From Candidatus Auribacterota bacterium (lineage in GTDB: Bacteria; Auribacterota; Tritonobacteria; UBA1439): 64,000 nt of DNA. The notes beneath the pieces were generated by a model. It made no database searches, was not told the origin of the DNA, and saw only the letters and a program-made list of their open reading frames with translations. Positions within the stretch are counted from its first letter, which is position 1; each line of letters starts with the position of its first letter. Where the stretch lies: contig JAPLCX010000059.1 in assembly GCA_026392035.1 (NCBI GenBank), forward strand, positions 82-64,081, written 5' to 3'. A program made the translations under genes and the position numbers. Positions 1 through 64,000 of the stretch are shown here, piece after piece.

Positions 1-405
1 AGAAAGAAAAGGCCGCATAAATAATACGTCACCGAACTTATGATCCAGAGCACTAAGTAATAGATACGAAATCCAGCAAAGTACTAAGCCATTAAGGAAA
101 AGCTGAGCCACCATGTGAGCTCCATGGTCAGGACAAAAAGGAATCAATTTTTCAAAAAAAGCCAGATAATAAAAGAGAATCGGACCGGGATGATGATGCT
201 CCCAGCGAGATGGGGGGCCAAGAAGTGCCGAGAACTTTGCAGCACGAATAACTTGAAGCCCATCTATTCCATAGTCAAAAGCCTTGTTTTTATATGTCCG
301 AAAAATGGTAATATTAAAAATAAGAAAGATAACTACCAGCAGGGTAGGAATACACCATATTGAGAGGATTCTTATAATAGAGCAACGTACTGACAAGGAT
401 TTCAT
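1..405 (-). CDS. partial CDS (the 5' part; the gene continues past the window start): integral membrane protein with a glycosyltransferase-like (ArnT/PMT-type) N-terminus
   Basis: On the minus strand there is an ATG at 403-405 and the frame stays open to position 1 with no stop, so it is missing from the ORF track. The translation begins MKSLSVRCSIIRILSIWCIPTLLVVIFLIF... It has several hydrophobic helices and the motif PGPILFYYLAFF. The region is about 35% GC while the window is about 60%. Confidence 0.4.
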   Translation of the reverse strand, partial: MKSLSVRCSIIRILSIWCIPTLLVVIFLIFNITIFRTYKNKAFDYGIDGLQVIRAAKFSALLGPPSRWEHHHPGPILFYYLAFFEKLIPFCPDHGAHMVAQLFLNGLVLCWISYLLLSALDHKFGDVLFMRPFLS

Positions 406-430
406 ATTATTAATCGGCTAACGCCATGCT

Positions 431-739
431 TCACCGGCGCGAAAACCGCCTGCGGGTTTCGCGTACGGTGGAAGCGCTTGTTCGCTGATCATCTTCATCT
501 TTGATTTGCTCCCACGGTATGCCCTTGCCCGCATGGATGCTGGCTCTCGATTCTTCAACCTTTTTCAGGAAACGAGGGTCGTTTTCCAGTCGGAAATCAA
601 ACCAGTCGTCTTCATCTTCAAATCCAATTAAAACGCCGGCCGGTTTCCCGTGCTTAGTAATAATGATTTTTTCTTTCCCCGCCTGTATTAAGTACCTCGA
701 AAAATGATCTTTGACCTTAGCTAATGCGACTTGTTTCAT
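431..739 (-). CDS. Phd/YefM-family type II antitoxin; no toxin gene adjacent
   Basis: The protein reads MKQVALAKVKDHFSRYLIQAGKEKIIITKHGKPAGVLIGFEDEDDWFDF..., which is a typical Phd/YefM fold signature. I chose the internal ATG (MKQVA) as the start; the ORF track begins 9 codons upstream. No YoeB/Doc-like ORF follows on the same strand. Confidence 0.6.
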   Translation of the reverse strand: MKQVALAKVKDHFSRYLIQAGKEKIIITKHGKPAGVLIGFEDEDDWFDFRLENDPRFLKKVEESRASIHAGKGIPWEQIKDEDDQRTSASTVRETRRRFSRR

Positions 740-835
740 GTTCGTTCTCCTTTTTCTCGCAGCCATTGTTCCGCATGGGACTTATTCACAATCCTTAGCA
801 CTACATATCCTATTCCACGGCAGAATAATATCGTG

Positions 836-905
836 GTCCGACCCCGCCACCCATCCGCGCCGGCAAGCCCAATTGTCAAGGATAAAGATTTGACCCCCAA
901 ACCTG
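836..905. repeat. partial copy of the right-hand module of the intergenic repeat family (CATCCGCGCCGG-AAGCCCAATTGTCAAGGATAAAGATTTGACCCCCAAACCT)
   Basis: It is near-identical to 5336-5396. It lies between the Phd antitoxin and the NUDIX gene. Confidence 0.5.
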
Positions 906-931
906 TTATAAGGGTTAGGCTGAATATTCAA

Positions 932-1420
932 TTAAATTTTAAGTAATTTATTTTCTATTTCTTCTCTCATCGAAATAATGTTCAACTGCTGATCATATTC
1001 AACATTGAACATAAAGTTTTTATTATCAACTAGATATTTATATATGTGCCAATCAGTTTTCGGTGCGGGAATTCCAAATAATTTTGAAAATCTGATCCAT
1101 TCAAGTTTACCTTCTTTGCAAGTAGGCGGATCAATATGCTCAATCTCGGCAAGATACACAAAACAGATCCAGTTATAATTAGTTGGTGAACTTTCAACCA
1201 TTACACCACAATATTTTGGATTTGTGATACGGATTCCAGTTTCTTCAAGTGTCTCTCGACTAGCTGAATGTATCGGACTCTCATATGGATCGATTTTTCC
1301 ACCAACCGGTGTATATTTACCTTTATTGGGTTCTTTTTTACGTTTCAACAGTAAGAAGCGGTCACCCGACTTCAAAATACACAAAACTGCTGGTTGTTTA
1401 TGTCCATTCGATACATACAT
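932..1420 (-). CDS. NUDIX hydrolase
   Basis: The Nudix box GX5EX7REUXEEXGU is present as GGKIDPYESPIHSASRETLEETGI. The protein is 162 aa. The gene is AT-rich compared with its surroundings. Confidence 0.8.
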   Translation of the reverse strand: MYVSNGHKQPAVLCILKSGDRFLLLKRKKEPNKGKYTPVGGKIDPYESPIHSASRETLEETGIRITNPKYCGVMVESSPTNYNWICFVYLAEIEHIDPPTCKEGKLEWIRFSKLFGIPAPKTDWHIYKYLVDNKNFMFNVEYDQQLNIISMREEIENKLLKI

Positions 1421-1436
1421 ATTTCAAACCATTTTC

Positions 1437-1487
1437 AGCCTAACGTCAGGAGTCAGGCGCGGGTAGCAACGTCGCCTGCACTCCTTG
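1437..1487. repeat. 51-bp imperfect inverted repeat with attC-like ends (GCCTAAC ... GTTAGGT)
   Basis: The sequence is GCCTAACGTCAGGAGTCAGGCG-CGGGTAGCAACG-TCGCCTGCACTCCTTGGTTAGGT. Its ends match the integron attC consensus RYYYAAC and GTTRRRY. The arms pair with unpaired extra bases, as attC sites do. It sits between two minus-strand cassettes. Confidence 0.35.
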
Positions 1488-1509
1488 GTTAGGTGGTTCT
1501 TCCTCGATC

Positions 1510-1929
1510 TTACTCCCGAATGCTATGTTCTTGAAAGTGCTGTCGAACTTTCGCCGCAACCTGACTATCAGTCATCTTGTCAATTGTTTCAATGCCAACG
1601 ACCCGTCCACCCAGTTTGTTTCTATCCAGACGTTTTTTCAGTTCGCCCTTGGCCTCACCGGGACCAAATATCAGAATAGATTCTGCATCACGAATACACG
1701 CAATTACCGCATCGTAGTAAATGTCGAGATGTCCCATAAACTTTCTATCGCGGATATCCCCTGCCGGTCCTTGCCGTGATCCATAGGGAGTCGTAGAACG
1801 TATATCATCAGAATGCCCGAGCTGTTTTTCAACCTTCGATATTAGCAGTTTTATCTCTTCCCCTCTGTCCGTAATCGCTACGATAAGAGCCTTCCTATGA
1901 TCAATCCACAAACCTACTTTTCTTTTCAT
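1510..1929 (-). CDS. hypothetical protein (139 aa)
   Basis: Intact ORF MKRKVGLWIDHRKALIVAITDRGEEIKLL...ILIFGPGEAKGELKKRL. I recognise no catalytic motif. It is flanked by repeat elements. Confidence 0.5.
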   Translation of the reverse strand: MKRKVGLWIDHRKALIVAITDRGEEIKLLISKVEKQLGHSDDIRSTTPYGSRQGPAGDIRDRKFMGHLDIYYDAVIACIRDAESILIFGPGEAKGELKKRLDRNKLGGRVVGIETIDKMTDSQVAAKVRQHFQEHSIRE

Positions 1930-1958
1930 AGATTTTCCTTTGTCTATTAAGTCCAGTT

Positions 1959-2097
1959 AACGACGGAATTGAGCGGCGCCCGCAGACGGGGCGGGGAGGA
2001 GCGAGCCGAAGGCTCGCGCATCCGCCCAACATAATGCTCACCCGTCGAGGGCCTAATGTCCGAAGATCTCGAGTGAAACGAGAGACCTTTGAGAAAA
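1959..2097. repeat. structured intergenic repeat, copy 1 (core plus a right module shared with 11890-11960)
   Basis: It starts AACGACGGAATTGAGCGGCG and contains the hairpin GCGAGCC-GAAG-GCTCGC inside an outer stem GGGCGG/CCGCCC. The right half matches CACCCATCGAGGGCCAATAGCCCAAAGATCTCGCGCAAAGAGAGCGACC near 11900. Confidence 0.6.
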
Positions 2098-2204
2098 CTA
2101 CAGTGCCAACCAAAAAAAACAACCACTGACGATTGCCACACCTGCGACTGCTGCTTATGCAAGTCACCGTTTCTCAGGTCGGGTGCAGCGGATAGTTTGC
2201 AGCT

Positions 2205-2501
2205 TCACTCTAGTTTGGATGGGTCAAGCAATCTAGCGCCGTGATGAATTGTAAGAAGCTCGACAAGTTCGGCGCGAAGCCGATAAACGATACGATAGCT
2301 TCCTGGGAGAATCTCACGGATAAGAGGGTCGTTCCTCTCCGGTACGATCCTTCCCAAGTTTGGGAAATTAGCAACCTGCTCAACAGCCTCAACGACGTCT
2401 GTGGCGAACAAACAAGCATAGTGTGGCGAGTCTTGCGAAATGAACTCAGTGATAGACTCCAGGTCATCGGCTGCTTGCGGAGTCCATCTCACTTCAGCCA
2501 T
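2205..2501 (-). CDS. RelE/ParE-family type II toxin
   Basis: The 98-aa protein MAEVRWTPQAADDLESITEFIS...YRIVYRL...ELLTIHHGAR has typical ParE/RelE features. Its start overlaps the upstream antitoxin gene. Confidence 0.7.
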   Translation of the reverse strand: MAEVRWTPQAADDLESITEFISQDSPHYACLFATDVVEAVEQVANFPNLGRIVPERNDPLIREILPGSYRIVYRLRAELVELLTIHHGARLLDPSKLE

Positions 2502-2671
2502 TTCGCCATCCGTTCCTTGACCTGAGCATGGGAAAGTGTCTTGCCGGCGTCAGCTTGCTGGAGCCCCCTTTCAATCTTCGAGAGAAACAGAAGACGCTCC
2601 ATCGCGTCTTCTACCGATGCATCATCTGGAAGCCCCTGCATAGCTTGGATCATCTTCTCTTTTTTCGTCAT
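2489..2671 (-). CDS. addiction-module antitoxin (ParD/RelB-like, 'putative addiction module component')
   Basis: The 60-aa protein MTKKEKMIQAMQGLPDDASVEDAMERLLFLSKIERGLQQADAGKTLSHAQVKERM overlaps the ParE gene by 13 nt, which is the classic antitoxin-toxin arrangement. Confidence 0.6.
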   Translation of the reverse strand: MTKKEKMIQAMQGLPDDASVEDAMERLLFLSKIERGLQQADAGKTLSHAQVKERMAKWLK

Positions 2672-2722
2672 ACCTGCAGCATACCTTTTTCGGTCTAGAG
2701 CGTCAACCGGCTATTCGCTGCC

Positions 2723-2826
2723 AACGACGGAATTGAGCGGCGATCCCGCCAAGGCGGGACGCGGTGAGGAGCGAGCGCATGAGCGCTCGCGCATCCGCGC
2801 CGGAAAGGCGGCAGTACCGCCCCGGG
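2723..2826. repeat. structured intergenic repeat, copy 2
   Basis: AACGACGGAATTGAGCGGCGATCCCGCCAAGGCGGGACGCGGTGAGGAGCGAGCGCATGAGCGCTCGCGCATCCGCGCCGG... The hairpin is GCGAGCGC-ATGA-GCGCTCGC. Confidence 0.65.
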
Positions 2827-2945
2827 CAAAACGTAAACTCCACCTCTTTGTTGGCCTCCTATTTCTTCTTGCTGATCAAACTTTTGTCCACATTCATCCA
2901 GATGGTAAATGAATTACCTGCTTCCATTTCTTAAGGATGTTGGCC

Positions 2946-5246
2946 CTAGGGTTGTAAATTTAGAGTCGAGAACATCGATGCTATGTCTTCGTCTTTAGTC
3001 ACTTCATCCTGACGGGATTCACTTGAAGAGAAATCGACATCGTCGTCACTTCTGGAGCTGTCTTGCTCTCGTTCATCAGCATGCTCTCTTATTGCAGCTA
3101 TATCTGCCTCGATATCGAGTTTGACAACCTTTGAAAGCGACTCCAGAGCTTCCGCCTCTTCGCGCAAGGCATCCGCATCAAGATCAGCATAGTCGGACGC
3201 GACGCTTTCAGCGACCTCCTGAATAGTGGCGGCCACTCGATCCATCTTTTCATCCGGGAAAAGTCCCGGGCGTGACTGCACGAGTCTGCACAAGGGCCGA
3301 AGGTCATCCGCCCACCGTGAGCCAACAAGCAACCCGTCGATAGCCTTTTCCATGAACGGCTCCGTCCATCTGCGGAAATCATCATCGGTAAGTGTTGTCA
3401 AGACATCGACAAGATCGGCTAGGCCGTCTCTATCGAATTCTTTTTTGGCGATGCGTGACTCAATTAGCGGAAAAGTCTCGCGTACAAATGAAAGAAGAGG
3501 TTTATGAGCATCCGCAGCGATCTCAGCAAATAGCGCGAGTCGTGACTCAATGGCATGCGGCCAGCGTTCTCTACTATCAACATTCCCTCTTCGCATGTTG
3601 ATCACGCGACACGGTTCTCCCGAAAGCAAACGGCGGAACATTTGCTCGGCCGTCTTTGAGTTGGCCTGGATAAGACCATACAGAAGCGGGCGCCGGTCAC
3701 GCCATGCCCAGAGGGAATCAAGTTGCTCGTAAAACACAACTGACAGAAACAACAAAGTGAACTCCGCATCGCTTGCCAAGAGATACTTTTTTACAAAATC
3801 AGCCACGGAGGGATTCTGAAAGCGAACCAGTATCTCCGCGCCCTCCTGATTATAAGAAAGAAAGTCACCCTCTAGCTCCTTGAGAGCGCTACGATAGTCC
3901 TGCGGCCCGATGGTTGCGGCATACTTTTTTGCATAGGCCAAGTTGTATGACTGATAAGCCTTCTCGGCGTCGCGTATGAAACACTGATGAGGCATGCTGG
4001 CCAGTACTAGCAGCAGGTTTCGGGCAGCCTGCGATAGCTGGTTGCTAAAAGCGTGTTCCCATAGGGCCAAAGGGTTTTCCATGCTGTTCATGAAGAACTC
4101 TATGTATCGAGCCGGCGGGACATCTCGGAGACGCGCGAACTCTGTCAAGAGTTGCACAATGCGGGGGCTATAGTTTCTGTGGTCAATGATCCGCAAATAG
4201 TTTTTGTCGGCCAGAATAGAGGCGCGATACTGAGTGGGCAAGGCGGAGAAGTAAATGTGGTTGAATAAGATGCGCGCCCGATTCATCCGCGTATACTTCG
4301 CAAGATCCACAATGCATTTCTGCGCGGTAAAGCCTTCTCGATTTAGTTTTTCATATTGCTGATATGCCTGCCGAAGGACGTATTCACGCGTTGTCAGAAT
4401 AAGCTTAATGCCGGTGGTCTTACGAATAGCATGAATAAAGTCGATGATACGTTGGTCTTCATTCTTGCGGAGCTTCTCCGAGAAGGATGTTTGTCCAAGA
4501 AAGTCGTCGTAGTAGAATACACGCCTTGTCTCGGGCGCCTTGAACTCCCACGCTTCAGCGATGTCTTCGCTGACCTTAATGACTTCGAAACCCGCGCGGC
4601 TATAGTGGAGAATAAGCATCTCCGCAAGGATGGTCTTTCCGATTCCAGGGATTCCGGCAATGATGCAGAAGTTGTCATGCTCGAGAATGTGGGCGGCTTC
4701 ATCAAAGCTCTCATTCTGAACATATAGCTTCGCATGCTCGCGAATTCTGTCCAACTCATGATTTGAGAAGTTCCTGACGGCCGCGTGGAGTACTTCTTCA
4801 AGCAGAGGAAGGCTAAATAACCACAGCTTGATTGTCTTACGTTCGACCTGCTCGAACTTACCGAGCAGATTGTTTAGATCGTCCTTGCCATAGACGTCAT
4901 CGGCGCATTTGATGAAAGGGTGAAGTGCCCGAACGATTTCGTCCTTCTTGGCCGGGTTCAATGGCACGGACGTAGCCACAATGTAACGCTCGGGCTTGAT
5001 CCGAGCCAGTTTAGGTAGTTCGTTGGTCGCTAGAACATGCAGAAGTGCATCGTAGCCCGATTCAACGTAGTGCTTACACTGGACGATCAGGTTGTTCTTG
5101 GCGTTGCGGGAATGACGGAAGTCTATGCCGCCGTCTCTGCCAGTGGTGAAAGACTGAAGTGTAAGGCCGAGTTCCTCCTGCAGTAGATCTCGAACGACTA
5201 CCTCAAAGTCAACTGGTGATAAGGTTCTGAAATCGTAGTTTGGCAT
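2946..5246 (-). CDS. Mrr-like PD-(D/E)xK nuclease domain fused to a STAND (NB-ARC/AP-ATPase-like) P-loop NTPase with a helical C-terminal region; candidate antiviral STAND (Avs-like) protein
   Basis: The true start is the ATG at 5246 (MPNYDFRTL...). The ORF-track N-terminus (MGFSGADARTLRAFAPPRVPPW...) is read-through into the upstream repeat. The N-terminal domain matches the Mrr catalytic fold: FEVVVRDLL...TGRDGGIDFR...IVQCKHY. Walker A is GIPGIGKT and Walker B is VFYYDDFLGQT. A sensor-1-like motif LILTTRE follows. About 450 aa of helical sequence lies downstream. The protein is 767 aa. Confidence 0.75.
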   Translation of the reverse strand: MPNYDFRTLSPVDFEVVVRDLLQEELGLTLQSFTTGRDGGIDFRHSRNAKNNLIVQCKHYVESGYDALLHVLATNELPKLARIKPERYIVATSVPLNPAKKDEIVRALHPFIKCADDVYGKDDLNNLLGKFEQVERKTIKLWLFSLPLLEEVLHAAVRNFSNHELDRIREHAKLYVQNESFDEAAHILEHDNFCIIAGIPGIGKTILAEMLILHYSRAGFEVIKVSEDIAEAWEFKAPETRRVFYYDDFLGQTSFSEKLRKNEDQRIIDFIHAIRKTTGIKLILTTREYVLRQAYQQYEKLNREGFTAQKCIVDLAKYTRMNRARILFNHIYFSALPTQYRASILADKNYLRIIDHRNYSPRIVQLLTEFARLRDVPPARYIEFFMNSMENPLALWEHAFSNQLSQAARNLLLVLASMPHQCFIRDAEKAYQSYNLAYAKKYAATIGPQDYRSALKELEGDFLSYNQEGAEILVRFQNPSVADFVKKYLLASDAEFTLLFLSVVFYEQLDSLWAWRDRRPLLYGLIQANSKTAEQMFRRLLSGEPCRVINMRRGNVDSRERWPHAIESRLALFAEIAADAHKPLLSFVRETFPLIESRIAKKEFDRDGLADLVDVLTTLTDDDFRRWTEPFMEKAIDGLLVGSRWADDLRPLCRLVQSRPGLFPDEKMDRVAATIQEVAESVASDYADLDADALREEAEALESLSKVVKLDIEADIAAIREHADEREQDSSRSDDDVDFSSSESRQDEVTKDEDIASMFSTLNLQP

Positions 5247-5262
5247 CTCTTTTCCCGTGGCC

Positions 5263-5396
5263 AACAACGGAATTGAGCGGCGATCCCGCCAAGGCGGGAC
5301 GCGGGGAGGAGCGAACGCCCGAAGCGTTCGCGCATCCGCGCCGGAAAAGCCCAATTGTCAAGGATAAAGATTTGACCCCCAAACCTCCCGTATGTC
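5263..5396. repeat. structured intergenic repeat, copy 3
   Basis: AACAACGGAATTGAGCGGCGATCCCGCCAAGGCGGGACGCGGGGAGGAGCGAACGCCCGAAGCGTTCGCGCATCCGCGCCGG, followed by the AAGCCCAATTGTCAAGGATAAAGATTTGACCCCCAAACCT module. The hairpin GCGAACGC-CCGAA-GCGTTCGC carries compensatory changes relative to copy 2. Confidence 0.65.
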
Positions 5397-5469
5397 CCGA
5401 TCCAGGTGATGAACTCTATATGATTGTCGCAAAATCGGCTTTTCTCATCTTTTACGCCCAACGTTGCTT

Positions 5470-6474
5470 TCACCGGCGGCGCGCTAGCGGCGTCCGGTGG
5501 AAGGCATGGTTGGGACGTTTTTCCATCGTCTTCCGAATCTGATACTTCACCTCAGGCTCATGCACGGCAGGGAACTCATCCATCCACGACAAATCCTTCC
5601 CAATAACCAATTCCTCCATTGTCGCATGATGCGTATTTCTCATGGGAATAAGACGCATTTGAAACCCATGTCTTCGGGCCATTGTCTTGACTTCTTCCGC
5701 GTTATCGTAGGTTATCAAGAAATCACCCCTCAACGACTCGCACACCGTAAACAATCGCTCATGGTCGATCTCGCAGTGGGTGTACAACCGCCTCCCAGCT
5801 TTCTTTCCACCAGCCGTATATGGAGGATCTATGAAATAGACTGCATGGCGGTTCGCTGCAAACTCCTGAATGACTTTTAACCCGTCATCACATCGGAAAT
5901 CAATTCTCGTTGCAACGTGGTTGAGGTCCGAGAGCCTCCTGGCGAGCGTCGCCGGGTACCAGCGAGAACGGATACCTTTCCCGTTCTCTCCGTACTTAAT
6001 GAATCCGGAACCATTGGCAAGAATTCCTCCATGGAGCGTTCGATTCTTAAGAATCGTCTGAAACGCTTTCTCTCGTCTTGTCTTCGGAGTTCTCGATAGT
6101 TCCTGTACAACGGATTCCTTGTTCAGGTCGAACGCAAGGATATGATTGGCCAGCCAGCCCGCGTCGCCATTGACCACCGTTTCCCATACTGCTGCGATTT
6201 CGTCGTCCAATTCGACCATCACTGCTTTCTGCACAAGATTCTCAAAGACAGCCGTAAGGCTGATAATTCCACCGCCAGCGAACGGCTCGACTAATATGCC
6301 AGGCTTCGAATACATGCGCGCGATCCAGTGCCGAAACGTTGGCACAAACCATGTCTTGCCGCCGGGGTAGCGGAAGGGGCTTCGTTGCGGGACCGATGCT
6401 ACATTGACCGGCCTCAGTGCTTCTATTTCTTCACGGAGCTCAGGGAATAAGAGGGATTGCTTGGGGATAGCCAT
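5470..6474 (-). CDS. DNA adenine (N6) methyltransferase, Dam / D12-class
   Basis: It carries FRYPGGK (motif I region) and the catalytic FIDPPY (DPPY). The protein is 334 aa. It ends 2 bp before the start of the endonuclease ORF. The C-terminal approximately 20 aa may be read-through toward the repeat. Confidence 0.8.
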   Translation of the reverse strand: MAIPKQSLLFPELREEIEALRPVNVASVPQRSPFRYPGGKTWFVPTFRHWIARMYSKPGILVEPFAGGGIISLTAVFENLVQKAVMVELDDEIAAVWETVVNGDAGWLANHILAFDLNKESVVQELSRTPKTRREKAFQTILKNRTLHGGILANGSGFIKYGENGKGIRSRWYPATLARRLSDLNHVATRIDFRCDDGLKVIQEFAANRHAVYFIDPPYTAGGKKAGRRLYTHCEIDHERLFTVCESLRGDFLITYDNAEEVKTMARRHGFQMRLIPMRNTHHATMEELVIGKDLSWMDEFPAVHEPEVKYQIRKTMEKRPNHAFHRTPLARRR

Positions 6475-6475
6475 G

Positions 6476-7384
6476 TCAGAATGGCCTCTCGATAGTCTTG
6501 TTTACGGGTGGAGTTTCGATCTGTTCATCCAGCTTTTCCTGAAGCAGTTTCACGAAGTCGTTGATCTTCCCTGGCGCGGGAGTTGTGATAGACATCAAGG
6601 CTGGCTCGAATTGGGTGAACACTTCATCGATCTTGGTTAGCTTGAGCCTCTCTTGTCCGCCTTCCTTGGTAATCTTGAGGTCGTAGATCAGCCAGGCAAT
6701 TTCGGCTTTTGATTTGCTCACCTTTGCCAACGGGGGGAGTGTCTCAAAAAAGCTCTTGTTCAAGGCGACAGCGGTCTTCTTCTGCCAGGAATGCAGAATC
6801 CCGCCCTTGAAGAGAAGTTGTGGTGCCAGGCGTTTACGGGAAGATGAAAGATAGTCCGGGCGCGGATAGTTCGGTTGGGTTGACCAATCCATTTGTGCGT
6901 GCGTCTTCGGGTTCTTCATATAGTACTCAAAGGGATCGCGCACGTTGCCGGATATGTAAACAGCCTGAACCTCGAGGGCGCCGAAGTCGAAGACCTTACC
7001 ATTCTCGTCGTAAGCGACGAGGACAACGTCAATGTTACCGGCTGACTTTCCATGCACATCGTTAAGTCTCACTTCTGTCAAGGAACTCCACCGGGTGCCA
7101 TCGTCAAAGAAAAAGGATGCGGCATCGTCAGCGATGAGCCAGTCTTCGCGGAACCGTATCGGGCATGTTATCACGGTACTTCTCTCGTGCAAGACACTAC
7201 ACACGCCGAGAGGATTCTTGGCCTTGTCTTTCGTGCAGTTTGGCACTTTGTTGTTGAAGGGACACAGACGCCGAGACCGGTATCTGTCTGCCTTGGCCGA
7301 GTGATCGGTCAAGAGATGGCCAAAGACCTCTGCAAGTGGTTGTACGGGTTCTTTCATAGTTTCTCTCAATTCACTGCTTTCCAT
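6476..7384 (-). CDS. type II restriction endonuclease, NotI-family fold (PD-(D/E)xK with an N-terminal Cys4 metal-binding region)
   Basis: The region AEVFGHLL...CPFNNKVPNC...GVCSV...CPIRF...GALEVQAVYISGN...LLFKGGILHSWQKK is similar to NotI (AEFFGH...CPF...GVCVV...CP.R...GVLEIQTMDFHGS...FKRTFYQMAYKF). This comparison is from memory. The start is uncertain: ATG at 7384 (MESSEL) or 7357 (MKEPVQ). The ORF-track N-terminus is repeat read-through. Confidence 0.6.
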   Translation of the reverse strand: MESSELRETMKEPVQPLAEVFGHLLTDHSAKADRYRSRRLCPFNNKVPNCTKDKAKNPLGVCSVLHERSTVITCPIRFREDWLIADDAASFFFDDGTRWSSLTEVRLNDVHGKSAGNIDVVLVAYDENGKVFDFGALEVQAVYISGNVRDPFEYYMKNPKTHAQMDWSTQPNYPRPDYLSSSRKRLAPQLLFKGGILHSWQKKTAVALNKSFFETLPPLAKVSKSKAEIAWLIYDLKITKEGGQERLKLTKIDEVFTQFEPALMSITTPAPGKINDFVKLLQEKLDEQIETPPVNKTIERPF

Positions 7385-7457
7385 AGGAGGATCATACTGA
7401 ATTCGTAACTCCTTTTCAACCTCAACTCCCCCTACCTTCGGGATTCTCCCTTGTCCC

Positions 7458-7577
7458 AACGATGGAATTGAGCGGCGCTCCCGCCAAGGCGGGACGCGGG
7501 GAGGAGCGAACGCGAGCGCGCGCGCATCCGCGCCGCCGGGCGCGGACAACACATGATAGCCGCTCAATTCCTTCGTT
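7458..7577. repeat. structured intergenic repeat, copy 4 (complete element with terminal inverted repeats)
   Basis: The left arm is AACGATGGAATTGAGCGGCG and the right arm is GCCGCTCAATTCCTTCGTT. That gives a 19-bp inverted repeat with one mismatch, ending AAC...GTT. The internal hairpin is GCGAACGC-GAGC-GCGCGCGC. It lies immediately 3' of brnA. Confidence 0.65.
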
Positions 7578-7583
7578 CGCTGA

Positions 7584-7784
7584 TTACTCTATCGCTTCTG
7601 CAAGACGCTTGTCTGACTTGATTAGGTCATTGACGACGGAAGATAAGTCAGAATCCTTGCGCTCTGCAATTCTCTGCACGAACGAAAGATTCTCCCGATC
7701 TAGATAGACAGGCAGATTGAACTTTGCGTTTGCCCTGTAGAACTTGCCCCGCTGACCCTTGGAAAAATCGTATTCTTTCTTCAT
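7584..7784 (-). CDS. brnA: BrnA-type antitoxin (RHH-like, DUF4415-like)
   Basis: The 66-aa protein MKKEYDFSKGQRGKFYRANAKFNLPVYLD... follows BrnT by 4 nt. Confidence 0.65.
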   Translation of the reverse strand: MKKEYDFSKGQRGKFYRANAKFNLPVYLDRENLSFVQRIAERKDSDLSSVVNDLIKSDKRLAEAIE

Positions 7785-7787
7785 GTT

Positions 7788-8078
7788 CTACTCCTCATAG
7801 TGCTTCGTTTCTCTTTTTGTGGCCTTCCGGCTGGAAATTATCCGAATCCTCACCATCAGGTCATCAAGCTGGTCGTAGGTGTGATGAACAACTAGCAAGG
7901 CGCCTGTCGCAGAAATGCCAAGAGTGAGCCAGCGTTCCTCTGATTCGCCATGTTCAGAATCGAACACAGATATGGCTTTCGGGTCTCTGAACACCGTCGA
8001 GGCCAGTTCGAAGCTCACTTTGTGCTTGCGCTTGTTAGCTCTGGCCTTCTCGGGATCCCATTCGAAGTTATAGCGCAT
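7788..8078 (-). CDS. brnT: BrnT-type ribonuclease toxin (DUF497)
   Basis: MRYNFEWDPEKARANKRKHKVSFELASTVFRDP matches the DUF497/BrnT signature FEWD...K...N..KH.V.FEEA..VF.DP. Confidence 0.7.
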   Translation of the reverse strand: MRYNFEWDPEKARANKRKHKVSFELASTVFRDPKAISVFDSEHGESEERWLTLGISATGALLVVHHTYDQLDDLMVRIRIISSRKATKRETKHYEE

Positions 8079-8169
8079 TCCACCTCTCCCGATTGTAACA
8101 AGCTCTCTTCATGATAAGGCATGCCGACAGTTGGATCAATATTTCATTTTTAGCGCCGCGAACGACGGA

Positions 8170-8290
8170 ATTGAGCGGCAATCCCGCTAAGCAGGACGCG
8201 GGAAAAGAGCGAGCGCCCGGAGCGCTCGCGCATCCGCGCCGGCAAGGCGGCAGTCCCGCCCTGCGGGAGCGCCCGCTCGAATGACTTGTT
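8170..8290. repeat. structured intergenic repeat, copy 5 (degenerate right arm)
   Basis: AACGACGGAATTGAGCGGCAATCCCGCTAAGCAGGACGCGGGAAAAGAGCGAGCGCCCGGAGCGCTCGCGCATCCGCGCCGG...GCCCGCTCGAATGACTTGTTCGC. The hairpin is GCGAGCGC-CCGGA-GCGCTCGC. GCCGCGAAC occurs at both flanks. Confidence 0.6.
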
Positions 8291-8745
8291 CGCACCGCAT
8301 TTACGCCGCGAACAGCTATTTCCCAGTTCATATATTTTAGCCGAAAAATGGCCTGATGTAATCAAGACAATTCACGAATATTCCGGATAAGGAGAGATGA
8401 AAACAGGTAATTCTACTCTATCTGGGGTAGATGATTTCGGAGAGTGCGGAGTCGGCTTGATGCGTAGGAATAGTATAGAGGAGAGAAAGGGAGCGGCGGC
8501 CGGAGCTTATTCACAGCCGTACTCAATCACCCTCACCCTGACCCTCCCTTCGGCAGGCGAATTTATCCTGAGCGAAGCCGAAGGAGGGCAAGCTCCCCGT
8601 CAGGAGGGGGAGGGGATAAGAAGAAAGAAAAAAAACGGGGGGATGGCACTGCGACGTCCCCCCGCCGCGATCAGGCCCCAGCCCGGCGAAGCCAACATAG
8701 GACAGGCGTGGCCGGCTCCACTAAACGCATGGTGAGGTTGTTGAT

Positions 8746-9231
8746 TTATTCCTTTTTGTAATCCTTTTTGTGATGCTTGGGGGCAACAAATTCCCCTTGC
8801 GGATTGACGCGGACATCGATCTTTGCTTTGTCCTGAAGCATTTTCACTTTGTACACAATCTGATCGCCTTTGATTTTCTTTTCTGCCGATACGATGACAC
8901 AGCCAGCATACTTCGTGGTGACTGCCTGGGACACCTTCGACGGCAGGTCGCTTGGTTTCAGCTCTTCCTCAATTTCCAATAAGTCCCCCTGTGCCGAGTA
9001 TTCCACGTTTCGATGTGTCGAGCCATCAATTGACTCTATCTCGTACGATGTTTTCCCACGGTGTTGCTCCGTTGAGTAGTTTTTCACCGTTGCGTTCGGA
9101 TACGCCTTCTCAAACGCTGCGATGACGGCGGAGGGGACATCAGCCTTCTTGATCGTTTGCTCTTCAGCCGATATCGCCACCGTGAGTGCTACGAGAAACA
9201 GACATGTAAGAACAGCCAATGCGCATCTCAT
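8746..9231 (-). CDS. PepSY-like (DUF2874-type) periplasmic/lipoprotein with a signal peptide
   Basis: The start is at MRCALAVLTCLFLVALTVAISA, a signal peptide. Two PepSY-like repeats are present: VPSAVIAAFEKAYPNATVKNYS...YEIE and LPSKVSQAVTTKYAGCVIVSAEKKIKGDQIVYKVKM. Confidence 0.55.
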   Translation of the reverse strand: MRCALAVLTCLFLVALTVAISAEEQTIKKADVPSAVIAAFEKAYPNATVKNYSTEQHRGKTSYEIESIDGSTHRNVEYSAQGDLLEIEEELKPSDLPSKVSQAVTTKYAGCVIVSAEKKIKGDQIVYKVKMLQDKAKIDVRVNPQGEFVAPKHHKKDYKKE

Positions 9232-9346
9232 GATTCGTCCTCCCCTGGTTGTTTTCTGCCGTGTGACACGGTGCTGCCGCATCGTCAGCGGCACGGAAAT
9301 ACCGAAATTGGCTCGCGGAGCCTGTCAGTCGCGTGTACCTCGCTTG

Positions 9347-10552
9347 TCACTTCAGTGTGATCTCTCGCCCACTCTTGATGACGTGCAACGGGGCTTCGTG
9401 GTTCCAGATGGCTTCCCAGACGCTCTCCGCATTCAGGACGACGAGGTCGGCTTTGTTTCCTTCCTTGAGCCCGAACTCCTTTATCCCGAGCGCTTGGGCG
9501 GCGCGCGTGGTGATCAGGTCATAGAGAATCTCCATGTCCTGAACGGTTATCATCCACATCAGGTGGGCCGCGAGGAATGCCACTTCGAGCATGTTGTTCC
9601 GGCCGAACGGATAATACGCGTCCGCGATGTCATCCTGGCCCAGCGCGATTCCCACACCGGCATTGTAGAGATCACGCACCCGGGCGTGCAGCGGGCCCGT
9701 CTGCGGATCGCTCACGACGCCGACTCGCGCCTTCTTGAGCAGCGCTTCGATCTTTCTATAGTACGGCTCGGGATAGAGCGCCATTGCGCGGGCGTGCTGA
9801 GCCGTCACACGACCTTCCCATCCATCCTTAATCGTTCTCAGGATGAGCATCTCGAGTGTGCGCAGTCCGGGATCGCCCGCGTCATCAACCAGCATGGAGA
9901 CGCCCTTGTTGTATTCCCTTGCAAGGGCGAACATCTGGTCAATGTGCGTCTGGGAATCCGCCTCGGTATACTCGATCCAGGGGATGCCGCCGACGACGTC
10001 CGCCCCAAGATCCATCGCCTGCCTGACATAATCTTCAGCCCCGGGGTCTCTCACCACGCCGTCCTGGGGGAAAGCGACGACCTGGATTTCAACCTGGTTC
10101 TTGAACTCCTCTCTCGCCCTGAGCAGCGCCTTGACGCCTTCCAGCTTTGCCTTGGTATCCGTGTCCGCGAACGCGCGGATGTGCGTGTTGCCGAACTTGA
10201 TCGCCAGTTTCACGGCTTTGCGGACATTCTCGATGATCCATTTCTCATTATATTGGGCTTTCACACTGGCGGCCTGCTCGATGGCGGTCATCGCGCCGCC
10301 CATCGCCCCGGCGGTGTAGGAGCTGAGGGCGTCCATTCCCACCATCGACAGCGTGTACACCTTGCAGAGGTGCAGATGCCCGTTGATGAATGACTCGGTG
10401 ACAAGCTTCCCGCCCGCATCAATCTTTTTCTTTGCGTCCGCGCCGAGTTTCTGGCCGATCTTGAGGATCCGTCCATCCTTGATTCCAATATCCAGCACTT
10501 TCCCCTTTGAAAACCGCGTGCGCGCATTCTTGATGCGCAGGTCAAACTTCAT
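9347..10552 (-). CDS. amidohydrolase-superfamily deaminase (cytosine deaminase-like)
   Basis: The metal-binding motif HxH is present as ESFINGHLHLCK. The length and the C-terminal ADLVVLNAESV match the amidohydrolase_1 / CodA-like family. The start is at MKFDLRIKNA. Confidence 0.6.
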   Translation of the reverse strand: MKFDLRIKNARTRFSKGKVLDIGIKDGRILKIGQKLGADAKKKIDAGGKLVTESFINGHLHLCKVYTLSMVGMDALSSYTAGAMGGAMTAIEQAASVKAQYNEKWIIENVRKAVKLAIKFGNTHIRAFADTDTKAKLEGVKALLRAREEFKNQVEIQVVAFPQDGVVRDPGAEDYVRQAMDLGADVVGGIPWIEYTEADSQTHIDQMFALAREYNKGVSMLVDDAGDPGLRTLEMLILRTIKDGWEGRVTAQHARAMALYPEPYYRKIEALLKKARVGVVSDPQTGPLHARVRDLYNAGVGIALGQDDIADAYYPFGRNNMLEVAFLAAHLMWMITVQDMEILYDLITTRAAQALGIKEFGLKEGNKADLVVLNAESVWEAIWNHEAPLHVIKSGREITLK

Positions 10553-10651
10553 TGTGGTCTCCTTTTCTGTAGCTGCCTGTTGCAACAGGTTTCTAAAGAG
10601 CTTTTCTACGCTATATTTATGTAGAGCCCCAGTATATACGGGTTAGGCAAT

Positions 10652-10858
10652 TTAATTCCTTAGATAAAATGGCAAAAGCATCAATGCTATTCCAATTGTA
10701 ATAACCAGGATCGTATTGGATATAAAATATTGATACGCACAGAGCGCTACACCGCAGATGAGCGCAACGGCTTGTTGCTGTTTTTTGCCATAGACAATAT
10801 ACCCCATGCCGATGGCGCTGAATATGACTGCAAGAAGGATATTTGTTGTTGAATCCAT
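10652..10858 (-). CDS. small membrane protein (two predicted TM helices)
   Basis: The 68-aa hydrophobic ORF reads LLAVIFSAIGMGYIVYG...ILVITIGIALMLLPFY. Confidence 0.4.
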   Translation of the reverse strand: MDSTTNILLAVIFSAIGMGYIVYGKKQQQAVALICGVALCAYQYFISNTILVITIGIALMLLPFYLRN

Positions 10859-10864
10859 TAGTGA

Positions 10865-11137
10865 TTATATGCCTATGCCGCTCAAGGCGTCTATCACTCG
10901 CCCCACGGCGAGCGTCAGCGGAAGGTGTGATTCTTCGAAATGCCGGGCAGATTCCCTGAGCCGCTCGAGGAACTGCTGGTGTCGATGCGATGGAATCTCT
11001 CCATGTTCCTCAATAAGCGCCTCGATCTCGTTCAGCACGCTCTGGATGCGCGCTCGAACGCGGGCATCGATTGATGGTGTGTTTTCGAGTTCTGCGCGGA
11101 GTTCTTGAATTGTTTCATGAAGCTGTCGTTCCTTCAT
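10865..11137 (-). CDS. hypothetical protein (DUF4404-like, 90 aa)
   Basis: Intact ORF with a helical, charged sequence. The family assignment is from memory only. Confidence 0.4.
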   Translation of the reverse strand: MKERQLHETIQELRAELENTPSIDARVRARIQSVLNEIEALIEEHGEIPSHRHQQFLERLRESARHFEESHLPLTLAVGRVIDALSGIGI

Positions 11138-11233
11138 AATGTTTTTCCTTTCTTAATTCGGTTTCTGGCAGGAGATTATTTGATGATATTAGTAAGCTGC
11201 AATCGTACAAAGTCCTAATGTGTTGCGTCGCGA

Positions 11234-11674
11234 TCACTCTCCTATCTCAAGTCTGAAGGCTACAAGTGTCTGATTCACGTCTTTGATAAAAGCGATGAGA
11301 GATACTATTAACGACAACATGCATCCGATAAAAAGGGCAATGATCAGCCACGCACCTTCACATTGGAGCAGCACGATGAAAAACAGCATGATGATCAGGA
11401 CCGCGGCCAGGAGCAGGCTGATCGAGGCGAGCATGATGGACAGCCGGATTAGGCGCGCTCTTTTCGATAGTATTTTAAGCTGGGCGTGAATAGCTTCCCG
11501 ATGTGCGCCAGGCACCTCGCGAAGTTCTCGCCACAGGAACCTTGAGCGGTCGACGACTCGCCCAAGGCGGTTTGTCATGGTGAGGAGAAGGAGTGCCACT
11601 CCCGAAACGAGAATAACCGGGCCGATTGCTGTCTGAAGGATCGGTATGAATTCACTGACAGAGATATTTGTCAT
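11234..11674 (-). CDS. membrane protein (DUF2721-like)
   Basis: The start is MTNISVSEFIPILQTAIGPVILVSGVALLL... Two hydrophobic blocks flank RLGRVVDRSRFLWREL, which is the pattern seen in DUF2721. Confidence 0.45.
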   Translation of the reverse strand: MTNISVSEFIPILQTAIGPVILVSGVALLLLTMTNRLGRVVDRSRFLWRELREVPGAHREAIHAQLKILSKRARLIRLSIMLASISLLLAAVLIIMLFFIVLLQCEGAWLIIALFIGCMLSLIVSLIAFIKDVNQTLVAFRLEIGE

Positions 11675-11757
11675 ATATACTCCCTCCACGGCATCAGGTA
11701 ATGTCAAAAGATATTGTAAAGCAACCACAGATTTCTCTGATTATTTACGCCTTTTCC

Positions 11758-11898
11758 GAGTAAATCAGTGGTGATTCATCTGTGGTAACATCCGTATAAT
11801 TAAGCCGCTGTATAGAAATTCTTTTCTTTCTCCATTTACCACAGATTTATTCACCACAGATTGGCGCAAACTTCCTCCCCCCCCCAAAAAATCTTCAC
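11758..11898. repeat. 141-bp repeat A; a perfect inverse-orientation copy lies at 48916-49056. It contains several ACCACAGAT motifs, a TATAAT hexamer and a C9 homopolymer.
   Basis: GAGTAAATCAGTGGTGATTCATCTGTGGTAACATCCGTATAATTAAGCCGC...TTTACCACAGATTTATTCACCACAGATTGGCGCAAACTTCCTCCCCCCCCCAAAAAATCTTCAC is identical to the reverse complement of 48916-49056. An extra CAACCACAGATT motif lies at 11723. Confidence 0.8.
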
Positions 11899-11977
11899 CA
11901 TCACGCAAGACTCACCCATCGAGGGCCAATAGCCCAAAGATCTCGCGCAAAGAGAGCGACCCGGCGTCAGATGTTTC

Positions 11978-12400
11978 TCAAGTCGGGTGCTGCACGGGGT
12001 CAGGTCGAGGGCGTACTATTCTAACGAATAACGGCAAAGATTTTTCGGATTTGCCGTCTATAGCCAGGTCTATTGAATACTGGCCCGCTTTTTCGATCTT
12101 GAAATTATGAATGTTTAAAATTAAATTGCTCACCACATAGTGCTGTTCTTCTTTAAATTTAATCTCCACGTTAGCGTTAAGACTCGGGAGAATAGGCTTT
12201 CCATCTTCATCGACGAAGTTGATTTTTATTCTATGTCCTCCCTCTTCTATTTGGCTGAATCGTATTCTCAGTGCGACTGAACACTGAGGATGTATCACGG
12301 GGAACTTCTGGGCATACAGGCAGTCAAATGCGCCTAATATATTGAGTTTTCCGCCGGTTTCCGTAGCCGCATCACAAAGGGCGAAGACTTCTATATCCAT
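11978..12400 (-). CDS. hypothetical protein (140 aa)
   Basis: Intact ORF MDIEVFALCDAATETGGKLNILGAFDCLYA... with no recognisable motif. Confidence 0.45.
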   Translation of the reverse strand: MDIEVFALCDAATETGGKLNILGAFDCLYAQKFPVIHPQCSVALRIRFSQIEEGGHRIKINFVDEDGKPILPSLNANVEIKFKEEQHYVVSNLILNIHNFKIEKAGQYSIDLAIDGKSEKSLPLFVRIVRPRPDPVQHPT

Positions 12401-12516
12401 AGAATTACCTCCAGTCTGTTAAAAAGGTCTTATATGAAGCTCACCAGTCCCCAAACACTTTTTTGGTCGGAGGCTGCGGGTGTTCATGCGCTACGATATG
12501 ATAAATCGACCGCCAT

Positions 12517-12852
12517 CTAATTTGAGTCATGACCACGACCTGATAATTCCCTGTTGAGGGAAAAATTTAAAACTGTTCTTATCGCAACTATTGCGCCCAG
12601 GACTATTATCTCATTTAAGCTCGGTTTAACAATAGTATTCACGATGTCTGCTGCGATTAAGAACTCCAGCCCCAGTAAAAGATAGGAGCCGAGATGGTGT
12701 CTTACTATCTCTCTGTTCCGGCATTTATCTACTCCTTTTAGCCTATTAGATTCCACTACTATGAATTCAATCAAGCTTGATAAAACACCCCATACGATAA
12801 TCGAAACGCCTATAAGCCCTATTCCCAGCGTTAGAAAATGCAATATCCTCAT
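12517..12852 (-). CDS. membrane protein (DUF1622-like)
   Basis: The 111-aa protein has hydrophobic helices (ILHFLTLGIGLIGVSIIVWGV, YLLLGLEFLIAADIV). Confidence 0.45.
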   Translation of the reverse strand: MRILHFLTLGIGLIGVSIIVWGVLSSLIEFIVVESNRLKGVDKCRNREIVRHHLGSYLLLGLEFLIAADIVNTIVKPSLNEIIVLGAIVAIRTVLNFSLNRELSGRGHDSN

Positions 12853-12939
12853 TTATAGCCTCCCTCTGATAACCGGAGATACATGAATGAATCCCTGACT
12901 ATGCCCCCCCTCGGCAGAGTCCCCTGCGACTTGGCCTGC

Positions 12940-13398
12940 TCATTCGCTCCCGGCTATCTTCCGTGTGCGATACCCCTCATAATCAGTTACCAGACGATCA
13001 TATTCTCCATCCATTAAGGGGGATGAGATCATGAAATCAGCGGAAGCCCGATTGCAGGCAATCGGGATGTTCCACACCACCGCCATCCGCAGGAGCGCCT
13101 TGACGTCGGGATCATGGGGCATCGGTTCGAGCGGATCCCGGAAAAAGATCAGGAAATCGATCTCGCCATCGGTGATCTTTGCGCCGATTTGCTGATCACC
13201 GCCCAATGGTCCGCTCTGGAGTTTCGTGACTTTGAAGCCAAGTTCGCGTTCCGGCATCTCGCCGGTGGCATACACTTTATGGTGCGCCAGGAGATCGCGG
13301 TTGAATTTGGCCCACTCCACCAGAGCCCCTTTCTTATTGTCATGCGCGACAATGGCAATCTTCTTATCATGTTTCATAGCGATTTTTTTATCAGCCAT
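12940..13398 (-). CDS. mgsA: methylglyoxal synthase
   Basis: IAIVAHDNKK...YATGEMPERELG...LQSGPLGGDQQIGAKITDGEIDFLIFFRDPLEPMPHDPDVKALLRMAVVWNIPIACNRASADF is close to E. coli MgsA. Confidence 0.85.
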   Translation of the reverse strand: MADKKIAMKHDKKIAIVAHDNKKGALVEWAKFNRDLLAHHKVYATGEMPERELGFKVTKLQSGPLGGDQQIGAKITDGEIDFLIFFRDPLEPMPHDPDVKALLRMAVVWNIPIACNRASADFMISSPLMDGEYDRLVTDYEGYRTRKIAGSE

Positions 13399-13921
13399 AT
13401 GATTTCTTCAGTCCTTTCTCCGCAGCGGCGGAACTACCCTGACCGTGTGGCACCAATGCAAACGGTTATGTTTCACTCCGCCTACGCACACCATCGCTTT
13501 AAAAAGGCCGCTCAAGACACATTAGACATACCAGGTTATTGAACATTTTACAGAGATCTCAATGCCCCGGCAATATTATTTGTTATTATCAAAGGGGTTA
13601 TGTCATAATTGAAATCACACCTCCTACTACAGAATTTCTCGGGCACACACACCGCGAGACGACAATAAGTTAAACACATATCAAGAGTGTAGGGGAGTAA
13701 GAAGCCTACTGGGCACGTTGGAATAATCAAACAGAGGAAAAGGTCGTAGACGTTATATGTCGTCCTATCTCTAAGAAAAGATTGCAGACAAATTCATTCC
13801 CCAGGGATGAATTAAGATTCAACCCGTTCGCATTGCGGCGGTTAGATAAAACGTCTACAACTTACTGGAGCATCTATGGAAAATTCTAATTAAAACTGTT
13901 AAAATTATAGGTGAAAATGTT

Positions 13922-14223
13922 ATGAACGCTCAAATGCGTATTGATCGGAAAAAATCGCCGAATTCTGCAAGCATCACCACATTCGCAAGTTATCATTATT
14001 CGGCTCAGTGTTGGAGCAAGGCTTCAGACCGGACAGCGATGTGGACATGCTCGTGGAATTTGATGCGGGGGTAACCGTTGGCCTTATAAACCTTGCAGGG
14101 ATGGAAATTGAGCTGTCGAAGATTCTCGGTCGGAAGGTTGACTTAAGAACCCCCGCAGAATTAAGCCGATACTTCAGGCAGGAGGTTTTGCGGTCGGCGG
14201 AGGTGCAATATGCGCAAGGATGA
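13922..14223 (+). pseudogene. nucleotidyltransferase (MNT-type antitoxin of a HEPN/MNT module), disrupted by a 1-nt frameshift in an A6 run
   Basis: ATG at 13922 gives [11 protein letters not shown]. After the run cggAAAAAAtcg the reading frame shifts, and the +1 frame continues [36 protein letters not shown] (the GSxxRG...DxD nucleotidyltransferase core). One extra A would restore a single ORF. The ORF track sees only the GTG-initiated C-terminal part, 14008-14223. Confidence 0.55.
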
Positions 14224-14558
14224 TACTGTGCGCATGCGACATATGCTAGATGCCGCCCGGGAGGCTACCGCCTTTACCCAAAACAAAGCAAGAAGCGATC
14301 TGCAGGGCAACCGTATGCGTGCACTCTCTTTAGTCAGGTTAATCGAGATTATCGGCGAAGCTGCATCGAAGGTCGGTCGGGAAAGTCAGCAGCGCTACGC
14401 CTCAGTTCATGGGCAAGCATCATCGCTATGAGAAACCGCCTTATCCACGCGTACTTTGATGTTGACCTTGATCGCCTCTGGGACACCATTAAAGCAGATC
14501 TGCCTCCACTTATAGCTGAACTAGAAAAGGCCCTACCACCCCCCAGCCCCTCAGTATG
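14210..14558 (+). pseudogene. HepT/HEPN (DUF86) toxin, disrupted by a 1-nt deletion
   Basis: [55 protein letters not shown]...QQRY is followed by a premature stop at 14431. The -1 frame continues WASIIAMRNRLIHAYFDVDLDRLWDTIKADLPPL, which carries the HEPN R-x4-HxY motif. It overlaps the MNT stop, as is typical for these modules. Confidence 0.55.
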
Positions 14559-14627
14559 AATTATGTGTATATCAAATCCGGCATACAATTTGTGCCGGAA
14601 AGAGGGGTATATCTGGAGAATACAAAA

Positions 14628-15482
14628 ATGACCAAGATTGACCCGGCAATAGTGAAAGATGTCGTCACGAGGGCGCTGGAGGAGGATATAGGCTCCGGGG
14701 ATATCACCACGCTCGCGCTCGTGCCGGCAACCGAGGAGGTGGAGGCTGAGATCACCGCGAAAGAGGACTGCGTTGTTGCAGGGCTCCCGGTTGCCGAAGC
14801 GGTATTCGAGCATCTCGACGTCCGCGTGAAATTCGAGGCGCGTGTGCAGGACGGCGAAAAAGCAGCGGCAGGCGGGATGCTCGCGGCCGTGACCGGCCCC
14901 GCAATGGCGATTCTCATGGGCGAGCGCACCGCACTCAATTTCCTCCAGCACCTCTCCGGGATCGCGACGCTCACGAGGAAGTTCGTGGATCTCACGAAGG
15001 ATACCGGTGCGACCATCCTCGACACGCGGAAGACGATGCCCGGTCTCCGCCATATGGAGAAATACGCCGTAAGCGCAGGCGGAGGCATCAACCACCGGAT
15101 GGGGCTCTTCGATCGTGTGCTCATCAAGGACAATCATCTCCGGATCCAGGAGCGCTACAGTGCCGACGCAATAGCCAGGGCGGTGGCGCTGGCGAGAGAG
15201 AAGAATCAGGGCGCGCCCGTGGAAGTCGAGGCGGGCAGCCTCGATGCGGTGGAGGCGGCAGTGAACGCCGGGGCGAACTGCATCCTGCTCGACAATATGA
15301 CCCCCGACGAGCTCCGCGAGGCGGTCGAACTGATCGCGGGGAGGGCAGCAACAGAGGCATCAGGCGGCATCACCCTCGACAGTGTGAGGGAGGTCGCACT
15401 CACCGGCGTTCAATTCATATCTATAGGTCGCCTGACGCACTCTGCCAGGGCCATTGACATAAGCCTGAAAATAGTACGGTAG
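14628..15482 (+). CDS. nadC: nicotinate-nucleotide pyrophosphorylase (quinolinate phosphoribosyltransferase)
   Basis: ILDTRKTMPGLRHMEKYAVSAGGGINHRMGLFDRVLIKDNH is the QPRTase signature. The start is chosen at MTKIDP, which follows GGAGAA. Confidence 0.85.
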   Translation: MTKIDPAIVKDVVTRALEEDIGSGDITTLALVPATEEVEAEITAKEDCVVAGLPVAEAVFEHLDVRVKFEARVQDGEKAAAGGMLAAVTGPAMAILMGERTALNFLQHLSGIATLTRKFVDLTKDTGATILDTRKTMPGLRHMEKYAVSAGGGINHRMGLFDRVLIKDNHLRIQERYSADAIARAVALAREKNQGAPVEVEAGSLDAVEAAVNAGANCILLDNMTPDELREAVELIAGRAATEASGGITLDSVREVALTGVQFISIGRLTHSARAIDISLKIVR

Positions 15483-15621
15483 CAGACGGGCTCCGCGAAG
15501 GGCGTCAGCAAGGATTCGGTTGTGGTGGCGTGCCGCCGCCCATGTGCTCTTTGCATATGCAATTATCGTTCTATTTATTACTGTGTCGATCAAGAATGAC
15601 GTGCTGGTAAAAGAAACTGCG

Positions 15622-16629
15622 ATGCAGACAGATCATAAAATCCATATAGAACGTCCCGATCAATGCGCGGAAGACAGAGTCATTGACCATCTGATCAATG
15701 CTTCAGGATACGTCTCGGGTGAAGAAATAGCGCAGGAATTGCGCATCTCGCGGACCGCCATCTGGAACCACGTGAACAATCTTAAAAAAATCGGGTTCCG
15801 GATAGAATCCCACCCCCACCTGGGCTACCATCTCATCGGCCTACCGGATAAGCTTTTGCCCGCGCTGATCTCCAATGGTCTCAAGACGGAACTCATTGGG
15901 AAAAAGATTGTTCACTGCGCGAGGACAACTTCCAGCAATGATGAAGCTGAGAGGCTCGCGAGGATGGGCGAACATGAGGGGACGGTGATAATTGCCGAGG
16001 AGCAGACCGCCGGCAAGGGGAGGGTGGGCCGCGTCTGGCACTCGCCGAGAGGGAAAGGCATTTATCTTTCGGTCATCCTGAGGCCGCAGCTTCCGCCCGC
16101 GAGGGTCTCGTATCTGACACTCTGTTCGGCAATCTCCGCAGTTGCGGCAATTCAGGCATGTTCCGGCCTGAGAGCTTTTGTGAAGTGGCCGAACGACGTG
16201 CTCGTCTCCGGCAGGAAAGTCTGCGGCATACTGACTGAGCTGGCCACGGAGGCCGACCGAATCAACTACGCGATTGTGGGAGTGGGCATTAATGCAAACC
16301 AGGAGCCCCCCGATCTCGCCGGCCTCAAAATGGCAACCTCGATCAAAATAGAGAAGGGGGGGGAGGTGTCCCGCCTCGAACTGAGCAGGGCTTTTCTGGA
16401 ATCCCTCGACAGCAACTACGCCCTTCTCCTGCACGAGCATTACCGGGAGATCATCGAACGATGGCTTCAGGTATCCGCGACTATCGGCAGGAGAATCCTG
16501 GCCGAATCCCTTTCAAATGAGCGATGGGAAGGGGTAGCCACGGGGCTCGATGAGGATGGATGTCTGTTGTTGCGGCTTGACAACGGTATGACAAAACGGA
16601 TCACGGGCGGAGATGTGAGCATTTTGTAA
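15622..16629 (+). CDS. birA: bifunctional biotin--[acetyl-CoA-carboxylase] ligase / biotin operon repressor
   Basis: The N-terminal HTH reads GYVSGEEIAQELRISRTAIWNHVNNLKKIGF. The ligase core is present (GKGRVGRVWHSPRGKGIYLSVILRP). The start is chosen at MQTDHK. Confidence 0.85.
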   Translation: MQTDHKIHIERPDQCAEDRVIDHLINASGYVSGEEIAQELRISRTAIWNHVNNLKKIGFRIESHPHLGYHLIGLPDKLLPALISNGLKTELIGKKIVHCARTTSSNDEAERLARMGEHEGTVIIAEEQTAGKGRVGRVWHSPRGKGIYLSVILRPQLPPARVSYLTLCSAISAVAAIQACSGLRAFVKWPNDVLVSGRKVCGILTELATEADRINYAIVGVGINANQEPPDLAGLKMATSIKIEKGGEVSRLELSRAFLESLDSNYALLLHEHYREIIERWLQVSATIGRRILAESLSNERWEGVATGLDEDGCLLLRLDNGMTKRITGGDVSIL

Positions 16630-16707
16630 GCCGTTGCACGTGCAGCGAATATGCGTCGAGATCATGAGTCAACAGGTAATGGACCAGTCCTAGGCGGGTC
16701 TTGATTT

Positions 16708-16781
16708 GTAGGGGTTCGATCCTTCGACTGCGCTCAGGACAAGTTTTATCGAACCCGGGCGCGATGAATCGCGCCCCTACA
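16708..16781. repeat. structured repeat family 2, copy 1 (28-bp core GCGCTCAGGACAAGTTTTATCGAACCCG plus hairpin GGGCGCGA-TGAA-TCGCGCCC plus CTACA)
   Basis: It shares an exact 28-mer and a covarying hairpin with 59832-59908. It contains the tRNA T-loop-like string GGGGTTCGATCC, but no cloverleaf can be drawn. It lies 3' of birA. Confidence 0.5.
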
Positions 16782-16812
16782 TCATAAATACATTCTGGGG
16801 TGTGCATTTCAA

Positions 16813-17622
16813 ATGAAAAAAACGAGTCAAATCTCAGCCCGAAGGCAACGCCGGAAGGAACGTTTCCTCGTCATCGACATCGGCAACACCACGGTTCATT
16901 TCGGCATCTGTGATCGGGAGAGAATCCTTAAGCAGTTCAGGATTTCCAGTATCGCATCGCGGTTCCGCAAAGAGGCGGCGCGCGCGCTGAGGGAGAGCGG
17001 GCCGTGGGATCTTCCGCTCGGGGGAGCATTGGTCTCCAGCGTCGTGCCGCTCCTTGACAGCTCGGTCAATTCCCTGTGCCGCCGCATGGGGATCATCCCC
17101 ATCTGGCTGAATCACAAGACGCCCACGGGCATCACATTGCTCTATAAGAAACCTCAGGAGATAGGCTCTGACCGCATCGCAAATGTGGCTGCCGCGAGAG
17201 CGCTCTATAGCGTTCCCGCGATAGTGGTGGATATAGGCACCGCCATTACCTTTGACTGCGTCTCCGAGAGGGGGGCTTATCTCGGCGGCGTGATTGCCCC
17301 GGGCCCCATGCTCTCACGAGCAGCGCTGGCGGAGTGTACCGGGCTGCTCCCGTTTGCTGAAATTGAAACCCCGCCCCAACTTATCGGCAAGAGCACGGTC
17401 CGCGCAATTCAGGCCGGTGTGATATTCGGGACGAGGGCGCTCATCTCCGGAATTATACGCGGGTTGCAAAAGGAGATGGGAGGCCGGCCGGAAATAATTT
17501 TCACGGGCGGCCAGCTTGAGCTGATCATCCATGGCTGGGATTACGCGAAATTGGTTGACCCATTGCTGACATTACAGGGTTTGAGGATCATCTACAACAG
17601 AGTAGTAGCTAGTAGTCGGTAG
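16813..17622 (+). CDS. coaX: type III pantothenate kinase
   Basis: LVIDIGNTTVHFGI, GSDRIANVAAA and IVVDIGTAITFD mark the CoaX (Bvg accessory factor) family. Confidence 0.85.
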   Translation: MKKTSQISARRQRRKERFLVIDIGNTTVHFGICDRERILKQFRISSIASRFRKEAARALRESGPWDLPLGGALVSSVVPLLDSSVNSLCRRMGIIPIWLNHKTPTGITLLYKKPQEIGSDRIANVAAARALYSVPAIVVDIGTAITFDCVSERGAYLGGVIAPGPMLSRAALAECTGLLPFAEIETPPQLIGKSTVRAIQAGVIFGTRALISGIIRGLQKEMGGRPEIIFTGGQLELIIHGWDYAKLVDPLLTLQGLRIIYNRVVASSR

Positions 17623-17700
17623 CTAGTAGTTAGGGATTCATGGTAATAGTGAAAGAGGAGCTCTTGCTTTGTCCCTTATCCCCTGGCTACTAGCTACTCA
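17598..17700. other. long hairpin / stop-codon-rich inverted repeat between coaX and mnmA
   Basis: GTAGCTAGTAGT occurs twice (17604-17630). Its complement GGCTACTAGCTACT lies at 17682-17697. The repeats contain TAG in all three frames. Confidence 0.4.
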
Positions 17701-17709
17701 CTGCTTTTT

Positions 17710-18762
17710 ATGAAGATCATTGTTGGCATGTCAGGCGGCGTTGACAGCTCCGTGGCTGCCCTCCTCCTCAAGGAGAAGGGATACGAGGTCACGGGAGTGA
17801 CGCTGAGGACATTTTCAGGCTGTCGGAATCCTGAGGATACCTGCGCCGACCAGGGGAGCATTGTCGCCGCGACAGGGGTCGCCCATAAGCTCGGCATAGC
17901 GCACAGGGTTGTGGATGTGCAGAACGCATTTAAAAAATTCGTGATTGATTATTTTTGCAGCGCGTACTCCTCCGGACGGACGCCAAACCCCTGCGTGGCA
18001 TGCAATGAGTCGGTAAAATTCACCTCGCTGCTGCAATGCGCCGATGAGCTCGGGGCGGAGAAGATCGCCACGGGCCACTACGCGAGGGTGAGGGAGGATC
18101 ACGGGCGCGCGCTGCTCGTGCGTGGGATTGATGAGCGCAAGGATCAGGCATATTTTCTTTCACGCCTCACGCAACCGGTTTTGAAACGGACCGTCTTCCC
18201 CCTCGGGGAGCATAGGAAAATCGGGGTGAGGAATTTTGCCCGTGAGCATGGCCTGGCGGCGCACGAGCGGCCTGAGAGCCAGGAAATCTGTTTTATCCCG
18301 GGCGACGATTACCGCGCGTTTCTCAAGGAGATGCGCGGCACGCGGATTGCCGGAGGCGATATACTTGACAGGGAAGGGAAGGTGGTGGGTAAACACCAGG
18401 GAGTTGAGTTCTACACGGTGGGGCAGCGGGGCGGATTGTCCCTGAACTCAAAGACACCGCGGTATGTGACCTCGATGGACCCCGTCAGACGCACCGTCAC
18501 CGTGGGCGGCATTAACGATCTCATCAAAAACGAGATGCGAGTCTCGGGTGTCAACTGGATTGCATGGGATGCGCCCGGGGGCCCGTTTCACGCGCTGGTC
18601 AAAATCCGCTATAATCATCCGGGCGTCATGAGCACGGTGCAGCCGCAGCCTGGTGGAGGAGCGCTCGTTGTTTTTGATTCACCGCAGAAAGCCGTCACGC
18701 CCGGCCAGGCGGCTGTTTTTTACAGTGGCGATGTCGTTATCGGAGGGGGATGGATAGATTAA
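17710..18762 (+). CDS. mnmA: tRNA-specific 2-thiouridylase
   Basis: The PP-loop reads MKIIVGMSGGVDSSVAALLL. The catalytic Cys region and overall length match MnmA/TrmU. Confidence 0.9.
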   Translation: MKIIVGMSGGVDSSVAALLLKEKGYEVTGVTLRTFSGCRNPEDTCADQGSIVAATGVAHKLGIAHRVVDVQNAFKKFVIDYFCSAYSSGRTPNPCVACNESVKFTSLLQCADELGAEKIATGHYARVREDHGRALLVRGIDERKDQAYFLSRLTQPVLKRTVFPLGEHRKIGVRNFAREHGLAAHERPESQEICFIPGDDYRAFLKEMRGTRIAGGDILDREGKVVGKHQGVEFYTVGQRGGLSLNSKTPRYVTSMDPVRRTVTVGGINDLIKNEMRVSGVNWIAWDAPGGPFHALVKIRYNHPGVMSTVQPQPGGGALVVFDSPQKAVTPGQAAVFYSGDVVIGGGWID

Positions 18763-18842
18763 ATCCCAAACCTGCCATCCGGCAGGCAAGTCACAAACTT
18801 GCCCCGTGAAGCGGGGTCCCAAATCCCAAAAAAGGAGAAAAA

Positions 18843-19187
18843 ATGGATGGCTGCATATTCTGTAAAGTTGCATGTAAAGAGATAAAGAGCACAATCGTCC
18901 ACGAGGATGATGAAATTGTAGTGTTCAAAGATATCGAGCCCCAGGCGCCGGTGCATCTGCTCATCATCCCCAGGAGGCATATCGGCGGGCTCACGGAACT
19001 GGGGCCGGGGGACGAGCAATTGATCGGGAAGATCATCGCCCTCTCGAAACAGCTTGCCGAGCGCTTTTCCTTTTCCCAGTGCGGATTCCGCCTCGTGGTT
19101 AATTCGGGGCCCGACGCGGGCCAGGCGGTAGATCATCTCCATTTCCACCTGCTCGGCGGCAGAAAATTCAGCTGGCCGCCAGGGTGA
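18843..19187 (+). CDS. HIT-family (histidine triad) nucleotide-binding protein
   Basis: The histidine triad is VDHLHFHLLGG. The N-terminal CIFCK matches the family. Confidence 0.85.
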   Translation: MDGCIFCKVACKEIKSTIVHEDDEIVVFKDIEPQAPVHLLIIPRRHIGGLTELGPGDEQLIGKIIALSKQLAERFSFSQCGFRLVVNSGPDAGQAVDHLHFHLLGGRKFSWPPG

Positions 19188-19207
19188 TAAAGTTATCCAC
19201 AGCCTTA

Positions 19208-19381
19208 GCCGACACTTACTAATGGGAGCACATTATTCTTTACACTTTTTTCCATGGTCATTGCGATCCCGCAAAGCGGGAGAAGCAATCTCCTGCTGCT
19301 CAATGAGTTAGGATTGCTTCGTCGCTGCGCTCCTCGCAATGACATGTCAAGTATTTAATGCTCCCCGTAATAAGTGTCGGC
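19208..19381. ncRNA. candidate structured small RNA (6S-like architecture); strand undetermined
   Basis: A 23-bp closing helix forms between GCCGACACTTACTAATGGGAGCA and TGCTCCCCGTAATAAGTGTCGGC. Inside are nested helices GTCATTGCGA/TCGCAATGAC and GAAGCAATC/GATTGCTTC, and the hairpin TCCCGC-AAA-GCGGGA. Single-stranded A/T-rich strands sit on both sides of the centre, as in the 6S central bubble. The length is about 174 nt. It is intergenic between HIT and cinA. Confidence 0.35.
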
Positions 19382-19415
19382 TGCAAGGGGTGCGCTACAG
19401 AGGTGGGGATAGGAA

Positions 19416-19937
19416 ATGCATGCGGAGAGACTTGAGGAGAAAGTGGGCAATTTTCTGAAAGCCCATGACCTCACGCTTGCTCTAGCTGAATCCTGTACCG
19501 GCGGCCTGGTCGGGCACACGATTACGCAGGTCGCCGGGAGTTCTGATTACTTTCTGGGCGGCGTCATCGCCTACAGCAACCGCGCCAAGGTTGAGCTCCT
19601 CGGCGTCAAGAGAGCAACGCTGAACAGATGCGGCGCGGCGAGCAGCGAAACCGCTGCGGAGATGGCCGAGGGTGCTCAAAGGATTTTTGGCGCTGATTGC
19701 GCATTGTCCACGACGGGTATCGCGGGGCCCACGGGCGGCAGCGACGCCAAGCCGGTCGGCCTTGTGTATATCGGGATGGCAATGAGGGGCAGAACTGTAA
19801 CCGCAAGACACCTGTTCAGCGGGACGCGACACAAGATCAAAACGCAGGCATCCAGGGCTGCGCTCGCAATGCTATGCGCATATATTAAAAGTAACTGCTC
19901 AGGAGCCGGAATTCAGGAGTCAGGAGCCAGGAGTTAG
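19416..19937 (+). CDS. CinA C-terminal domain protein / nicotinamide-nucleotide amidohydrolase PncC-like
   Basis: LTLALAESCTGGLVGHTITQVAGSSDYFLGGVIAYSNRAK...GIAGPTGG matches the family. It lies upstream of recA, as is common for cinA. Confidence 0.8.
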   Translation: MHAERLEEKVGNFLKAHDLTLALAESCTGGLVGHTITQVAGSSDYFLGGVIAYSNRAKVELLGVKRATLNRCGAASSETAAEMAEGAQRIFGADCALSTTGIAGPTGGSDAKPVGLVYIGMAMRGRTVTARHLFSGTRHKIKTQASRAALAMLCAYIKSNCSGAGIQESGARS

Positions 19938-20141
19938 AATAAGGACGCCGGCGGCGACCTCTGAGGACTTGGGCTACGGCGATGTTTCCGAGTTAATGCA
20001 GTTACTCGAAGAGGTCAGCAAGCTCCTGGAAGCTTATGCGCGATCCATTCTGGATTCTGGCTCCTGGCTTCTGACTACCTGAGTAGTTACCTTAAAACAT
20101 GTACTTTCAACCTTAGGCCTTAAACTTCTGGCTATTTTTAG

Positions 20142-20705
20142 ATGAGCATACGATCCTTCATCGCGATAGAGCTCGGAGACAAGGAGAAGCGGTCTCTTGA
20201 GCTTATTCAAAATAAGCTGAAACGTGAGCTGCCCGCCGTGAGGTGGGTCAAGCCGCATACGATCCATCTCACGCTCAAATTCCTCGGCTACATAGAGGAG
20301 AGCCGGATAGCCGGGATTAAGGAGATAGTTGACACTGCCGCTAAGAATTGCAGGCCTTTCCGGATACTGCTGAGCGGCATCGGAGCCTTCCCGAATGCCA
20401 GAAATCCACGAGTGGTCTGGATTGGAGTCCGGGAAGAGAGCGGAACGCTGAAAAAATTTGCAGAAGCGCTTGACAGGCTTCTCTCCGGGATAGGCATTGA
20501 ACCCGAAGACCGCGCCTTCAGCCCGCACCTCACGCTCGGAAGGGTGAAGGAGCGGGGGGGCAGGGATATTTTTAGCGGCGTGTTAACTCTGTTTAAAGAT
20601 CAAGAAGCCGGCGAGATGGGGGTAGATAGAATCTCCCTCATGCGCAGCGATCTCACGCCACAGGGACCTATCTACAGCACGCTGCATCTGGCTGAATTGC
20701 ATTGA
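20142..20705 (+). CDS. thpR: RNA 2',3'-cyclic phosphodiesterase (2H / LigT family)
   Basis: Two H-x-T/S-x motifs are present: HTIHLTLKFLG and PHLTLGRV. Confidence 0.8.
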   Translation: MSIRSFIAIELGDKEKRSLELIQNKLKRELPAVRWVKPHTIHLTLKFLGYIEESRIAGIKEIVDTAAKNCRPFRILLSGIGAFPNARNPRVVWIGVREESGTLKKFAEALDRLLSGIGIEPEDRAFSPHLTLGRVKERGGRDIFSGVLTLFKDQEAGEMGVDRISLMRSDLTPQGPIYSTLHLAELH

Positions 20706-20953
20706 GTTCCTACCTATTTACAGGTCTGCATTGTTGATCCAACGGCACGTTACCGCGTGCTCACCGCTTACCGGCATACTCTCGCGCGATCGATCCGTGA
20801 AAAATAATGGAATAAAAGTCAATGTCACTTCGTCTATTATAGTGAAGAGCTGAAGAATCTTTATAGCGGGTGAACGCGATGTGTTATAATGTGGGGCATT
20901 TGACGGCAAAGCGAACCATATGAACGCCTATCAGCTCAGGGAGGAGGTGCGCA

Positions 20954-21982
20954 ATGGCGCAAAAAGATGATGTAAAGGAAGTAAAACTGGACGAGGGTAA
21001 GGCTAAAGCGCTTGAGGTCGCCGTATCGCAGATTGAGAAGCAGTTCGGCCAGGGCGCCATTATGAAGCTCGGCAGTCAGGCAGCCAAGGTGAGTGTGCCC
21101 ACCATTTCGACAGGCGCCCTCACCCTTGATATCGCGCTGGGGATAGGTGGAGTGCCCCGGGGAAGGGTCATAGAAATTTTCGGGCCTGAATCTTCCGGGA
21201 AAACGACACTCGCCATGAGTATTGTCGCAAATGCCCAGCGGGCGGGCGGCACCGCTGCGTTCATTGACGCCGAACACGCCTTCGATGCGGCATACGGGCA
21301 GAGGATCGGGATCAACCTGGATAATCTCCTCATCTCGCAACCTGACTGCGGCGAAGACGCCCTCAATATCGCCGAGGTGCTCGTGCGCAGCAATGCGGTT
21401 GACGTGGTCGTGGTTGATACCGTCGCCGCGCTTGTCCCGAAGGCTGAGATTGAGGGGGACATAGGAGATTCACACGTCGGTCTCCAGGCAAGGCTCATGT
21501 CCCAGGCGCTGCGCAAGCTCACGGCCAGCATCAATCGCTCTAAAACGTGCTGCATTTTTATAAACCAGATCAGGGAAAAGATCGGCGTGATGTTCGGGAA
21601 CCCCGAGACGACCCCCGGGGGGCGGGCGCTCAAGTTCTACTCATCAGTGCGATTGGACCTCCGAAGGATTGAGAGCTTCAAAAACAGCCAGGGGGTTGTT
21701 ATGGGAAACCGCGTCAGGGCAAAGGTCGTGAAAAACAAGCTGGCGCCCCCGTTCCGCACCGCCGAGTTCGAGATCTTCTTCGATGAGGGCATTTCACGGG
21801 AGGGAACAATCCTCGATGTCGCGATCGAGCACGGGATCGTGGAGAAGAAAGGGGCCTGGCTCGCCTTTGGGGGGGAGCATATAGGACAGGGTCGTGAGGC
21901 CGCCCGACTGGCGCTGAAGGGGAACCCGAAACTCGCCAAGGAGATCACCCAGGAGATAAAGAAGAAGTTAGACCTTAAATGA
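20954..21982 (+). CDS. recA: recombinase RecA
   Basis: Walker A is GPESSGKTT. The region [23 protein letters not shown] and the L1/L2 loop sequences are canonical RecA. Confidence 0.95.
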
Positions 21983-22824
21983 AGAGATACGTACTGTTGC
22001 TCACACTGATGGTAGTCTGCGCGTCAGCGTTGATTGTGTTTATTTCAGACTATCAGGCCCTCGTGAAAAAGAGCAAGGGGCGGCGTGGGTTCGCCGGGGA
22101 GGCTGCCGAGAGGTCAATCGAAGATATCGTCGAGGCGGTCGGTCCCTCAGTGGTCGCGATCAATACCAGGGAGAGGAGGCTCGTACGCCCCCGCGGCGGG
22201 GACCCGCTCCTGCGCTATTTCGGGGACGATTCGGATCTGCTCGCTGAATCTGAGGGGATAGGCTCCGGCGTCATATTCGATCCAGATGGTTATGTCCTGA
22301 CGAATGGCCACGTCGTGGGGCGCGCGCAGGAAATTCAGGTGACTCTGGCTGATGGACGGCGGGTTGAAGCGACACTCTGCGCGATAGACCAGGAACGCGA
22401 TCTGGCGTTAATCAAGTTGGCCGAGGGCGGCCTCCACGCTGCCGAGTTCGGGGACTCTGAAAACCTCAGGGTGGGGCAGTGGGTCATCGCGTTTGGCAAT
22501 CCTTTCGGAACGGCGTCGAGGAACGCCCAGCCCTCGGTGACGAGTGGTGTGATCAGCGCGCTTCAGAGGAACCTGAAAGTCGGGCATGGGCTTATTTACC
22601 GTGATCTCATTCAAACTGATGCCGCGATCAACAGCGGCAATAACGGCGGGCCGCTCGTAGACCTGAGCGGCAGGGTGATAGGGTTAAACACATTGATCCT
22701 CACCTCTTCGGGCGCCTCGACCGGTTTAGGATTCGCAATACCCATTGATTCCATTAAAGAGAGGCTGGATGAGCTGAAGCGGCAGTGCCTGAAAAGACAA
22801 GGCGTCAGGGGTGCCACGAGGTGA
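21979..22824 (+). CDS. trypsin-like serine protease (S1C/HtrA-like core without a PDZ domain)
   Basis: The catalytic His lies in VLTNGHVV and the catalytic Ser in GNNGGPLVD. It has an N-terminal TM/signal segment. It is 281 aa. Confidence 0.7.
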
Positions 22825-23354
22825 GGAAACGGTCGCTTTTGAAGGGGAAGGGCGCGTCTGGCAATCGCGCGGAGGATGCATCCGGCGGTTACTCCAAGGC
22901 CATGAGTGCTGCCTTGAGGCTCCTCTCCTTCCGGCCGCGCACAGAGCAGGAGCTGGCGAGCCGCTTATATGCAAAGGGCTTTGCTCAGGATCTGATCGCA
23001 CGGGTGTGCGAGAGATTGAAAGCGCTGGCCTATATTGATGACCGCCAGTTTGCCATATCCTGGATCAAGGCCTTCTCCGGTCCCAGGTGCCGAAATGCCT
23101 GGGTGTTGAAGCGGGAGCTCAAGAAGAAGGGAATTGTTCCCGAGCTCGCTGATGAGGTCGTCAAAGATAATTTTAAAAAGGAGGAAGTTTTTAAGGCCGC
23201 CTGCGAGCTCGCGCGGCAGAGGATGAGCAAAGCGGCCTCACGCGAGGCCGATAGGGTGAAAACACGGGTACAAAACCTGCTCCTCCGCAGGGGGTTCGAC
23301 TACGATTTTATCCGGGAGGTCATTGCCGGAGCGATCGACACAAAGGAAGAATAG
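22785..23354 (+). CDS. recX: recombination regulator RecX
   Basis: ALRLLSFRPRTEQELASRLYAKGF...FIREVIAGAI shows the RecX helical repeats. It lies downstream of recA. The start is uncertain and may be the internal ATG at 22902; the upstream part overlaps the protease gene. Confidence 0.75.
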   Translation: MPEKTRRQGCHEVRKRSLLKGKGASGNRAEDASGGYSKAMSAALRLLSFRPRTEQELASRLYAKGFAQDLIARVCERLKALAYIDDRQFAISWIKAFSGPRCRNAWVLKRELKKKGIVPELADEVVKDNFKKEEVFKAACELARQRMSKAASREADRVKTRVQNLLLRRGFDYDFIREVIAGAIDTKEE

Positions 23355-23436
23355 AAACCGCGGATGAGGCGGATTGGACGGATTATTGTTGGAGCTCGTT
23401 GTGTCTCAATCCGCATAATCCTCGCAGAGTTTTTAT

Positions 23437-26097
23437 ATGGAATCGAGTGAAATACGGCAGCAATTTATCGACTACTTTTGCAATCTTGGCCACCGCCATG
23501 TGCCGAGCGCCCCGCTCATCCCGGCTGACGACCCCACGCTCCTTTTCACAAATGCGGGGATGAACCAATTCAAGGATGTTTTCCTGGGCACCGGCACGAG
23601 GGATTATCCGCGCGCGGTAAATTCACAGAAGTGCATGCGTGTTTCCGGCAAGCACAATGACCTCGATGATGTCGGGAGGGATACCTACCACCACACGTTT
23701 TTCGAGATGCTCGGAAACTGGTCTTTCGGCGATTACTACAAGCGCGAGGCGATTGAGTGGGCCTGGAATCTTCTCACGGCAAAATGGAAGATATCGCCTG
23801 AGCGACTCTGGGCAACGGTTTTCACGGGCGACGATGAGGCTGCCCGCATCTGGCCTGAGGTCAGCGGGATCAGTCCCGAGCGCGTACTCCGCTTCGCTGA
23901 AGATGAGAATTTCTGGGAGATGGCTGAGACCGGTCCCTGCGGCCCTTGCTCTGAGATCCATATCGATATGGGGGAAAAACATTGTCTCCGGAGGGGAGAG
24001 CCGGGACACCGCTGCGTGGTAAACGGCAATTGCGGCAGATACATGGAGATATGGAATCTCGTGTTCATTCAATACAACAAGGATGAGCAGGGCGCCCTTC
24101 AGCCATTGCCGAAAAGGCATGTTGATACCGGCATGGGCTTTGAGCGCCTGGTGGCGGTTCTGCAGGGGGTGGACTCGAATTACGCGACCGATCTGTTTGT
24201 TCCGATTTTGGCTGCGCTGGAGGAGGCAGCCGGTGAGCGGTTCGCGCCCGACAGCCCGCACGCGACCCCCTTCCGGGTGATTGCGGACCATCTGCGCGGC
24301 CTGAGTTTTGCCATCGCCGACGGCGCCCTCCCCTCGAATGAAGGGCGCGGCTATGTCCTCCGTATGCTCCTGAGGCGCGCGGTTCGCTACGGACGCACGC
24401 TCGGGATCGAGGAACCGTTCCTCTACAGGATGGTGCCCGTGGTGGCGTCAATCATGGGGAACGCGTACCCGGAACTGGTACAGCATCGAGAACATGTGAG
24501 CAGGGTGATACTTTCCGAGGAGGAGAGGTTTCATAACACGCTCAGCTTCGGCCTCGAGTTGCTCTCTGAGATAATCAAGAACGCGAAAACGAATGGCCAG
24601 AAGGCCCTTGCCGGGAAAGATGTCTTCAAGCTCTACGACACCTACGGTTTCCCGGTCGACCTCACGGGCATGATCGCGAGGGAGGAAGGCCTCTCGATTG
24701 ACGAAAAGACTTTCAAGGAACTCATGGAGGGCCAGAGAGAGAGAGCCCGGGTGACATGGAAAGCCGCTCCCGCCGGCAGGACAGCCGCGGTGTATAGAGA
24801 GATCTTGGAACGCGGCGGCGGGACGGAGTTTTGCGGATACGAGAGGCTCTCGGTTGAAGCGACGATTACGGCGCTTCTCAAGCAGGGAAGGGAGGTGGAC
24901 AACCTCGCGGAAGGGGAGGAGGGCGAGCTCGTCCTCGACAGGACGCCATTCTATGCTGAGGCGGGCGGGCAGGTTGGCGATGAGGGGCGGATCTGCAGCG
25001 ATACGGCTACCGCCCTGGTCTTCGGTACCCAGTCCCCCCTCCCTGGCCTCGTCGTCCACCGGGTGAAGATGATCAACGGTGGGGTGCGGGGGGGGGAGCG
25101 GGTGAAGGCCGAGGTGAACGAGGGGAAAAGGCTGGAGACCGCGAGAAATCACACCGCGACGCATCTTCTCCAGAATGCCCTCAAACAGGTACTGGGTGAG
25201 CACATCAAGCAGTCGGGCTCCCTCGTGGCGCCGGGCCGGCTGCGGTTTGACTTCACCCACTTTACGGCGATGTCTCCGAGAGAGATCGAACGGGTGGAGG
25301 AGATTGTCAACAAGCGGATCCGTGAAAACGCGCGGGTTGGGGTATATGAAATGCTATTCGAGGAAGTTCGCACGAAGGATATCATTGCGATCTTCGGGGA
25401 AAGGTACGGTGACAGGGTTCGCGTCATCGATATCGGGGAATACAGCAGGGAGCTCTGCGGGGGGACGCACGTCAATGCGGTCGGGCAGATCGGGCTGTTC
25501 ACAATACTCGGTGAGGCCTCCGTCGCTGCGGGGGTGCGGCGCATTGAGGCCCTGAGTGGCGAGGCGGCGTTCCACCTGTTGAGGAAGCGGGAGCGCCAGA
25601 TCGCGGAGCTCGCAGAGATGCTCAAGGTTGAATCAGACAAGGTCGTGGAGAGGGTGGATGCGCTCCGTGGAGAGTGCAAAAGTCTCAAGAAACGAGCCGG
25701 CCGTGAGCACGAGAAGGAAGCGATCGGTGACGTCTCAGAACTCATTCGCGAGGCGATGGACGTGGGGGGGATTCAGGTAGTTGCCGCCGAGCTCAAAGGG
25801 CTCCAGGTCGATGGTCTGAGAAACGCCGGGGATCGGATCAGGCAAAAGCTTGGGTCTGGAGTAATTCTCCTCGGGGCACGCCATGACAACAACGCGCACC
25901 TTATCTGCATGGTGAGCGAAGACCTGGTTAAAAAGGGCCTCCACGCCGGCGCGATTGTGAAGGATATTGCCAAAGTCATAGGGGGAAGCGGCGGCGGGCG
26001 GCCTCAGATTGCCCAGGCGGGTGGGCCCCGGGCAGACAAGCTAGTTGAGGCCCTTCAGGAGGCCCGCGACGTCATCGGGAAGATGATAAAAAAATAG
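23437..26097 (+). CDS. alaS: alanine--tRNA ligase
   Basis: 886 aa. The class II core, the editing-domain motif HTATHLL and the C-terminal DHHA1-like region are all present. Confidence 0.95.
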   Translation: MESSEIRQQFIDYFCNLGHRHVPSAPLIPADDPTLLFTNAGMNQFKDVFLGTGTRDYPRAVNSQKCMRVSGKHNDLDDVGRDTYHHTFFEMLGNWSFGDYYKREAIEWAWNLLTAKWKISPERLWATVFTGDDEAARIWPEVSGISPERVLRFAEDENFWEMAETGPCGPCSEIHIDMGEKHCLRRGEPGHRCVVNGNCGRYMEIWNLVFIQYNKDEQGALQPLPKRHVDTGMGFERLVAVLQGVDSNYATDLFVPILAALEEAAGERFAPDSPHATPFRVIADHLRGLSFAIADGALPSNEGRGYVLRMLLRRAVRYGRTLGIEEPFLYRMVPVVASIMGNAYPELVQHREHVSRVILSEEERFHNTLSFGLELLSEIIKNAKTNGQKALAGKDVFKLYDTYGFPVDLTGMIAREEGLSIDEKTFKELMEGQRERARVTWKAAPAGRTAAVYREILERGGGTEFCGYERLSVEATITALLKQGREVDNLAEGEEGELVLDRTPFYAEAGGQVGDEGRICSDTATALVFGTQSPLPGLVVHRVKMINGGVRGGERVKAEVNEGKRLETARNHTATHLLQNALKQVLGEHIKQSGSLVAPGRLRFDFTHFTAMSPREIERVEEIVNKRIRENARVGVYEMLFEEVRTKDIIAIFGERYGDRVRVIDIGEYSRELCGGTHVNAVGQIGLFTILGEASVAAGVRRIEALSGEAAFHLLRKRERQIAELAEMLKVESDKVVERVDALRGECKSLKKRAGREHEKEAIGDVSELIREAMDVGGIQVVAAELKGLQVDGLRNAGDRIRQKLGSGVILLGARHDNNAHLICMVSEDLVKKGLHAGAIVKDIAKVIGGSGGGRPQIAQAGGPRADKLVEALQEARDVIGKMIKK

Positions 26098-26119
26098 TCG
26101 CAGGAAGCTTTTCCACAGT

Positions 26120-27340
26120 ATGAGCGCATTTGAAAAAAAGGTGGCCCTGATCATTGAGCAGGTGAGGCGGGGGGGGGACCGCGCGCTCGTCCGCTTCACC
26201 AGGGACTACGACCGCGTGCGCATCCGGCAAGGCGGGATCCGTGTCACCAGGGGGGAAATTGCGGCTGCCCTCAAGGAAACGGGCGCCGGTTTTACGCGAT
26301 TCGTGAGGAGGATGGGCAGGAATGTTTCGTCCTATCACAGGAAGCAGGTGTCAGCCGCCAGATTTTTCAAGAACGTTCATGGAGCCCAGGTCGGCTGGCT
26401 CTATCGTCCCGTCGAGAAAGTGGGTGTGTATCTCCCTGCGGGGAGTGCCCCACTGGTGTCCACGGCCCTGATGACCATTGTGCCGGCGAAGGTAGCGGGC
26501 GTTCGTGAGATCGTCGTCGCAACGCCCCCCGGTAAGAACGGGAGGATCAATCCGTTCCTCCTTGCCGCCTGCCACGAGCTGGGCGCGAATTGTATCGTCG
26601 GCATTGGCGGGGCCCAGGCGATCGCGGCGATGGCATTCGGGACGCGGAGCGTCCCCAGGGTTGATATGATTGTCGGCCCTGGCAATAGGTATGTCACCGA
26701 GGCAAAGCGCCAGCTCTACGGGAAGGTGGGAATTGATATGACTGCGGGGCCGAGCGAGGTGGCGATTATCGCTGACTGCACCGCTCATCCGTCATTCATT
26801 GCCGCCGATCTTCTGGCGCAGGCGGAGCACGACCCTCTGAGTACCGCCGTTCTCTTAACGCCCTCCGTGCGGCTCCTGCGCCGGGTGAGGAGAGAGATTC
26901 AGAATCAGTTGCAGTCGCTCGAAAGAAAAGAGATACTCTCTAAGGCGATGGCGCGCGGCCTCAAACTTATTAAATGCCGCAGCCTCGGCGATGCGGTGGC
27001 AAGGGTCAACCTGATGGCTCCTGAGCATCTCGAGATCATTGTCCGCGATCCCGGGGAGATTCTCATGGGGATCCGTCATGCGGGAGCCATCTTCGTGGGG
27101 GCATACAGCCCCACCGTGTTGGGTGATTATGTCGCGGGGCCGAGCCATGTGCTCCCCACGGGCGGGACGGCCAGGTATTTTTCTGTGCTCTCGATTGATA
27201 CTTTTTTGAAGCGCGTGAGCGTGGTGAGATATGGCAGGGCTTCGCTCAGAAAGGCCTCTCGGTCGGCAGAGCGCCTGGCCATGCTGGAGGGACTCGGTGC
27301 ACACGCGAGGTCCATCCGGCTGAGATTGGAAAAGAAATAG
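26120..27340 (+). CDS. hisD: histidinol dehydrogenase
   Basis: GPSEVAIIADCTAHPSFIAADLLAQAEHDP is the HisD signature. Confidence 0.9.
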   Translation: MSAFEKKVALIIEQVRRGGDRALVRFTRDYDRVRIRQGGIRVTRGEIAAALKETGAGFTRFVRRMGRNVSSYHRKQVSAARFFKNVHGAQVGWLYRPVEKVGVYLPAGSAPLVSTALMTIVPAKVAGVREIVVATPPGKNGRINPFLLAACHELGANCIVGIGGAQAIAAMAFGTRSVPRVDMIVGPGNRYVTEAKRQLYGKVGIDMTAGPSEVAIIADCTAHPSFIAADLLAQAEHDPLSTAVLLTPSVRLLRRVRREIQNQLQSLERKEILSKAMARGLKLIKCRSLGDAVARVNLMAPEHLEIIVRDPGEILMGIRHAGAIFVGAYSPTVLGDYVAGPSHVLPTGGTARYFSVLSIDTFLKRVSVVRYGRASLRKASRSAERLAMLEGLGAHARSIRLRLEKK

Positions 27341-27427
27341 TAAGGACGCGATACGCGCCTCAGTATTGACAGGGATATCATGCAAAAGAAAATTTCCTTA
27401 CTATTTCAGCGCGCTCAAGGGAAAGAG

Positions 27428-28483
27428 ATGAGCCCCATTCGCAAAAACATAGCGCGGATGGAGGGGTATAAGCCGGGCGAGCAGCCGTCTACCACGGATT
27501 ACATCAAGCTCAATACGAACGAGAATCCCTATCCGCCCTCGCCGCGCGTCCAAAAGGCGCTGGTCGCCGAGATTGAGCGGCTCCGCCTCTATCCGGATCC
27601 GATGGCGACCAGGCTGCGGGAGAGAATCGCCGAACTCCATCAGGTACCGCTGGAAAATATTCTCGTGGGGAATGGCTCTGATGAACTTCTGACAATCGTG
27701 ATCCGGACATTTACCGACAGGGGCGATCTTGTGGCGAGTCCCTCACCAACGTACACACTTTACAAGACATTGTGTGAGATACAGGGGGCGCGGTACGTCC
27801 CCGTTGAATACCGGGATGACTACTCGCTGAACGAGAATCTGATCCCCTCACGGGCGAAGATTGTTTTCGTCGCCAACCCCAACTCCCCTTCCGGGACGCT
27901 CCTGCCGGAGGAAACCCTTGCCAAAATCGCGGCCACTATCTCCGGCGTCCTCGTCATTGATGAGGCGTATGTGGATTTCTCCAGGAAGAACTGCCTGGGT
28001 CTCTTGAAGAACCACACAAATGTGATCATCCTGCGCACCCTCTCGAAGTCATTCTCACTCGCGGGGCTGAGGATTGGCTATGCGCTCGCCGATAAGGATA
28101 TCATCGCAAATTTCATCAAAGTCAAAGATTCATACAATGTGAGCCGGCTGGCGATCGCGGGCGGCCTCGCGGCACTGAGCGACCTCGAATGGATGAGGGC
28201 GAATATCCGGAAAATAATCGGCACCAGGAGGCGACTCATATGGGGGCTTGAAGAGCTCGGCTTCTCTGTGTACCCCTCGGAAGCCAATTTTGTGCTCGCG
28301 AGGCTCGACGCCTTCCCGGCCGACCAGCTATACCGGCAACTCAAGAGAAAGAAAATTCTCGTGCGCTATTACGACACCCCGTGCTTAAGAAACTGCCTGA
28401 GGATCAGCGTGGGGACAGACCGCGAAATAAAGCAGCTCGTCATTCATATTGCGGAGATCATGGGCTGGAGGAGCAGGAGTTAA
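27428..28483 (+). CDS. hisC: histidinol-phosphate aminotransferase
   Basis: It is a class II aminotransferase with KLNTNENPYPPSP and the PLP lysine region LRTLSKSFSLAGLRIGY. The start is chosen at MSPIRKN. Confidence 0.85.
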   Translation: MSPIRKNIARMEGYKPGEQPSTTDYIKLNTNENPYPPSPRVQKALVAEIERLRLYPDPMATRLRERIAELHQVPLENILVGNGSDELLTIVIRTFTDRGDLVASPSPTYTLYKTLCEIQGARYVPVEYRDDYSLNENLIPSRAKIVFVANPNSPSGTLLPEETLAKIAATISGVLVIDEAYVDFSRKNCLGLLKNHTNVIILRTLSKSFSLAGLRIGYALADKDIIANFIKVKDSYNVSRLAIAGGLAALSDLEWMRANIRKIIGTRRRLIWGLEELGFSVYPSEANFVLARLDAFPADQLYRQLKRKKILVRYYDTPCLRNCLRISVGTDREIKQLVIHIAEIMGWRSRS

Positions 28484-28555
28484 CTACGGCTCAAAGTTGA
28501 AGGTGTAAAGTTTAAAGTAGGTTAACGATACACTCATGACGAATGGGGGCATGAG

Positions 28556-29146
28556 ATGGCAGCCAGAAAAGTAACGGTCAACAGGAAAACCCGCGAGACG
28601 GATATCCGGATGCAGGTCAATCTCGACGGGACGGGAGCCTCGCGCATCTGCACGGGGATCGGCATCTTCGATCACATGCTCGAGCTCTTTTCAAAACACT
28701 CACGCATAGACATGGTTCTCACTGCGCGGGGAGACCTCCGGGTCGATGCGCACCATACCGTGGAGGATATAGGAATCTGCCTGGGCGAGGGGATCAAGAA
28801 AGCCCTCGGCCGCAAGGAGGGCATTGCCCGATACGGGTTCTGCAATCTCCCGATGGATGAGGCACTGGCCTCGATAGCGATTGACCTGAGCGGGCGTTCC
28901 TACCTCCGGTACGAGGCAAAGCTGGGGAGGAGGAAGATCGGGGGTTTTGATCTCCAGCTCATCGAGGAGTTTTTTCAGTCCTTCGTGAACCATGCCGGCC
29001 TCACCCTGCACATCGAGATGCTCAGCGGCAGGAATCCCCACCACATCATAGAGGCGATTTTTAAGGGTGTGGCGAGGGCAATGGCAATGGCGATCAGCAG
29101 GAGCGGAAAGAAGAGGGGGATCCCCTCGACCAAAGGCGCGCTGTAG
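28556..29146 (+). CDS. hisB: imidazoleglycerol-phosphate dehydratase
   Basis: TRETDIRMQVNLDGTG...HHIIEAIFKGVARA is the IGPD signature. Confidence 0.9.
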   Translation: MAARKVTVNRKTRETDIRMQVNLDGTGASRICTGIGIFDHMLELFSKHSRIDMVLTARGDLRVDAHHTVEDIGICLGEGIKKALGRKEGIARYGFCNLPMDEALASIAIDLSGRSYLRYEAKLGRRKIGGFDLQLIEEFFQSFVNHAGLTLHIEMLSGRNPHHIIEAIFKGVARAMAMAISRSGKKRGIPSTKGAL

Positions 29147-29166
29147 CGCACGAGAGGGGAAAGGCC

Positions 29167-29838
29167 ATGCCCAGGGTTCTGATCCTCGACTACGGGATGG
29201 GGAATCTCCACAGCGTCCGGAAGGCGTTTGAGGTATGCGGCTGCACGGCTGCCCTCTCGCACAGCGCCGGGGAAATACAGACGTGCGATGCGCTGGTGGT
29301 CCCCGGCGTGGGTTCTTTCGGCGATTGTGTGTTAAACCTGAGTCGCCTGGGACTGAGAGAAGCGCTCGCGAACTATATACAATCAGGGAAACCGTATCTC
29401 GGCCTCTGCCTGGGCCTCCAGATCCTTTTCTCGTCGAGCGAAGAATCTCCAGGAATTCAGGGGCTGGATGTGTTTCATGGGCGGGTGAGAAGGTTCACTC
29501 ACGAACTTAAAATCCCGCACATGGGGTGGAACACCCTGACCTTTATACCGGCCCGCGCGGGGGATCGTTCACGCAGCCAACCATCCGTCGGCGCGGATGC
29601 GGAGTGCCCGTTGTTCAGGGGGATTGAGGATGGCGCGTACGTCTACTTCGTTCACTCGTATTACCCCGAAATCATTGAACGCGGGATCATCGCTGCGACA
29701 ACTGACTATGGCGTGACATTTGCGTCGGCGGTGTGGCGGGGCGCTCTCATGGCTACACAGTTTCACCCCGAAAAGAGCCAGCGCGTCGGCCTGGCGATGA
29801 TCAGGAACTTTATCGAGTTTGTGGAGTCAAAAGAGTAA
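29167..29838 (+). CDS. hisH: imidazole glycerol phosphate synthase, glutamine amidotransferase subunit
   Basis: The catalytic Cys lies in LGLCLGLQ and the catalytic His/Glu in QFHPEKS. Confidence 0.9.
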   Translation: MPRVLILDYGMGNLHSVRKAFEVCGCTAALSHSAGEIQTCDALVVPGVGSFGDCVLNLSRLGLREALANYIQSGKPYLGLCLGLQILFSSSEESPGIQGLDVFHGRVRRFTHELKIPHMGWNTLTFIPARAGDRSRSQPSVGADAECPLFRGIEDGAYVYFVHSYYPEIIERGIIAATTDYGVTFASAVWRGALMATQFHPEKSQRVGLAMIRNFIEFVESKE

Positions 29839-29883
29839 AGCAATCTGCATTGACGGTGAGTTGGTTGCAACAACTGGTTGTGT

Positions 29884-30642
29884 ATGCTTATCATTCCGGC
29901 AATTGATATAAAGAACGGCAAATGCGTGAGGCTCTACCAGGGGAGAGAGGATCGAGAAACTGTCTATGGAGACGATCCCGGCGCCATGGCGGTCCGCTGG
30001 CAGCAGGGCGGAGCTCAGTACCTCCATGTGGTCGACCTCGATGGGGCGTTCAAGGGCGCGCCCCAGAACCTGCGGACGGTCAAGGAGTTACTTGAGCGGG
30101 TGACCATTCCCGTGGAATTTGGGGGTGGCCTGAGAGATATCGGGGCAATCAGGCAGGTGTTCAAGATGGGGGTTGATAGGGTGGTTCTCGGCACGGCCGC
30201 GATCCGAGACAGGGATTTCCTCAGGGCGGCGGTGAAGGAGTACGGGCGGCAGATTTTTGTGGGGCTCGACATAAAAGAGGGGCGCCTCGCCATCGAGGGA
30301 TGGACAAGGATCGCTGGAGTGAGCCCGCGCCGGATACTTCCCGAACTTCAGGAAATCGGAGTGGGGGGGGTGGTGTGCACCGATGTGCTGACTGACGGGG
30401 CCATGTCCGGTCCGAATTTCAAAGTTCTGGATGAGATACTGGCCTCGTGCCCCATCAGCGTCATCGCCTCAGGCGGGGTGAGCTCGGTTGAGCACGTGAG
30501 GCGGCTCAGGGCCCTGCGTGGAGGCACGCTCTTTGGCGTGATTATCGGGAGAGCGCTCTACTCGGGAGACATCGAGTTGCGCGAGGCATTTGATGCGGCG
30601 GCTGACCGGGGCGAGCCCGAGAGGAGCGCGCCGCCATGCTAG
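29884..30642 (+). CDS. hisA: 1-(5-phosphoribosyl)-5-[(5-phosphoribosylamino)methylideneamino]imidazole-4-carboxamide isomerase
   Basis: [15 protein letters not shown] plus a TIM-barrel. The start is the ATG two codons inside the ORF-track start. Confidence 0.85.
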
Positions 30643-31391
30643 CCAAGAGGATCATCCCCTGCCTCGACGTCAAAGAGGGCAGGGTCGTCAAGGGGGTCAA
30701 TTTCGTTCGGCTGCGCGATGCCGGCGACCCCGCCGAGGCAGCTCAGGCGTATGACGCGGCGGGAGCCGATGAGCTCGTGTTCCTTGATATCACCGCGTCT
30801 CACGAAAAGAGGCCGACGCTCATTGATGTGGTGCGGCGCACGGCGGACCTCATCTTCCTGCCGCTCACCGTAGGGGGCGGCATCGACGACCTTGACGGTA
30901 TCCGCGCGCTGCTTCTGGCGGGGGCCGATAAGGTATCCATAAATACCGCTGCGGTGGACGATCCCGGCTTCATCAGCCGCGCGGCAAAATCTTTTGGTTC
31001 GCAGTGTATCGTGCTCGCGATTGACGCGCGGAGGAGCGCGGACAGCTGGGAGGTGTACACGCACGGCGGGAGAGAGGCGACGGGAATGGATGCGATCCTC
31101 TGGGCGCGACGCGGCGCCGAGTGCGGCGCTGGAGAGATCCTCCTCACGAGCATGGATGCCGATGGCACGGAAAACGGATACGATCTCGATCTGACACGGC
31201 GGGTCGCGGAGAGTGTCCATGTGCCGGTAATCGCGTCAGGAGGCGCCGGGACCCTTGAACACCTACATGCCGCGCTCACCGCGGGAAAAGCGGACGCGGC
31301 CCTCGCGGCATCGATTTTCCATTTTGGCAAGTATTCAGTTGGGGAGGCCAAGCGCTACCTGAAGGGGAAAGGGATCGAGGTGCGTGTATGA
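30636..31391 (+). CDS. hisF: imidazole glycerol phosphate synthase, cyclase subunit
   Basis: [16 protein letters not shown]...[11 protein letters not shown]. Confidence 0.9.
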
Positions 31392-31771
31392 AGATAGTGC
31401 AGGAGCTTACGTTCGATGAGCGAGGGCTCATTACCGCCATCATCCAGGACGTCCGAACGAACGAGGTCCTGATGGTGGCGCATATGAATAGGGATGCCCT
31501 CATGAAAACGGTGGAATCAGGCATGACCCATTTCTGGAGCCGGTCGAGAAAGAAATTATGGTTGAAGGGTGAATCCTCGGGGCACGTCCAGAGCGTCCGC
31601 GGGATCTTTGTCGACTGCGATGGGGACGCGCTGCTCATCAAGGTTGATCAAAAGGGAGGAGCCTGCCACACGGGATATCGCTCCTGTTTCTATCGCAAGC
31701 TCGCCGCGGGAGATGCCGGGTTTGAGATAGTGGGAGAAAAAGTATTCGAGCCTGATAAGGTGTATAAATAG
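31388..31771 (+). CDS. hisI: phosphoribosyl-AMP cyclohydrolase
   Basis: LITAIIQD...VLMVAHMNR...[17 protein letters not shown]; the metal-binding Cys residues are present. Confidence 0.85.
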
Positions 31772-31812
31772 CACCGGAGAGCGCACGTGAGTGCCATCAC
31801 AGGATAACGCGC

Positions 31813-33291
31813 ATGTATACCCCGACAAAAAAGGAATTCATTGCAAAGGCGAGCGAGGGGAACCTGATCCCCGTCTATAAGGAGATCATGGCAGACATGG
31901 AGACCCCGCTCTCCGCGTTCCTCAAGCTCGAGCGCGGGCAATACTCCTATCTCCTGGAGAGCGTTGAGGGAGGTGAAAAGGTCGGGCGCTACTCGTTCCT
32001 CGGAAGCAATCCCGAGAGAATTTTCATGGCCAAGGGGAAAAAGATCACTATCGAGGAAAACTCAAAGAGGCGCAGCTTCGAGTGCGCGTCGGACCCGCTC
32101 GACACCCTGGCTCAGATGATGGCCGAATACAGACCGGTCCCGATCAGCGGCCTCCCTCGTTTTTGCGGCGGCGCGGTTGGCTATGTCGCGTACGACGCGG
32201 TTCGCTATTTCGAGAGGCTCCCCGATAAGAATCCGGATGATCTCTGTCTCCCCGATCTCTTTTTTATGATCACGGATACGATTCTCATATTTGATCATGT
32301 GCGCCACACGATTAAAGTTGTGTCCAATGCGCACGTGACCGATACACCGGAGCGTTCCTATGAAGCCGCGATCAGGAAAATAGAACGGATAGAGGCGTGC
32401 ATACGGAACTCTCTCCCCGCAATACAGTTGGAGCTTGCTCCTCCCGCGGGCAGTATATCGTTCAGGTCAAACGTGACACGAGCGGAGTACATATCGATGG
32501 TCGAGAGAGCAAAGGAGTACATCAGGGCGGGCGACGTGATCCAGGTCGTTCCCTCGCAGCGTCTGGAGACGGACGTTCAGGCCCCCCCCTTCAACCTCTA
32601 CCGGGCGCTTCGGTCGATCAACCCCTCGCCGTATATGTTCTACCTCCAATTCGGCGACGTGTATCTCGTGGGCTCCTCGCCGGAGATTCACGTGCGCTGT
32701 GAGGACGGCATCGTGGAGGTCCGTCCCATCGCCGGCACGAGGCCCCGGGGCCGCGACGAGGAAGAGGACCGCGCTCTGGAGCGCGACCTCCTCGCCGACC
32801 CGAAGGAGCGCGCTGAACACATCATGCTCGTGGACCTGGGCAGGAACGACATCGGAAGGGTATGCCGCTACGGGACCGTCACCCCGAAGGCGCTGATGAC
32901 CATCGAGCGTTACTCGCACGTGATGCACATCGTCTCAGACATTCAGGGGAGATTGTGCGAGGGGAAGAACGCTTTTGATGTGATGAGGGCATCATTCCCC
33001 GCGGGTACCGTTTCGGGAGCGCCCAAGATCAGGGCGATGGAAATTATCGACGAACTGGAAAATCGGAGGCGCGGCCCGTACGCGGGGGCCGTCGGCTACT
33101 TCAGCTTTACCGGGAATCTCGACTCATGCATTACCATCAGGACCATCCTCGTCAAGGGCGGGAAGGCGTACATTCAGGCGGGTGGAGGGATCGTCGCCGA
33201 CTCGGTCCCCGAGACAGAGTATGAGGAGACCCTGAATAAGGCCCAAGCGATGCTGCGGGCGATCGCAATGGCGGAGGGGCTCCACAAGTGA
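31813..33291 (+). CDS. trpE: anthranilate synthase component I
   Basis: 492 aa. LESVEGGEKVGRYSF and the chorismate-binding C-terminus (GAVGYFSFTGNLDSCITIR) are present. Confidence 0.9.
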   Translation: MYTPTKKEFIAKASEGNLIPVYKEIMADMETPLSAFLKLERGQYSYLLESVEGGEKVGRYSFLGSNPERIFMAKGKKITIEENSKRRSFECASDPLDTLAQMMAEYRPVPISGLPRFCGGAVGYVAYDAVRYFERLPDKNPDDLCLPDLFFMITDTILIFDHVRHTIKVVSNAHVTDTPERSYEAAIRKIERIEACIRNSLPAIQLELAPPAGSISFRSNVTRAEYISMVERAKEYIRAGDVIQVVPSQRLETDVQAPPFNLYRALRSINPSPYMFYLQFGDVYLVGSSPEIHVRCEDGIVEVRPIAGTRPRGRDEEEDRALERDLLADPKERAEHIMLVDLGRNDIGRVCRYGTVTPKALMTIERYSHVMHIVSDIQGRLCEGKNAFDVMRASFPAGTVSGAPKIRAMEIIDELENRRRGPYAGAVGYFSFTGNLDSCITIRTILVKGGKAYIQAGGGIVADSVPETEYEETLNKAQAMLRAIAMAEGLHK

Positions 33292-33397
33292 AAATCAAAA
33301 ATCCCAGGCTCAAAATCCAAATAAATAAACCCCGGTATTCTCCTCATGTGTTGAAATCTATTGAAATTTATCTCTTTGGGATTTGGGATTTAATCTT

Positions 33398-33967
33398 ATG
33401 ATTCTCGTCATCGACAACTACGACTCGTTCGTCTACAACCTCGTCCAGTACCTCGGGGAATTGGGGCAGGAGCCGGTGGTGTACCGCAACGACCGGATCA
33501 CGGTCGACCAGGCGCGCACCTTGGGCCCGATGCGCATCGTGATCTCGCCGGGCCCCTGCACCCCTCGTGAGGCAGGGGTCTCGAAGGAGATCATCGCCGA
33601 GTTCGCCGGGAAGGTGCCCATCTTGGGCGTGTGCTTGGGCCACCAGTGCATCGGGGAGGTCTTCGGCGGCGAGGTCGTGCGTGCAGATCGATTGATGCAC
33701 GGAAAAACCTCGATGATTTACCACGCGCAGCGCGAACTATTCGATGGCCTTCCGAATCCATTCGAGGCGACACGATATCACTCGCTCATCGTGAAGCGCG
33801 AGAATCTGCCGCAGTGCCTGGAAATAATCGCCGAGACGGAAGAGAAGGAAATCATGGGGCTGAAACACAAGAGGTACCCCGTGTGGGGTGTCCAGTTTCA
33901 CCCGGAGTCGATTCTCACCAGGGACGGCAAGAAGCTGCTGCAGAACTTTCTGGGAGCATCTCCCTGA
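33398..33967 (+). CDS. trpG: anthranilate synthase component II (glutamine amidotransferase)
   Basis: [15 protein letters not shown]. The catalytic Cys lies in GVCLGHQ and the catalytic His in GVQFHPES. It is 190 aa with no TrpD fusion. Confidence 0.85.
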
Positions 33968-33990
33968 GCTCGCCACGGGAAGGTAATGCG

Positions 33991-35451
33991 ATGAACCCCG
34001 ATATGAGGGATGTGGAGGAATCAGATTCCGGCGAGCGCTGCTCAACCCACCGCCCCCAACGGGTTTTTTATCTCCCACTCACGGAAAGGGTCATCCGCTG
34101 CCTCTGGTACGCTCAGCATCTCTATCTCAAGAGAAAAATCACCGCGCTGGACGGCCGAACGATTCAGGTAATCTCCCCCGGCTATTGGAACACGGGACGA
34201 GGCCCGGATTTTCTCCATGGTGTGTTCTATCTGGGAAAGGGCAAGAAGCTGTGCGGGGACGTGGAGATTCACCGGGAACAGGCCGACTGGAAGGCTCACG
34301 GTCATCAGGCCGACCCCTTTTTCAAGAATGTGAGGCTCCATGTATTCATGGGGACGCATTCCAAGAATGGCTCATGTCGTGAGCTCGGGGGAAAGAGAAT
34401 CACTGAGGTGTGCCTGCTGAAGCAAATGCGCAATGACCTGAGGGGCCTCATCGGTGCAATCAACCCCGAGCGGTATCCCTATGCGGTGGATGTCGCGAGA
34501 GGGCGGTGCAGTTCGGTTTTTAAGAAAGTGGGTGAGCGGACAGCCGTCAGGGTGCTCCGCGAGGCGGGCGAGAAGAGGCTCGCCCGAAAGGCAGTAAGAG
34601 TCGGCGCGCTGGCGCGAAAGCTGGGAGAGGAGCAGGCGATATACCGGCTGCTGCTTGAATCGCTGGGATACGCGTCCTGCAAGAAATCTTTCGCTCAGCT
34701 CTCAGAGCGGCTCCCATGGAAGTTATTGCGGCGGATCGTGGTTAAGAGCAGAGGGGATTCAGGACAAGCCCGCGTGGAGGCAGCGCTTCTGGGGATCGCC
34801 GGCCTGATCCCCGATCGGCCCGCCCCAGGGTGGGACAGCGAATCGAAGCGTCACTGGGAAAAATCGTACCGCGCGTGGGAGAACCTTCAATCCCATTGGG
34901 GACTTAAACCGATGGATGGCGTGATCTGGAAAAGGTGGGGGAGTAGACCTGCCAACAGCCCCCATCGGAGAGTGAGCGCGATCGGCCCCCTCTTATCCCA
35001 CGCCGCGGAGAGCGGCTTGGCAATGACCATTCTCCCACCCAATTTAAAGATGGACAGACATTCGCTGGAAGATCATTTCCGAGAACTCCTGGGCGGGCAT
35101 AGAGATCTATTCTGGCAGCGCCATTACACCTGGGGAGGGGAAAGGCTTTCCAGCTCAACCGCGCTCCTCGGGAGAGACCGGATCCTCGCGATTATTGCAA
35201 CTGTTCTCCTCCCGCTGCTCTCCCACCGAGAAGGAGAGGCTTCAGCCCGCAGGATTCTTAACCAGCTTCCGGCGGGTGCCCCAAATTCCATCACAAGGCT
35301 TATGAGGGCTCGCCTTTTCGGGAACGAGTATGCTGTTGCGCGTTCGGGGGGCATGGCGGCGCAACAGGGATTGATCCAGATTTATAAGATGTACTGCGCC
35401 CGTGACAGATCTGGTTGTCAGAGATGCGGATTCCCATGCAGCATAAAATAA
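33991..35451 (+). CDS. DUF2851-family protein (486 aa)
   Basis: The real start is MNPDMRD, at the ATG after GGGAAGG. The ORF-track N-terminal 120 aa overlap trpG in another frame. Conserved features include IRCLWYAQHL...DGRTIQVISPGYWNTGRGPDF...GDVEIHREQADWKAHGH...NVRLHVFMG. The family assignment is from memory. Confidence 0.5.
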   Translation: MNPDMRDVEESDSGERCSTHRPQRVFYLPLTERVIRCLWYAQHLYLKRKITALDGRTIQVISPGYWNTGRGPDFLHGVFYLGKGKKLCGDVEIHREQADWKAHGHQADPFFKNVRLHVFMGTHSKNGSCRELGGKRITEVCLLKQMRNDLRGLIGAINPERYPYAVDVARGRCSSVFKKVGERTAVRVLREAGEKRLARKAVRVGALARKLGEEQAIYRLLLESLGYASCKKSFAQLSERLPWKLLRRIVVKSRGDSGQARVEAALLGIAGLIPDRPAPGWDSESKRHWEKSYRAWENLQSHWGLKPMDGVIWKRWGSRPANSPHRRVSAIGPLLSHAAESGLAMTILPPNLKMDRHSLEDHFRELLGGHRDLFWQRHYTWGGERLSSSTALLGRDRILAIIATVLLPLLSHREGEASARRILNQLPAGAPNSITRLMRARLFGNEYAVARSGGMAAQQGLIQIYKMYCARDRSGCQRCGFPCSIK

Positions 35452-35582
35452 AAATCGCAGCGTTCGGCCCCGGGAAAGCTGCTGCGATAACTCAAGGGGC
35501 GCAAGAGGCGTCATCGGGGCGCCGCGCGCGCCACATGCACCAGGGAAAATGTACGCCACCAAATAACCCAAGGAGGTAAACC

Positions 35583-36131
35583 ATGTCGAGCCCGGTTGAA
35601 TTGAAGGAAACGGCTGTCGCATCGCCAGAGGATTCCCACCATATCACGCAACGAAAAACGGCATCGCTCATTAAGGCGCTCGGCATTATTACCATCGTCC
35701 TGGGCGCCCTGCCCGTACTCAATTATCTGCTCATGATAATGTATATCCTTCGCGCAATTTTCGCAAAGGGGAGGCCGCCGGAGAGGATGTCGGTTCTGTT
35801 CATCATTATCGCATTCTCGCTGGTGCTGCCGGTCGCCAAGGTCATCGGAGGCTATGGCCTGTTGAAGATAAGGCTCTGGGCGAGAAAACTCACGATCGCC
35901 GTTTTCGCGATCGAATATCTCATAGGCTTCACCGCGGCGATGTTCTTTGGGATTCAGTGCTACCGTCTGCGGCACATGCCGCCCTCGATGTATGATAATG
36001 CGATTACCGTTGGCACGTTGAGCATGCTGCCGACGTACATTTTTGCGCTCGTATCACTGCTCGTTATAGCGCTCCTCACGAGGAATTCCGTGAGAAAAGC
36101 ATTTCCCGGAAACGACACCAGGTCGCCGTGA
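35583..36131 (+). CDS. integral membrane protein (hypothetical)
   Basis: 182 aa with 4-5 hydrophobic helices. Confidence 0.5.
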   Translation: MSSPVELKETAVASPEDSHHITQRKTASLIKALGIITIVLGALPVLNYLLMIMYILRAIFAKGRPPERMSVLFIIIAFSLVLPVAKVIGGYGLLKIRLWARKLTIAVFAIEYLIGFTAAMFFGIQCYRLRHMPPSMYDNAITVGTLSMLPTYIFALVSLLVIALLTRNSVRKAFPGNDTRSP

Positions 36132-36174
36132 CCCACCATGTATCTCGACGGCCACGCTCGTATCGGCTGAGCTT

Positions 36175-36747
36175 ATGGTGAATGCCTTGTATCAATACCT
36201 GTTGATTATCTCGACGCTCCTCCTGTCATGGCTCGGCATGATGCTCGTGCATGAGTTCGGCCATTGTTTTCATGCCTGGCTCAGCGGAGGCGCGGTGACG
36301 AGGGTTGTGCTCCACCCACTCGTCATTTCCCGCACCGATTGTGCAATGAATCCCCATCCGCTTTTAACAGCGTGGGGAGGACCATTGATCGGTTCGCTGC
36401 TCCCCCTCGCGATCCTCCTGATTGCCAGGTTCATGCGCACATCTGTTTGGTACATTTTTCAATTCTTCGCAGGCTTCTGTCTGATCATCAATGGAATTTA
36501 TATTGCCGAAGACTCATTCCTTATGGCGGGGGATGGCGGTGACATGCTCCGGAACGCGATGCCGCGTTGGATCCTGGTCGCGTTCGGCGCCGTCACAGTC
36601 CCGCTTGGGCTCTATCTCTGGAATGGGCTCGGCCCCTCGTTTGGCCTCGGCGAGGCGAAGGGCAATGTCAGCCGGAAGGCGGCGGTAGGTGCTTTTTGCG
36701 CTCTCGCAATCATTGTGCTCGCGGAGGCATTGCTCGCGAGCGGATAG
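36175..36747 (+). CDS. small integral membrane protein with an HEXXH motif (putative zinc metalloprotease-like, M50-like)
   Basis: HEFGHCFHAW sits inside a predicted TM helix. It is 190 aa with 4-5 TM segments. Confidence 0.4.
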   Translation: MVNALYQYLLIISTLLLSWLGMMLVHEFGHCFHAWLSGGAVTRVVLHPLVISRTDCAMNPHPLLTAWGGPLIGSLLPLAILLIARFMRTSVWYIFQFFAGFCLIINGIYIAEDSFLMAGDGGDMLRNAMPRWILVAFGAVTVPLGLYLWNGLGPSFGLGEAKGNVSRKAAVGAFCALAIIVLAEALLASG

Positions 36748-36765
36748 GCGCGCACTGGTAACACT

Positions 36766-37377
36766 ATGGTAGTCAATCAGCTGGCGGTCGGCGGCCTCGA
36801 CTCAAATTTCTCGTATCTCATCCATGACGAAAGAAGCGGGGACGCGGCGCTCGTGGATCCCTGCGGCGACATGCGGGTCATAGAGAGTGCGGTCGCGGCG
36901 ATAAGAGAGGCACATCCGCGATACATTCTTCTGACCCATGGGCACCGCGATCACTGCTCCGGCGTGACTGCGGTGCGGGAGTTTTTCAATGCGCCGGTTG
37001 CCGCGCACCCCGCGTGCCCCTTCAGGCATAATGTTGACCTTGACAACAGGCAACAACTGCCATTCGGGGCAATGTATATCGAGTGCCTTTATACGCCGGG
37101 GCACTCCGTGGATAGTGTTGTGTACCATCTGAGCGATGATTCCGCACTCTTTACCGGCGATACGCTCTTCATTGACTGGTGCGGCTATTGCGATCCCAGA
37201 GCCATGTTTCACACCATGCGCGAGATTCTTTATCCGCTCGCCGGCGGCAACGAGGTCTATCCGGGACACGACTACGGTCGTCATCCCCATGCGTCTCTCG
37301 AGAGGGAGAAAAAAGAGAACCCCTACCTCTACACTGCCGCGTATGATCAGTTCTGCGAAGAATTGAAAAAATTATAG
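36766..37377 (+). CDS. MBL-fold metallo-hydrolase (glyoxalase II-like)
   Basis: The metal-binding motif HxHxDH is present as LLTHGHRDHCSG. Confidence 0.75.
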   Translation: MVVNQLAVGGLDSNFSYLIHDERSGDAALVDPCGDMRVIESAVAAIREAHPRYILLTHGHRDHCSGVTAVREFFNAPVAAHPACPFRHNVDLDNRQQLPFGAMYIECLYTPGHSVDSVVYHLSDDSALFTGDTLFIDWCGYCDPRAMFHTMREILYPLAGGNEVYPGHDYGRHPHASLEREKKENPYLYTAAYDQFCEELKKL

Positions 37378-37405
37378 GGACTGCTGTCAGGGAGCGGAAA
37401 AACGT

Positions 37406-38683
37406 ATGAGCCCGAAGATCGGCCAACAAATTGAGTGCACCATCGAGAGCCTCGCCTTCGGTGGAGCAGGGGTTGCCCGGCTCGATGGGATGGCGCTCTT
37501 TGTTGAGGATGCCCTGCCTGGAGAGAGAGTAATTGCTGAAATCACAAAGCCGAGCAAGAAATTCGCGCATGCACGCACGTTAAAAATACATGAGCCATCC
37601 GCAGAAAGAGTGGTTCCCCCCTGCCGTTACTACGGCCAGTGCGGCGGTTGCCAACTCCAGCACCTTCGCTACGACGTCCAGGTGGAATGGAAAAAGAAAC
37701 AGGTAGGAGAGCTCCTCAAGAGGATAGGTGGCGTAAGCAATTTTACTCTAACTGACAGCGTGCCTTCTCCGAATCCATATGGCTATAGAAACACCATCCG
37801 CCTGCACCGTATCCCCGGCAACCCATTGCGGTACGGTTATTATTGCAGGGATGGCCGGAGCCTTATCGCGATATCGCGCTGCCTCATCGCCCAGAACGTA
37901 ATCAACGAGATTTTATCAGACCACAAAAATTTCATTGATTCCGGAAGGAGTCCTGCAGAGATTATTTTGCACGCGGGCACCGACGGCAACGTCGCGGTGT
38001 GCACCGGCGGGGGAAACACAGCTGACATTGTTGAAGTTTTGTGCGACACTCGCTTCACAATTCCGCCCGCGTCATTTTTTCAGGTGAACAGAGCAGTCGC
38101 GGCGCTGCTCGTTGAAAAGGTGCGGGGATGGATGCAGTCCAGCCGTTGTCAGGGGACCTTTTTTGATCTCTACTGTGGCGTCGGTGTATTCTCAGTGCTC
38201 CTCGGGAGATCTTTCTCGCGTGTGATCGGGATAGATTGCGATGTGCGCGCCATCGCGCACGCGAGAGTCAATAGCGCCCCGCTCGATGATAAAAGGTTCA
38301 GCTTTATTGCTGGGCAAGTGGAAAGTTCCCTCCCGGGGATATACAAACGCCACATCCTCCCGAGGAGCATCATGCTGCTTGATCCTCCCCGCACGGGAGT
38401 GGGGGAGGGGGTAATCAAATTCCTCAGGGAAGCGGATCGGCGCGTCGAAAAGATCATCTACGTTTCATGCAATCCCGCGACGCTTTCGAGGGATTTGAAC
38501 CGGCTCTGCACGAATAGCCGCTGGCGCCTTGACACGGTAGCAATCTTTGATATGTTTCCCCAGACGGCGCACATTGAGGTATGCTGTTCTATCGTCAGGG
38601 AAAATTGCGAGGCGGGGATCGCCCAAGACATGCCGACGCGCATGAAGCACCACAGACCTAGAGGTCCAGATGAGATTTCTTGA
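37406..38683 (+). CDS. rlmD: 23S rRNA (uracil-C5)-methyltransferase RlmD/RumA family (TRAM + 4Fe-4S + SAM MTase)
   Basis: The N-terminal TRAM domain and the CRYYGQCGGCQLQHL iron-sulfur cluster are present. The C-terminal class I MTase has the catalytic Cys in YVSCNPATL. Confidence 0.8.
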   Translation: MSPKIGQQIECTIESLAFGGAGVARLDGMALFVEDALPGERVIAEITKPSKKFAHARTLKIHEPSAERVVPPCRYYGQCGGCQLQHLRYDVQVEWKKKQVGELLKRIGGVSNFTLTDSVPSPNPYGYRNTIRLHRIPGNPLRYGYYCRDGRSLIAISRCLIAQNVINEILSDHKNFIDSGRSPAEIILHAGTDGNVAVCTGGGNTADIVEVLCDTRFTIPPASFFQVNRAVAALLVEKVRGWMQSSRCQGTFFDLYCGVGVFSVLLGRSFSRVIGIDCDVRAIAHARVNSAPLDDKRFSFIAGQVESSLPGIYKRHILPRSIMLLDPPRTGVGEGVIKFLREADRRVEKIIYVSCNPATLSRDLNRLCTNSRWRLDTVAIFDMFPQTAHIEVCCSIVRENCEAGIAQDMPTRMKHHRPRGPDEIS

Positions 38684-39227
38684 GCTTGTGCGGAAGCGGC
38701 ACAGCGTAAGGAATTACGCCCAGGCTCCCGTGTCGAGAGAAATCATAGACCGATGTCTGGAAGCGGCACGACTCGCGCCGTCCGCCTGCAATTCACAACC
38801 ATGGACTTTTATCGTGATCGATGACAGGAATCTGATCGCTGCGTGTGCGGATCAGGTATTTTCAGGGATGTACTCAATGAACTCCTTTGTCAAAAACGCC
38901 CCGGTGCTCATCGTGGTGATCACCGAACGGTCCGCGTACTCAGCCACACTCGGCGGCTACTTCCGCGGCACGCAGTACAGCCTGATCGACATCGGGATCG
39001 CGTGTGAGCATCTTGTCCTCCAGGCAGCAGAGGAGGGGCTGGGGACGTGCTGGATTGGCTGGTTCAATGAAAAAAAGATGAAGAAACTGCTGGGCCTTTC
39101 GCGCCCGGCGAAGATCGACGTCATCATCAGCATGGGCTATCCCATCGATCAGCCAGCGGGGGGTACACCAAGAAAATCACTGGATCAGATCAGGCGTTAC
39201 CATCCCGCGCACGGGAGCACCCCATGA
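38670..39227 (+). CDS. nitroreductase-family protein
   Basis: RHSVRNYAQAPVSREIIDRCLEAARLAPSACNSQPWTFIV. Confidence 0.8.
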   Translation: MRFLELVRKRHSVRNYAQAPVSREIIDRCLEAARLAPSACNSQPWTFIVIDDRNLIAACADQVFSGMYSMNSFVKNAPVLIVVITERSAYSATLGGYFRGTQYSLIDIGIACEHLVLQAAEEGLGTCWIGWFNEKKMKKLLGLSRPAKIDVIISMGYPIDQPAGGTPRKSLDQIRRYHPAHGSTP

Positions 39228-39874
39228 AATATGATGCGGTGCTCTTCGACCTCGACGGGACACTCCTTGATACCATCGAGGACATCACCAACGCGATGAA
39301 CTCTACCCTCGCGCACCTCGGTTTTCGCGGCCACGAGAGGGATGAATATAAATACCTTGTCGGTGCCGGCATCGAGACGCTCGTCTACAGAGCCCTTCCT
39401 GAAAACCAACGGGATGATTTGACAATAGATCGTTGCCTCACTGCCATGAATGAGCTTTACCGCTCCCAGGGGTTTAGAAACACCACCCCCTACCCAGGCA
39501 TCCCCGAACTTTTAGATTCTCTGCAATCGCGGGACGTCAGGATGGCGGTGCTCTCTAATAAACCGGACGATTCCACGAGGGCGATTGTCTCGACGCTGCT
39601 CCACGGGTGGAAATTTGACGCGGTGCGCGGCTCGCGCCCCCCCGCCCCCCTAAAACCCGATCCCGCGGTGGCCCTGGAGATAGCAGCGCATGTGGGGATT
39701 GCACCCGAGCGATTCATCTATTGTGGTGATACAGATATCGATATGCGCCTGGCACACGCAGCCCGCATGTATCCCGCAGGAGCCCTGTGGGGATATCGCA
39801 CGGCTGAGGAACTGCTCTTGAGCGGCGCGAAGGTGCTGCTCAAGGAACCAGGCGATCTCCTCAATTATCTGTAG
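39224..39874 (+). CDS. HAD-superfamily hydrolase (phosphoglycolate phosphatase-like)
   Basis: Motif I is LFDLDGTLLDT. The protein is 216 aa. Confidence 0.75.
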   Translation: MKYDAVLFDLDGTLLDTIEDITNAMNSTLAHLGFRGHERDEYKYLVGAGIETLVYRALPENQRDDLTIDRCLTAMNELYRSQGFRNTTPYPGIPELLDSLQSRDVRMAVLSNKPDDSTRAIVSTLLHGWKFDAVRGSRPPAPLKPDPAVALEIAAHVGIAPERFIYCGDTDIDMRLAHAARMYPAGALWGYRTAEELLLSGAKVLLKEPGDLLNYL

Positions 39875-39940
39875 TGGGGCACTGATGCAGATTTGCACAG
39901 GTGTGGATGGTGCCGATATATGTGTGGGCTTCCCAGGATG

Positions 39941-39970
39941 CTGCAGCGCACACTTACGCGTGCGCTACAG
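39941..39970. promoter_or_regulatory. imperfect palindrome upstream of rubrerythrin (candidate operator)
   Basis: CTGCAGCGCAC-ACTTACGC-GTGCGCTACAG has 11-bp arms with one mismatch. It lies about 120 bp upstream of rbr. A separate hairpin ACCCGGA-TAGT-CCGGGT follows it. Confidence 0.25.
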
Positions 39971-40092
39971 GGCCCTTGAGAGTACACACCTTTACCCGGA
40001 TAGTCCGGGTGGGAAGCGTCAAAACAACCGTTTGCATCTGTATCGCTTTAGTTTAGAATTAGCAGCAACAATAAGAAAGGAGGGGGAAGAGA

Positions 40093-40668
40093 ATGAAAAA
40101 GCTCAAGGGCAGCAGGACTGAAAAGAATCTTCTGGCTGCATTTGCGGGCGAGTCCCAGGCGCGGAACAGGTACACCTACTTCGCCAGCGCAGCGAAGAAG
40201 GAAGGCTACGAGCAGATTTCCAAAATTTTCCTTGAAACCGCCGACAATGAAAAAGAGCACGCGAAGGTATTCTTCAAGCACCTCGAGGGTGGCGACGCTG
40301 AAATTACCGCCACCTACCCTGCGGGGAAGATACGGGAGACCAGAAGCAATCTCGAGGCGGCGGCGGCCGGTGAGAATCTGGAATGGACAACACTCTACGC
40401 CGATTTCGCGAAGGCCGCGAAGGATGAAGGGTATCCCGAGGCGGCGAAGTCGTTCGAGCAGATCGCGAAGGTGGAGCGCTTCCACGAGTCGCGCTACCGA
40501 AAGCTGATCGATAATATCGTCAACAAGGAAGTGTTCAAAAAGAAAGTTCCAGTCAAGTGGCACTGCACGAACTGCGGTTACGTCGTCGAGGGCACCCAGG
40601 CGCCGGAAAAATGCCCCTCCTGCCTTCACCCGATGAGCTATTACGAGATGCTGGCAGAAAATTACTAG
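40093..40668 (+). CDS. rbr: rubrerythrin
   Basis: The N-terminal ferritin-like diiron domain has ExxH motifs (EKEHAK..., ERFHE). The C-terminal rubredoxin-like domain has CTNCGY...CPSC. Confidence 0.9.
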   Translation: MKKLKGSRTEKNLLAAFAGESQARNRYTYFASAAKKEGYEQISKIFLETADNEKEHAKVFFKHLEGGDAEITATYPAGKIRETRSNLEAAAAGENLEWTTLYADFAKAAKDEGYPEAAKSFEQIAKVERFHESRYRKLIDNIVNKEVFKKKVPVKWHCTNCGYVVEGTQAPEKCPSCLHPMSYYEMLAENY

Positions 40669-40725
40669 CCTGTGGTGGATTGGTGCGCCTCTTCACTAAT
40701 CTGACAGCACGCCGAGAGCACGGAT

Positions 40726-41169
40726 ATGAAGATCGCCCTGGGGGCAGATCACGCGGGATTTCGCCATAAGGAGCGTATCAAAAAATATCTCCTCCAGGGG
40801 GGATACACGGTCGTCGACTTTGGCACGCACTCAGAAAAGCCCGTCGACTACCCAGGAATAATCAGGCCGGTGGCGGAAGCCGTGGCGAGCGGGGACTGCG
40901 ATAGAGGCATTGTGCTCGGCGGTTCCGGGAATGGCGAAGCCATCGTGGCGAACAGGGTGAAGGGAATACGTTGTGCGCTGTGCTGGAATGCAACGACCGC
41001 CCGTCTTTCCAGGGAACACAATGATGCGAACATGCTCTCCATGGGGGAGAGGACCACTCCGCTCAAAGCCACTTTGAAGATAGTGGACGTATGGCTCACC
41101 ACAAGATTCAAGGGGGGCCGCCACAGAAGAAGGATCGAGCAGATCGACGGCGCGTATCGCGCATCCTGA
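40726..41169 (+). CDS. rpiB: ribose 5-phosphate isomerase B
   Basis: MKIALGADHAGF...GIVLGGSGNGEAIVANRVKGIRCALCWN. Confidence 0.85.
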   Translation: MKIALGADHAGFRHKERIKKYLLQGGYTVVDFGTHSEKPVDYPGIIRPVAEAVASGDCDRGIVLGGSGNGEAIVANRVKGIRCALCWNATTARLSREHNDANMLSMGERTTPLKATLKIVDVWLTTRFKGGRHRRRIEQIDGAYRAS

Positions 41170-41200
41170 TCAATGGCGCGGTGCGTGATAGGATTGTCCC

Positions 41201-42097
41201 TTGCGAATTGCCAGCTTGCTTAAAACCGGGAAACCGTTTGTCTCCCTGGAATTTTTCCCACCAAAGGACCGGACGAAGTGGCCCGGCTTTTTCAACGCGG
41301 TGGAGAAGACACTGATCGTAAATCCCCTGTTCGTGTCCGTCACGTATGGGGCCATGGGCAGCACCCGCGCCAACACACTGGAGATCGTCTCCAGGCTCAA
41401 AAAAGAATTCGGTCTGGAAACCATGGCGCACCTGACCTGTGTTGGTGCGTCCGGTCAAGATGTTGGCTCCTATTTAGGAGATCTTGTGCGGGCTGGCGTG
41501 GACAACGTGCTGGCGCTGCGGGGCGACCTCCCCCAGGGAGAGATTACCTTTGCCCCCTCTGCCCACGACTTCACGTGCGCCGCTGACCTGGTGTCCTATA
41601 TCCGCGCTCGTTTCCCCGGCCTGGGAATCGGCGTCGCCGCCTATCCGGAAGGGCATCCGGAGGCTCCAAGCATCGAGAAAGACCTGATTTTTTTGAAACG
41701 GAAACTTGATCGGGGCGCGGATTTCGCCATCACCCAGCTCTTTTTCGACAACGGCCTGTACTGGAACTTTGTACAGCGTGCCAGGGGCATCGGCATCGAC
41801 AAGCCGATTATCCCTGGTATATTGCCGATCGTTAACCTGTCAAATGTCGCCCGCATAATCTCGCTCTGCGGGGCTACCATCCCTGGCCCGTATCTTAAGA
41901 AGCTCCATGATGCGCAGAGAGGGGAGGGGGGAGAGGCGGTGAGGATGATAGGAGTCGAGTATGCCAGAAAGCAGGCACAGGAACTCCTGGACAGGGGGGC
42001 GCCAGGCGTCCATTTGTATACACTGAACAAGGCTGAGGCATGCGTGAGTCTCGTGAGGGGCTTGGATCTTGAAACCAGGAGAGAGCGCCAGGCCTGA
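41201..42097 (+). CDS. metF: methylenetetrahydrofolate reductase
   Basis: FVSLEFFPPKDRT...SVTYGAMGSTR...MAHLTCVG. Confidence 0.85.
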   Translation: MRIASLLKTGKPFVSLEFFPPKDRTKWPGFFNAVEKTLIVNPLFVSVTYGAMGSTRANTLEIVSRLKKEFGLETMAHLTCVGASGQDVGSYLGDLVRAGVDNVLALRGDLPQGEITFAPSAHDFTCAADLVSYIRARFPGLGIGVAAYPEGHPEAPSIEKDLIFLKRKLDRGADFAITQLFFDNGLYWNFVQRARGIGIDKPIIPGILPIVNLSNVARIISLCGATIPGPYLKKLHDAQRGEGGEAVRMIGVEYARKQAQELLDRGAPGVHLYTLNKAEACVSLVRGLDLETRRERQA

Positions 42098-42159
42098 CAT
42101 TCTCTCCTGAGAAGCGAGCGGCTCCTCGTAGCCCGATCGGGGGAATCGTACCATAGAAG

Positions 42160-43044
42160 ATGGACACAGCTTTTTTTATTGTAACCAACCGATGTTCGAA
42201 AAGCTGCTCATTCTGTTTCTATTTCACGCACTCCCTCAGCCATCCTGCCAGTGAGATGGGCGAGAAAGGCCTTTTTAACGCACTTGAGAGGCTCGCGGCT
42301 CTGGGCGTGAGGCAGCTCATCATCACGGGTGGAGAGCCGCTCATCCGCGCGGAGACGGCGGAGCTCATACGCAGGTCGGGGGCCCTCGGGATGACACGGC
42401 TGCTCCTGACCAACGGAGACCTCCTGGACCGGGCGACGGCACGCGGGCTTCTGGACTGCGGGCTCGAGGGGCTTTCCCTCTCCGTGAACAGCCGCGATGA
42501 CGCCCGGAGGCTGGAGGGAGCGGCCGCACTCCTGCGCGGGGCGCCTCGCATGACCCTGACCGCGACGACCGTCTTCACCAGGGAAAACGCAGGGGATCTC
42601 GGAGCGCTCTACGAGTGGGCAAGCCGAAATGGGCTTGGAGCAATCTTCCAACCGGCGTATATCCCGGTAGATTCGAAGCAATTTGGTCCTCTCTCGCCGC
42701 ATCGCCTGAGCAGAACGCAATGGGAAATCGCGGCCACGCTGCTGCGGGAATGGGGCCTCAGGGAACACGTGACTCACTATGTCGATTTTATCCTCAGCCT
42801 CTATGGTCAGGGCGGCGGCGCGAAGCCACGGCGCTGCGCTATGGGCTCGCAGGCCTTTGTGCTCGATTGCGACGGCACAGTATATCCGTGTTTCCATCGC
42901 CGTGACTTGAAGGCGGGGAACGTGTTCCAGACTCCCGAGGAGGTCATTGTAAAGAACCTGGAATATTCCTCCATGGAGACATGCAATGCGCGCTGCTATG
43001 GCGAGCACTGCGTGTCGCTGTTTTATGGTCAGCATTCTAATTGA
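42160..43044 (+). CDS. radical SAM protein with a C-terminal SPASM/twitch-like Cys cluster
   Basis: CxxxCxxC is present as CSKSCSFC. C-terminal Cys residues follow (CAMGSQAFVLDCDGTVYPC...CNARCYGEHC). No precursor-peptide ORF is evident nearby. Confidence 0.7.
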   Translation: MDTAFFIVTNRCSKSCSFCFYFTHSLSHPASEMGEKGLFNALERLAALGVRQLIITGGEPLIRAETAELIRRSGALGMTRLLLTNGDLLDRATARGLLDCGLEGLSLSVNSRDDARRLEGAAALLRGAPRMTLTATTVFTRENAGDLGALYEWASRNGLGAIFQPAYIPVDSKQFGPLSPHRLSRTQWEIAATLLREWGLREHVTHYVDFILSLYGQGGGAKPRRCAMGSQAFVLDCDGTVYPCFHRRDLKAGNVFQTPEEVIVKNLEYSSMETCNARCYGEHCVSLFYGQHSN

Positions 43045-43104
43045 CGTCAAAGCAAGAAGTTAGTACATTCTGTGTAAGGGGAGTAAGGGGAGCAGGGGGG
43101 ACGC

Positions 43105-43612
43105 ATGAAGGCGCTCGTGTTCGATGGCGCTTTGAAATTCAATGCCGATTATCCGAAGCCTGAGCGCGTACCGGGAGAGTCCCTTATAGCTGTTGCCCTT
43201 GCGGGAATCTGTGCCACTGATATTGAAATTGTCAAGGGATATATGGGGTTCCGAGGCGTGCTGGGGCATGAGTTTGTCGGGCGGGTTGAGGAGAGCGACC
43301 GGAAGGAGTTGGTGGGGAAAAGAGTAGTGGGCGAAATCAACTGCGCCTTTCGTGCGCCCTGCGGGGAGGATTATCATGAAAACAACAGTCGCGGAATCCT
43401 CCAGGATACCACTCGCCCGGATGGTCGTCGACGAGCTGTCCCTCATCGGTTCTCGCTGCGGTCCCTTCGGCAGAGCCCTCCAGCTCCTCGCCGATAAAAA
43501 AGTGGCGGTACAATCTATGATCAGCGCCGAATATCCTCTGGAGAGAGGAGTAGAGGCTTTTAAAAAGGCTCAGGCGACTGATACGCTTAAGGTGCTGTTG
43601 ACGATTTCTTGA
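43105..43612 (+). pseudogene. zinc-dependent alcohol dehydrogenase (MDR family) remnant with an internal deletion
   Basis: The N-terminal GroES-like part (MKALVFDG...GICATDIEIVKG...GHEFVGRVEE...GEINC) sits in frame 1. The ADH C-terminus (VDELSLIGSRCGPF...KVLLTIS) sits in another frame from about 43380. The Rossmann domain of about 170 aa is missing. Confidence 0.6.
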
Positions 43613-43749
43613 TGAAAACAGGGCTCAACAGGGGAGGCGTTCGCCGCATGCTCAGGTACACCGCCGGTCATATGGTGGTTGCACATACAGGGGCGCACCG
43701 TGAGCGCACGTTAAAGAAGCTGAGAGGGATTTTCGGGAGGTTCTGAACC

Positions 43750-44262
43750 ATGAAGCCGTTGATTGCGATTCTGGCGCTGTTACTTTTCCAGTCGCATGGA
43801 GCGGGCGCTGAGGAAATACGGATCCTCGCCCCTGACCGGAGTCAATTGACGCTGCGGGCTGGCCGGCTGGCGAGGGATGCGTCGGGAAATATCTCTGCGA
43901 GCGGGAAGGTTGAGGTGAAGCATGGGAGTGTTGAAATCGCGTGCGAGGGCACTGTGAAGGTGTATGTGTCCCGCAGCGTGTTTTCAGCCCTTGAGGCGCA
44001 GGGCGTCATCGAGGCCACTGCAGCACGCAAGAAAATATGGTGCCAGCACCTATTTTATGAGGAGCCTCGGCGCCTGATCACGGCGAGCGGCGATCCGCGC
44101 GTCCAGGAGGGCAGCACCACATACAGGGCCACACAGAGGATCCTCTTGTATACGGAAACCGGCGTGATGAAGTTTGAGCCGTCGGCTCAGATCCTTATCG
44201 ACAAGGGACTGGACCACAAGAAAAAGAAGCGTGAGAGGAAATCGTTCCTTGGGCTCTTTTAG
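43750..44262 (+). CDS. periplasmic LptA/OstA-like protein with a signal peptide
   Basis: The signal peptide is MKPLIAILALLLFQSHGAGA. A beta-rich repeat pattern (KVEVKHGSVEIACEGTVKVY...ITASGDPRVQEGSTTYRATQRILLYTETGVMKFE) resembles the OstA N-terminal domain. Confidence 0.45.
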   Translation: MKPLIAILALLLFQSHGAGAEEIRILAPDRSQLTLRAGRLARDASGNISASGKVEVKHGSVEIACEGTVKVYVSRSVFSALEAQGVIEATAARKKIWCQHLFYEEPRRLITASGDPRVQEGSTTYRATQRILLYTETGVMKFEPSAQILIDKGLDHKKKKRERKSFLGLF

Positions 44263-45067
44263 ACACGCGGGGGATATACTGGAAGCGATTGTGGGAGCGA
44301 AACGGGACGACGTCGAGCGTCTCAAGAGGGGCACTCCTCGCCGTGCGCTCATCGCGCGCGCGGCGGCGAGGGAGCCGAGAGACTTTCACGCCGCGCTGGC
44401 GGGAGAGGGCATTGCCATCATCGCCGAGCTTAAGAAGGCTTCGCCGTCTGCCGGTATTCTGCGGCGCGTGTATCATCCCGTGGACATCGCGCGCGGGTAT
44501 GAAACGGCTGGCGCGGCGGCACTCTCCGTGCTCACCGAGGAGCACTACTTCCAGGGGAACCTCGATCACCTCACCGCGGCAAGGGACGCCGTATCGATTC
44601 CCGTGCTGAGGAAGGATTTCATCATTGACGAATACCAGGTGTATGAATCAGCAGCAGCGGGGGCTGATGCAGTACTGTTGATCGCCCGCCTCCTCGGCCG
44701 GGAGGAACTTGCGAGGCTGGTCGAATTGTGCTATACATTGCGCGTTTCACCCCTCGTCGAAATTTACAGCGAAGACGACATCGGCAAAGCGAATGCCTCG
44801 GGAGCACGTATACTCGGGATCAACAACCGCGATCTGAGGAGCGCCCAAGTAAACATCGAGCGGACGATCGCGCTCAAAAAATCGCTCCCGGAGGACTGCC
44901 TCGTCGTGAGCGAGAGCGGAATCAGAAACGCAGATGACCTCAGCACTCTCGTGCGCGCTGGTGTGCGCGCGGCGCTCATCGGCGAGAGTCTGCTCAGGCA
45001 CGAAGACCCGGGGCGTGCGCTGGCAAACCTTCGGCGGGAGCTCATACAGGCCCATGGTCAAAGTTAA
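44249..45067 (+). CDS. trpC: indole-3-glycerol phosphate synthase
   Basis: IAELKKASPSAGIL...LSVLTEEHYFQG...ILGINNRDL. The ORF track starts at 44174, inside the upstream gene. I chose the TTG at 44249, which follows GAGAGGAAA. A GTG at 44231 is an alternative. Confidence 0.8.
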   Translation: MGSFRHAGDILEAIVGAKRDDVERLKRGTPRRALIARAAAREPRDFHAALAGEGIAIIAELKKASPSAGILRRVYHPVDIARGYETAGAAALSVLTEEHYFQGNLDHLTAARDAVSIPVLRKDFIIDEYQVYESAAAGADAVLLIARLLGREELARLVELCYTLRVSPLVEIYSEDDIGKANASGARILGINNRDLRSAQVNIERTIALKKSLPEDCLVVSESGIRNADDLSTLVRAGVRAALIGESLLRHEDPGRALANLRRELIQAHGQS

Positions 45068-45671
45068 GATATGCGGAATCACCAACCGGGACGATGCCCA
45101 CGCGGCGGTGCACGCGGGGGCTGACGCACTCGGTTTTGTATTTGCCCCGAGCCCGCGCCGCGTCGCTCCGGAGCGCGCGCGGGAGATCATCGGGTCTCTG
45201 CCACTCTTCGTGTCCACCGTGGGCGTGTTCGTGGACGAAGACCCCGCGAGCGTGAGAGAGGTTGTTTCCTTCTGCAACCTGCGCTACATTCAATTTCATG
45301 GGGATGAACCGCCGGAGATATGCAACGCGTTCGGCGACCGTGCGATCAAGGCGGTGCAAATTAAAGACGAGGGGGACCTGCGTGGCCTTGAGCGCTACCA
45401 CGTTTCCGCGTTCTTGCTCGATAGCCATGTGGCGGGGAGGCGCGGAGGGACGGGCACCTCCTTCCCGTGGGAGCTTGCCGCCAGGGTGGGGTCGATGGGA
45501 AGATCGGTGATCCTTTCCGGGGGATTGAACAGCGGAAACGTCGCTCAGGCCATCAGGATTGCAGCGCCTTACGCGGTTGACGTGAGCAGCGGAGTTGAAT
45601 CTGAACCAGGCAAAAAAGACCCCGCCCTCGTGAGAGAATTTATCAGAATTGCGAAAACTGATTCCCGGTGA
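45054..45671 (+). CDS. trpF: phosphoribosylanthranilate isomerase
   Basis: MVKVKICGITNRDDAHAAVHAGADALGFVFAPSPRRV. The start ATG overlaps the trpC stop. Confidence 0.85.
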   Translation: MVKVKICGITNRDDAHAAVHAGADALGFVFAPSPRRVAPERAREIIGSLPLFVSTVGVFVDEDPASVREVVSFCNLRYIQFHGDEPPEICNAFGDRAIKAVQIKDEGDLRGLERYHVSAFLLDSHVAGRRGGTGTSFPWELAARVGSMGRSVILSGGLNSGNVAQAIRIAAPYAVDVSSGVESEPGKKDPALVREFIRIAKTDSR

Positions 45672-45703
45672 GCGGCTGGATGCTGCAGAAAACGGTAACG
45701 TAA

Positions 45704-46894
45704 ATGAAATTTCCGGATCGCAGGGGATACTTCGGGGATTACGGGGGGCGTTTTGTGCCGGAAACGCTGGTGCCGGCGCTGCAGGAACTTGAGCGGGAGT
45801 TTAGACATGCTCGGCGAGACAGGAAGTTTCGCGCCGAATTAGACCACTACCTGCGGCAGTATGCCGGCCGGCCGACCGCCCTCACATTCGCGTCCACACT
45901 GACACGTCTCCTGAGAGGCGCGAGGATCTACCTCAAACGGGAGGATCTCGCGTTTACGGGAGCTCATAAGATCAACAACTGTCTCGGCCAGATTCTGCTC
46001 GCCAAGAGAATGGGGAAAAAGAGGATCATCGCTGAAACCGGCGCCGGCCAGCATGGTGTCGCCACTGCCACCGTTGCGGCAAAATTCGGGATGCCATGCA
46101 CCATCTATATGGGAGAGGATGATATCGAGCGCCAGGCGCTCAATGTGTTTCGCATGGAACTTCTGGGGGCGACTGTCGTACCGGTGAAGAGCGGGAGCAG
46201 GACGCTCAAGGACGCTATTGACGAGGCCATGCGCGACTGGGTCACCAATGTGCGCGACACTCATTTCGTGCTGGGCTCTGTTGCGGGCGCTCATCCCTAT
46301 CCGCTGATCGTGAGGGAATTCCAGCGGGTCATCGGAAGGGAGACCAAGCGTCAGATCCTGAGACGAGAGGGCCGTGTGCCCGATTGTCTCATCGCCTGCG
46401 TCGGCGGTGGGAGCAATGCAATAGGCTTCTTCTATGATTTTCTCTCCTGCAGGAAGGTGCGCATGTACGGTGTCGAGGCGGGCGGTCTCGGTATTGCGAG
46501 CGGGAGGCACGCCGCGCGCTTCAGTGGAGGGCGCCCCGGCGTTTTCCAGGGCAGTCTGAGCTATGTACTTCAGGACAGGGCGGGTCAGATCAGAACCACT
46601 CACTCGATATCAGCAGGTCTCGATTACGCGGGGGTGGGGCCCGAGCACAGCTACCTCTATGAAACCGGCCGCGTGCGCTACGTGAATGTTTCCGACAGGA
46701 AGGCGGTAGAGGGGTTCATGCTCCTGAGCGAAACAGAGGGGATAATCCCTGCGCTTGAGTCTGCCCACGCGATTGCCTATGCCCGTGAGGTCGTCCCGAA
46801 AATGAAGAAGGGCGAGATTGTCATTATCAATGTTTCCGGGCGCGGCGATAAGGACGTCGAAATCATTGAAAAGTTCATAAAGAACCGAGTATGA
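45704..46894 (+). CDS. trpB: tryptophan synthase beta chain
   Basis: The PLP lysine lies in [24 protein letters not shown] is also present. Confidence 0.95.
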
Positions 46895-47727
46895 GCAATC
46901 GAATTGATGCCAGATTCAATGAGCTTGCCCGGGAACGCCGCACGGGTTTTATCGCCTATATCACCGCCGGCGATCCACAGCCGTCCCTGACCGCGCCCCT
47001 CGTTCTCGAAATAGAGAAGCGGGGGGCGGACTTCATCGAGCTGGGGGTTCCGTTTTCCGATCCCCTCGCCGATGGCGCCGTGAACCAGAGGGCCGCGGAA
47101 CGGGCCCTCGCTCATGGCGTGGACGTGCGAAGGGTCTTTGGTATTGTCACGAAGATCAGGAAGAGTTCAGAGATCCCGATCATCATCTTCACCTACCTCA
47201 ATCCCGTGCTGAGTTACGGGTACGCTCGATTCGCCCGAGACGCAGCGCGCGCGGGCGTGGACGGGATCCTGAGCCTTGATCTCCCGCCTGAAGAGGCGGC
47301 ACGCTACGAAGCCGAGCTCGCGCGCCGCGGCGTCAACGGCATCTTCATTATCGCTCCCACAACGCCGGCTGATCGCATGAAGCTCATTGCCCGCCACGCG
47401 CGTGGGTTCATCTACTATGTTTCAAGAACGGGTGTCACGGGAGTGCGCGCGCACCTCGCCGCCGAGCTCGCACACCGGCTGCGCCTCGTCAGGCGCATGA
47501 CCCACACCCCCATCGCCGTGGGGTTCGGGATTTCGACCGCCGCGCACGTCCGGGCTGTCGCCAGGCTGGCCGATGCGGTGGTGGTGGGGAGTGCCCTCGT
47601 GAGCGAGATAGAACATCACCGTGAGAAGTCGGATCTCGTCACACGGGTCGGGGAAAAGGTCGCGCAGCTCACCGCACCGCTCAGGACGGGTGGCCGGGGG
47701 CGTGCGCAAGAGGTCAATGACCGATAA
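46891..47727 (+). CDS. trpA: tryptophan synthase alpha chain
   Basis: [10 protein letters not shown]...[13 protein letters not shown]. Confidence 0.9.
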
Positions 47728-47740
47728 GGGGTTGTACGCT

Positions 47741-48841
47741 ATGCAATTCGAGGAAATCAAGAAACACATCTACGCGCTGATCATGGCCGGAGGGGGAGGG
47801 GAGAGGTTCTGGCCGAAGAGCCGGCAGGCATACCCGAAGCAACTGCATAAGATTTTCGGGGACCGAACCATGATTCAGGAGACCGTGGACCGAATATCTC
47901 AACTTGTGCCCCGGGAGCAGATCATCGTGATTACCAACAAAGTGCAGGCGCCGCTTATTAAAAAGCAGCTCAGGGGTGTGCCGGCTTCCGCAATCGTCGC
48001 CGAGCCGCTCGGGCGGGACACCGCCGCCTGTATCGCGCTCGGTGCCGCAGTAGTCATGGAGAGAGACCGGGATGGCATCATGCTGGTGTTGCCCGCGGAT
48101 CATGTCATCAAAGACGTGAAGAAGCTCGTTGCCAACCTGCGGGATGCCTGTCAGGTAGCATGGGAGCGCGGCTGCCTGGTAACACTCGGTATCAAGCCCA
48201 CCAGCCCCGCCACAGGATATGGCTACATACGCAAAGGGAAAAGGCTCGACTGCGGGCTGAAGACAACCTTCTCGAAAGTTGCAGCGTTCGCAGAAAAGCC
48301 AGATGGCGCGATGGCGAGACGCTACCTCAAGAGCGGGCGCTATTTCTGGAACAGCGGCATGTTTGTCTGGAGAGCGGCGGTCATCGCGGACGCGCTCAAG
48401 AAACAGATGCCGGACCTCTATCGCGGGTATGAGAGAATCAGGAGGGCCATGGCATCTCCGGCGAGAGAAAAGGTTGTCCGGAGGGTGTACGCCGGGCTGA
48501 AAAAGGTATCAATAGACTACGGTGTCATGGAGAAGGCGGACAACACGGTCGTCGCGAAGGCGGATTTCGACTGGGATGATGTTGGCTCATGGCTGGCGCT
48601 CGAACGGCACCTGCCTGCAGATAAGAATCGGAATGTCATCCTCGGGGAAAGTATCGCGCTGGATACGAAACGGTGTATAATAATCGCGGACGAGGGTATT
48701 GTGGGTTGCCTTGGCCTGGAAGACCTCATCGTCGTTAAAACACCGGATGCCGTTCTCGTTTGCCACCGGAGGGCATTGCAGGATCTCAAGAAGATCATAC
48801 AGAAGCTCAAGTCGCGTGGGGAGTGGGTGCGGTACATGTAG
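47741..48841 (+). CDS. mannose-1-phosphate guanylyltransferase (GDP-mannose pyrophosphorylase, nucleotidyltransferase domain only)
   Basis: LIMAGGGGERFWPKSRQAYPKQL matches the GMPP/ManC N-terminus. The start ATG is at 47741, after the trpA stop. Confidence 0.75.
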   Translation: MQFEEIKKHIYALIMAGGGGERFWPKSRQAYPKQLHKIFGDRTMIQETVDRISQLVPREQIIVITNKVQAPLIKKQLRGVPASAIVAEPLGRDTAACIALGAAVVMERDRDGIMLVLPADHVIKDVKKLVANLRDACQVAWERGCLVTLGIKPTSPATGYGYIRKGKRLDCGLKTTFSKVAAFAEKPDGAMARRYLKSGRYFWNSGMFVWRAAVIADALKKQMPDLYRGYERIRRAMASPAREKVVRRVYAGLKKVSIDYGVMEKADNTVVAKADFDWDDVGSWLALERHLPADKNRNVILGESIALDTKRCIIIADEGIVGCLGLEDLIVVKTPDAVLVCHRRALQDLKKIIQKLKSRGEWVRYM

Positions 48842-48915
48842 CAATCGCAGGTGCGCAGGTAGTGTCAAAAGTTCTATGAAAGAGCTGAATGCAACCACAG
48901 ATTGCACAGATAGTT

Positions 48916-49056
48916 GTGAAGATTTTTTGGGGGGGGGAGGAAGTTTGCGCCAATCTGTGGTGAATAAATCTGTGGTAAATGGAGAAAGAAAAGAATTTCT
49001 ATACAGCGGCTTAATTATACGGATGTTACCACAGATGAATCACCACTGATTTACTC
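48916..49056. repeat. 141-bp repeat B, the perfect reverse-complement copy of 11758-11898 (includes a G9 tract)
   Basis: Exact identity to the reverse complement of repeat A. It ends 19 bp before the prs start codon. An extra CAACCACAGATTGCACAGATAG lies at 48893. Confidence 0.8.
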
Positions 49057-49074
49057 CACAAAGGAGGGGTGACA

Positions 49075-50013
49075 ATGAAAATATTTTGCGGTCGTTCCAA
49101 TCCGGAACTCAGCCGCGAGATCTGCAACTATCTCGGCGTGGAGATGGGGAAATGCATTGTACACAAGTTCAAGAATGACAACACATTCGTGCGCATCGAG
49201 GAGAATGTCCGCGGGAAGGATGTTTTCGTCGTCCAGACCAGCGCCATCCCGGTGAATGACTACCTCGTGGAATTGTTGATAATGATCGACACCCTCAAAC
49301 ACGCCTCCGCGAGCCGCGTGACGGCAGTGATCCCCTACTATCCATATGCCCGCTCCGACAAGAAGGATCAACCACGCATTTCTATAACCGCCAGGCTCGT
49401 CGCCGATCTGCTGGAGACTGCAGGCGCCGACCGCGTGCTCACCATGAATCTGCACTCCGAACAAATTCAGGGGTTCTTCAGGGTCCCTGTCGATCAGCTG
49501 CTCGCATCGCCCATCCTGTGCGAATATTTCTCAAAAATCGGACTCGAAAACTTCATCGTCGTAGCGCCCGACGCGGGCAGCGCAAAACGCGCGGAGAAAT
49601 ATGCACTCGCGCTCGGCCTCCGGATGGCGGTACTCGACAAGCGCCGCGATCCGCTCAACGACACGGTGGAAATCTTCCACATCATCGGGGATGTGGAGGG
49701 TAAAAACGCGATCGTGTTTGATGATGAGATTGCGACGGGGGGGTCGATGATAGAAACGGCTCATGCCCTCATAGAACACGGGGCAAAAGAGATCTATGCG
49801 GGCGCCGCGCACGCCGTCCTCTGCGGCGATGCTCCCCAGAGGCTCCAGAAATCACCGTACAAACAAATCGTGGTGACCAACTCCCTCCCCGTGGAGAGAG
49901 AAAAGAAAATTGCGAAGATAAAAGTCCTCTCGGTCGCAGGGCTGTTTGGTGAGGCGATAAAAAGAATTCACGAAGGCAAGTCGGTGAGCGAGCTCTTCAG
50001 GAAGCACCTATAA
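49075..50013 (+). CDS. prs: ribose-phosphate pyrophosphokinase
   Basis: MKIFCGRSNPELSREI...DLHSEQIQGFF...VDRAHGAGA-like PRPP motifs. The start ATG follows AGGAGGGG. Confidence 0.9.
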   Translation: MKIFCGRSNPELSREICNYLGVEMGKCIVHKFKNDNTFVRIEENVRGKDVFVVQTSAIPVNDYLVELLIMIDTLKHASASRVTAVIPYYPYARSDKKDQPRISITARLVADLLETAGADRVLTMNLHSEQIQGFFRVPVDQLLASPILCEYFSKIGLENFIVVAPDAGSAKRAEKYALALGLRMAVLDKRRDPLNDTVEIFHIIGDVEGKNAIVFDDEIATGGSMIETAHALIEHGAKEIYAGAAHAVLCGDAPQRLQKSPYKQIVVTNSLPVEREKKIAKIKVLSVAGLFGEAIKRIHEGKSVSELFRKHL

Positions 50014-50030
50014 TCCAGAGGAGGCTGAAG

Positions 50031-50465
50031 ATGAGGGTGCTCGCCCTGGACGTGGGGGAGAGGCGAATCGGAATGGCGATGAGCGATCCCCTTGGGATAA
50101 CCGCCCAACGCGCGGGCACCATAGAGCGGGGGGCGCTCGAGGAGACGCTTCGTCGTCTGCAGGAGATCGTCATCAGGGATGAGATCGGCACGGTCGTGGT
50201 CGGCCTCCCCCTGAGCATGGATGGTTCACGGGGCACGAGCGCAGCGGGCATGGGCAGGTTCGCTGAGGACCTCAGACGCGCCCTCGCTATCCCCGTCACG
50301 CTGTGGGATGAGCGGCTGACCACCGCGGAGGCGGACAGGCTCATGAGATCGGCTGGGGTTTCTCGGAAGGAGAGGATGAGGCACCTCGATGAGGTTGCTG
50401 CCCAGCTCATCCTCCAATCATACATGGACAGCCGCAGAGAAGGTTCAGAACGCGAGCACTGCTGA
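50031..50465 (+). CDS. ruvX: Holliday junction resolvase-like protein RuvX/YqgF
   Basis: MRVLALDVGERRIGMAMSD...VVGLPLSMDGS. Confidence 0.85.
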   Translation: MRVLALDVGERRIGMAMSDPLGITAQRAGTIERGALEETLRRLQEIVIRDEIGTVVVGLPLSMDGSRGTSAAGMGRFAEDLRRALAIPVTLWDERLTTAEADRLMRSAGVSRKERMRHLDEVAAQLILQSYMDSRREGSEREHC

Positions 50466-50538
50466 TATTTCAGAGCCGCCCCGCTGCCCGCCTACCATGG
50501 GACGGGACAGGTACGAGCCTTTGAGTCCATTGGAGCGC

Positions 50539-51813
50539 ATGTATACCACAACCGTGCTTGATAACAACCTGAGGGTAACCACTCACGAGATGCCTTCCAT
50601 GGAGTCGGTTGCCCTCGGGCTCTGGGTGGGGATTGGCGGCCGCCATGAGGAGAAGCAGTTCAACGGCATTTCCCATTTTCTCGAACACATCCTCTTCAAG
50701 GGGACGTCGAGACGTTCGGCCATACAGATCTCCGAGGAGATTGAGGGCGTGGGCGGATCGCTCAACGGATTCACGAGCGAGGAGTACACCTGTTATATCG
50801 TCAAGGTGCCGCACGCCCATCTCCGGCTCGCCTCCGACGTCCTCTTCGATATGTACCTGCATCCGGCCATACGAGAGGAAGATGTACAAAAGGAAAAGAC
50901 GGTAATCAAAGAGGAAATCAATCTGTACCGCGACACCCCTCAGCACCATGTCCTGGACCTGTTCAACGAGGTAATGTGGACTGATCACCCGTTGGGACGC
51001 CCGCTCGTAGGCACCGCTACGACGATCAGCGCGCTGTCGCGGGAATCCCTGCGTGGCTACCAGAGACGATACTACACGCTGCGCAATGCGGTCCTCGCCG
51101 CAGCGGGGCGCCTGCGGCACGGTGAATTGCTCGAGGCGGTGGGCGGCTCCCTCCCGAAGCGAAGCGGGGCCTCGCGTGGCCCGAGGTGCATTTCCGCTGC
51201 TGATGCCCAGCGGTCTCCCGGCTTGCTCCTGCATCAAAAAAACACCGAGCAAACACATATCTGCGTGGGAGTGCGGGGATATCACCAGGAGCACCCGGAT
51301 AGGTACGCGCTCCAGCTGCTGAGCATTGCGATGGGGGAGAACATGAGCTCGCGGCTCTTTCAGAGGATCCGGGAGAAACACGGCTTGGCGTACGCGATAC
51401 ATTCATCTGTCGCGCGCTACAAAGACACGGGGTTCTTTTCCATCTATGCCGGCGTGGAAAGCAGCAAATTTGTCAAAGCCATCTCCTTGATCATGAAAGA
51501 GCTCGCGATGCTTCGGAAGACAGGGTTGCGAAAGATCGAACTGGCACGCGGAAAGGAGTACTGGATCGGGCAGCTCTCAATGGAGATGGAAAAAACAACT
51601 CCGCAGATGATCCATATAGGCGAGAGCCTTATCTGCTCTGGACGGATTTTGACAATGGATGAAATATTATCTAAGATTATGTGCGTGAGCCTCGATGATG
51701 TGCAGAGGGTGGCGGTTGATATTTTGAATGACCGCAGACTCAATATGGCAGTCATAGGCCCCCTCCGCGAAGAGGAGAGTCAGGTGAGGGAAAATCTCCA
51801 TTTCGACTACTAA
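50539..51813 (+). CDS. M16-family zinc peptidase (pitrilysin/insulinase-like)
   Basis: The inverted zinc motif HxxEH is present as GISHFLEHILFKGT, with the downstream E in LNGFTSEEYTCY. The start is uncertain; ATG at 50497 is an alternative. Confidence 0.75.
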   Translation: MYTTTVLDNNLRVTTHEMPSMESVALGLWVGIGGRHEEKQFNGISHFLEHILFKGTSRRSAIQISEEIEGVGGSLNGFTSEEYTCYIVKVPHAHLRLASDVLFDMYLHPAIREEDVQKEKTVIKEEINLYRDTPQHHVLDLFNEVMWTDHPLGRPLVGTATTISALSRESLRGYQRRYYTLRNAVLAAAGRLRHGELLEAVGGSLPKRSGASRGPRCISAADAQRSPGLLLHQKNTEQTHICVGVRGYHQEHPDRYALQLLSIAMGENMSSRLFQRIREKHGLAYAIHSSVARYKDTGFFSIYAGVESSKFVKAISLIMKELAMLRKTGLRKIELARGKEYWIGQLSMEMEKTTPQMIHIGESLICSGRILTMDEILSKIMCVSLDDVQRVAVDILNDRRLNMAVIGPLREEESQVRENLHFDY

Positions 51814-51837
51814 TTGTAAATACTATGTTCATCTGTG

Positions 51838-51866
51838 TTTATCTGTGGTTATACGTTAGTTTCCAC
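51838..51866. repeat. partial ACCACAGAT-type motif cluster (third, degenerate occurrence) upstream of rpe
   Basis: CATCTGTGTTTATCTGTGGTTATACG resembles TTCATCTGTGGTAACATCCGTATAAT from repeat A/B. Confidence 0.3.
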
Positions 51867-51897
51867 ATTTAGTTCTATTTAGCTATAGAGGTGTCCG

Positions 51898-52581
51898 GTG
51901 CGAACTGCTCCGGGAATCAAAATTGCCCCCTCGCTGCTGGCGGCCGATTTCGGCAGGCTGGGAGATGAGGCGCAGGCCGCTGAATCGTCAGGCGCCGATA
52001 TGCTGCATCTCGACGTGATGGACGGCCACTTCGTGCCCAACATCACCATCGGACCGGGAACAGTAGCGGCGATCCGGAAGCGGGTCAGGATTCCCCTGGA
52101 TGTCCACCTTATGATCAGCGAGCCTGATAAATATATTGATGCGTTCGTCGAGGCAGGGGCCGATATCCTCACCGTGCACGCCGAGGTCCTCCCTCGCCTC
52201 CACCACACGCTCCAGGTGATTCGCTCCAGAGGCATCAAAGCGGGCGTTTCCATAAATCCGGCGACTCCGTTGAGGGATATCGAGGCCGTGCTCGACGAGG
52301 CCGACCTCGTGTTGCTCATGACCGTCAACCCGGGATTCGGCGGCCAGAAATTCATTCGCTCCGTTCTGCCGAAAATAGCGGACTTGCGGAAGATCGCCGA
52401 CACAAGGGGATACGCATTTGACATTGAGGTGGACGGCGGAATAACACTGCATTCCGCGCGGGAGGCGGCGGAGGCGGGCGCCACTATTATCGTGGCAGGC
52501 ACCGCGATCTTCGGCGCGAGCGATATCGCTCACGCCATTAAGGTGCTACGAGAAGCCGCTCAGTTCGTTGCAGGTGAATGA
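51898..52581 (+). CDS. rpe: ribulose-phosphate 3-epimerase
   Basis: IAPSLLAADF...HLDVMDGHFVPN...DVHLM. Confidence 0.9.
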   Translation: MRTAPGIKIAPSLLAADFGRLGDEAQAAESSGADMLHLDVMDGHFVPNITIGPGTVAAIRKRVRIPLDVHLMISEPDKYIDAFVEAGADILTVHAEVLPRLHHTLQVIRSRGIKAGVSINPATPLRDIEAVLDEADLVLLMTVNPGFGGQKFIRSVLPKIADLRKIADTRGYAFDIEVDGGITLHSAREAAEAGATIIVAGTAIFGASDIAHAIKVLREAAQFVAGE

Positions 52582-52633
52582 GTTATAGTACACTCACAAT
52601 CAGTTATGATGTGCGTGGCAGGACGGGATATCT

Positions 52634-52661
52634 CGAGCCCGAAACTCACTTCGGGCTTTTT
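52634..52661 (+). terminator. Rho-independent terminator downstream of rpe
   Basis: GAGCCCGAAACTCACTTCGGGCTTTTTT has a 7-bp GC-rich stem and a U-tract. Confidence 0.7.
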
Positions 52662-52678
52662 TAGCCTGGACACAAATT

Positions 52679-54481
52679 ATGACTCCTCGCATAGATCATA
52701 TAAGAAACTTCTCGATTATCGCTCATATAGACCACGGCAAGTCCACGCTGGCTGACCGTCTTCTCCAGCTGACTCACACCATTGATGAACGGCAGTTCAG
52801 GGACCAGTTTCTTGACGATATGGACCTGGAGAGGGAGCGTGGGATCACGATCAAGGCTCATCCCGTCCGCATGCGCTATGTGGCGCGGGACGGCAAAGAA
52901 TACATTCTCAACCTGATTGATACTCCCGGCCACGTTGATTTCAGCTATGAGGTCTCACGCAGCCTCTCGGCGTGCGAGGGAGCGCTGCTCGTCGTTGACG
53001 CATCGCAAGGCGTTGAAGCTCAAACAGTTGCGAACTGCCACCTCTGCATGCAGAACAATCTCAAGATCATTCCCGTCATCAATAAGATAGATATCGCGAG
53101 CGCCGACGTTGATGAAACCAAGCGCCAGCTCGAGGATGTGCTCGCGCTGCCCTCGGAAGACGCCATCTGTGTGAGCGCCAAGGAGGGCACCGGGATTGAT
53201 CAGTTGATGGAGGCAATCGTGAGGCTCATCCCCCCACCCGAGATGCCGAAAAGGGATGAGCTTAAGGCCCTGATTTTTGATTCTCTCTTCGATACCTTCC
53301 GCGGCGTGATTGTCCACGTGCGCGTCTTCAGCGGCCATGTGGAGGCGGCGACAAGGATCCAGCTCATGGCGACCGGGAAGACCTTTGAAGTCCATGAGGT
53401 CGGTATTTTCATGCCCGAGGCTGACTCCCGTGAACAGCTTCAGGCGGGGGAGGTGGGCTACATTATCGCCAACATTAAGGATTCAGCCGATGTGCGGATC
53501 GGCGATACCATCACCAGCGCGAGCAGGCCAGCCGCTCAGCCGCTCCCGGGCTTCAGGCGGCTGCGCCCGATGGTGTTCAGCGGCTTTTACCCGGTCAACA
53601 CCTCAGAATACGAAGGCCTCAAATCCTCCCTGAACCGCCTCCGGCTCAATGACCCCTCCTTCACCTATGAAGCGGAAAACTCGGTTGCCCTCGGGTTCGG
53701 CTTCCGCTGCGGTTTCCTCGGGCTCCTGCACATGGAGATCATCCAGGAGCGCCTCGAGCGCGAATATAACATGGGCATTGTGGCAACTGTTCCCAGTGTG
53801 ATCTACTCCGTCAAGAAAAAGGATGGGAGCACCATTGAAATTGACAACCCCGTGCGCCTGCCGCCGACACAAGAAACAGAGGAAATCCGCGAACCGATGA
53901 TCCGGGCATGCATCATCGTGCCCAATCAAATGATCAGTTCAATGATGAAACTCGCTCAGGAACGAAGGGGTGAGTGCGTCGGGACTGAATCGCTCGATAA
54001 ACATCGCGTCATCCTCACCATGGAGCTCCCATTCAATGAGGTCGTGATTGACTTTTACGACCGTCTGAAAACAGTCACGAGCGGCTATGGGTCGATGGAC
54101 TACGAACACATCGGCTTCCGGGCGTCGGACATCGTCAAGCTGGACATCCTCATCAACAAAGAGCCTGTTGACGCGTTCTCATGCCTCGTCCACCGGAGCA
54201 AGGCCGAGCACAGGGGACGCCAGCTCGCGGAGAAGCTCAAAGAGGTCATTCCCCAGCAGCTCTTCCGCGTGGCCATCCAGGCGGCCATAGGCAACCGGAT
54301 CATCGCGAGCGAGGTGGTGCGGCCGCTCAAGAAGGATGTGACGGCGAAGTGCTACGGCGGCGACATCACGCGCAAGCGCAAGCTCTGGGAGAAGCAGAAA
54401 GAGGGGAAGAAGAAAATGAAGCAGATCGGCAAAATCAACATTCCTCAGAAGGCCTTTATCGAAGTGCTGAAGATGGACTGA
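52679..54481 (+). CDS. lepA: elongation factor 4 (translational GTPase LepA)
   Basis: The G1-G4 motifs are present (AHIDHGKST, DTPGH, NKID). The LepA-specific C-terminal domain is present. Confidence 0.95.
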   Translation: MTPRIDHIRNFSIIAHIDHGKSTLADRLLQLTHTIDERQFRDQFLDDMDLERERGITIKAHPVRMRYVARDGKEYILNLIDTPGHVDFSYEVSRSLSACEGALLVVDASQGVEAQTVANCHLCMQNNLKIIPVINKIDIASADVDETKRQLEDVLALPSEDAICVSAKEGTGIDQLMEAIVRLIPPPEMPKRDELKALIFDSLFDTFRGVIVHVRVFSGHVEAATRIQLMATGKTFEVHEVGIFMPEADSREQLQAGEVGYIIANIKDSADVRIGDTITSASRPAAQPLPGFRRLRPMVFSGFYPVNTSEYEGLKSSLNRLRLNDPSFTYEAENSVALGFGFRCGFLGLLHMEIIQERLEREYNMGIVATVPSVIYSVKKKDGSTIEIDNPVRLPPTQETEEIREPMIRACIIVPNQMISSMMKLAQERRGECVGTESLDKHRVILTMELPFNEVVIDFYDRLKTVTSGYGSMDYEHIGFRASDIVKLDILINKEPVDAFSCLVHRSKAEHRGRQLAEKLKEVIPQQLFRVAIQAAIGNRIIASEVVRPLKKDVTAKCYGGDITRKRKLWEKQKEGKKKMKQIGKINIPQKAFIEVLKMD

Positions 54482-54606
54482 ATCAATCTGCGCATACGAC
54501 ACCCCATGTTTTGCCTATTTTATGGATGAAGAGTTATGGTATCCTTTTAAAACTTTTTCCGACTGAGCATGTGGGCAATATGGATCTGGGGTAGGGGAGA
54601 GGGGAA

Positions 54607-55578
54607 ATGAGTTTCTGGAAAAATAGAAAGATAGTCAGCTATGCCAGGCTGGTGCTCAAAACAACGCGAAAGAGCTACCTGAGACATGGCAAAAAGCTCA
54701 TCGAGCGCGATGCGCATTGCCTCGAGAATGACATAACGGCGGTTGCTGACGCGCTGCGGAGCGGGAATATTTCCGATGTAGAGAAATCTGCCGAGAAACT
54801 GCACAGCAGTTTCGAGAGGTACCTTGGGTTTGCCAAGAAATCGGTTATCAGGGAATATGCAGAGGCCTTCCTTTTCGCCCTCATCCTGGCGGTCTTCTTG
54901 CGCACCTTCGTGATACAGCTCTTCAAAATCCCCACGGGCTCCATGGAACCCACGCTCCACGGCGCTCAGAATTACGGCTTCGGAGACCATATCGTGGTGA
55001 ATAAGTTCATCTATGGCCCGCAGACGCTCGATTGGGTCGGCGTCCCGTGGACAAATTATGGGTTTGATCTGCCCACCTGGCGCTTTACAAAACTCGCGCT
55101 GCGGGAACCGAAGCGCGGCGATATCGTCGTCTTTAAATTTCCGTTTAACTACCACTGCAATCAATGCTATGTCGATTTCAATCTGTCAAGAGGTACGCCC
55201 CGGGTATGCCCATCCTGTGGGTCCCGGCATGTAGAATACCAGAATAAGGATTTCGTCAAACGTTGCATAGGGCTCCCTGGCGAGACGGTTGAGATACGCG
55301 ACGGTGATATCTATATCGATGATGCGCTCGTAACCGAACCGAAGATTGTCAAGGATATCCACTATACCAATATTCTCTCCGGCAACGGGCCGGGGCGGGG
55401 GGTATACGGCTATAGAGGGCAAAGATTCAAGGTGCCCCAGAACGCCTATTTTGTCCTGGGCGACAATAGCGCCAACAGCAAGGACAGCCGTTTCTGGGGT
55501 TTTGTCCCGTGTGAGGATATCCGCGGGGAAGCCTTTTTTATCTACCTCCCACCGAAGAGAATAGGGTTAATTAGATAG
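54607..55578 (+). CDS. lepB: signal peptidase I
   Basis: The catalytic Ser lies in IPTGSMEPTL and the Lys box in KRCIGLPGE. GDNSANSKDSR is also present. Confidence 0.85.
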   Translation: MSFWKNRKIVSYARLVLKTTRKSYLRHGKKLIERDAHCLENDITAVADALRSGNISDVEKSAEKLHSSFERYLGFAKKSVIREYAEAFLFALILAVFLRTFVIQLFKIPTGSMEPTLHGAQNYGFGDHIVVNKFIYGPQTLDWVGVPWTNYGFDLPTWRFTKLALREPKRGDIVVFKFPFNYHCNQCYVDFNLSRGTPRVCPSCGSRHVEYQNKDFVKRCIGLPGETVEIRDGDIYIDDALVTEPKIVKDIHYTNILSGNGPGRGVYGYRGQRFKVPQNAYFVLGDNSANSKDSRFWGFVPCEDIRGEAFFIYLPPKRIGLIR

Positions 55579-55612
55579 GGTTTCCTGATCCATTGGGAGA
55601 GAATATTGCGCA

Positions 55613-58600
55613 GTGATTATTTTGCACGCTGGATACAGTGGTGGGCATTTGCTTCTCTGGGGAGAGACACACGCTAAAAACGAATATTTCCCTGCGAAGC
55701 TGCGGAGGCAAAAGCCCAAAGCGCTCCCTTATGACGCCCGGTCTGATATGGTTGTCACCGCTCTTAGACAAGCCGGCGTCTGTTCTACGATCAGGAAAAG
55801 TCAGGTAGCTACGGTAGTCTCTTGGATTCCGACAGTCGATCATGCTCCTCTGCCCTCCAGTGCTATTATTGCGCAATTGCCCCATTCACATAAAAAGCCT
55901 GTATTGAACCCATGGAATGTCTCGGTAATTCGGCTGACCAGAGAACAGATGGTTGAAATCCTCTGCGCCTGCGTTGGAAAACAAAACCTGGCGCCCGGCC
56001 TAATTGTTGGGAGCGACTTGGCATTCTGGGCAAGGGCTATGCGCTTTGCAGGCGCGCTTATCACAAGACAGAAATATCTTCCCGCGATAACCGAAGACAA
56101 CGGGACATGCTATGCACAGTGGAAGCCTGTCTTCACCGGTGCCGACGTTGATATTCTAGAAAAGCTTGCCAAAGCCATGCCGGCGGCCGCGCGCGCGTTG
56201 ACGCAGGGAGATAATTCGCCGCCAAATGAATCCTCACGTTCAACGCTTGCTGATTTCACTGGAGAAATTGTTGATCATCTAGTCCGCGCTCCATGTTCTT
56301 CTTCTGTAATGATACAAAAACGAGGGAGGAGGAGGAAGGTCCCAACTTTTTCCAGCATGCACGATCAGTGGTTGCATGCGCTGCGTTCGCCTGATGGGCT
56401 TATGGAGGGCGATGAAGGCGAGTTGGCTCAGCTTAAGGCCCAGGTGTGCGATTGGCAACGGCTGATATCTCTTCCTACATCGGCGCCTTTTCGGCTTTGT
56501 TTCCGGTTGGAAGAGCCCGGGATCAAGATGGAGGGGACGGAAATGGTTCAAAGCGCGGATGAGGCCTGGTATGTACGTTACCTGCTTCAGTCGGTCAATG
56601 ATCCAAGCCTGCTCATTCCGGCAACAGAGGCATGGAGCACTACCGGTAAACAAAAGTCGCTTCTCGATCTCACTGGATTTGACCATCGCGAATACGTATT
56701 GTTGTCATTGGGGCAGGCATCGATGATTTGCCCGCGTATAGAAGGAAGTTTAAGAACCTCTATTCCCGGCGGTTACGAACTCGATACCGCAGAGGCATAT
56801 AAATTTCTCACAGAAAAAGCGATGGTGTTGGAGGAGGCGGGGTTTAAGATTATGCTGCCGGCATGGTGGACCCGCAAGGGAACGAAGCTGCGTCTGAAGG
56901 CCAGCGCAAATGCGAGGAGCCCAGTGATGACAGGGCACGGTCGACTGTCACTTGAAAGCGTAGTTGAGTTCGACTGGGAAGTCGCATTGGGCGGTGAGAA
57001 GATATCCCTGGTGGAACTCCAGGAACTCGCAAAACTCAAGGCGCCGCTTATCAGATTTCGCGGCCAATGGGTACAAATGACCGCTGAGGAGATAGCGGCG
57101 GCCCGCGACTTCTGGAAGGAAAAGGCTTCAGGCCGAGCAACCGTGCATGAAATAATCCGGATGGCTTTGGGGGCGGCACGAACTCCGAGTTCTATTGATT
57201 TCGAAGGGGTAAGGGCAACGGGTTGGCTTGCAGATCTTTTGAAACAGTTGGAAGAGGGCACGCCTTTCGAAGAGCTGCCTCACCCGGAAAGTTTCCAAGG
57301 GAGACTGCGCCCTTATCAAATAAAGGGTTATTCGTGGTTGAGTTTCTTGCGGCGATGGGGACTGGGGGCATGCCTGGCCGATGACATGGGATTGGGAAAA
57401 ACCGTGCAGACACTTGCGCTTATCCAGAGAGACTGGCTGGCGAATAGCCATGGCCCGGTGCTGCTTGTATGTCCCATGTCTGTCATTGCCACTTGGCTGA
57501 AGGAGGCCGGCTGTTTCACTCCTGAGTTGCCTATAATGGTCCATCACGGCGCCAGCAGATTAAAAAGCGAGGTATTTGAAGCAGAGGCGGGGAAGCACGC
57601 CATGGTAGTTACCAGTTACGCTTTGCTCCATCGTGATTTTGAGATATTCAAGGGTGTGCCGTGGGCGGGGATGGTTTTGGACGAGGCGCAGAATATCAAG
57701 AATCCAGAAACCAAGCAGGCTCGAGCTGCGCGAGCCATTGGATCGAGCTATCGAATCGCGCTCACCGGTACGCCTGTCGAAAACAATGTTGGTGACCTTT
57801 GGTCTATAATGGAATTCTTGAATCCCGGATTGCTTGGCACACAGACCGAATTCAAAAGAACTTTTTTTATCCCTATCCAGGCCGATCGCGACCAGGAGGC
57901 CATGCAGAGCCTTAAGCGCCTGACGGGGCCGTTCATCCTCAGGCGCCTCAAGGCAGACAAAGCGATAATCGCGGATCTGCCCGAGAAAATGGAAATGAAG
58001 GTGTTCTGCACTTTGACAAAAGAGCAGGCCTCTCTTTATGCTGCGGTGGTTGATGATGCTTCCAATGCCCTTGACTCGGTCGAAGGGATCGAGCGCAAGG
58101 GAGTGATCCTGGCAACACTGTCCAAGCTCAAGCAGGTATGCAATCATCCGAGGCAGTTTCTTGGCGACAATTCCGAAATTCATGGGCGGTCGGGCAAGCT
58201 CTCCCGCTTGACTGAAATGCTGGAGGAAGTCATGGAGGTTGGGGACAGAGCGCTGATATTTACGCAATTCGCCGAGATGGGCGAAATCCTTAAGTGCCAC
58301 CTTCAGGAATGGTTTGGTCGTGAGGTGCTCTTCCTGCACGGCGGTGTGCCGAAAGCGCGGCGTGACCGAATGGTTGAACGCTTCCAGACAGATGCCGGAG
58401 GACCGTCTATCTTCATCCTCTCACTCAAGGCCGGCGGCTTCGGGTTGAATCTACAGCGCGCCAATCATGTTTTTCACTTCGACCGTTGGTGGAATCCTGC
58501 GGTGGAGAACCAGGCAACCGACCGTGCGTTTCGTATCGGTCAAAAACGGAATGTTCAGGTCCATAAGTTTCTCTGCGCCGGGACGCTGGAAGAGAAGATT

Positions 58601-58732
58601 GATGAGATGATCGAGAGCAAGAAAGAGATTGCTCAGGCCGTGGTTGGAGTGGGGGAGGGTTGGCTGACGGAGCTTTCAACTAACGAACTCAGGGAATTCT
58701 TCAAGCTTCGGAAAGAAGCCTGGGGGGATTAA
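55613..58732 (+). CDS. SNF2-family DEAD/DEAH-box helicase with an approximately 520-aa N-terminal SNF2-associated region
   Basis: Motif I is LADDMGLGKT. Motif II is DEAQNIKN. LTGTPVENNVGDLWSIMEFLNPG is present. The C-terminal helicase domain has QATDRAFRIGQKRNVQVHKF. The start is a GTG after GGGAGAG. Confidence 0.85.
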   Translation: MIILHAGYSGGHLLLWGETHAKNEYFPAKLRRQKPKALPYDARSDMVVTALRQAGVCSTIRKSQVATVVSWIPTVDHAPLPSSAIIAQLPHSHKKPVLNPWNVSVIRLTREQMVEILCACVGKQNLAPGLIVGSDLAFWARAMRFAGALITRQKYLPAITEDNGTCYAQWKPVFTGADVDILEKLAKAMPAAARALTQGDNSPPNESSRSTLADFTGEIVDHLVRAPCSSSVMIQKRGRRRKVPTFSSMHDQWLHALRSPDGLMEGDEGELAQLKAQVCDWQRLISLPTSAPFRLCFRLEEPGIKMEGTEMVQSADEAWYVRYLLQSVNDPSLLIPATEAWSTTGKQKSLLDLTGFDHREYVLLSLGQASMICPRIEGSLRTSIPGGYELDTAEAYKFLTEKAMVLEEAGFKIMLPAWWTRKGTKLRLKASANARSPVMTGHGRLSLESVVEFDWEVALGGEKISLVELQELAKLKAPLIRFRGQWVQMTAEEIAAARDFWKEKASGRATVHEIIRMALGAARTPSSIDFEGVRATGWLADLLKQLEEGTPFEELPHPESFQGRLRPYQIKGYSWLSFLRRWGLGACLADDMGLGKTVQTLALIQRDWLANSHGPVLLVCPMSVIATWLKEAGCFTPELPIMVHHGASRLKSEVFEAEAGKHAMVVTSYALLHRDFEIFKGVPWAGMVLDEAQNIKNPETKQARAARAIGSSYRIALTGTPVENNVGDLWSIMEFLNPGLLGTQTEFKRTFFIPIQADRDQEAMQSLKRLTGPFILRRLKADKAIIADLPEKMEMKVFCTLTKEQASLYAAVVDDASNALDSVEGIERKGVILATLSKLKQVCNHPRQFLGDNSEIHGRSGKLSRLTEMLEEVMEVGDRALIFTQFAEMGEILKCHLQEWFGREVLFLHGGVPKARRDRMVERFQTDAGGPSIFILSLKAGGFGLNLQRANHVFHFDRWWNPAVENQATDRAFRIGQKRNVQVHKFLCAGTLEEKIDEMIESKKEIAQAVVGVGEGWLTELSTNELREFFKLRKEAWGD

Positions 58733-58838
58733 TATGACCAGTGACAAGAGGAGCGGGTATGACAGAGAATGGGCTGAAGAGAAAAAAAGGTACCGCGTGA
58801 ATATGGAAACGATTCGAATCTGAAAAGAGGAGAGCACT

Positions 58839-59756
58839 ATGTACTGGCGCTATGGCTATTTCACACCGTCAAAACCGCGTGCGGTAAGAGGCGGTATTAA
58901 GGCGCAATCAGGCCGAAGAGCCGTTGGTAAAAATTGGTGGGCAGAGCGCTGGAATGCCGTGTTGGAAGAACTTTATGCGGGTAACAGGTTGACGCGGGGC
59001 AGATCCTATGCTCGCCGGGGACAGGTTTTGCGCATTGATATTGAAAAAGGGATGGTAAAGGGGCAGGTGCAGGGCTCCCGCTCCAGACCATATGATATCT
59101 CTATCAGGGTAAAAGTTATGTCAAAACCCGGCTGGAAAAAAGTGGTAAAGACGCTCTCGGAAAAATCCCTTTTCACCGCGAAGCTTTTAGCCGGTGAGAT
59201 GCCTCAGGATATTGAAGAGGTTTTTAAAAAGGCCGGATTATCGCTTTTCCCTGAGAGAGGCAATGACCTAAAAACGGAGTGCTCGTGCCCGGACTGGGCG
59301 AATCCATGCAAACACATTGCGGCTGTCTATTATCTGCTGGGCGAAGAATTTGATCGAGACCCTTTTTTGATTTTCAAACTGCGAGGGATGAGCAGAAAAG
59401 AATTCGTTAATCTCTTGAGCCACATCAGCAAAACAGCCGGCGCACCCAAGGCGTGCGAGATGGCCAAAAGCCTGGATGGCCATGCGGAAGTTTCCTCAAC
59501 AGATGAACCGATCTCGTCAGATCTCAAAACCTACTGGGACGGGGGGGAGATACCGGATGATTTATTCGGAGAGGTTTCGATTCCACGAGTTCCGGCCGCT
59601 CTGCCTAAGCGATTGGGCAGTTTTCCATTTTGGCGCGGTGAAGAACGATTCCTCGAAGCTATCGAGCCGATTTACGAAGCTGCGTCCCCCCGCGGTCTTG
59701 ATACCTATATCGGCGAATATACTATGGCGGTCGCTGAGGATAATGCGCCGACGTGA
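58839..59756 (+). CDS. SWIM zinc-finger protein
   Basis: CxCxnCxH is present as ECSCPDWANPCKHIAAVYYLL. It follows the SNF2 gene by 107 bp on the same strand. Confidence 0.75.
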   Translation: MYWRYGYFTPSKPRAVRGGIKAQSGRRAVGKNWWAERWNAVLEELYAGNRLTRGRSYARRGQVLRIDIEKGMVKGQVQGSRSRPYDISIRVKVMSKPGWKKVVKTLSEKSLFTAKLLAGEMPQDIEEVFKKAGLSLFPERGNDLKTECSCPDWANPCKHIAAVYYLLGEEFDRDPFLIFKLRGMSRKEFVNLLSHISKTAGAPKACEMAKSLDGHAEVSSTDEPISSDLKTYWDGGEIPDDLFGEVSIPRVPAALPKRLGSFPFWRGEERFLEAIEPIYEAASPRGLDTYIGEYTMAVAEDNAPT

Positions 59757-59831
59757 GCGAAATCGGAGATTACATGTCATTGGGGAGGGAGAGGCAATCC
59801 GGCTATCTGAGTTTATACTGAGCTTGCCGAA

Positions 59832-59908
59832 GCGCTCAGGACAAGTTTTATCGAACCCGCTCTATGCCAAGCAGATTGGTGCGGGCCTGATAAATCAGGC
59901 CCCTACAG
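59832..59908. repeat. structured repeat family 2, copy 2
   Basis: It has the same 28-mer GCGCTCAGGACAAGTTTTATCGAACCCG as copy 1. Its hairpin GGGCCTGA-TAAA-TCAGGCCC covaries with GGGCGCGA-TGAA-TCGCGCCC in copy 1, followed by CTACA. Confidence 0.5.
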
Positions 59909-60049
59909 GTCTTGTCTTGGGTGCGCACTAGTCATTCCCCCGACACCCTTCGTGAGGGTCTCTGATTTACGGTTGTCATAACATCCCTGCCACCAGTTAA
60001 ATATGTAATGCATCTTGGCAATTTTCCGATAAACAATATCCGGAAACCG

Positions 60050-60078
60050 GACATCTCAAAAATCGACATCTCAAAAAT
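60050..60078. repeat. tandem direct repeat (GACATCTCAAAAAT x2) upstream of the EVE/mcrBC genes
   Basis: The sequence is GACATCTCAAAAAT-C-GACATCTCAAAAAT, about 190 bp upstream of the EVE-protein start. Confidence 0.5.
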
Positions 60079-60267
60079 ATGCTTCCCTACCTCCCGCTCA
60101 ACGTGTCATAATCCCATGGCAAAGCAGGGCGGCGTTATCAGTCAATTTGGCCTGATTGGCTCTTGGAACTCCGCAAGGATTGACCCGTTAGCGTGGCATT
60201 GTGCTACGGAGGGATGTCGGGGTATAAGATCCCCCGACACGGCATTTGCCAGAGAGGATAGGTACAT

Positions 60268-61668
60268 ATGAGAGCATTCACGTGGATTCCGTTATACAAG
60301 GAACTGGCAGACAAGCTGTTGGCGTACCGGGACCGCCAGGGCGACCTCATTGCGATTCTGAAGGAACTCAAAGACCAGGGACTCCCGGTCATAGGACTTA
60401 CCGACAAGGACAAGAGGGGAAAAGCGGTTCCGCTTGAGGCAATAGACCCGTTCACGTTCTTTGCCTCATTCAATCGCAAGGCCACGGATCAAAACCGCCG
60501 AGCTATCTTGACTATGATCAAGGAACGACTGCAACTGCAGGCGGGAGTCCCTGCCGATTTCGACGGCATCCCGATCATGTCTCCCATGCAGTCATGGTTT
60601 TTTGCCTTTTATCCTGAGAGGAAACCTGACGATATAACAGCCTTATGGGCATTCGCTGAGGCCATTGTCAGGCGCGCGCCGGAGGATGTTACCCCGGAAC
60701 TGTTCAACCGATGTCTCGAAGTCGCTTACGTGAAAGTCCCCAACCTCACCATGGGCATGTTCTGGATGCGACCAGAAATATATCTGGCACTGGACAGACG
60801 AAACCGCAAGCTTCTTGACGAACGCGGCGTCGCGCACGAGGTGAAAGACTGGGCATCGTACCTTCAGTTCCTAAAGAACGCTCGGTCGCTCGTACCGGAA
60901 CCGCACTATGAATTCTCACACGCAGCATACGCGGGCGAGTCTGGTAGGAGATACTGGGTATTCCAGGGCAACCCGAAGATCTACGACGTAGTGGGCGCAC
61001 TTCGGGCTGGGGAGGTGAAAACTTGGCGAGTGAACCAGCGCATGAAGGACATTCATCCTGGTGACAAGGTTATTGTCTGGGTCACCGGCGAAGCCGCCGG
61101 CTGCTACGCACTGGCAACGGTCATGTCCGAAGTTTGCACTGTTGCAGAAGATGCCAAGGAGGCTTCCTACTACCGTAAAGGGCCTGGCAAGAGTACTCCG
61201 TTTACGGGTGTCAAGCTCCGCATTGATACGAAGTTGTGGGATAACCCGGTCTCAAAGGCAGACATTGCCGGGCAGCCGGCGTTCCGTGATTTTCCGGCCG
61301 GTCGACAAGGGACAAATCTGGCCGCCACAAAGGCCTACTACGACGGCATTCTGGCGCTGGCCAGAGGGAGGACGGAAATGCGCTACTGGCTCTACGCTCC
61401 TGGACGCTATGCAAAGTATTGGGATGAATGTTGGCAGAAAGGCATCATGCTATTTGGTGCCGACGAGCTTTCCGACCTGAGCGCCTTTTCCGACAAGGCG
61501 GCGATCGAAGAAGCGTTCAAGAAGGCAAACCGGTTGAAGCACCGTCCAACCAACGACGCGCGTGCCGCGTGGGAGTTCTCGCACGTCCTCAGTCCCGGGG
61601 ACATCGTCATAGCTAAGAAAGGCGCGCGGCAATACGTTGGCTATGGCGTTGTTTCCGGGCCCGTATAG
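60268..61668 (+). CDS. modified-base reader protein: N-terminal McrB-associated domain, an EVE (PUA-like) domain, and the N-terminal half of a second EVE domain
   Basis: The first EVE domain spans RYWVFQGNPKIYDVVGALRAGEVKTWRVNQ...GDKVIVWVTGEAAGCYALATVMSEV...GVKLRIDTKLWDNPVS. The second EVE begins RYWLYAPGRYAKYWDECWQKG...SPGDIVIAKKGARQYVGYGVV and appears to continue in the mcrB reading frame. Confidence 0.6.
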   Translation: MRAFTWIPLYKELADKLLAYRDRQGDLIAILKELKDQGLPVIGLTDKDKRGKAVPLEAIDPFTFFASFNRKATDQNRRAILTMIKERLQLQAGVPADFDGIPIMSPMQSWFFAFYPERKPDDITALWAFAEAIVRRAPEDVTPELFNRCLEVAYVKVPNLTMGMFWMRPEIYLALDRRNRKLLDERGVAHEVKDWASYLQFLKNARSLVPEPHYEFSHAAYAGESGRRYWVFQGNPKIYDVVGALRAGEVKTWRVNQRMKDIHPGDKVIVWVTGEAAGCYALATVMSEVCTVAEDAKEASYYRKGPGKSTPFTGVKLRIDTKLWDNPVSKADIAGQPAFRDFPAGRQGTNLAATKAYYDGILALARGRTEMRYWLYAPGRYAKYWDECWQKGIMLFGADELSDLSAFSDKAAIEEAFKKANRLKHRPTNDARAAWEFSHVLSPGDIVIAKKGARQYVGYGVVSGPV

Positions 61669-63139
61669 ACACGAGGCCGAACGGACGACCTACCGCAATG
61701 TGAGACCTGCGAGATGGGTCAAAAAAGGGGAATGGCAGAAGAATGAAGGGGGGCCGATCGTCCAGAAAGCCCTGACCGACATCACGAAGTACCCGGAATA
61801 CGTCCAGGAACTGCGGGAGTTGATAGGGATTGAAGACACTGCGATTGGCAACCGAACACCACTGCCGCTGAACATCATCCTCTACGGCCCCCCGGGGACG
61901 GGGAAGACGTACACGCTCCGCAATAAGTACATGGAGCAATTCACAGAGCGCGCGGCCGCGCTGAGCAGGGAGGATTTCGCTGCGGATCTAGTCGCGGACC
62001 TGGCATGGTGGCAGGTCATCACGATGGTAATGCTGGATCTCAAGACCAGTAATGTCAGCGGCATTCTTGCGCACCCCCTCATGGAGGCACGGATCCGGCG
62101 CGCCAGCAACCGCACACCGCGGGCAGCGATCTGGGCCCACCTGCAGATGCACACCAAGACAGACTGCCCAGAGGTGAAGTATGCCAAACGGTACGAGCCG
62201 CTCCTGTTTTCGAAGGATGCCGAATCGGTCTGGTCGATCGACGAGAAACTCGCGACCGAGGAGGCGCCTGACCTCGTCGAGGCCCTGGAACGCTACCGTG
62301 GCTATACGCCGGATCAAGGCGCGGTGATCAAGCGCTATGAGTTCACCACCTTCCACCAGTCGTACAGTTACGAGGATTTCGTCGAGGGCATCAAACCCGT
62401 CATGTCCGAGGAAGTGGCGGAGACATTGGCCTATGAAGTCAAGCCGGGCATCTTCAAAACCATGGTGCAGCGAGCCCTAGCAGACCCCAACCACGACTAC
62501 GCACTCCTCATTGACGAGATCAATCGCGGCAACGTTGCCAACATCTTCGGGGAGCTGATCACGCTCATCGAAGATGATAAGCGCCAAGGCACCCCGAATG
62601 AGCTACGCGCCCGCTTACCCTACTCGCGTGAGGAATTCGCTGTGCCGAAGAACCTGTACATCATCGGAGCAATGAATACCGCGGATCGCAGCGTCGAGGC
62701 GCTGGATACCGCCCTGCGCCGACGGTTCGCATTCGTTGCCATCCCGCCGCAACCGGAATTCATTAAGCAACCGGCGAATCTGGATGTGGATCTCCGGAAA
62801 CTTCTCGGCGTGATCAACGCGCGGATCGAGAAGCTCTTGGACAAGGATCACTGCATCGGCCACTCGTACTTCATGGGCATAGCCGCAAGCAGCGACCCTC
62901 TGGCCGAGTTGCGGAATGTCTTCGCGACGAAGATCCTGCCGCTGATGGAGGAGTACTTCTATGGCGATCCAGCCAAGATCGGCATGGTCCTGGGTGAACG
63001 GTTCGTATCGCGCAAAGACGAGGCCATCGAATGGGCAGAGGGTGATTGGGGAATGGACGAGTTCGAGGAGCGCCATGTGTACACCTTGCAGGATCCCAGG
63101 ACAATGAAGGACGGGGACTTCCGCGCCGTCTATGAGTGA
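61637..63139 (+). CDS. mcrB: McrB-family AAA+ GTPase (type IV modification-dependent restriction); probably the C-terminal part of an EVE-McrB fusion
   Basis: Walker A is NIILYGPPGTGKTYT. The McrB signature is ALLIDEINRGNVANIFGELITLIEDDKR. YIIGAMNTADRS is also present. The ORF-track start is a TTG that overlaps the upstream gene by 32 nt. The encoded N-terminus YRHEAERTTYRNVRPARWVKKGEW looks like the tail of the preceding EVE domain. Confidence 0.8.
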   Translation: MAMALFPGPYRHEAERTTYRNVRPARWVKKGEWQKNEGGPIVQKALTDITKYPEYVQELRELIGIEDTAIGNRTPLPLNIILYGPPGTGKTYTLRNKYMEQFTERAAALSREDFAADLVADLAWWQVITMVMLDLKTSNVSGILAHPLMEARIRRASNRTPRAAIWAHLQMHTKTDCPEVKYAKRYEPLLFSKDAESVWSIDEKLATEEAPDLVEALERYRGYTPDQGAVIKRYEFTTFHQSYSYEDFVEGIKPVMSEEVAETLAYEVKPGIFKTMVQRALADPNHDYALLIDEINRGNVANIFGELITLIEDDKRQGTPNELRARLPYSREEFAVPKNLYIIGAMNTADRSVEALDTALRRRFAFVAIPPQPEFIKQPANLDVDLRKLLGVINARIEKLLDKDHCIGHSYFMGIAASSDPLAELRNVFATKILPLMEEYFYGDPAKIGMVLGERFVSRKDEAIEWAEGDWGMDEFEERHVYTLQDPRTMKDGDFRAVYE

Positions 63140-64000
63140 CGTCATCCAAGTGTTCGAGCACACCACGCTCCCGGTGGGAGGGCAGTTCACGTCCACCCGC
63201 TTTGCCCGCCTCGTGCAATACAACGAACGTCACGGGAACCGCTTCTTTGACGTCGGTCACAACCGTATCCATTTCCGGAACTGTGTCGGCGTCATCCAGG
63301 TCGGCAATCTGACCATTGAGATCCTGCCCAAGGCCGACAAGACGCCGGATTCGCCCGCTCAGAAGCGGAAATGGCAGCGTGCTCTGGTCGAGATGCTGCG
63401 ACAGTCAGGCTTCATTCGATTGGCCTCGGTGTCAGACGCCAGACTGAGGCTGCGCGCATCCTCGCTACTGGACATCTACTTCGAGTCATTTCTAGCGGAG
63501 GTCGAGGATCTCGTGCACCACGGACTGGTCCGAAAGTATCGCCAGACCCGCGGGAATCTCCCTGCCCTGAAGGGGCGCATCCTCTTTCAACAGCATCTCT
63601 CCCAGAACCTCGTCCACCGGGAACGGTTCTTCACTGAGCACGTATTCTATGACCGCAACAACCGGTTCAACCAGGTCCTGCGCGTCGCCTTGGATGTGCT
63701 TGCTCGGGTGTCCGCCAACCCTCACCTGGTTGCCCTCGCACGCAGCCTCTCGATGACCTTCCAAGACGTGGATGACATTGCTGTGAGCGAACGGACTTTC
63801 ACCCGGCTTCCTCACACGCGAAACACGGAACGCTACCGCCGGGCGCTGCAACTCGCCCGCCTGATCATCTTGAACTACAGCCCGGACGTTCGAAGCGGCA
63901 GAGAGGATGTCCTGGCGATCCTGTTCGACATGAACTGCCTGTTTGAACGCTTTATCTATGCCCAACTGAAAAGAGCGGAGGCGAGGCAGCCCTCACACAA
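63132..64000 (+). CDS. mcrC: McrC-family subunit (partial; continues past the window end)
   Basis: The ATG overlaps the mcrB stop (ATGAGTGA). The N-terminus MSDVIQVFEHTTLPVGG...NRIHFRNCVGVIQVGNLTIEILPK is typical of McrC. There is no stop before position 64000. Confidence 0.7.
   Translation, partial: MSDVIQVFEHTTLPVGGQFTSTRFARLVQYNERHGNRFFDVGHNRIHFRNCVGVIQVGNLTIEILPKADKTPDSPAQKRKWQRALVEMLRQSGFIRLASVSDARLRLRASSLLDIYFESFLAEVEDLVHHGLVRKYRQTRGNLPALKGRILFQQHLSQNLVHRERFFTEHVFYDRNNRFNQVLRVALDVLARVSANPHLVALARSLSMTFQDVDDIAVSERTFTRLPHTRNTERYRRALQLARLIILNYSPDVRSGREDVLAILFDMNCLFERFIYAQLKRAEARQPSH

Follow-up and report, generated by a model that had tools for sequence, protein, structure and literature searches.

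A recently exchanged SNF2–SWIM gene pair downstream of lepB: an accessory cassette of a widespread kind with an SsoRad54-type DNA motor

Introduction

What does a two-gene unit composed of an SNF2-family ATPase and a SWIM zinc-finger protein do, and does it belong to the restriction locus that follows it? The question is raised by a contig of Candidatus Auribacterota bacterium, of which a stretch of 64,000 nucleotides, here called the window, was analysed. In the window, the pair lies between lepB and an McrBC locus. The original prediction, made from the sequence alone, suggested that the pair might be a defence module in its own right or a partner of McrBC, and described such pairs as essentially uncharacterised. 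The latter description is nearly right, but an archaeal relative of the ATPase, SsoRad54, has been studied biochemically (PMC2677860).

Results

The first gene (55613..58732, + strand) starts with GTG and encodes an SNF2-family ATPase of 1039 aa. Its reading frame and translation, its Pfam domains and its match to 1z63_A assign it to the SSO1653/SsoRad54 subfamily with DUF3670. The GTG start is supported by the homologues, which align from residue 1 and keep M1, W16 and E18 invariant in 38 sequences. Pfam recognizes DUF3670 (residues 385-519, 140.8 bits), SNF2-rel_dom (568-847, 214 bits) and Helicase_C (862-976, 71 bits), all above their cut-offs, and the scan returned no further domain. The Snf2 ATPase core, residues 554-1032 (57272..58708, + strand), has motifs I, II, III and VI intact, with GLGKT at 593, DEAQ(NIKN) at 690, TGTP at 718 and QATDRAFRIGQ at 967. 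Among solved structures, SsoRad54 is its closest relative (1z63_A, E=1e-151, 510 bits). The core is 64-77% identical to homologues from 76 species of many phyla and from Methanosarcina (69%), with a single outlier at 39% (L049); for comparison, LepA is 54-57% identical to its more distant relatives. The N-terminal module that carries DUF3670 (residues 1-545; 55613..57247, + strand) is family-specific, with 33-52% identity across 69 loci. Its AlphaFold2 model has a mean pLDDT of 83.4, and Foldseek found no relative at E<=0.001 in PDB or BFVD. The window protein contains no intein.

The second gene (58839..59756, + strand) encodes the SWIM zinc-finger partner of 305 aa, which is identified by PF04434 (27.2 bits, cut-off 19.6, residues 143-167) and by the alignment of homologues. 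Its zinc knuckle CxCx6CxH (59265..59339, + strand; PF04434) is built by C148-x-C150-x6-C157-x-H159, four residues that are invariant in 22 aligned homologues. A basic N-terminal half is followed by an acidic C-terminal tail bearing an invariant motif, the pI being 10.0 for residues 1-200 and 4.3 for residues 201-305. AlphaFold2 models residues 30-200 with confidence and the tail as disordered, and comparison with the PDB gave neither a sequence nor a fold match. All the features that had been predicted for the two co-directional genes, namely the long N-terminal region and the motifs GLGKT, DEAQNIKN and CxCxnCxH, are present.

Across genomes, the SNF2 and SWIM genes are neighbours in nearly every case; they point in the same direction, with a short gap or an overlap between them, and they are fused in some lineages. 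Of 80 species, which represent more than 12 phyla plus Methanosarcina, 76 have the SNF2 gene directly before the SWIM gene on the same strand, with a median intergenic gap of 31 nt. In Halococcus, in Nostoc and at the loci L008 and L120 the two genes overlap or abut, and a Wolbachia WO record holds a SWIM-partner::SNF2 fusion. A profile search with the SWIM partner gave 7238 clusters at 50% identity, in line with the wide distribution originally proposed. The partner occurs on 143 plasmid records, megaplasmids for the most part, and in 2 of 50,697 phage records; cyanobacterial plasmids carry the same helicase and SWIM gene pair. Synteny around the pair is almost nil, even inside classes. No neighbouring family recurs in more than 4 of 79 loci, and no conserved third gene was found, on which basis the cassette is self-contained. 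Some neighbourhoods hold defence genes, among them DISARM, an HEC-01-like pair, AIPR, HEPN and PIN.

In the clade of the window, the pair forms a cassette of about 4.1 kb that is present or absent and has recently been exchanged. Upstream of it are lepA (52679-54481) and lepB (signal peptidase I, Pfam Peptidase_S26; 54607..55578, + strand), the latter being the conserved left flank of an insertion hotspot. The sister contigs L089 and L090 share this lepA-lepB flank, but their site is empty. In contrast, the sister-lineage contig L091 carries the cassette at this site: by blastn, 4115 bp of the window (55804..59918) correspond to positions 3438-7552 of L091, with 63 differences in 4115 ungapped bases (98.5% identity), while the lepA and lepB flanks are 85-90% identical. 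The cassette genes have dS values of 0.040 and 0.014, compared with 0.42 and 0.56 in the flanks. This gap of ten-fold or greater indicates a recent transfer, and the L091 copy is far younger than its flanks. It is also 5'-truncated, as the left end of the cassette (55581..55803), including the SNF2 start codon and the first ~64 codons, is deleted there. The predicted accessory nature of the block and the variable content after lepB are thereby borne out, and the data support a two-gene module that is accessory and moves horizontally.

The right end of the cassette carries a dispersed MITE-like repeat of ~110 nt (59790..59905, + strand). A core of 26-28 nt is identical at 16730-16757 of the window, and a further copy is found in L089 at 7008-7063. 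The repeat had been described as structured; its presence is correct, but its predicted fold is no better than that of shuffled sequence (z = -0.72). Presence and absence, recent transfer and a hotspot beside a restriction system, as seen at this site, are hallmarks of defence genes too.

The neighbouring restriction block carries an EVE domain, an AAA_5/McrB_lid ATPase and McrC. An EVE-domain ORF (60268-61668, + strand, Pfam EVE) and an McrB AAA+ ORF (61643-63139, + strand, Pfam AAA_5) are the two halves of one EVE-(DUF8426)-McrB AAA+ gene (60268..63139, + strand; Pfam including precomputed domains), in which a +1 frameshift near 61657-61664 interrupts the reading frame; homologues from plasmids align without a break over this junction. 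The sequence here is 100% identical over 9654 nt in the separately assembled Logan contig L001, and three more Logan contigs give the same gene calls. Only the 5' part of McrC (63136..64000, + strand) lies in the window before the gene runs off its end; in L001, from the same genome, McrC has 422 aa and matches PF10117 (McrBC). The McrB scores 147 bits with the E. coli McrB equivalog model (cut-off 637). A type IV, modification-dependent McrBC with an EVE reader is the kind of system to which the block belongs, with its reader-ATPase gene frameshifted here. The pair does lie between lepB and this locus as originally placed, but "immediately upstream" proves to be a spacer of 511 nt between the SWIM gene and the EVE ORF of a frameshifted gene.

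Discussion

The pair is very widespread, long known and functionally unsolved, and it joins an SsoRad54-type DNA motor to a SWIM partner. We see about an even chance that it is a self-contained, mobile accessory cassette in which an SSO1653/SsoRad54-type duplex-DNA translocase and its dedicated SWIM partner help DNA transactions. SsoRad54 of Sulfolobus solfataricus (SSO1653/SSO1655), after which the "SSO1653 subfamily" of Snf2 proteins is named in PMC2677860, is an ATPase that depends on dsDNA and changes DNA topology; it also binds RadA and stimulates strand exchange (PMC2677860). Its PDB entries (1Z63, 1Z6A, 1Z5Z) cover the catalytic half, to which the comparison is confined. The ATPase core of the window protein is very close to it, all examined helicase motifs are intact, and in both proteins the core follows a long non-catalytic N-terminal region. 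By analogy, the window protein would likewise be a dsDNA-dependent ATPase and translocase. Unlike SsoRad54, it is bacterial, has 1039 aa and contains Pfam DUF3670, and the RadA interaction should not be assumed to extend to RecA. Its best NCBIfam matches, which share its architecture, are the SCO1167/SCO6262 family (NF058637; 715.6 bits, residues 277-1033, cut-off 1200) and the sll1366 "intein-prone" family (NF058636; 362.3 bits, residues 1-596, cut-off 550). As it stays below both equivalog cut-offs, it is a relative rather than a member of these families. A bacterial parallel would be the Swi2/Snf2 translocase YwqA of B. subtilis, whose loss lowers viability when PcrA is depleted (PMC7385302), if YwqA belongs to the DUF3670/SWIM-partner group.

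A possible alternative, though we consider it unlikely, is that the pair stands alone as a new type of defence against phages or plasmids, one that needs no nuclease of its own. In such a module, the SWIM protein would act as the sensor of foreign DNA or of a phage protein, with the SNF2 motor stripping or blocking the replication or packaging machinery of the invader or recruiting host nucleases. The recent transfer of the cassette and its presence or absence among close relatives suit such a role, as does a hotspot shared with the EVE-McrBC insertion. Near-absent synteny points the same way. In L120, from another phylum, the pair is followed by a candidate defence pair similar to HEC-01A/B, which is degraded in the related L121; one locus adjoins DISARM genes (DrmD E=0, DrmA E=3e-175), others adjoin AIPR, HEPN, PIN or PD-T4-6-like genes, and integrases and a transposase lie just downstream in L008. 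Furthermore, SNF2 motors are components of known systems, and ZorD (Zorya I), DrmD (DISARM), DpdE (Dpd), BrxHI/II (BREX; BrxH) and HmaA share the Snf2 core with the window protein; the pair also resembles them in being accessory and horizontally transferred.

However, the SNF2 protein fits the PADLOC defence motors, with E-values down to 5e-125, over the generic core at residues ~540-1011 only, and its NCBIfam scores are far below cut-off for ZorD (290 against 1500), DrmD (97 against 950) and DpdE (45 against 500). The SWIM partner has no model of its own in PADLOC v2 (top match 14.8 bits, E=0.002). In contrast to the defence motors, the window protein has no Mrr or other nuclease domain, and the pair contains neither a nuclease nor a toxin domain. 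The partner genes of the known systems (ZorABC, DrmABC/M, Dpd, BREX) are absent here, and those systems lack a SWIM partner. Defence genes flank the pair occasionally, at some loci and not at most: among 130 immediate neighbours, housekeeping and metabolic genes predominate (SRP54, Hsp70, QueA, sulfatases, PAS domains). The neighbour set matched 126 PADLOC families, but 127 ORFs taken from unrelated loci as a crude control still matched 76, so that any defence enrichment is at best modest. Genes in an arms race rarely keep core identities of 64-77% across phyla, the SWIM partner is rare in phage records, and no paper connecting the SNF2-SWIM pair with defence was found in the literature. A defence role as originally proposed is possible, with defence genes at some loci in its favour and profile matches confined to the generic core against it; a nuclease-type immune role is less likely than that of a DNA-transaction helper.

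It appears improbable that the pair is a transcription factor similar to RapA/HepA, whose motor joins RNA polymerase, recycles or dislodges the stalled enzyme and resolves transcription-replication conflicts. The RNA polymerase-associated RapA/HepA of E. coli is likewise a non-essential bacterial ATPase of the Swi2/Snf2-like kind and has a long N-terminal region, and Haseltine and Kowalczykowski noted that SsoRad54 resembles bacterial HepA-annotated proteins in sequence (PMC2677860). YwqA of B. subtilis is named, together with Mfd and HepA, as one of the SF2 translocases for which an interaction with RNA polymerase has been reported, and ΔywqA lowers viability ~8-fold on PcrA depletion (PMC7385302); the parallel drawn here is one of Swi2/Snf2 translocase class. 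Against such a role, the RapA NCBIfam model scores 46 bits (cut-off 576) and matches the C-terminal lobe only. The N-terminal module has no Foldseek match at E<=0.001 among the PDB chains compared. RapA has no SWIM partner, and the Snf2 classification as cited in PMC2677860 places the RapA group outside the strict Snf2 family and the SSO1653 group inside it. The core of the Methanosarcina homologue is 69% identical despite an archaeal-type RNA polymerase, which makes a shared polymerase-specific interface unlikely. An accessory gene that moves horizontally also suits a core transcription role poorly.

Cooperation with McrBC, in which SNF2/SWIM and the adjacent genes would form one modification-dependent restriction system, is very improbable. 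The two units are adjacent and co-oriented, in the same order in several assemblies of this genome. However, a tblastn search for EVE, McrB and McrC found them near 0 of 80 other SNF2-SWIM loci, phmmer detected none of them among 657 neighbour ORFs, and L091, the closest cassette-bearing relative, keeps the cassette without McrBC. The McrBC block of ~4.9 kb differs in G+C (0.58-0.59 against 0.49-0.55) and is bounded on both sides by sequence common to L091. With the spacer and the frameshift in mcrB, this marks it as a damaged insertion in its own right that has no relation to the SNF2-SWIM cassette, and the comparative data effectively refute the composite system. A core housekeeping pair, inherited vertically beside lepB, is the least credible reading and is refuted: its place directly after lepA-lepB and its very high conservation are outweighed by the empty sister sites, by the dS discrepancy, by the truncation in L091 and by lepB being near 0 of the 80 other loci.

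For the preferred reading, a mobile helper of DNA transactions, the architecture suggests how the two proteins may act together. The SWIM protein would dock onto the motor with its invariant acidic C-terminal tail, for which the low confidence of the tail in the AlphaFold2 model gives indirect evidence. Its basic N-terminal half and zinc knuckle could guide the motor to DNA or to a protein bound there, or regulate it at such a site. As in SsoRad54, the motor may track along double-stranded DNA with ATP, change its twist and displace or remodel bound proteins. Extrapolated from this one archaeal enzyme studied in vitro, the likeliest role of the pair would be that of a non-essential helper in recombination or repair, or in the clearing of protein or RNA polymerase roadblocks.

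Gene order and the SNF2–SWIM pair

The SNF2–SWIM pair lies on the forward strand within a row of co-directional genes. prs, an M16 peptidase gene and rpe precede, in that order, lepA (52679–54481) and lepB (54607–55578), the left neighbour of the SNF2 gene (55613–58732, 1039 aa, GTG start). The SWIM gene (58839–59756, 305 aa) follows after 106 nt. After a further 511 nt, an EVE-domain ORF (60268–61668), a McrB-type AAA+ ORF (61643–63139) and the start of McrC (63136 onwards) are found, all on the + strand. The coordinates, the protein lengths and the motifs GLGKT, DEAQNIKN and CxCxnCxH of the original prediction are all correct, as checked by ORF calling and translation. The GTG start of SNF2 is supported by its homologues, whose alignments begin at residue 1 and in which M1, W16 and E18 are invariant. 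The 106-nt gap is occupied by a 29-codon ORF, MTSDKRSGYDREWAEEKKRYRVNMETIRI, at 58734–58823. This ORF is probably not a gene, since the gap is too short for it in most homologous loci.

Protein family and models

The SNF2 protein contains the motifs I (GxGKT), II (DExx), III and VI of a Snf2 core, with GLGKT at 593, DEAQ at 690, TGTP at 718 and QATDRAFRIGQ at 967. Both domains of the core score above the Pfam cut-off, SNF2-rel_dom (PF00176, residues 568–847) with 214 bits and Helicase_C (PF00271, 862–976) with 71 bits. N-terminal to the core, DUF3670 (PF12419) is recognized at residues 385–519 with 140.8 bits against a gathering score of 27.6. The core (554–1032) matches the catalytic domain of SsoRad54, the Sulfolobus Snf2 ATPase SSO1653, with E=1e-151 and 510 bits (PDB 1Z63, 1z63_A). 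The second-best solved relative is SMARCA5/ISWI with 254 bits, and no eukaryotic remodeller exceeds this score. SSO1653 is thus closer to the core than the other Snf2 subfamilies, as judged from the PDB scores, and closer than RapA; membership of RapA/HepA is rejected with 46.4 bits for NF003426 against a cut-off of 576. The best NCBIfam match is the SCO1167/SCO6262 helicase (NF058637) with 715.6 bits, below its equivalog cut-off of 1200, and the N-terminal part matches the cyanobacterial sll1366 helicase (NF058636) with 362.3 bits, below the cut-off of 550. With SsoRad54 as best relative by far and all NCBIfam scores below cut-off, sequence comparison assigns the protein to the SSO1653 subfamily of Snf2 ATPases, with a DUF3670-containing N-terminal module and outside every named equivalog. 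The N-terminal 545 residues of the motor give a good AlphaFold2 model (pLDDT 83), for which model comparison returned no significant match among solved structures and none among viral models.

The partner protein, 100% identical to one labelled 'Candidatus Aureabacteria', contains a SWIM zinc knuckle (PF04434, 27.2 bits, cut-off 19.6) made up of C148, C150, C157 and H159. Its N-terminal half is basic with a pI of 10.0, and its C-terminal tail is acidic with a pI of 4.3. The tail carries the invariant motif A-x-L-x-K-R-L-G-x-F-P-x-W-R...R-F-L. In the AlphaFold2 model, residues ~30–200 are confident and the tail is disordered. Comparison of sequence and model with solved structures gave no significant match for the SWIM protein.

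The functional unit is two genes

When 1.84 billion representatives were searched with a SWIM-partner profile, 7238 clusters at 50% identity matched, 1959 of them at E<=1e-30, which bears out the expectation that the pair is widespread. A motif scan of GTDB species representatives confirms at least 591 loci, and we studied the best 80 of these. They come from Planctomycetota, Acidobacteriota, Thermodesulfobacteriota, Dehalococcoidia, Rhodothermales, Verrucomicrobiota, Armatimonadota, Methylomirabilota, Omnitrophota, Patescibacteria, Bacillota, Pseudomonadota and the archaeon Methanosarcina. SNF2 lies directly upstream of SWIM on the same strand in 76 of the 80 loci, the alignments being separated by a median of 31 nt, and annotated records show the genes overlapping or abutting. 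In three of the four exceptions the contig breaks off shortly before the SWIM gene; in the fourth, L011, ~2.1 kb of upstream sequence contain no core match. The SWIM gene adjoins SNF2 in the window, and a natural fusion of the two is found in the Wolbachia phage WO record MN180251.1 (L123, 5989–8829). The N-terminal ~220 aa of this 946-aa 'SNF2/RAD54 family helicase' are homologous to the partner in its stand-alone form, at 28% identity and E=3e-27.

Identity to the homologues amounts to 64–77% for the core (with L049 as an outlier at 39%), 50–62% for the SWIM protein and 33–52% for the N-terminal module. For comparison, LepA is only 54–57% identical to that of more distant lepA–lepB loci. These alignments point to a very strong sequence constraint on the pair across domains of life. 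No such conservation extends to a third gene. When the 657 neighbouring ORFs were clustered, the largest family occurred in 4 of 79 loci, and only four locus pairs had two or more neighbour families in common. The functional unit is exactly two genes.

Some loci deviate in their arrangement. An extra gene of up to 311–329 aa lies between SNF2 and SWIM in L005 (8967–9956), L066 (308–1243), L024, L041 and L050. Its family is one of the neighbour clusters that reach 4 of 79 loci, and the full-length extra genes of L005 and L066 have no Pfam or PADLOC match. The SNF2 gene is apparently split or interrupted in L019, L049, L064 and L069, where the N-terminal part and the core are in separate ORFs, in L064 several kb apart. 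These splits may reflect inteins, as implied by the NCBIfam label 'intein-prone'. The loci L041 and L042 (contig SBAX01000204.1) are identical and represent both orientations of one contig, which suggests an assembly artefact by inverted duplication.

Mobility of the cassette at the lepB hotspot

A LepB search led to three sister-lineage contigs with the same lepA–lepB flank, at protein identities of 92% for LepA and 84–85% for LepB. In two of them, L089 and L090, lepB is followed almost at once by genes for a 397-aa AAA_16/HTH protein and a GH57 amylase, so that these are empty sites. The third, L091, has flanks 94–95% identical to L090 and carries between them a segment 98.5% identical to window 55804–59918 (63 of 4115 bases differ in a gap-free alignment). 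The lepA and lepB genes of L091 share only 90% and 85% identity with those of the window. Synonymous divergence (dS) between the window and L091 amounts to 0.040 in SNF2 and 0.014 in SWIM, whereas lepA reaches 0.42 and lepB 0.56. From this difference we infer that the cassette passed between the two lineages long after their split. The L091 copy lacks 223 nt (L091 3436–3520 compared with window 55581–55803) so that SNF2 has lost its start codon and the ~64 codons at its 5' end. Since this deletion removes the invariant M1, W16 and E18, the L091 copy may be decaying.

The content downstream of lepB varies among relatives, in line with the accessory look of the block in the original prediction: nothing is inserted in L089 and L090, L091 carries the cassette alone, and the window carries both the cassette and EVE–McrBC. 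A core gene pair in synteny with lepB, named in the original prediction, together with no enrichment near defence genes, as the finding that would count against the defence locus, is ruled out by the empty sites in L089 and L090 and by the absence of lepB from all 80 other loci (tblastn). The pair behaves as a mobile accessory cassette and not as a core gene.

The right end of the cassette is a copy (59790–59905) of a short dispersed, MITE-like repeat, which also occurs at 16730–16757 and at L089 7008–7063 with an identical core of 26–28 nt, GCGCTCAGGACAAGTTTTATCGAACC. The prediction of a structured repeat copy in this block holds for the repeat and fails for the structure, as the predicted fold is no better than that of shuffled sequence. 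Within 55000–64000 no Rfam match was found, and promoter and terminator scans did not rise above shuffles. Near the start of the window there are two further direct-repeat families, a 101-nt unit in four copies (2710–2810, 5250–5350, 7445–7545 and 8148–8248; 66–77% identity with the reference copy) and a 40-nt repeat in two exact copies (865–904 and 5347–5386).

Relation to defence systems

A role of the pair in defence is a live rival to the reading that we favour, a DNA remodeller in recombination, repair or roadblock clearance; we regard defence as possible though rather doubtful. The cassette is polymorphic for presence or absence, was transferred recently and resides in a hotspot, all of which fit a defence gene, yet its sequence conservation is very high, it has no effector domain and no system-level PADLOC model describes it. 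The neighbourhoods are mixed, and several of them speak for defence. In an unrelated organism (L120, 10925–12609) an AAA_15/AAA_21 ATPase gene and a small gene come after the pair; the two match the PADLOC candidate system HEC-01A/B and are degraded to fragments in the closely related contig L121 (5573–6143). In L008, integrases and a transposase lie downstream. One locus adjoins DISARM, and MzaE, PD-T4-6-like, AIPR, HEPN and PIN neighbours are scattered elsewhere; these are a handful of strong defence matches among 130 immediately flanking ORFs from ~70 species, the majority of which are, as a point against defence, ordinary metabolic or housekeeping genes. PADLOC matched 126 families in these ORFs, but a crude control of 127 ORFs also matched 76 families, a semi-quantitative comparison that draws on the top 25 families of the PADLOC output and on an imperfect control whose loci are partly redundant. 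Also against defence, the SWIM partner is nearly absent from phages, with 2 matches in 50,697 records, while its 143 matches in 72,556 plasmid records are mainly to megaplasmids. The literature searched contains no paper that assigns a tested function to a bacterial SNF2+SWIM pair or that supports a role of the pair in defence.

A more specific form of this idea takes SNF2–SWIM as an autonomous, effector-less immune or anti-mobile-element module that has spread horizontally into defence hotspots across bacteria and archaea. The SWIM protein would act as a sensor that loads the Rad54-like motor onto invading DNA, where replication or packaging proteins of the invader would be evicted or stalled. 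We consider this unlikely.

Membership in a known defence system does not fit the pair. The PADLOC models of ZorD, DpdE, DrmD and BrxH cover only the generic Snf2 core, and the best PADLOC match of the SWIM partner is PDC-S62 with 14.8 bits (E=0.002). ZorD of Zorya I is rejected with 289.9 bits for NF041790 against a cut-off of 1500, its PADLOC match being limited to profile positions ~420–885 in the core. ZorD is distinguished by an Mrr-like nuclease domain and zorABC neighbours, whereas the window SNF2 protein is without these features and has lepB and the SWIM gene as neighbours. The NCBIfam scores of DISARM DrmD (97 against 950, and 67 against 610) and Dpd DpdE (45 against 500) are likewise far below cut-off, and no DISARM, Dpd or BREX partner genes were found within 49000–64000.

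The proposal of a composite SNF2/SWIM–McrBC locus has to be abandoned, as EVE, McrB and McrC occur at 0 of the 80 other loci (tblastn) and are absent from L091, the block is a separate insertion and mcrB is split. A phmmer search of all neighbour ORFs of the other loci for EVE, McrB and McrC was also negative. In L001, a longer contig of the same genome as the window, homology to the right flank of L091 resumes ~400 nt after McrC. Together with the L091 cassette that lacks EVE–McrBC, this marks the ~4.9-kb block as a second, independent insertion. Its G+C content is 0.58–0.59 versus 0.49–0.55 in the cassette. The EVE ORF ends with '...GYGVVSGPV*' and continues in the next frame as 'YRHEAERTTYRNVRPARWV...'. 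Once the junction is repaired, its peptide aligns without a break to 'AAA family ATPase' or 'DUF3578' genes on plasmids. Since these homologues are contiguous across the junction, EVE reader and McrB ATPase are two halves of a single gene that is interrupted by a +1 frameshift at ~61657–61664 in a GGGCCCG run. In the separately assembled Logan contig L001 this stretch is 100% identical to the window, and split gene calls of EVE/McrB are found in three further Logan contigs. The neighbouring system is damaged: its AAA_5 and McrC domains are present, but its reader–ATPase gene is frameshifted.

Proposed mechanism and significance

Biochemical knowledge of the subfamily comes only from SsoRad54, the closest enzyme that has been studied; its ATPase activity depends on dsDNA, and it alters the topology of DNA, binds to RadA and stimulates strand exchange (PMC2677860). 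The poorly characterised YwqA of Bacillus subtilis, which we liken to the window SNF2 only as a fellow Swi2/Snf2 translocase, is listed among the Swi2/Snf2 translocases that interact with RNA polymerase, and cells that have lost it are hit harder by PcrA depletion (PMC7385302). Based on the biochemistry of SsoRad54 and the YwqA findings, we propose that the pair may constitute a two-subunit DNA remodeller. The conserved tail of the SWIM protein would dock on the motor, and the basic zinc-knuckle half would target or gate it, either at DNA or at a protein bound to DNA. Translocating along duplex DNA, the motor would then remodel or evict proteins. The physiological outcome could be help in recombination or repair, or the clearing of roadblocks.

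Prokaryotic Snf2 proteins of the SSO1653 group are common and are the closest relatives of the eukaryotic chromatin remodellers, and the SWIM domain was named after these Snf2 proteins. The pair belongs to this known, long-uncharacterised kind. To our knowledge, the cellular role of the group has been open for about twenty years, and it forms the largest uncharacterised prokaryotic Snf2 subfamily. The main value of the present analysis is a clean definition of the two-gene unit and of its mobility. Any model of its function is now constrained by a unit of two genes, by its nature as a mobile accessory cassette, by strong conservation across domains of life and by a 545-aa N-terminal module and a SWIM partner that both have no solved structural relative. 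The tempting link to McrBC is removed. If the pair acts in defence, a new effector-less immune mechanism would be defined, and an immune module of the specific kind described would at last provide this largest subfamily with a function. If the pair acts in recombination or repair, a bacterial Rad54 analogue would be established.

Follow-up and report, generated by a model that had tools for sequence, protein, structure and literature searches.

The two adjacent proteins MCX6339404.1 and MCX6339405.1 are the halves of one frameshifted mcrB gene, and their annotation should therefore be changed. We believe that the break is probably a recent pseudogenising 1-nt insertion in the chromosomal McrBC system of a Candidatus Auribacterota MAG. 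The window, which is the whole 64,000-nucleotide stretch of DNA that was analysed, carries the 5' fragment (ORF A) at 60268..61668 in frame 1 and the 3' fragment with the GTPase motor (ORF B) at 61643..63139 in frame 2; these and all features of the mcrBC locus below lie on the + strand. ORF A encodes 466 aa, ends in ...GYGVVSGPV*, and was deposited at NCBI as MCX6339404.1, "EVE domain-containing protein". ORF B encodes 498 aa from ATG 61643 and was deposited as MCX6339405.1, "AAA family ATPase". The earlier note had placed the opening of the mcrB frame at 61613, with an overlap of about 50 nt with the upstream ORF; the opening was the same in our analysis, and the overlap measured 56 nt. Positions 61651-61668 read gtttccgggcccgtatag, and across the junction the mcrB frame reads ...LAMALFPGPYRHEAERTTYRNVRPARWVKKGEW. 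The frameshift site is GGGCCCG at 61657-61663, which has one nucleotide more than all in-frame homologues, and the frame-1 stop TAG lies just past it at 61666-61668. Because of this insertion the locus lacks a single intact reader-motor ORF, and deleting one base within 61657-61663 gives an ORF of 956 aa rather than the approximately 966 aa that had been proposed. The domain order of the repaired protein is DUF8425 (helical), EVE, DUF8426 and McrB GTPase, and the 3' end of the gene overlaps mcrC. The Pfam matches of the exact ORFs are DUF8425, EVE and DUF8426 for ORF A and AAA_5 and McrB_lid for ORF B, followed by McrBC for McrC.

More than 20 homologues, full-length and 945-973 aa long, aligned to the repaired 956-aa protein with no gap over the junction, and their identities reached 81%. 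Alignment A1 contained 25 sequences, namely the repaired protein and 24 full-length homologues; one example (P0001) reads GYGVVSGPYKHEAERTTYRNVR at the junction. Judged from these aligned sequences, the collinearity of the repaired protein with the 24 homologues is far beyond chance, and it bears out the proposal that the two ORFs are pieces of a single mcrB gene with a 1-nt frameshift at G3C3. Had the orthologues also consisted of two overlapping genes with a conserved stop, this proposal would have failed, but they are single ORFs. The fused architecture was common to most of the best 120 matches. There were dozens of full-length homologues, and DUF8426 matched 7,225 protein cluster representatives; EVE-McrB fusions with extra domains have also been described (PMC7641849). 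The suggestion that the locus encodes an unusual sensor array was thus not upheld, and the DUF8425-EVE-DUF8426-McrB architecture is not rare but common in metagenomes. The family is abundant there, yet uncharacterised. To our knowledge, the architecture has no experimentally characterised member, and we know of no biochemical activity in the subfamily.

Three causes of the break had been offered, namely a pseudogenising mutation, a sequencing error and a programmed frameshift, and only the first of them stood. An error of sequencing or assembly at the GC-rich G3C3, with the real gene intact, would agree with the fact that short-homopolymer indels are a common error class and that the repaired protein is otherwise perfect. 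However, the exact 466-aa truncated ORF was present, with identical sequence, on 8 contigs that come from separate assemblies of several SRR and ERR runs, as well as in the NCBI MAG. Three of these contigs (L001-L003) matched the window at 100% identity along 8-9.6 kb, junction and GGGCCCG site included, and the frameshift-bearing contigs all belong to the same clone. A collection of 15 billion proteins did not contain the exact repaired protein, that is, the intact allele, and when JGI metagenome contigs were scanned by exact pattern, the junction was found in neither form, with the extra base or lacking it. Because several separately assembled contigs share the identical sequence, we consider random sequencing error very unlikely.

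Programmed +1 ribosomal frameshifting (tRNA-Pro, CCC to CCG) was also weighed, as was phase-variable switching at a contingency locus that regulates restriction. A +1 slip on CCC-G in the candidate slip sequence TCCGGGCCCGTATAG recovers exactly the ancestral ...SGPY..., and a stop codon lies two codons 3' of CCC-G. However, any 1-nt insertion in a run yields such an apparent slippery site by construction. The slippery site and the two-frame layout were not conserved, since all 24 aligned homologues are single ORFs with varying codons; close homologues have TCG GGT CCA TAT, TCT GGC CCC TAC or TCT GGA CCC TAT at the site, which are non-slippery. The runs are only G3 and C3, whereas contingency tracts typically have at least 7 repeats, and the search for Rfam elements and stimulatory motifs gave none. 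Since the homologues keep the frame with codons that vary at the site, and since G3C3 falls short of a typical contingency tract, we regard regulated frameshifting as highly improbable. With random sequencing error and programmed frameshifting both unlikely, a real pseudogenising mutation is left.

At columns that are at least 95% conserved among the other 24 sequences, no substitution is private to the repaired protein. Since no private changes were found at conserved columns and mcrC is intact, the break appears to be recent. The complete absence of secondary decay fits continued function of the split gene equally well. We considered that the fragments might work as a free reader and a motor, either re-associating so that the orphan hairpin completes the YTH-like barrel or acting as a regulator pair resembling that of McrB-L with McrB-S. 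The split gene carries no further disabling mutations, mcrC is translationally coupled to it, and ATG 61643, which sits 23 nt 5' of the ORF A stop, would permit reinitiation; moreover, a reader-less McrB-S is made naturally by E. coli (PMC3874153). On the other hand, ATG 61643 has no Shine-Dalgarno sequence at a normal distance, the split structure was found in no orthologue, the two further split copies (L092 and L093) are interrupted elsewhere in the gene, and an untethered reader has no known route to direct McrC. We think it unlikely that the split gene is functional, and we favour the recent pseudogenising insertion.

The break falls inside the second reader module. The first about three quarters of DUF8426 is read in frame 1 at 61372..61662 (aa 369-465), and the remainder with the terminal beta-hairpin is read in frame 2 at 61664..61768 (repaired aa 466-500). 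The earlier note had described the upstream gene as holding one full EVE domain and half of a second one; the full EVE domain was found, but the partial module amounts to 97 of about 125 residues. As had been proposed, the module is completed only by mcrB-frame residues, which form its final long beta-hairpin (repaired aa 477-490). In the AF2 model (pLDDT 95) this hairpin corresponds to module residues 109-122, and the modelled fold needs it, against the possibility that the module is complete without the frame-2 residues. Past the break lie the invariant W483 and the near-invariant Y466, G487 and W489 (module W115, Y98, G119 and W121). The domain is truly split, because it is the mcrB frame that supplies the last beta-hairpin and the conserved tryptophans in it.

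The array had been called "EVE-EVE", and this name holds for its first member. Module 1 at 60943..61371 (aa 226-368) matched Pfam EVE (PF01878) over aa 228-353 with 43.4 bits against a gathering threshold of 23 (E 4.4e-11); a single-sequence search with this domain found nothing. Module 2 (aa 369-500 of the repaired protein) was not recognised as EVE, with no Pfam-A match even at E<=10, and its listed Pfam family is DUF8426. Comparison of module 2 with the EVE module by hhalign gave a probability of 35% over 29 columns only. The top Foldseek matches of module 2 were YTHDF2, YTHDC1, MRB1 and Mmi1, followed by PH1033 and MJECL36, with E values of 2e-3 to 2e-2 (none <=1e-3), TM scores of about 0.45-0.51 and probabilities of about 1.0; its profile search against PDB sequences gave nothing significant. 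According to the predicted model, module 2 most resembles YTH domains inside the PUA-like superfamily. Given the lack of a Pfam EVE match, the YTH-like model and the weak hhalign result, "EVE plus YTH-like, both PUA-superfamily" is a more accurate description of the array. A YTH-like PUA-superfamily module leads to a concrete ligand hypothesis. W374, W385, F437, Y466, W483 and W489, chosen by conservation, are candidate residues of an aromatic cage for the methylated base.

The N-terminal domain at 60268..60942 (aa 1-225) is mostly helical and has a precomputed Pfam match to DUF8425 (PF28527) for the exact ORF; this family and DUF8426 (PF28530) are listed for the 466-aa ORF A and likewise for full-length homologues. 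A literature search for DUF8425 and DUF8426 found nothing, and a profile search of the N-terminal domain against PDB sequences gave nothing significant. Its AF2 model (pLDDT 96) had only weak Foldseek matches in the PDB, all of them HhH-GPD DNA glycosylases (E 0.1-1, TM 0.25-0.34).

Walker A GPPGTGKT at 61886..61909 and Walker B LLIDEINRG are both invariant in alignment A1 and agree with the AAA+ patterns GxxGxGKT and DExx; Walker B lies within the AAA_5 core at 62333..62728 (PF07728, E 3e-15). The NxxD signature that defines McrB GTPases (PMC11090510) was found as MNTADRS (N-T-A-D) at 62672-62692 and is invariant in 25/25 sequences. Between Walker A and the FHQSYSYEDF motif there is an insertion of about 133 aa at 61934..62332 (repaired aa 556-688), for which a profile search against PDB sequences found nothing significant. 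The NCBIfam model of E. coli-type McrB (NF008457) scored 143.9 bits against a cutoff of 637 and matched at profile positions 225-447 only. mcrC at 63132..64000 extends beyond the window end and matched PF10117 (McrBC) over its full length (E 3.8e-63). It directly adjoins mcrB, as an mcrC with DUF2357 plus PD-(D/E)xK does in McrBC systems, and its ATG and the mcrB stop overlap by 8 nt (ATGAGTGA). Contig L001, which is identical, contains the whole gene as an ORF of 422 aa.

As for the surroundings, we considered whether the upstream SNF2 and SWIM genes belong to the system, and rejected this, since the homologous McrBC loci are flanked by other genes. Scans for tRNA and Rfam families gave no match anywhere in the window, and scans for promoters and terminators gave no more than background. 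A D12-class adenine methyltransferase is encoded at 5470..6474, within a low-GC R-M island.

We believe that the locus is a Type IV (modification-dependent) McrBC restriction system in which a single polypeptide of 956 aa was the ancestral McrB. If it works like characterised McrBC, modified bases of foreign DNA would be bound by the N-terminal readers, the hexamer of the GTPase would associate with McrC and translocate, and cleavage would be the task of McrC. With the 1-nt insertion in GGGCCCG, the reader polypeptide would stop three codons into the wrong frame, within the YTH-like domain, and the motor would be encoded in another frame, with no complete reader. Any motor-only product that starts at ATG 61643 would be similar to McrB-S of E. 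coli, binding McrC and not DNA, and full-length protein would presumably be made solely by rare spontaneous +1 slippage on CCC-G. Most likely, restriction is lost or strongly reduced, as in a recent pseudogene. A bolder idea is that DUF8425-EVE-DUF8426 is a combinatorial multi-modification sensor (EVE of 5mC/5hmC type, YTH-like of m6A type, possibly with a glycosylase-like base-flipping helical domain), and that the frameshift was selected by a clash of the YTH-like reader with m6A written by the resident D12 methyltransferase, or that fragment complementation or CCC-G slippage makes the split tolerable; we regard it as doubtful. Taken alone, the frameshift is an ordinary loss of function, of interest only if it is tied to conflict with host methylation.

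Studies have shown that EVE-McrB fusions occur in McrBC Type IV systems, often with additional N-terminal domains (Bell et al. 2020, PMC7641849; Bell et al. 2024, PMC11090510). Like them, the present protein has EVE N-terminal to an NxxD GTPase, with an overlapping mcrC immediately 3'; unlike them, it has the extra DUF8425, the YTH-like DUF8426, the GTPase insertion and the frameshift. According to Hosford et al. 2020, as cited in PMC7641849, the N-terminal domain of Thermococcus gammatolerans McrB is YTH-like and binds m6A DNA. The predicted model suggests a similar fusion of a YTH-like PUA-superfamily reader to a McrB motor, whereas the module here is one of three readers. The top 50 Foldseek neighbours of module 2 did not include the T. 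gammatolerans domain, and module 2 had no detectable sequence similarity to any PDB chain. E. coli K-12 McrBC shares the GTP-dependent AAA+ motor (Walker A, Walker B and NxxD) and the McrC partner, and ORF B is McrB-S-like; in contrast, the reader here is not DUF3578/ADAM, and McrB-S, the biology of which is reviewed in PMC3874153, arises from an in-frame internal start, whereas ORF B arises from a frameshift. Natural mcrB frameshift alleles have been reported in B. cereus ATCC 10987 and 14579 (PMC4722110) and in C. jejuni CAMSA2002 (PMC8713573). As in those alleles, the frameshift here would inactivate mcrB while mcrC is kept, but those alleles belong to other McrB subfamilies and are broken at other positions.

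The mcrB gene of the window is split into two reading frames. The upstream fragment (ORF A, 60268-61668, frame 1) encodes 466 aa ending in ...GDIVIAKKGARQYVGYGVVSGPV*, and the mcrB-frame ORF, which encodes the GTPase motor in frame 2, is open from 61613 to its stop at 63139, reads ...LAMALFPGPYRHEAERTTYRNVRPARWVKKGEW... and overlaps ORF A by 56 nt. The interruption string gtttccgggcccgtatag lies at 61651-61668. The earlier note described the sequence accurately and claimed that one gene had been split by a frameshift. One base was removed from GGGCCCG (61657-61663), and the resulting 956-aa repaired protein was used as a search query. The search retrieved many full-length homologues encoded by single ORFs (945-973 aa, 50-81% identity, 100% query coverage). 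In an alignment of 25 sequences, the repaired protein was collinear across the junction with zero gaps, the window reading GYGVVSGPY-RHEAERTTYRNVR and the homologue P0001 reading GYGVVSGPY-KHEAERTTYRNVR. Because serine 463 is compatible with frame 1 alone and tyrosine 466 with frame 2 alone, this alignment to EVE-McrB relatives, which the earlier note had proposed, places the extra nucleotide within GGGCCCG. Two overlapping genes in the orthologues would have spoken against a split gene; the orthologues are single ORFs, aligned gap-free over the junction, and the claim of one broken gene is borne out.

Precomputed Pfam matches of the exact ORFs gave the domain order DUF8425 (PF28527), EVE (PF01878), DUF8426 (PF28530), AAA_5 and McrB_lid (PF28529), followed by McrC (PF10117). 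A Pfam search placed EVE at ORF A residues 228-353 (E 4e-11) and AAA_5 in the downstream ORF. The DUF8426 module (module 2, repaired aa 369-500) had been read as a second EVE. With a threshold as loose as E<=10, a local Pfam-A copy still gave it no match, PDB sequences gave none either, and profile–profile comparison with the EVE module gave a probability of 35% over 29 columns only, around the GD-V...G-G-V motif. AlphaFold, given a 45-sequence alignment, modelled module 2 with confidence (pLDDT 95.2, pTM 0.87). The model's closest solved structures were YTH domains (YTHDF2, YTHDC1, MRB1, Mmi1, and YTHDC2) and archaeal PH1033 and MJECL36 (E 2e-3 to 2e-2, TM about 0.45-0.51), and the canonical EVE structure 1zce ranked 49 with partial coverage. 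Because a Pfam-A match was absent, EVE profile similarity was low and YTH structures were nearest, the model suggests that module 2 is YTH-like, within the PUA-like superfamily, and not a Pfam EVE; the PUA-like part of the earlier reading stands, and the EVE label gives way to DUF8426. This agrees with the remark that YTH-like domains of prokaryotes on McrB are hard to tell from EVE (PMC7641849). The mcrB frame encodes the model's long terminal beta-hairpin (segment residues 109-122, repaired aa 477-490), together with the invariant W483 and the near-invariant Y466, G487, and W489. On this model, therefore, the frameshift truly cuts module 2, which is finished only by mcrB-frame residues, as had been suggested. 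The DUF8426 part of ORF A (61378-61659, aa 371-464) also matched the N-terminus of the PADLOC candidate defence protein PDC-S02 (E 8e-8), and DUF8426 is therefore also in use outside McrB. The N-terminal DUF8425 domain (60268-60942) is mostly helical with a confident model (pLDDT 96.3). Its Foldseek neighbours, weak and non-significant, were all HhH-GPD DNA glycosylases (OGG1, MutY, and EndoIII; E 0.1-1, TM 0.25-0.34); the modelled resemblance is a lead, not a finding.

The NCBIfam McrB match to the downstream ORF was partial and below threshold. Walker A GPPGTGKT, Walker B LLIDEINRG, and the McrB NxxD signature MNTADRS were invariant in the 25-sequence alignment. Between Walker A and the core lies a GTPase insertion of ~133 aa (61934-62332, repaired aa 556-688), which is kept in close homologues with invariant WW, HP, and C residues, is missing from some relatives, matched nothing in Pfam or among PDB sequences and may serve as an additional specificity module. 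The mcrC gene starts at 63132, overlapping the mcrB stop (ATGAGTGA); contig L001, which is identical, carries it in full as a 422-aa ORF matched full-length by PF10117 (E 4e-63).

Among the best 120 matches, the arrangements Nterm-EVE-mod2-motor, Nterm-mod2-motor, X-EVE-mod2-motor, mod2-EVE-motor, and Nterm-EVE-other-motor were found, so that by sequence comparison the modules are freely shuffled. The module 2 profile matched 7,225 cluster representatives at E<=1e-3 and 950 at E<=1e-30, and some matched proteins carried 2-4 copies (tandem DUF8426, e.g. P0140 and P0141). In the close homologues P0010-P0012 and P0015-P0017, an unrelated module of similar length occupies the place of DUF8426 (alignment A1, columns about 400-560). 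Reader cassettes appear to be freely exchanged. Full-length relatives occurred in MAGs of Desulfococcus, other deltaproteobacteria, Acidobacteriota, Bacteroidia, and Poriferihabitaceae. Divergence is faster in the reader domains than in the motor: identity to P0137 was 56% for the N-terminal domain, 64% for EVE, 66% for module 2 and 90% for the motor core. EVE-McrB has been described as the commonest EVE fusion among defence systems, "with additional domains often present" (PMC7641849), and McrB diversity has been surveyed (PMC11090510). Given the shuffled arrays, the abundance of module 2 and these known fusions, a multi-reader McrB is not unusual, contrary to the earlier note.

The window is chromosomal (alaS, trpE, rlmD, lepA, and lepB are present). 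Directly upstream of mcrB (55613-59756) are an SNF2-family helicase with DUF3670 (1039 aa; strong PADLOC ZorD/DpdE-like and NCBIfam SCO1167-family matches) and a SWIM zinc-finger protein (305 aa), which probably do not belong to the McrBC system, because related McrBC loci have different neighbours. A low-GC island on the minus strand (2946-7567; GC 0.43-0.52 versus 0.55-0.60 elsewhere) encodes an 801-aa Mrr_cat and nSTAND3 protein, a D12-class N6-adenine DNA methyltransferase (5470-6474) and a NotI-like restriction endonuclease (6476-7567), all on that strand. Since an m6A writer coexists with a YTH-like McrB, we speculate that the frameshift was possibly selected because of self-targeting conflict, consistent with the conflicts that PMC2993543 considers.

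Sequencing error, programmed frameshifting and inactivating mutation had been offered as causes of the split. The exact 466-aa truncated protein was found on 8 public contigs, separately assembled from several runs (SRR20698649 and others, ERR15302223, and ERR15302182), and three of these were 100% identical to the window across 8.0-9.6 kb, junction included. Both split proteins likewise appear in NCBI, as MCX6339404.1 and MCX6339405.1, on a contig of 65,290 nt from a Candidatus Aureabacteria/Auribacterota MAG, and an exact look-up of the repaired protein among 15 billion proteins returned no match. All frameshift-carrying copies belong to one clone. Because the truncated ORF recurs in separate assemblies and in NCBI and the repaired protein is absent from that collection, random sequencing error is unlikely.

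A programmed event is also unlikely. If tRNA-Pro slipped +1 on CCC-G, the ancestral sequence would be regained, but such an apparent slippery site arises from any 1-nt insertion into a run. The SGPY codons vary among close homologues (TCG GGT CCA TAT, TCT GGC CCC TAC, or TCT GGA CCC TAT), all of them in frame; the G and C runs at the junction are three each, far below contingency-tract length, and no Rfam element was found in the whole window. Two further split copies of this McrB subfamily, on contigs L093 (1571-5700) and L092 (5001-8384), break elsewhere, and in L093 mcrC is split too. These two splits could be either independent pseudogenes or long-read indel errors.

The repaired protein had zero private substitutions at columns at least 95% conserved among the other 24 sequences, and intact homologues had 0-51. 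Because conserved columns are unchanged and mcrC is intact, either the frameshift is recent relative to the divergence of the lineage or selection still acts on the split gene. In E. coli, McrB's N-terminal domain holds recognition, and McrB-S, which lacks a reader, binds both GTP and McrC, fails to bind DNA and interferes with restriction (PMC3874153, PMC2993543). By analogy with McrB-S, restriction at the split locus would probably be lost or strongly reduced. Reinitiation at the annotated start ATG 61643 could give an McrB-S-like motor, because the ORF A stop lies 23 nt further downstream; a normal Shine-Dalgarno sequence for it was not found, the nearest purine-rich stretch (~21 nt upstream) being too distant. 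We believe that an ordinary recent inactivating insertion is the most likely cause of the split. Frameshifted mcrB alleles with mcrC retained, as at this locus, have been reported in B. cereus and C. jejuni (PMC4722110, PMC8713573).
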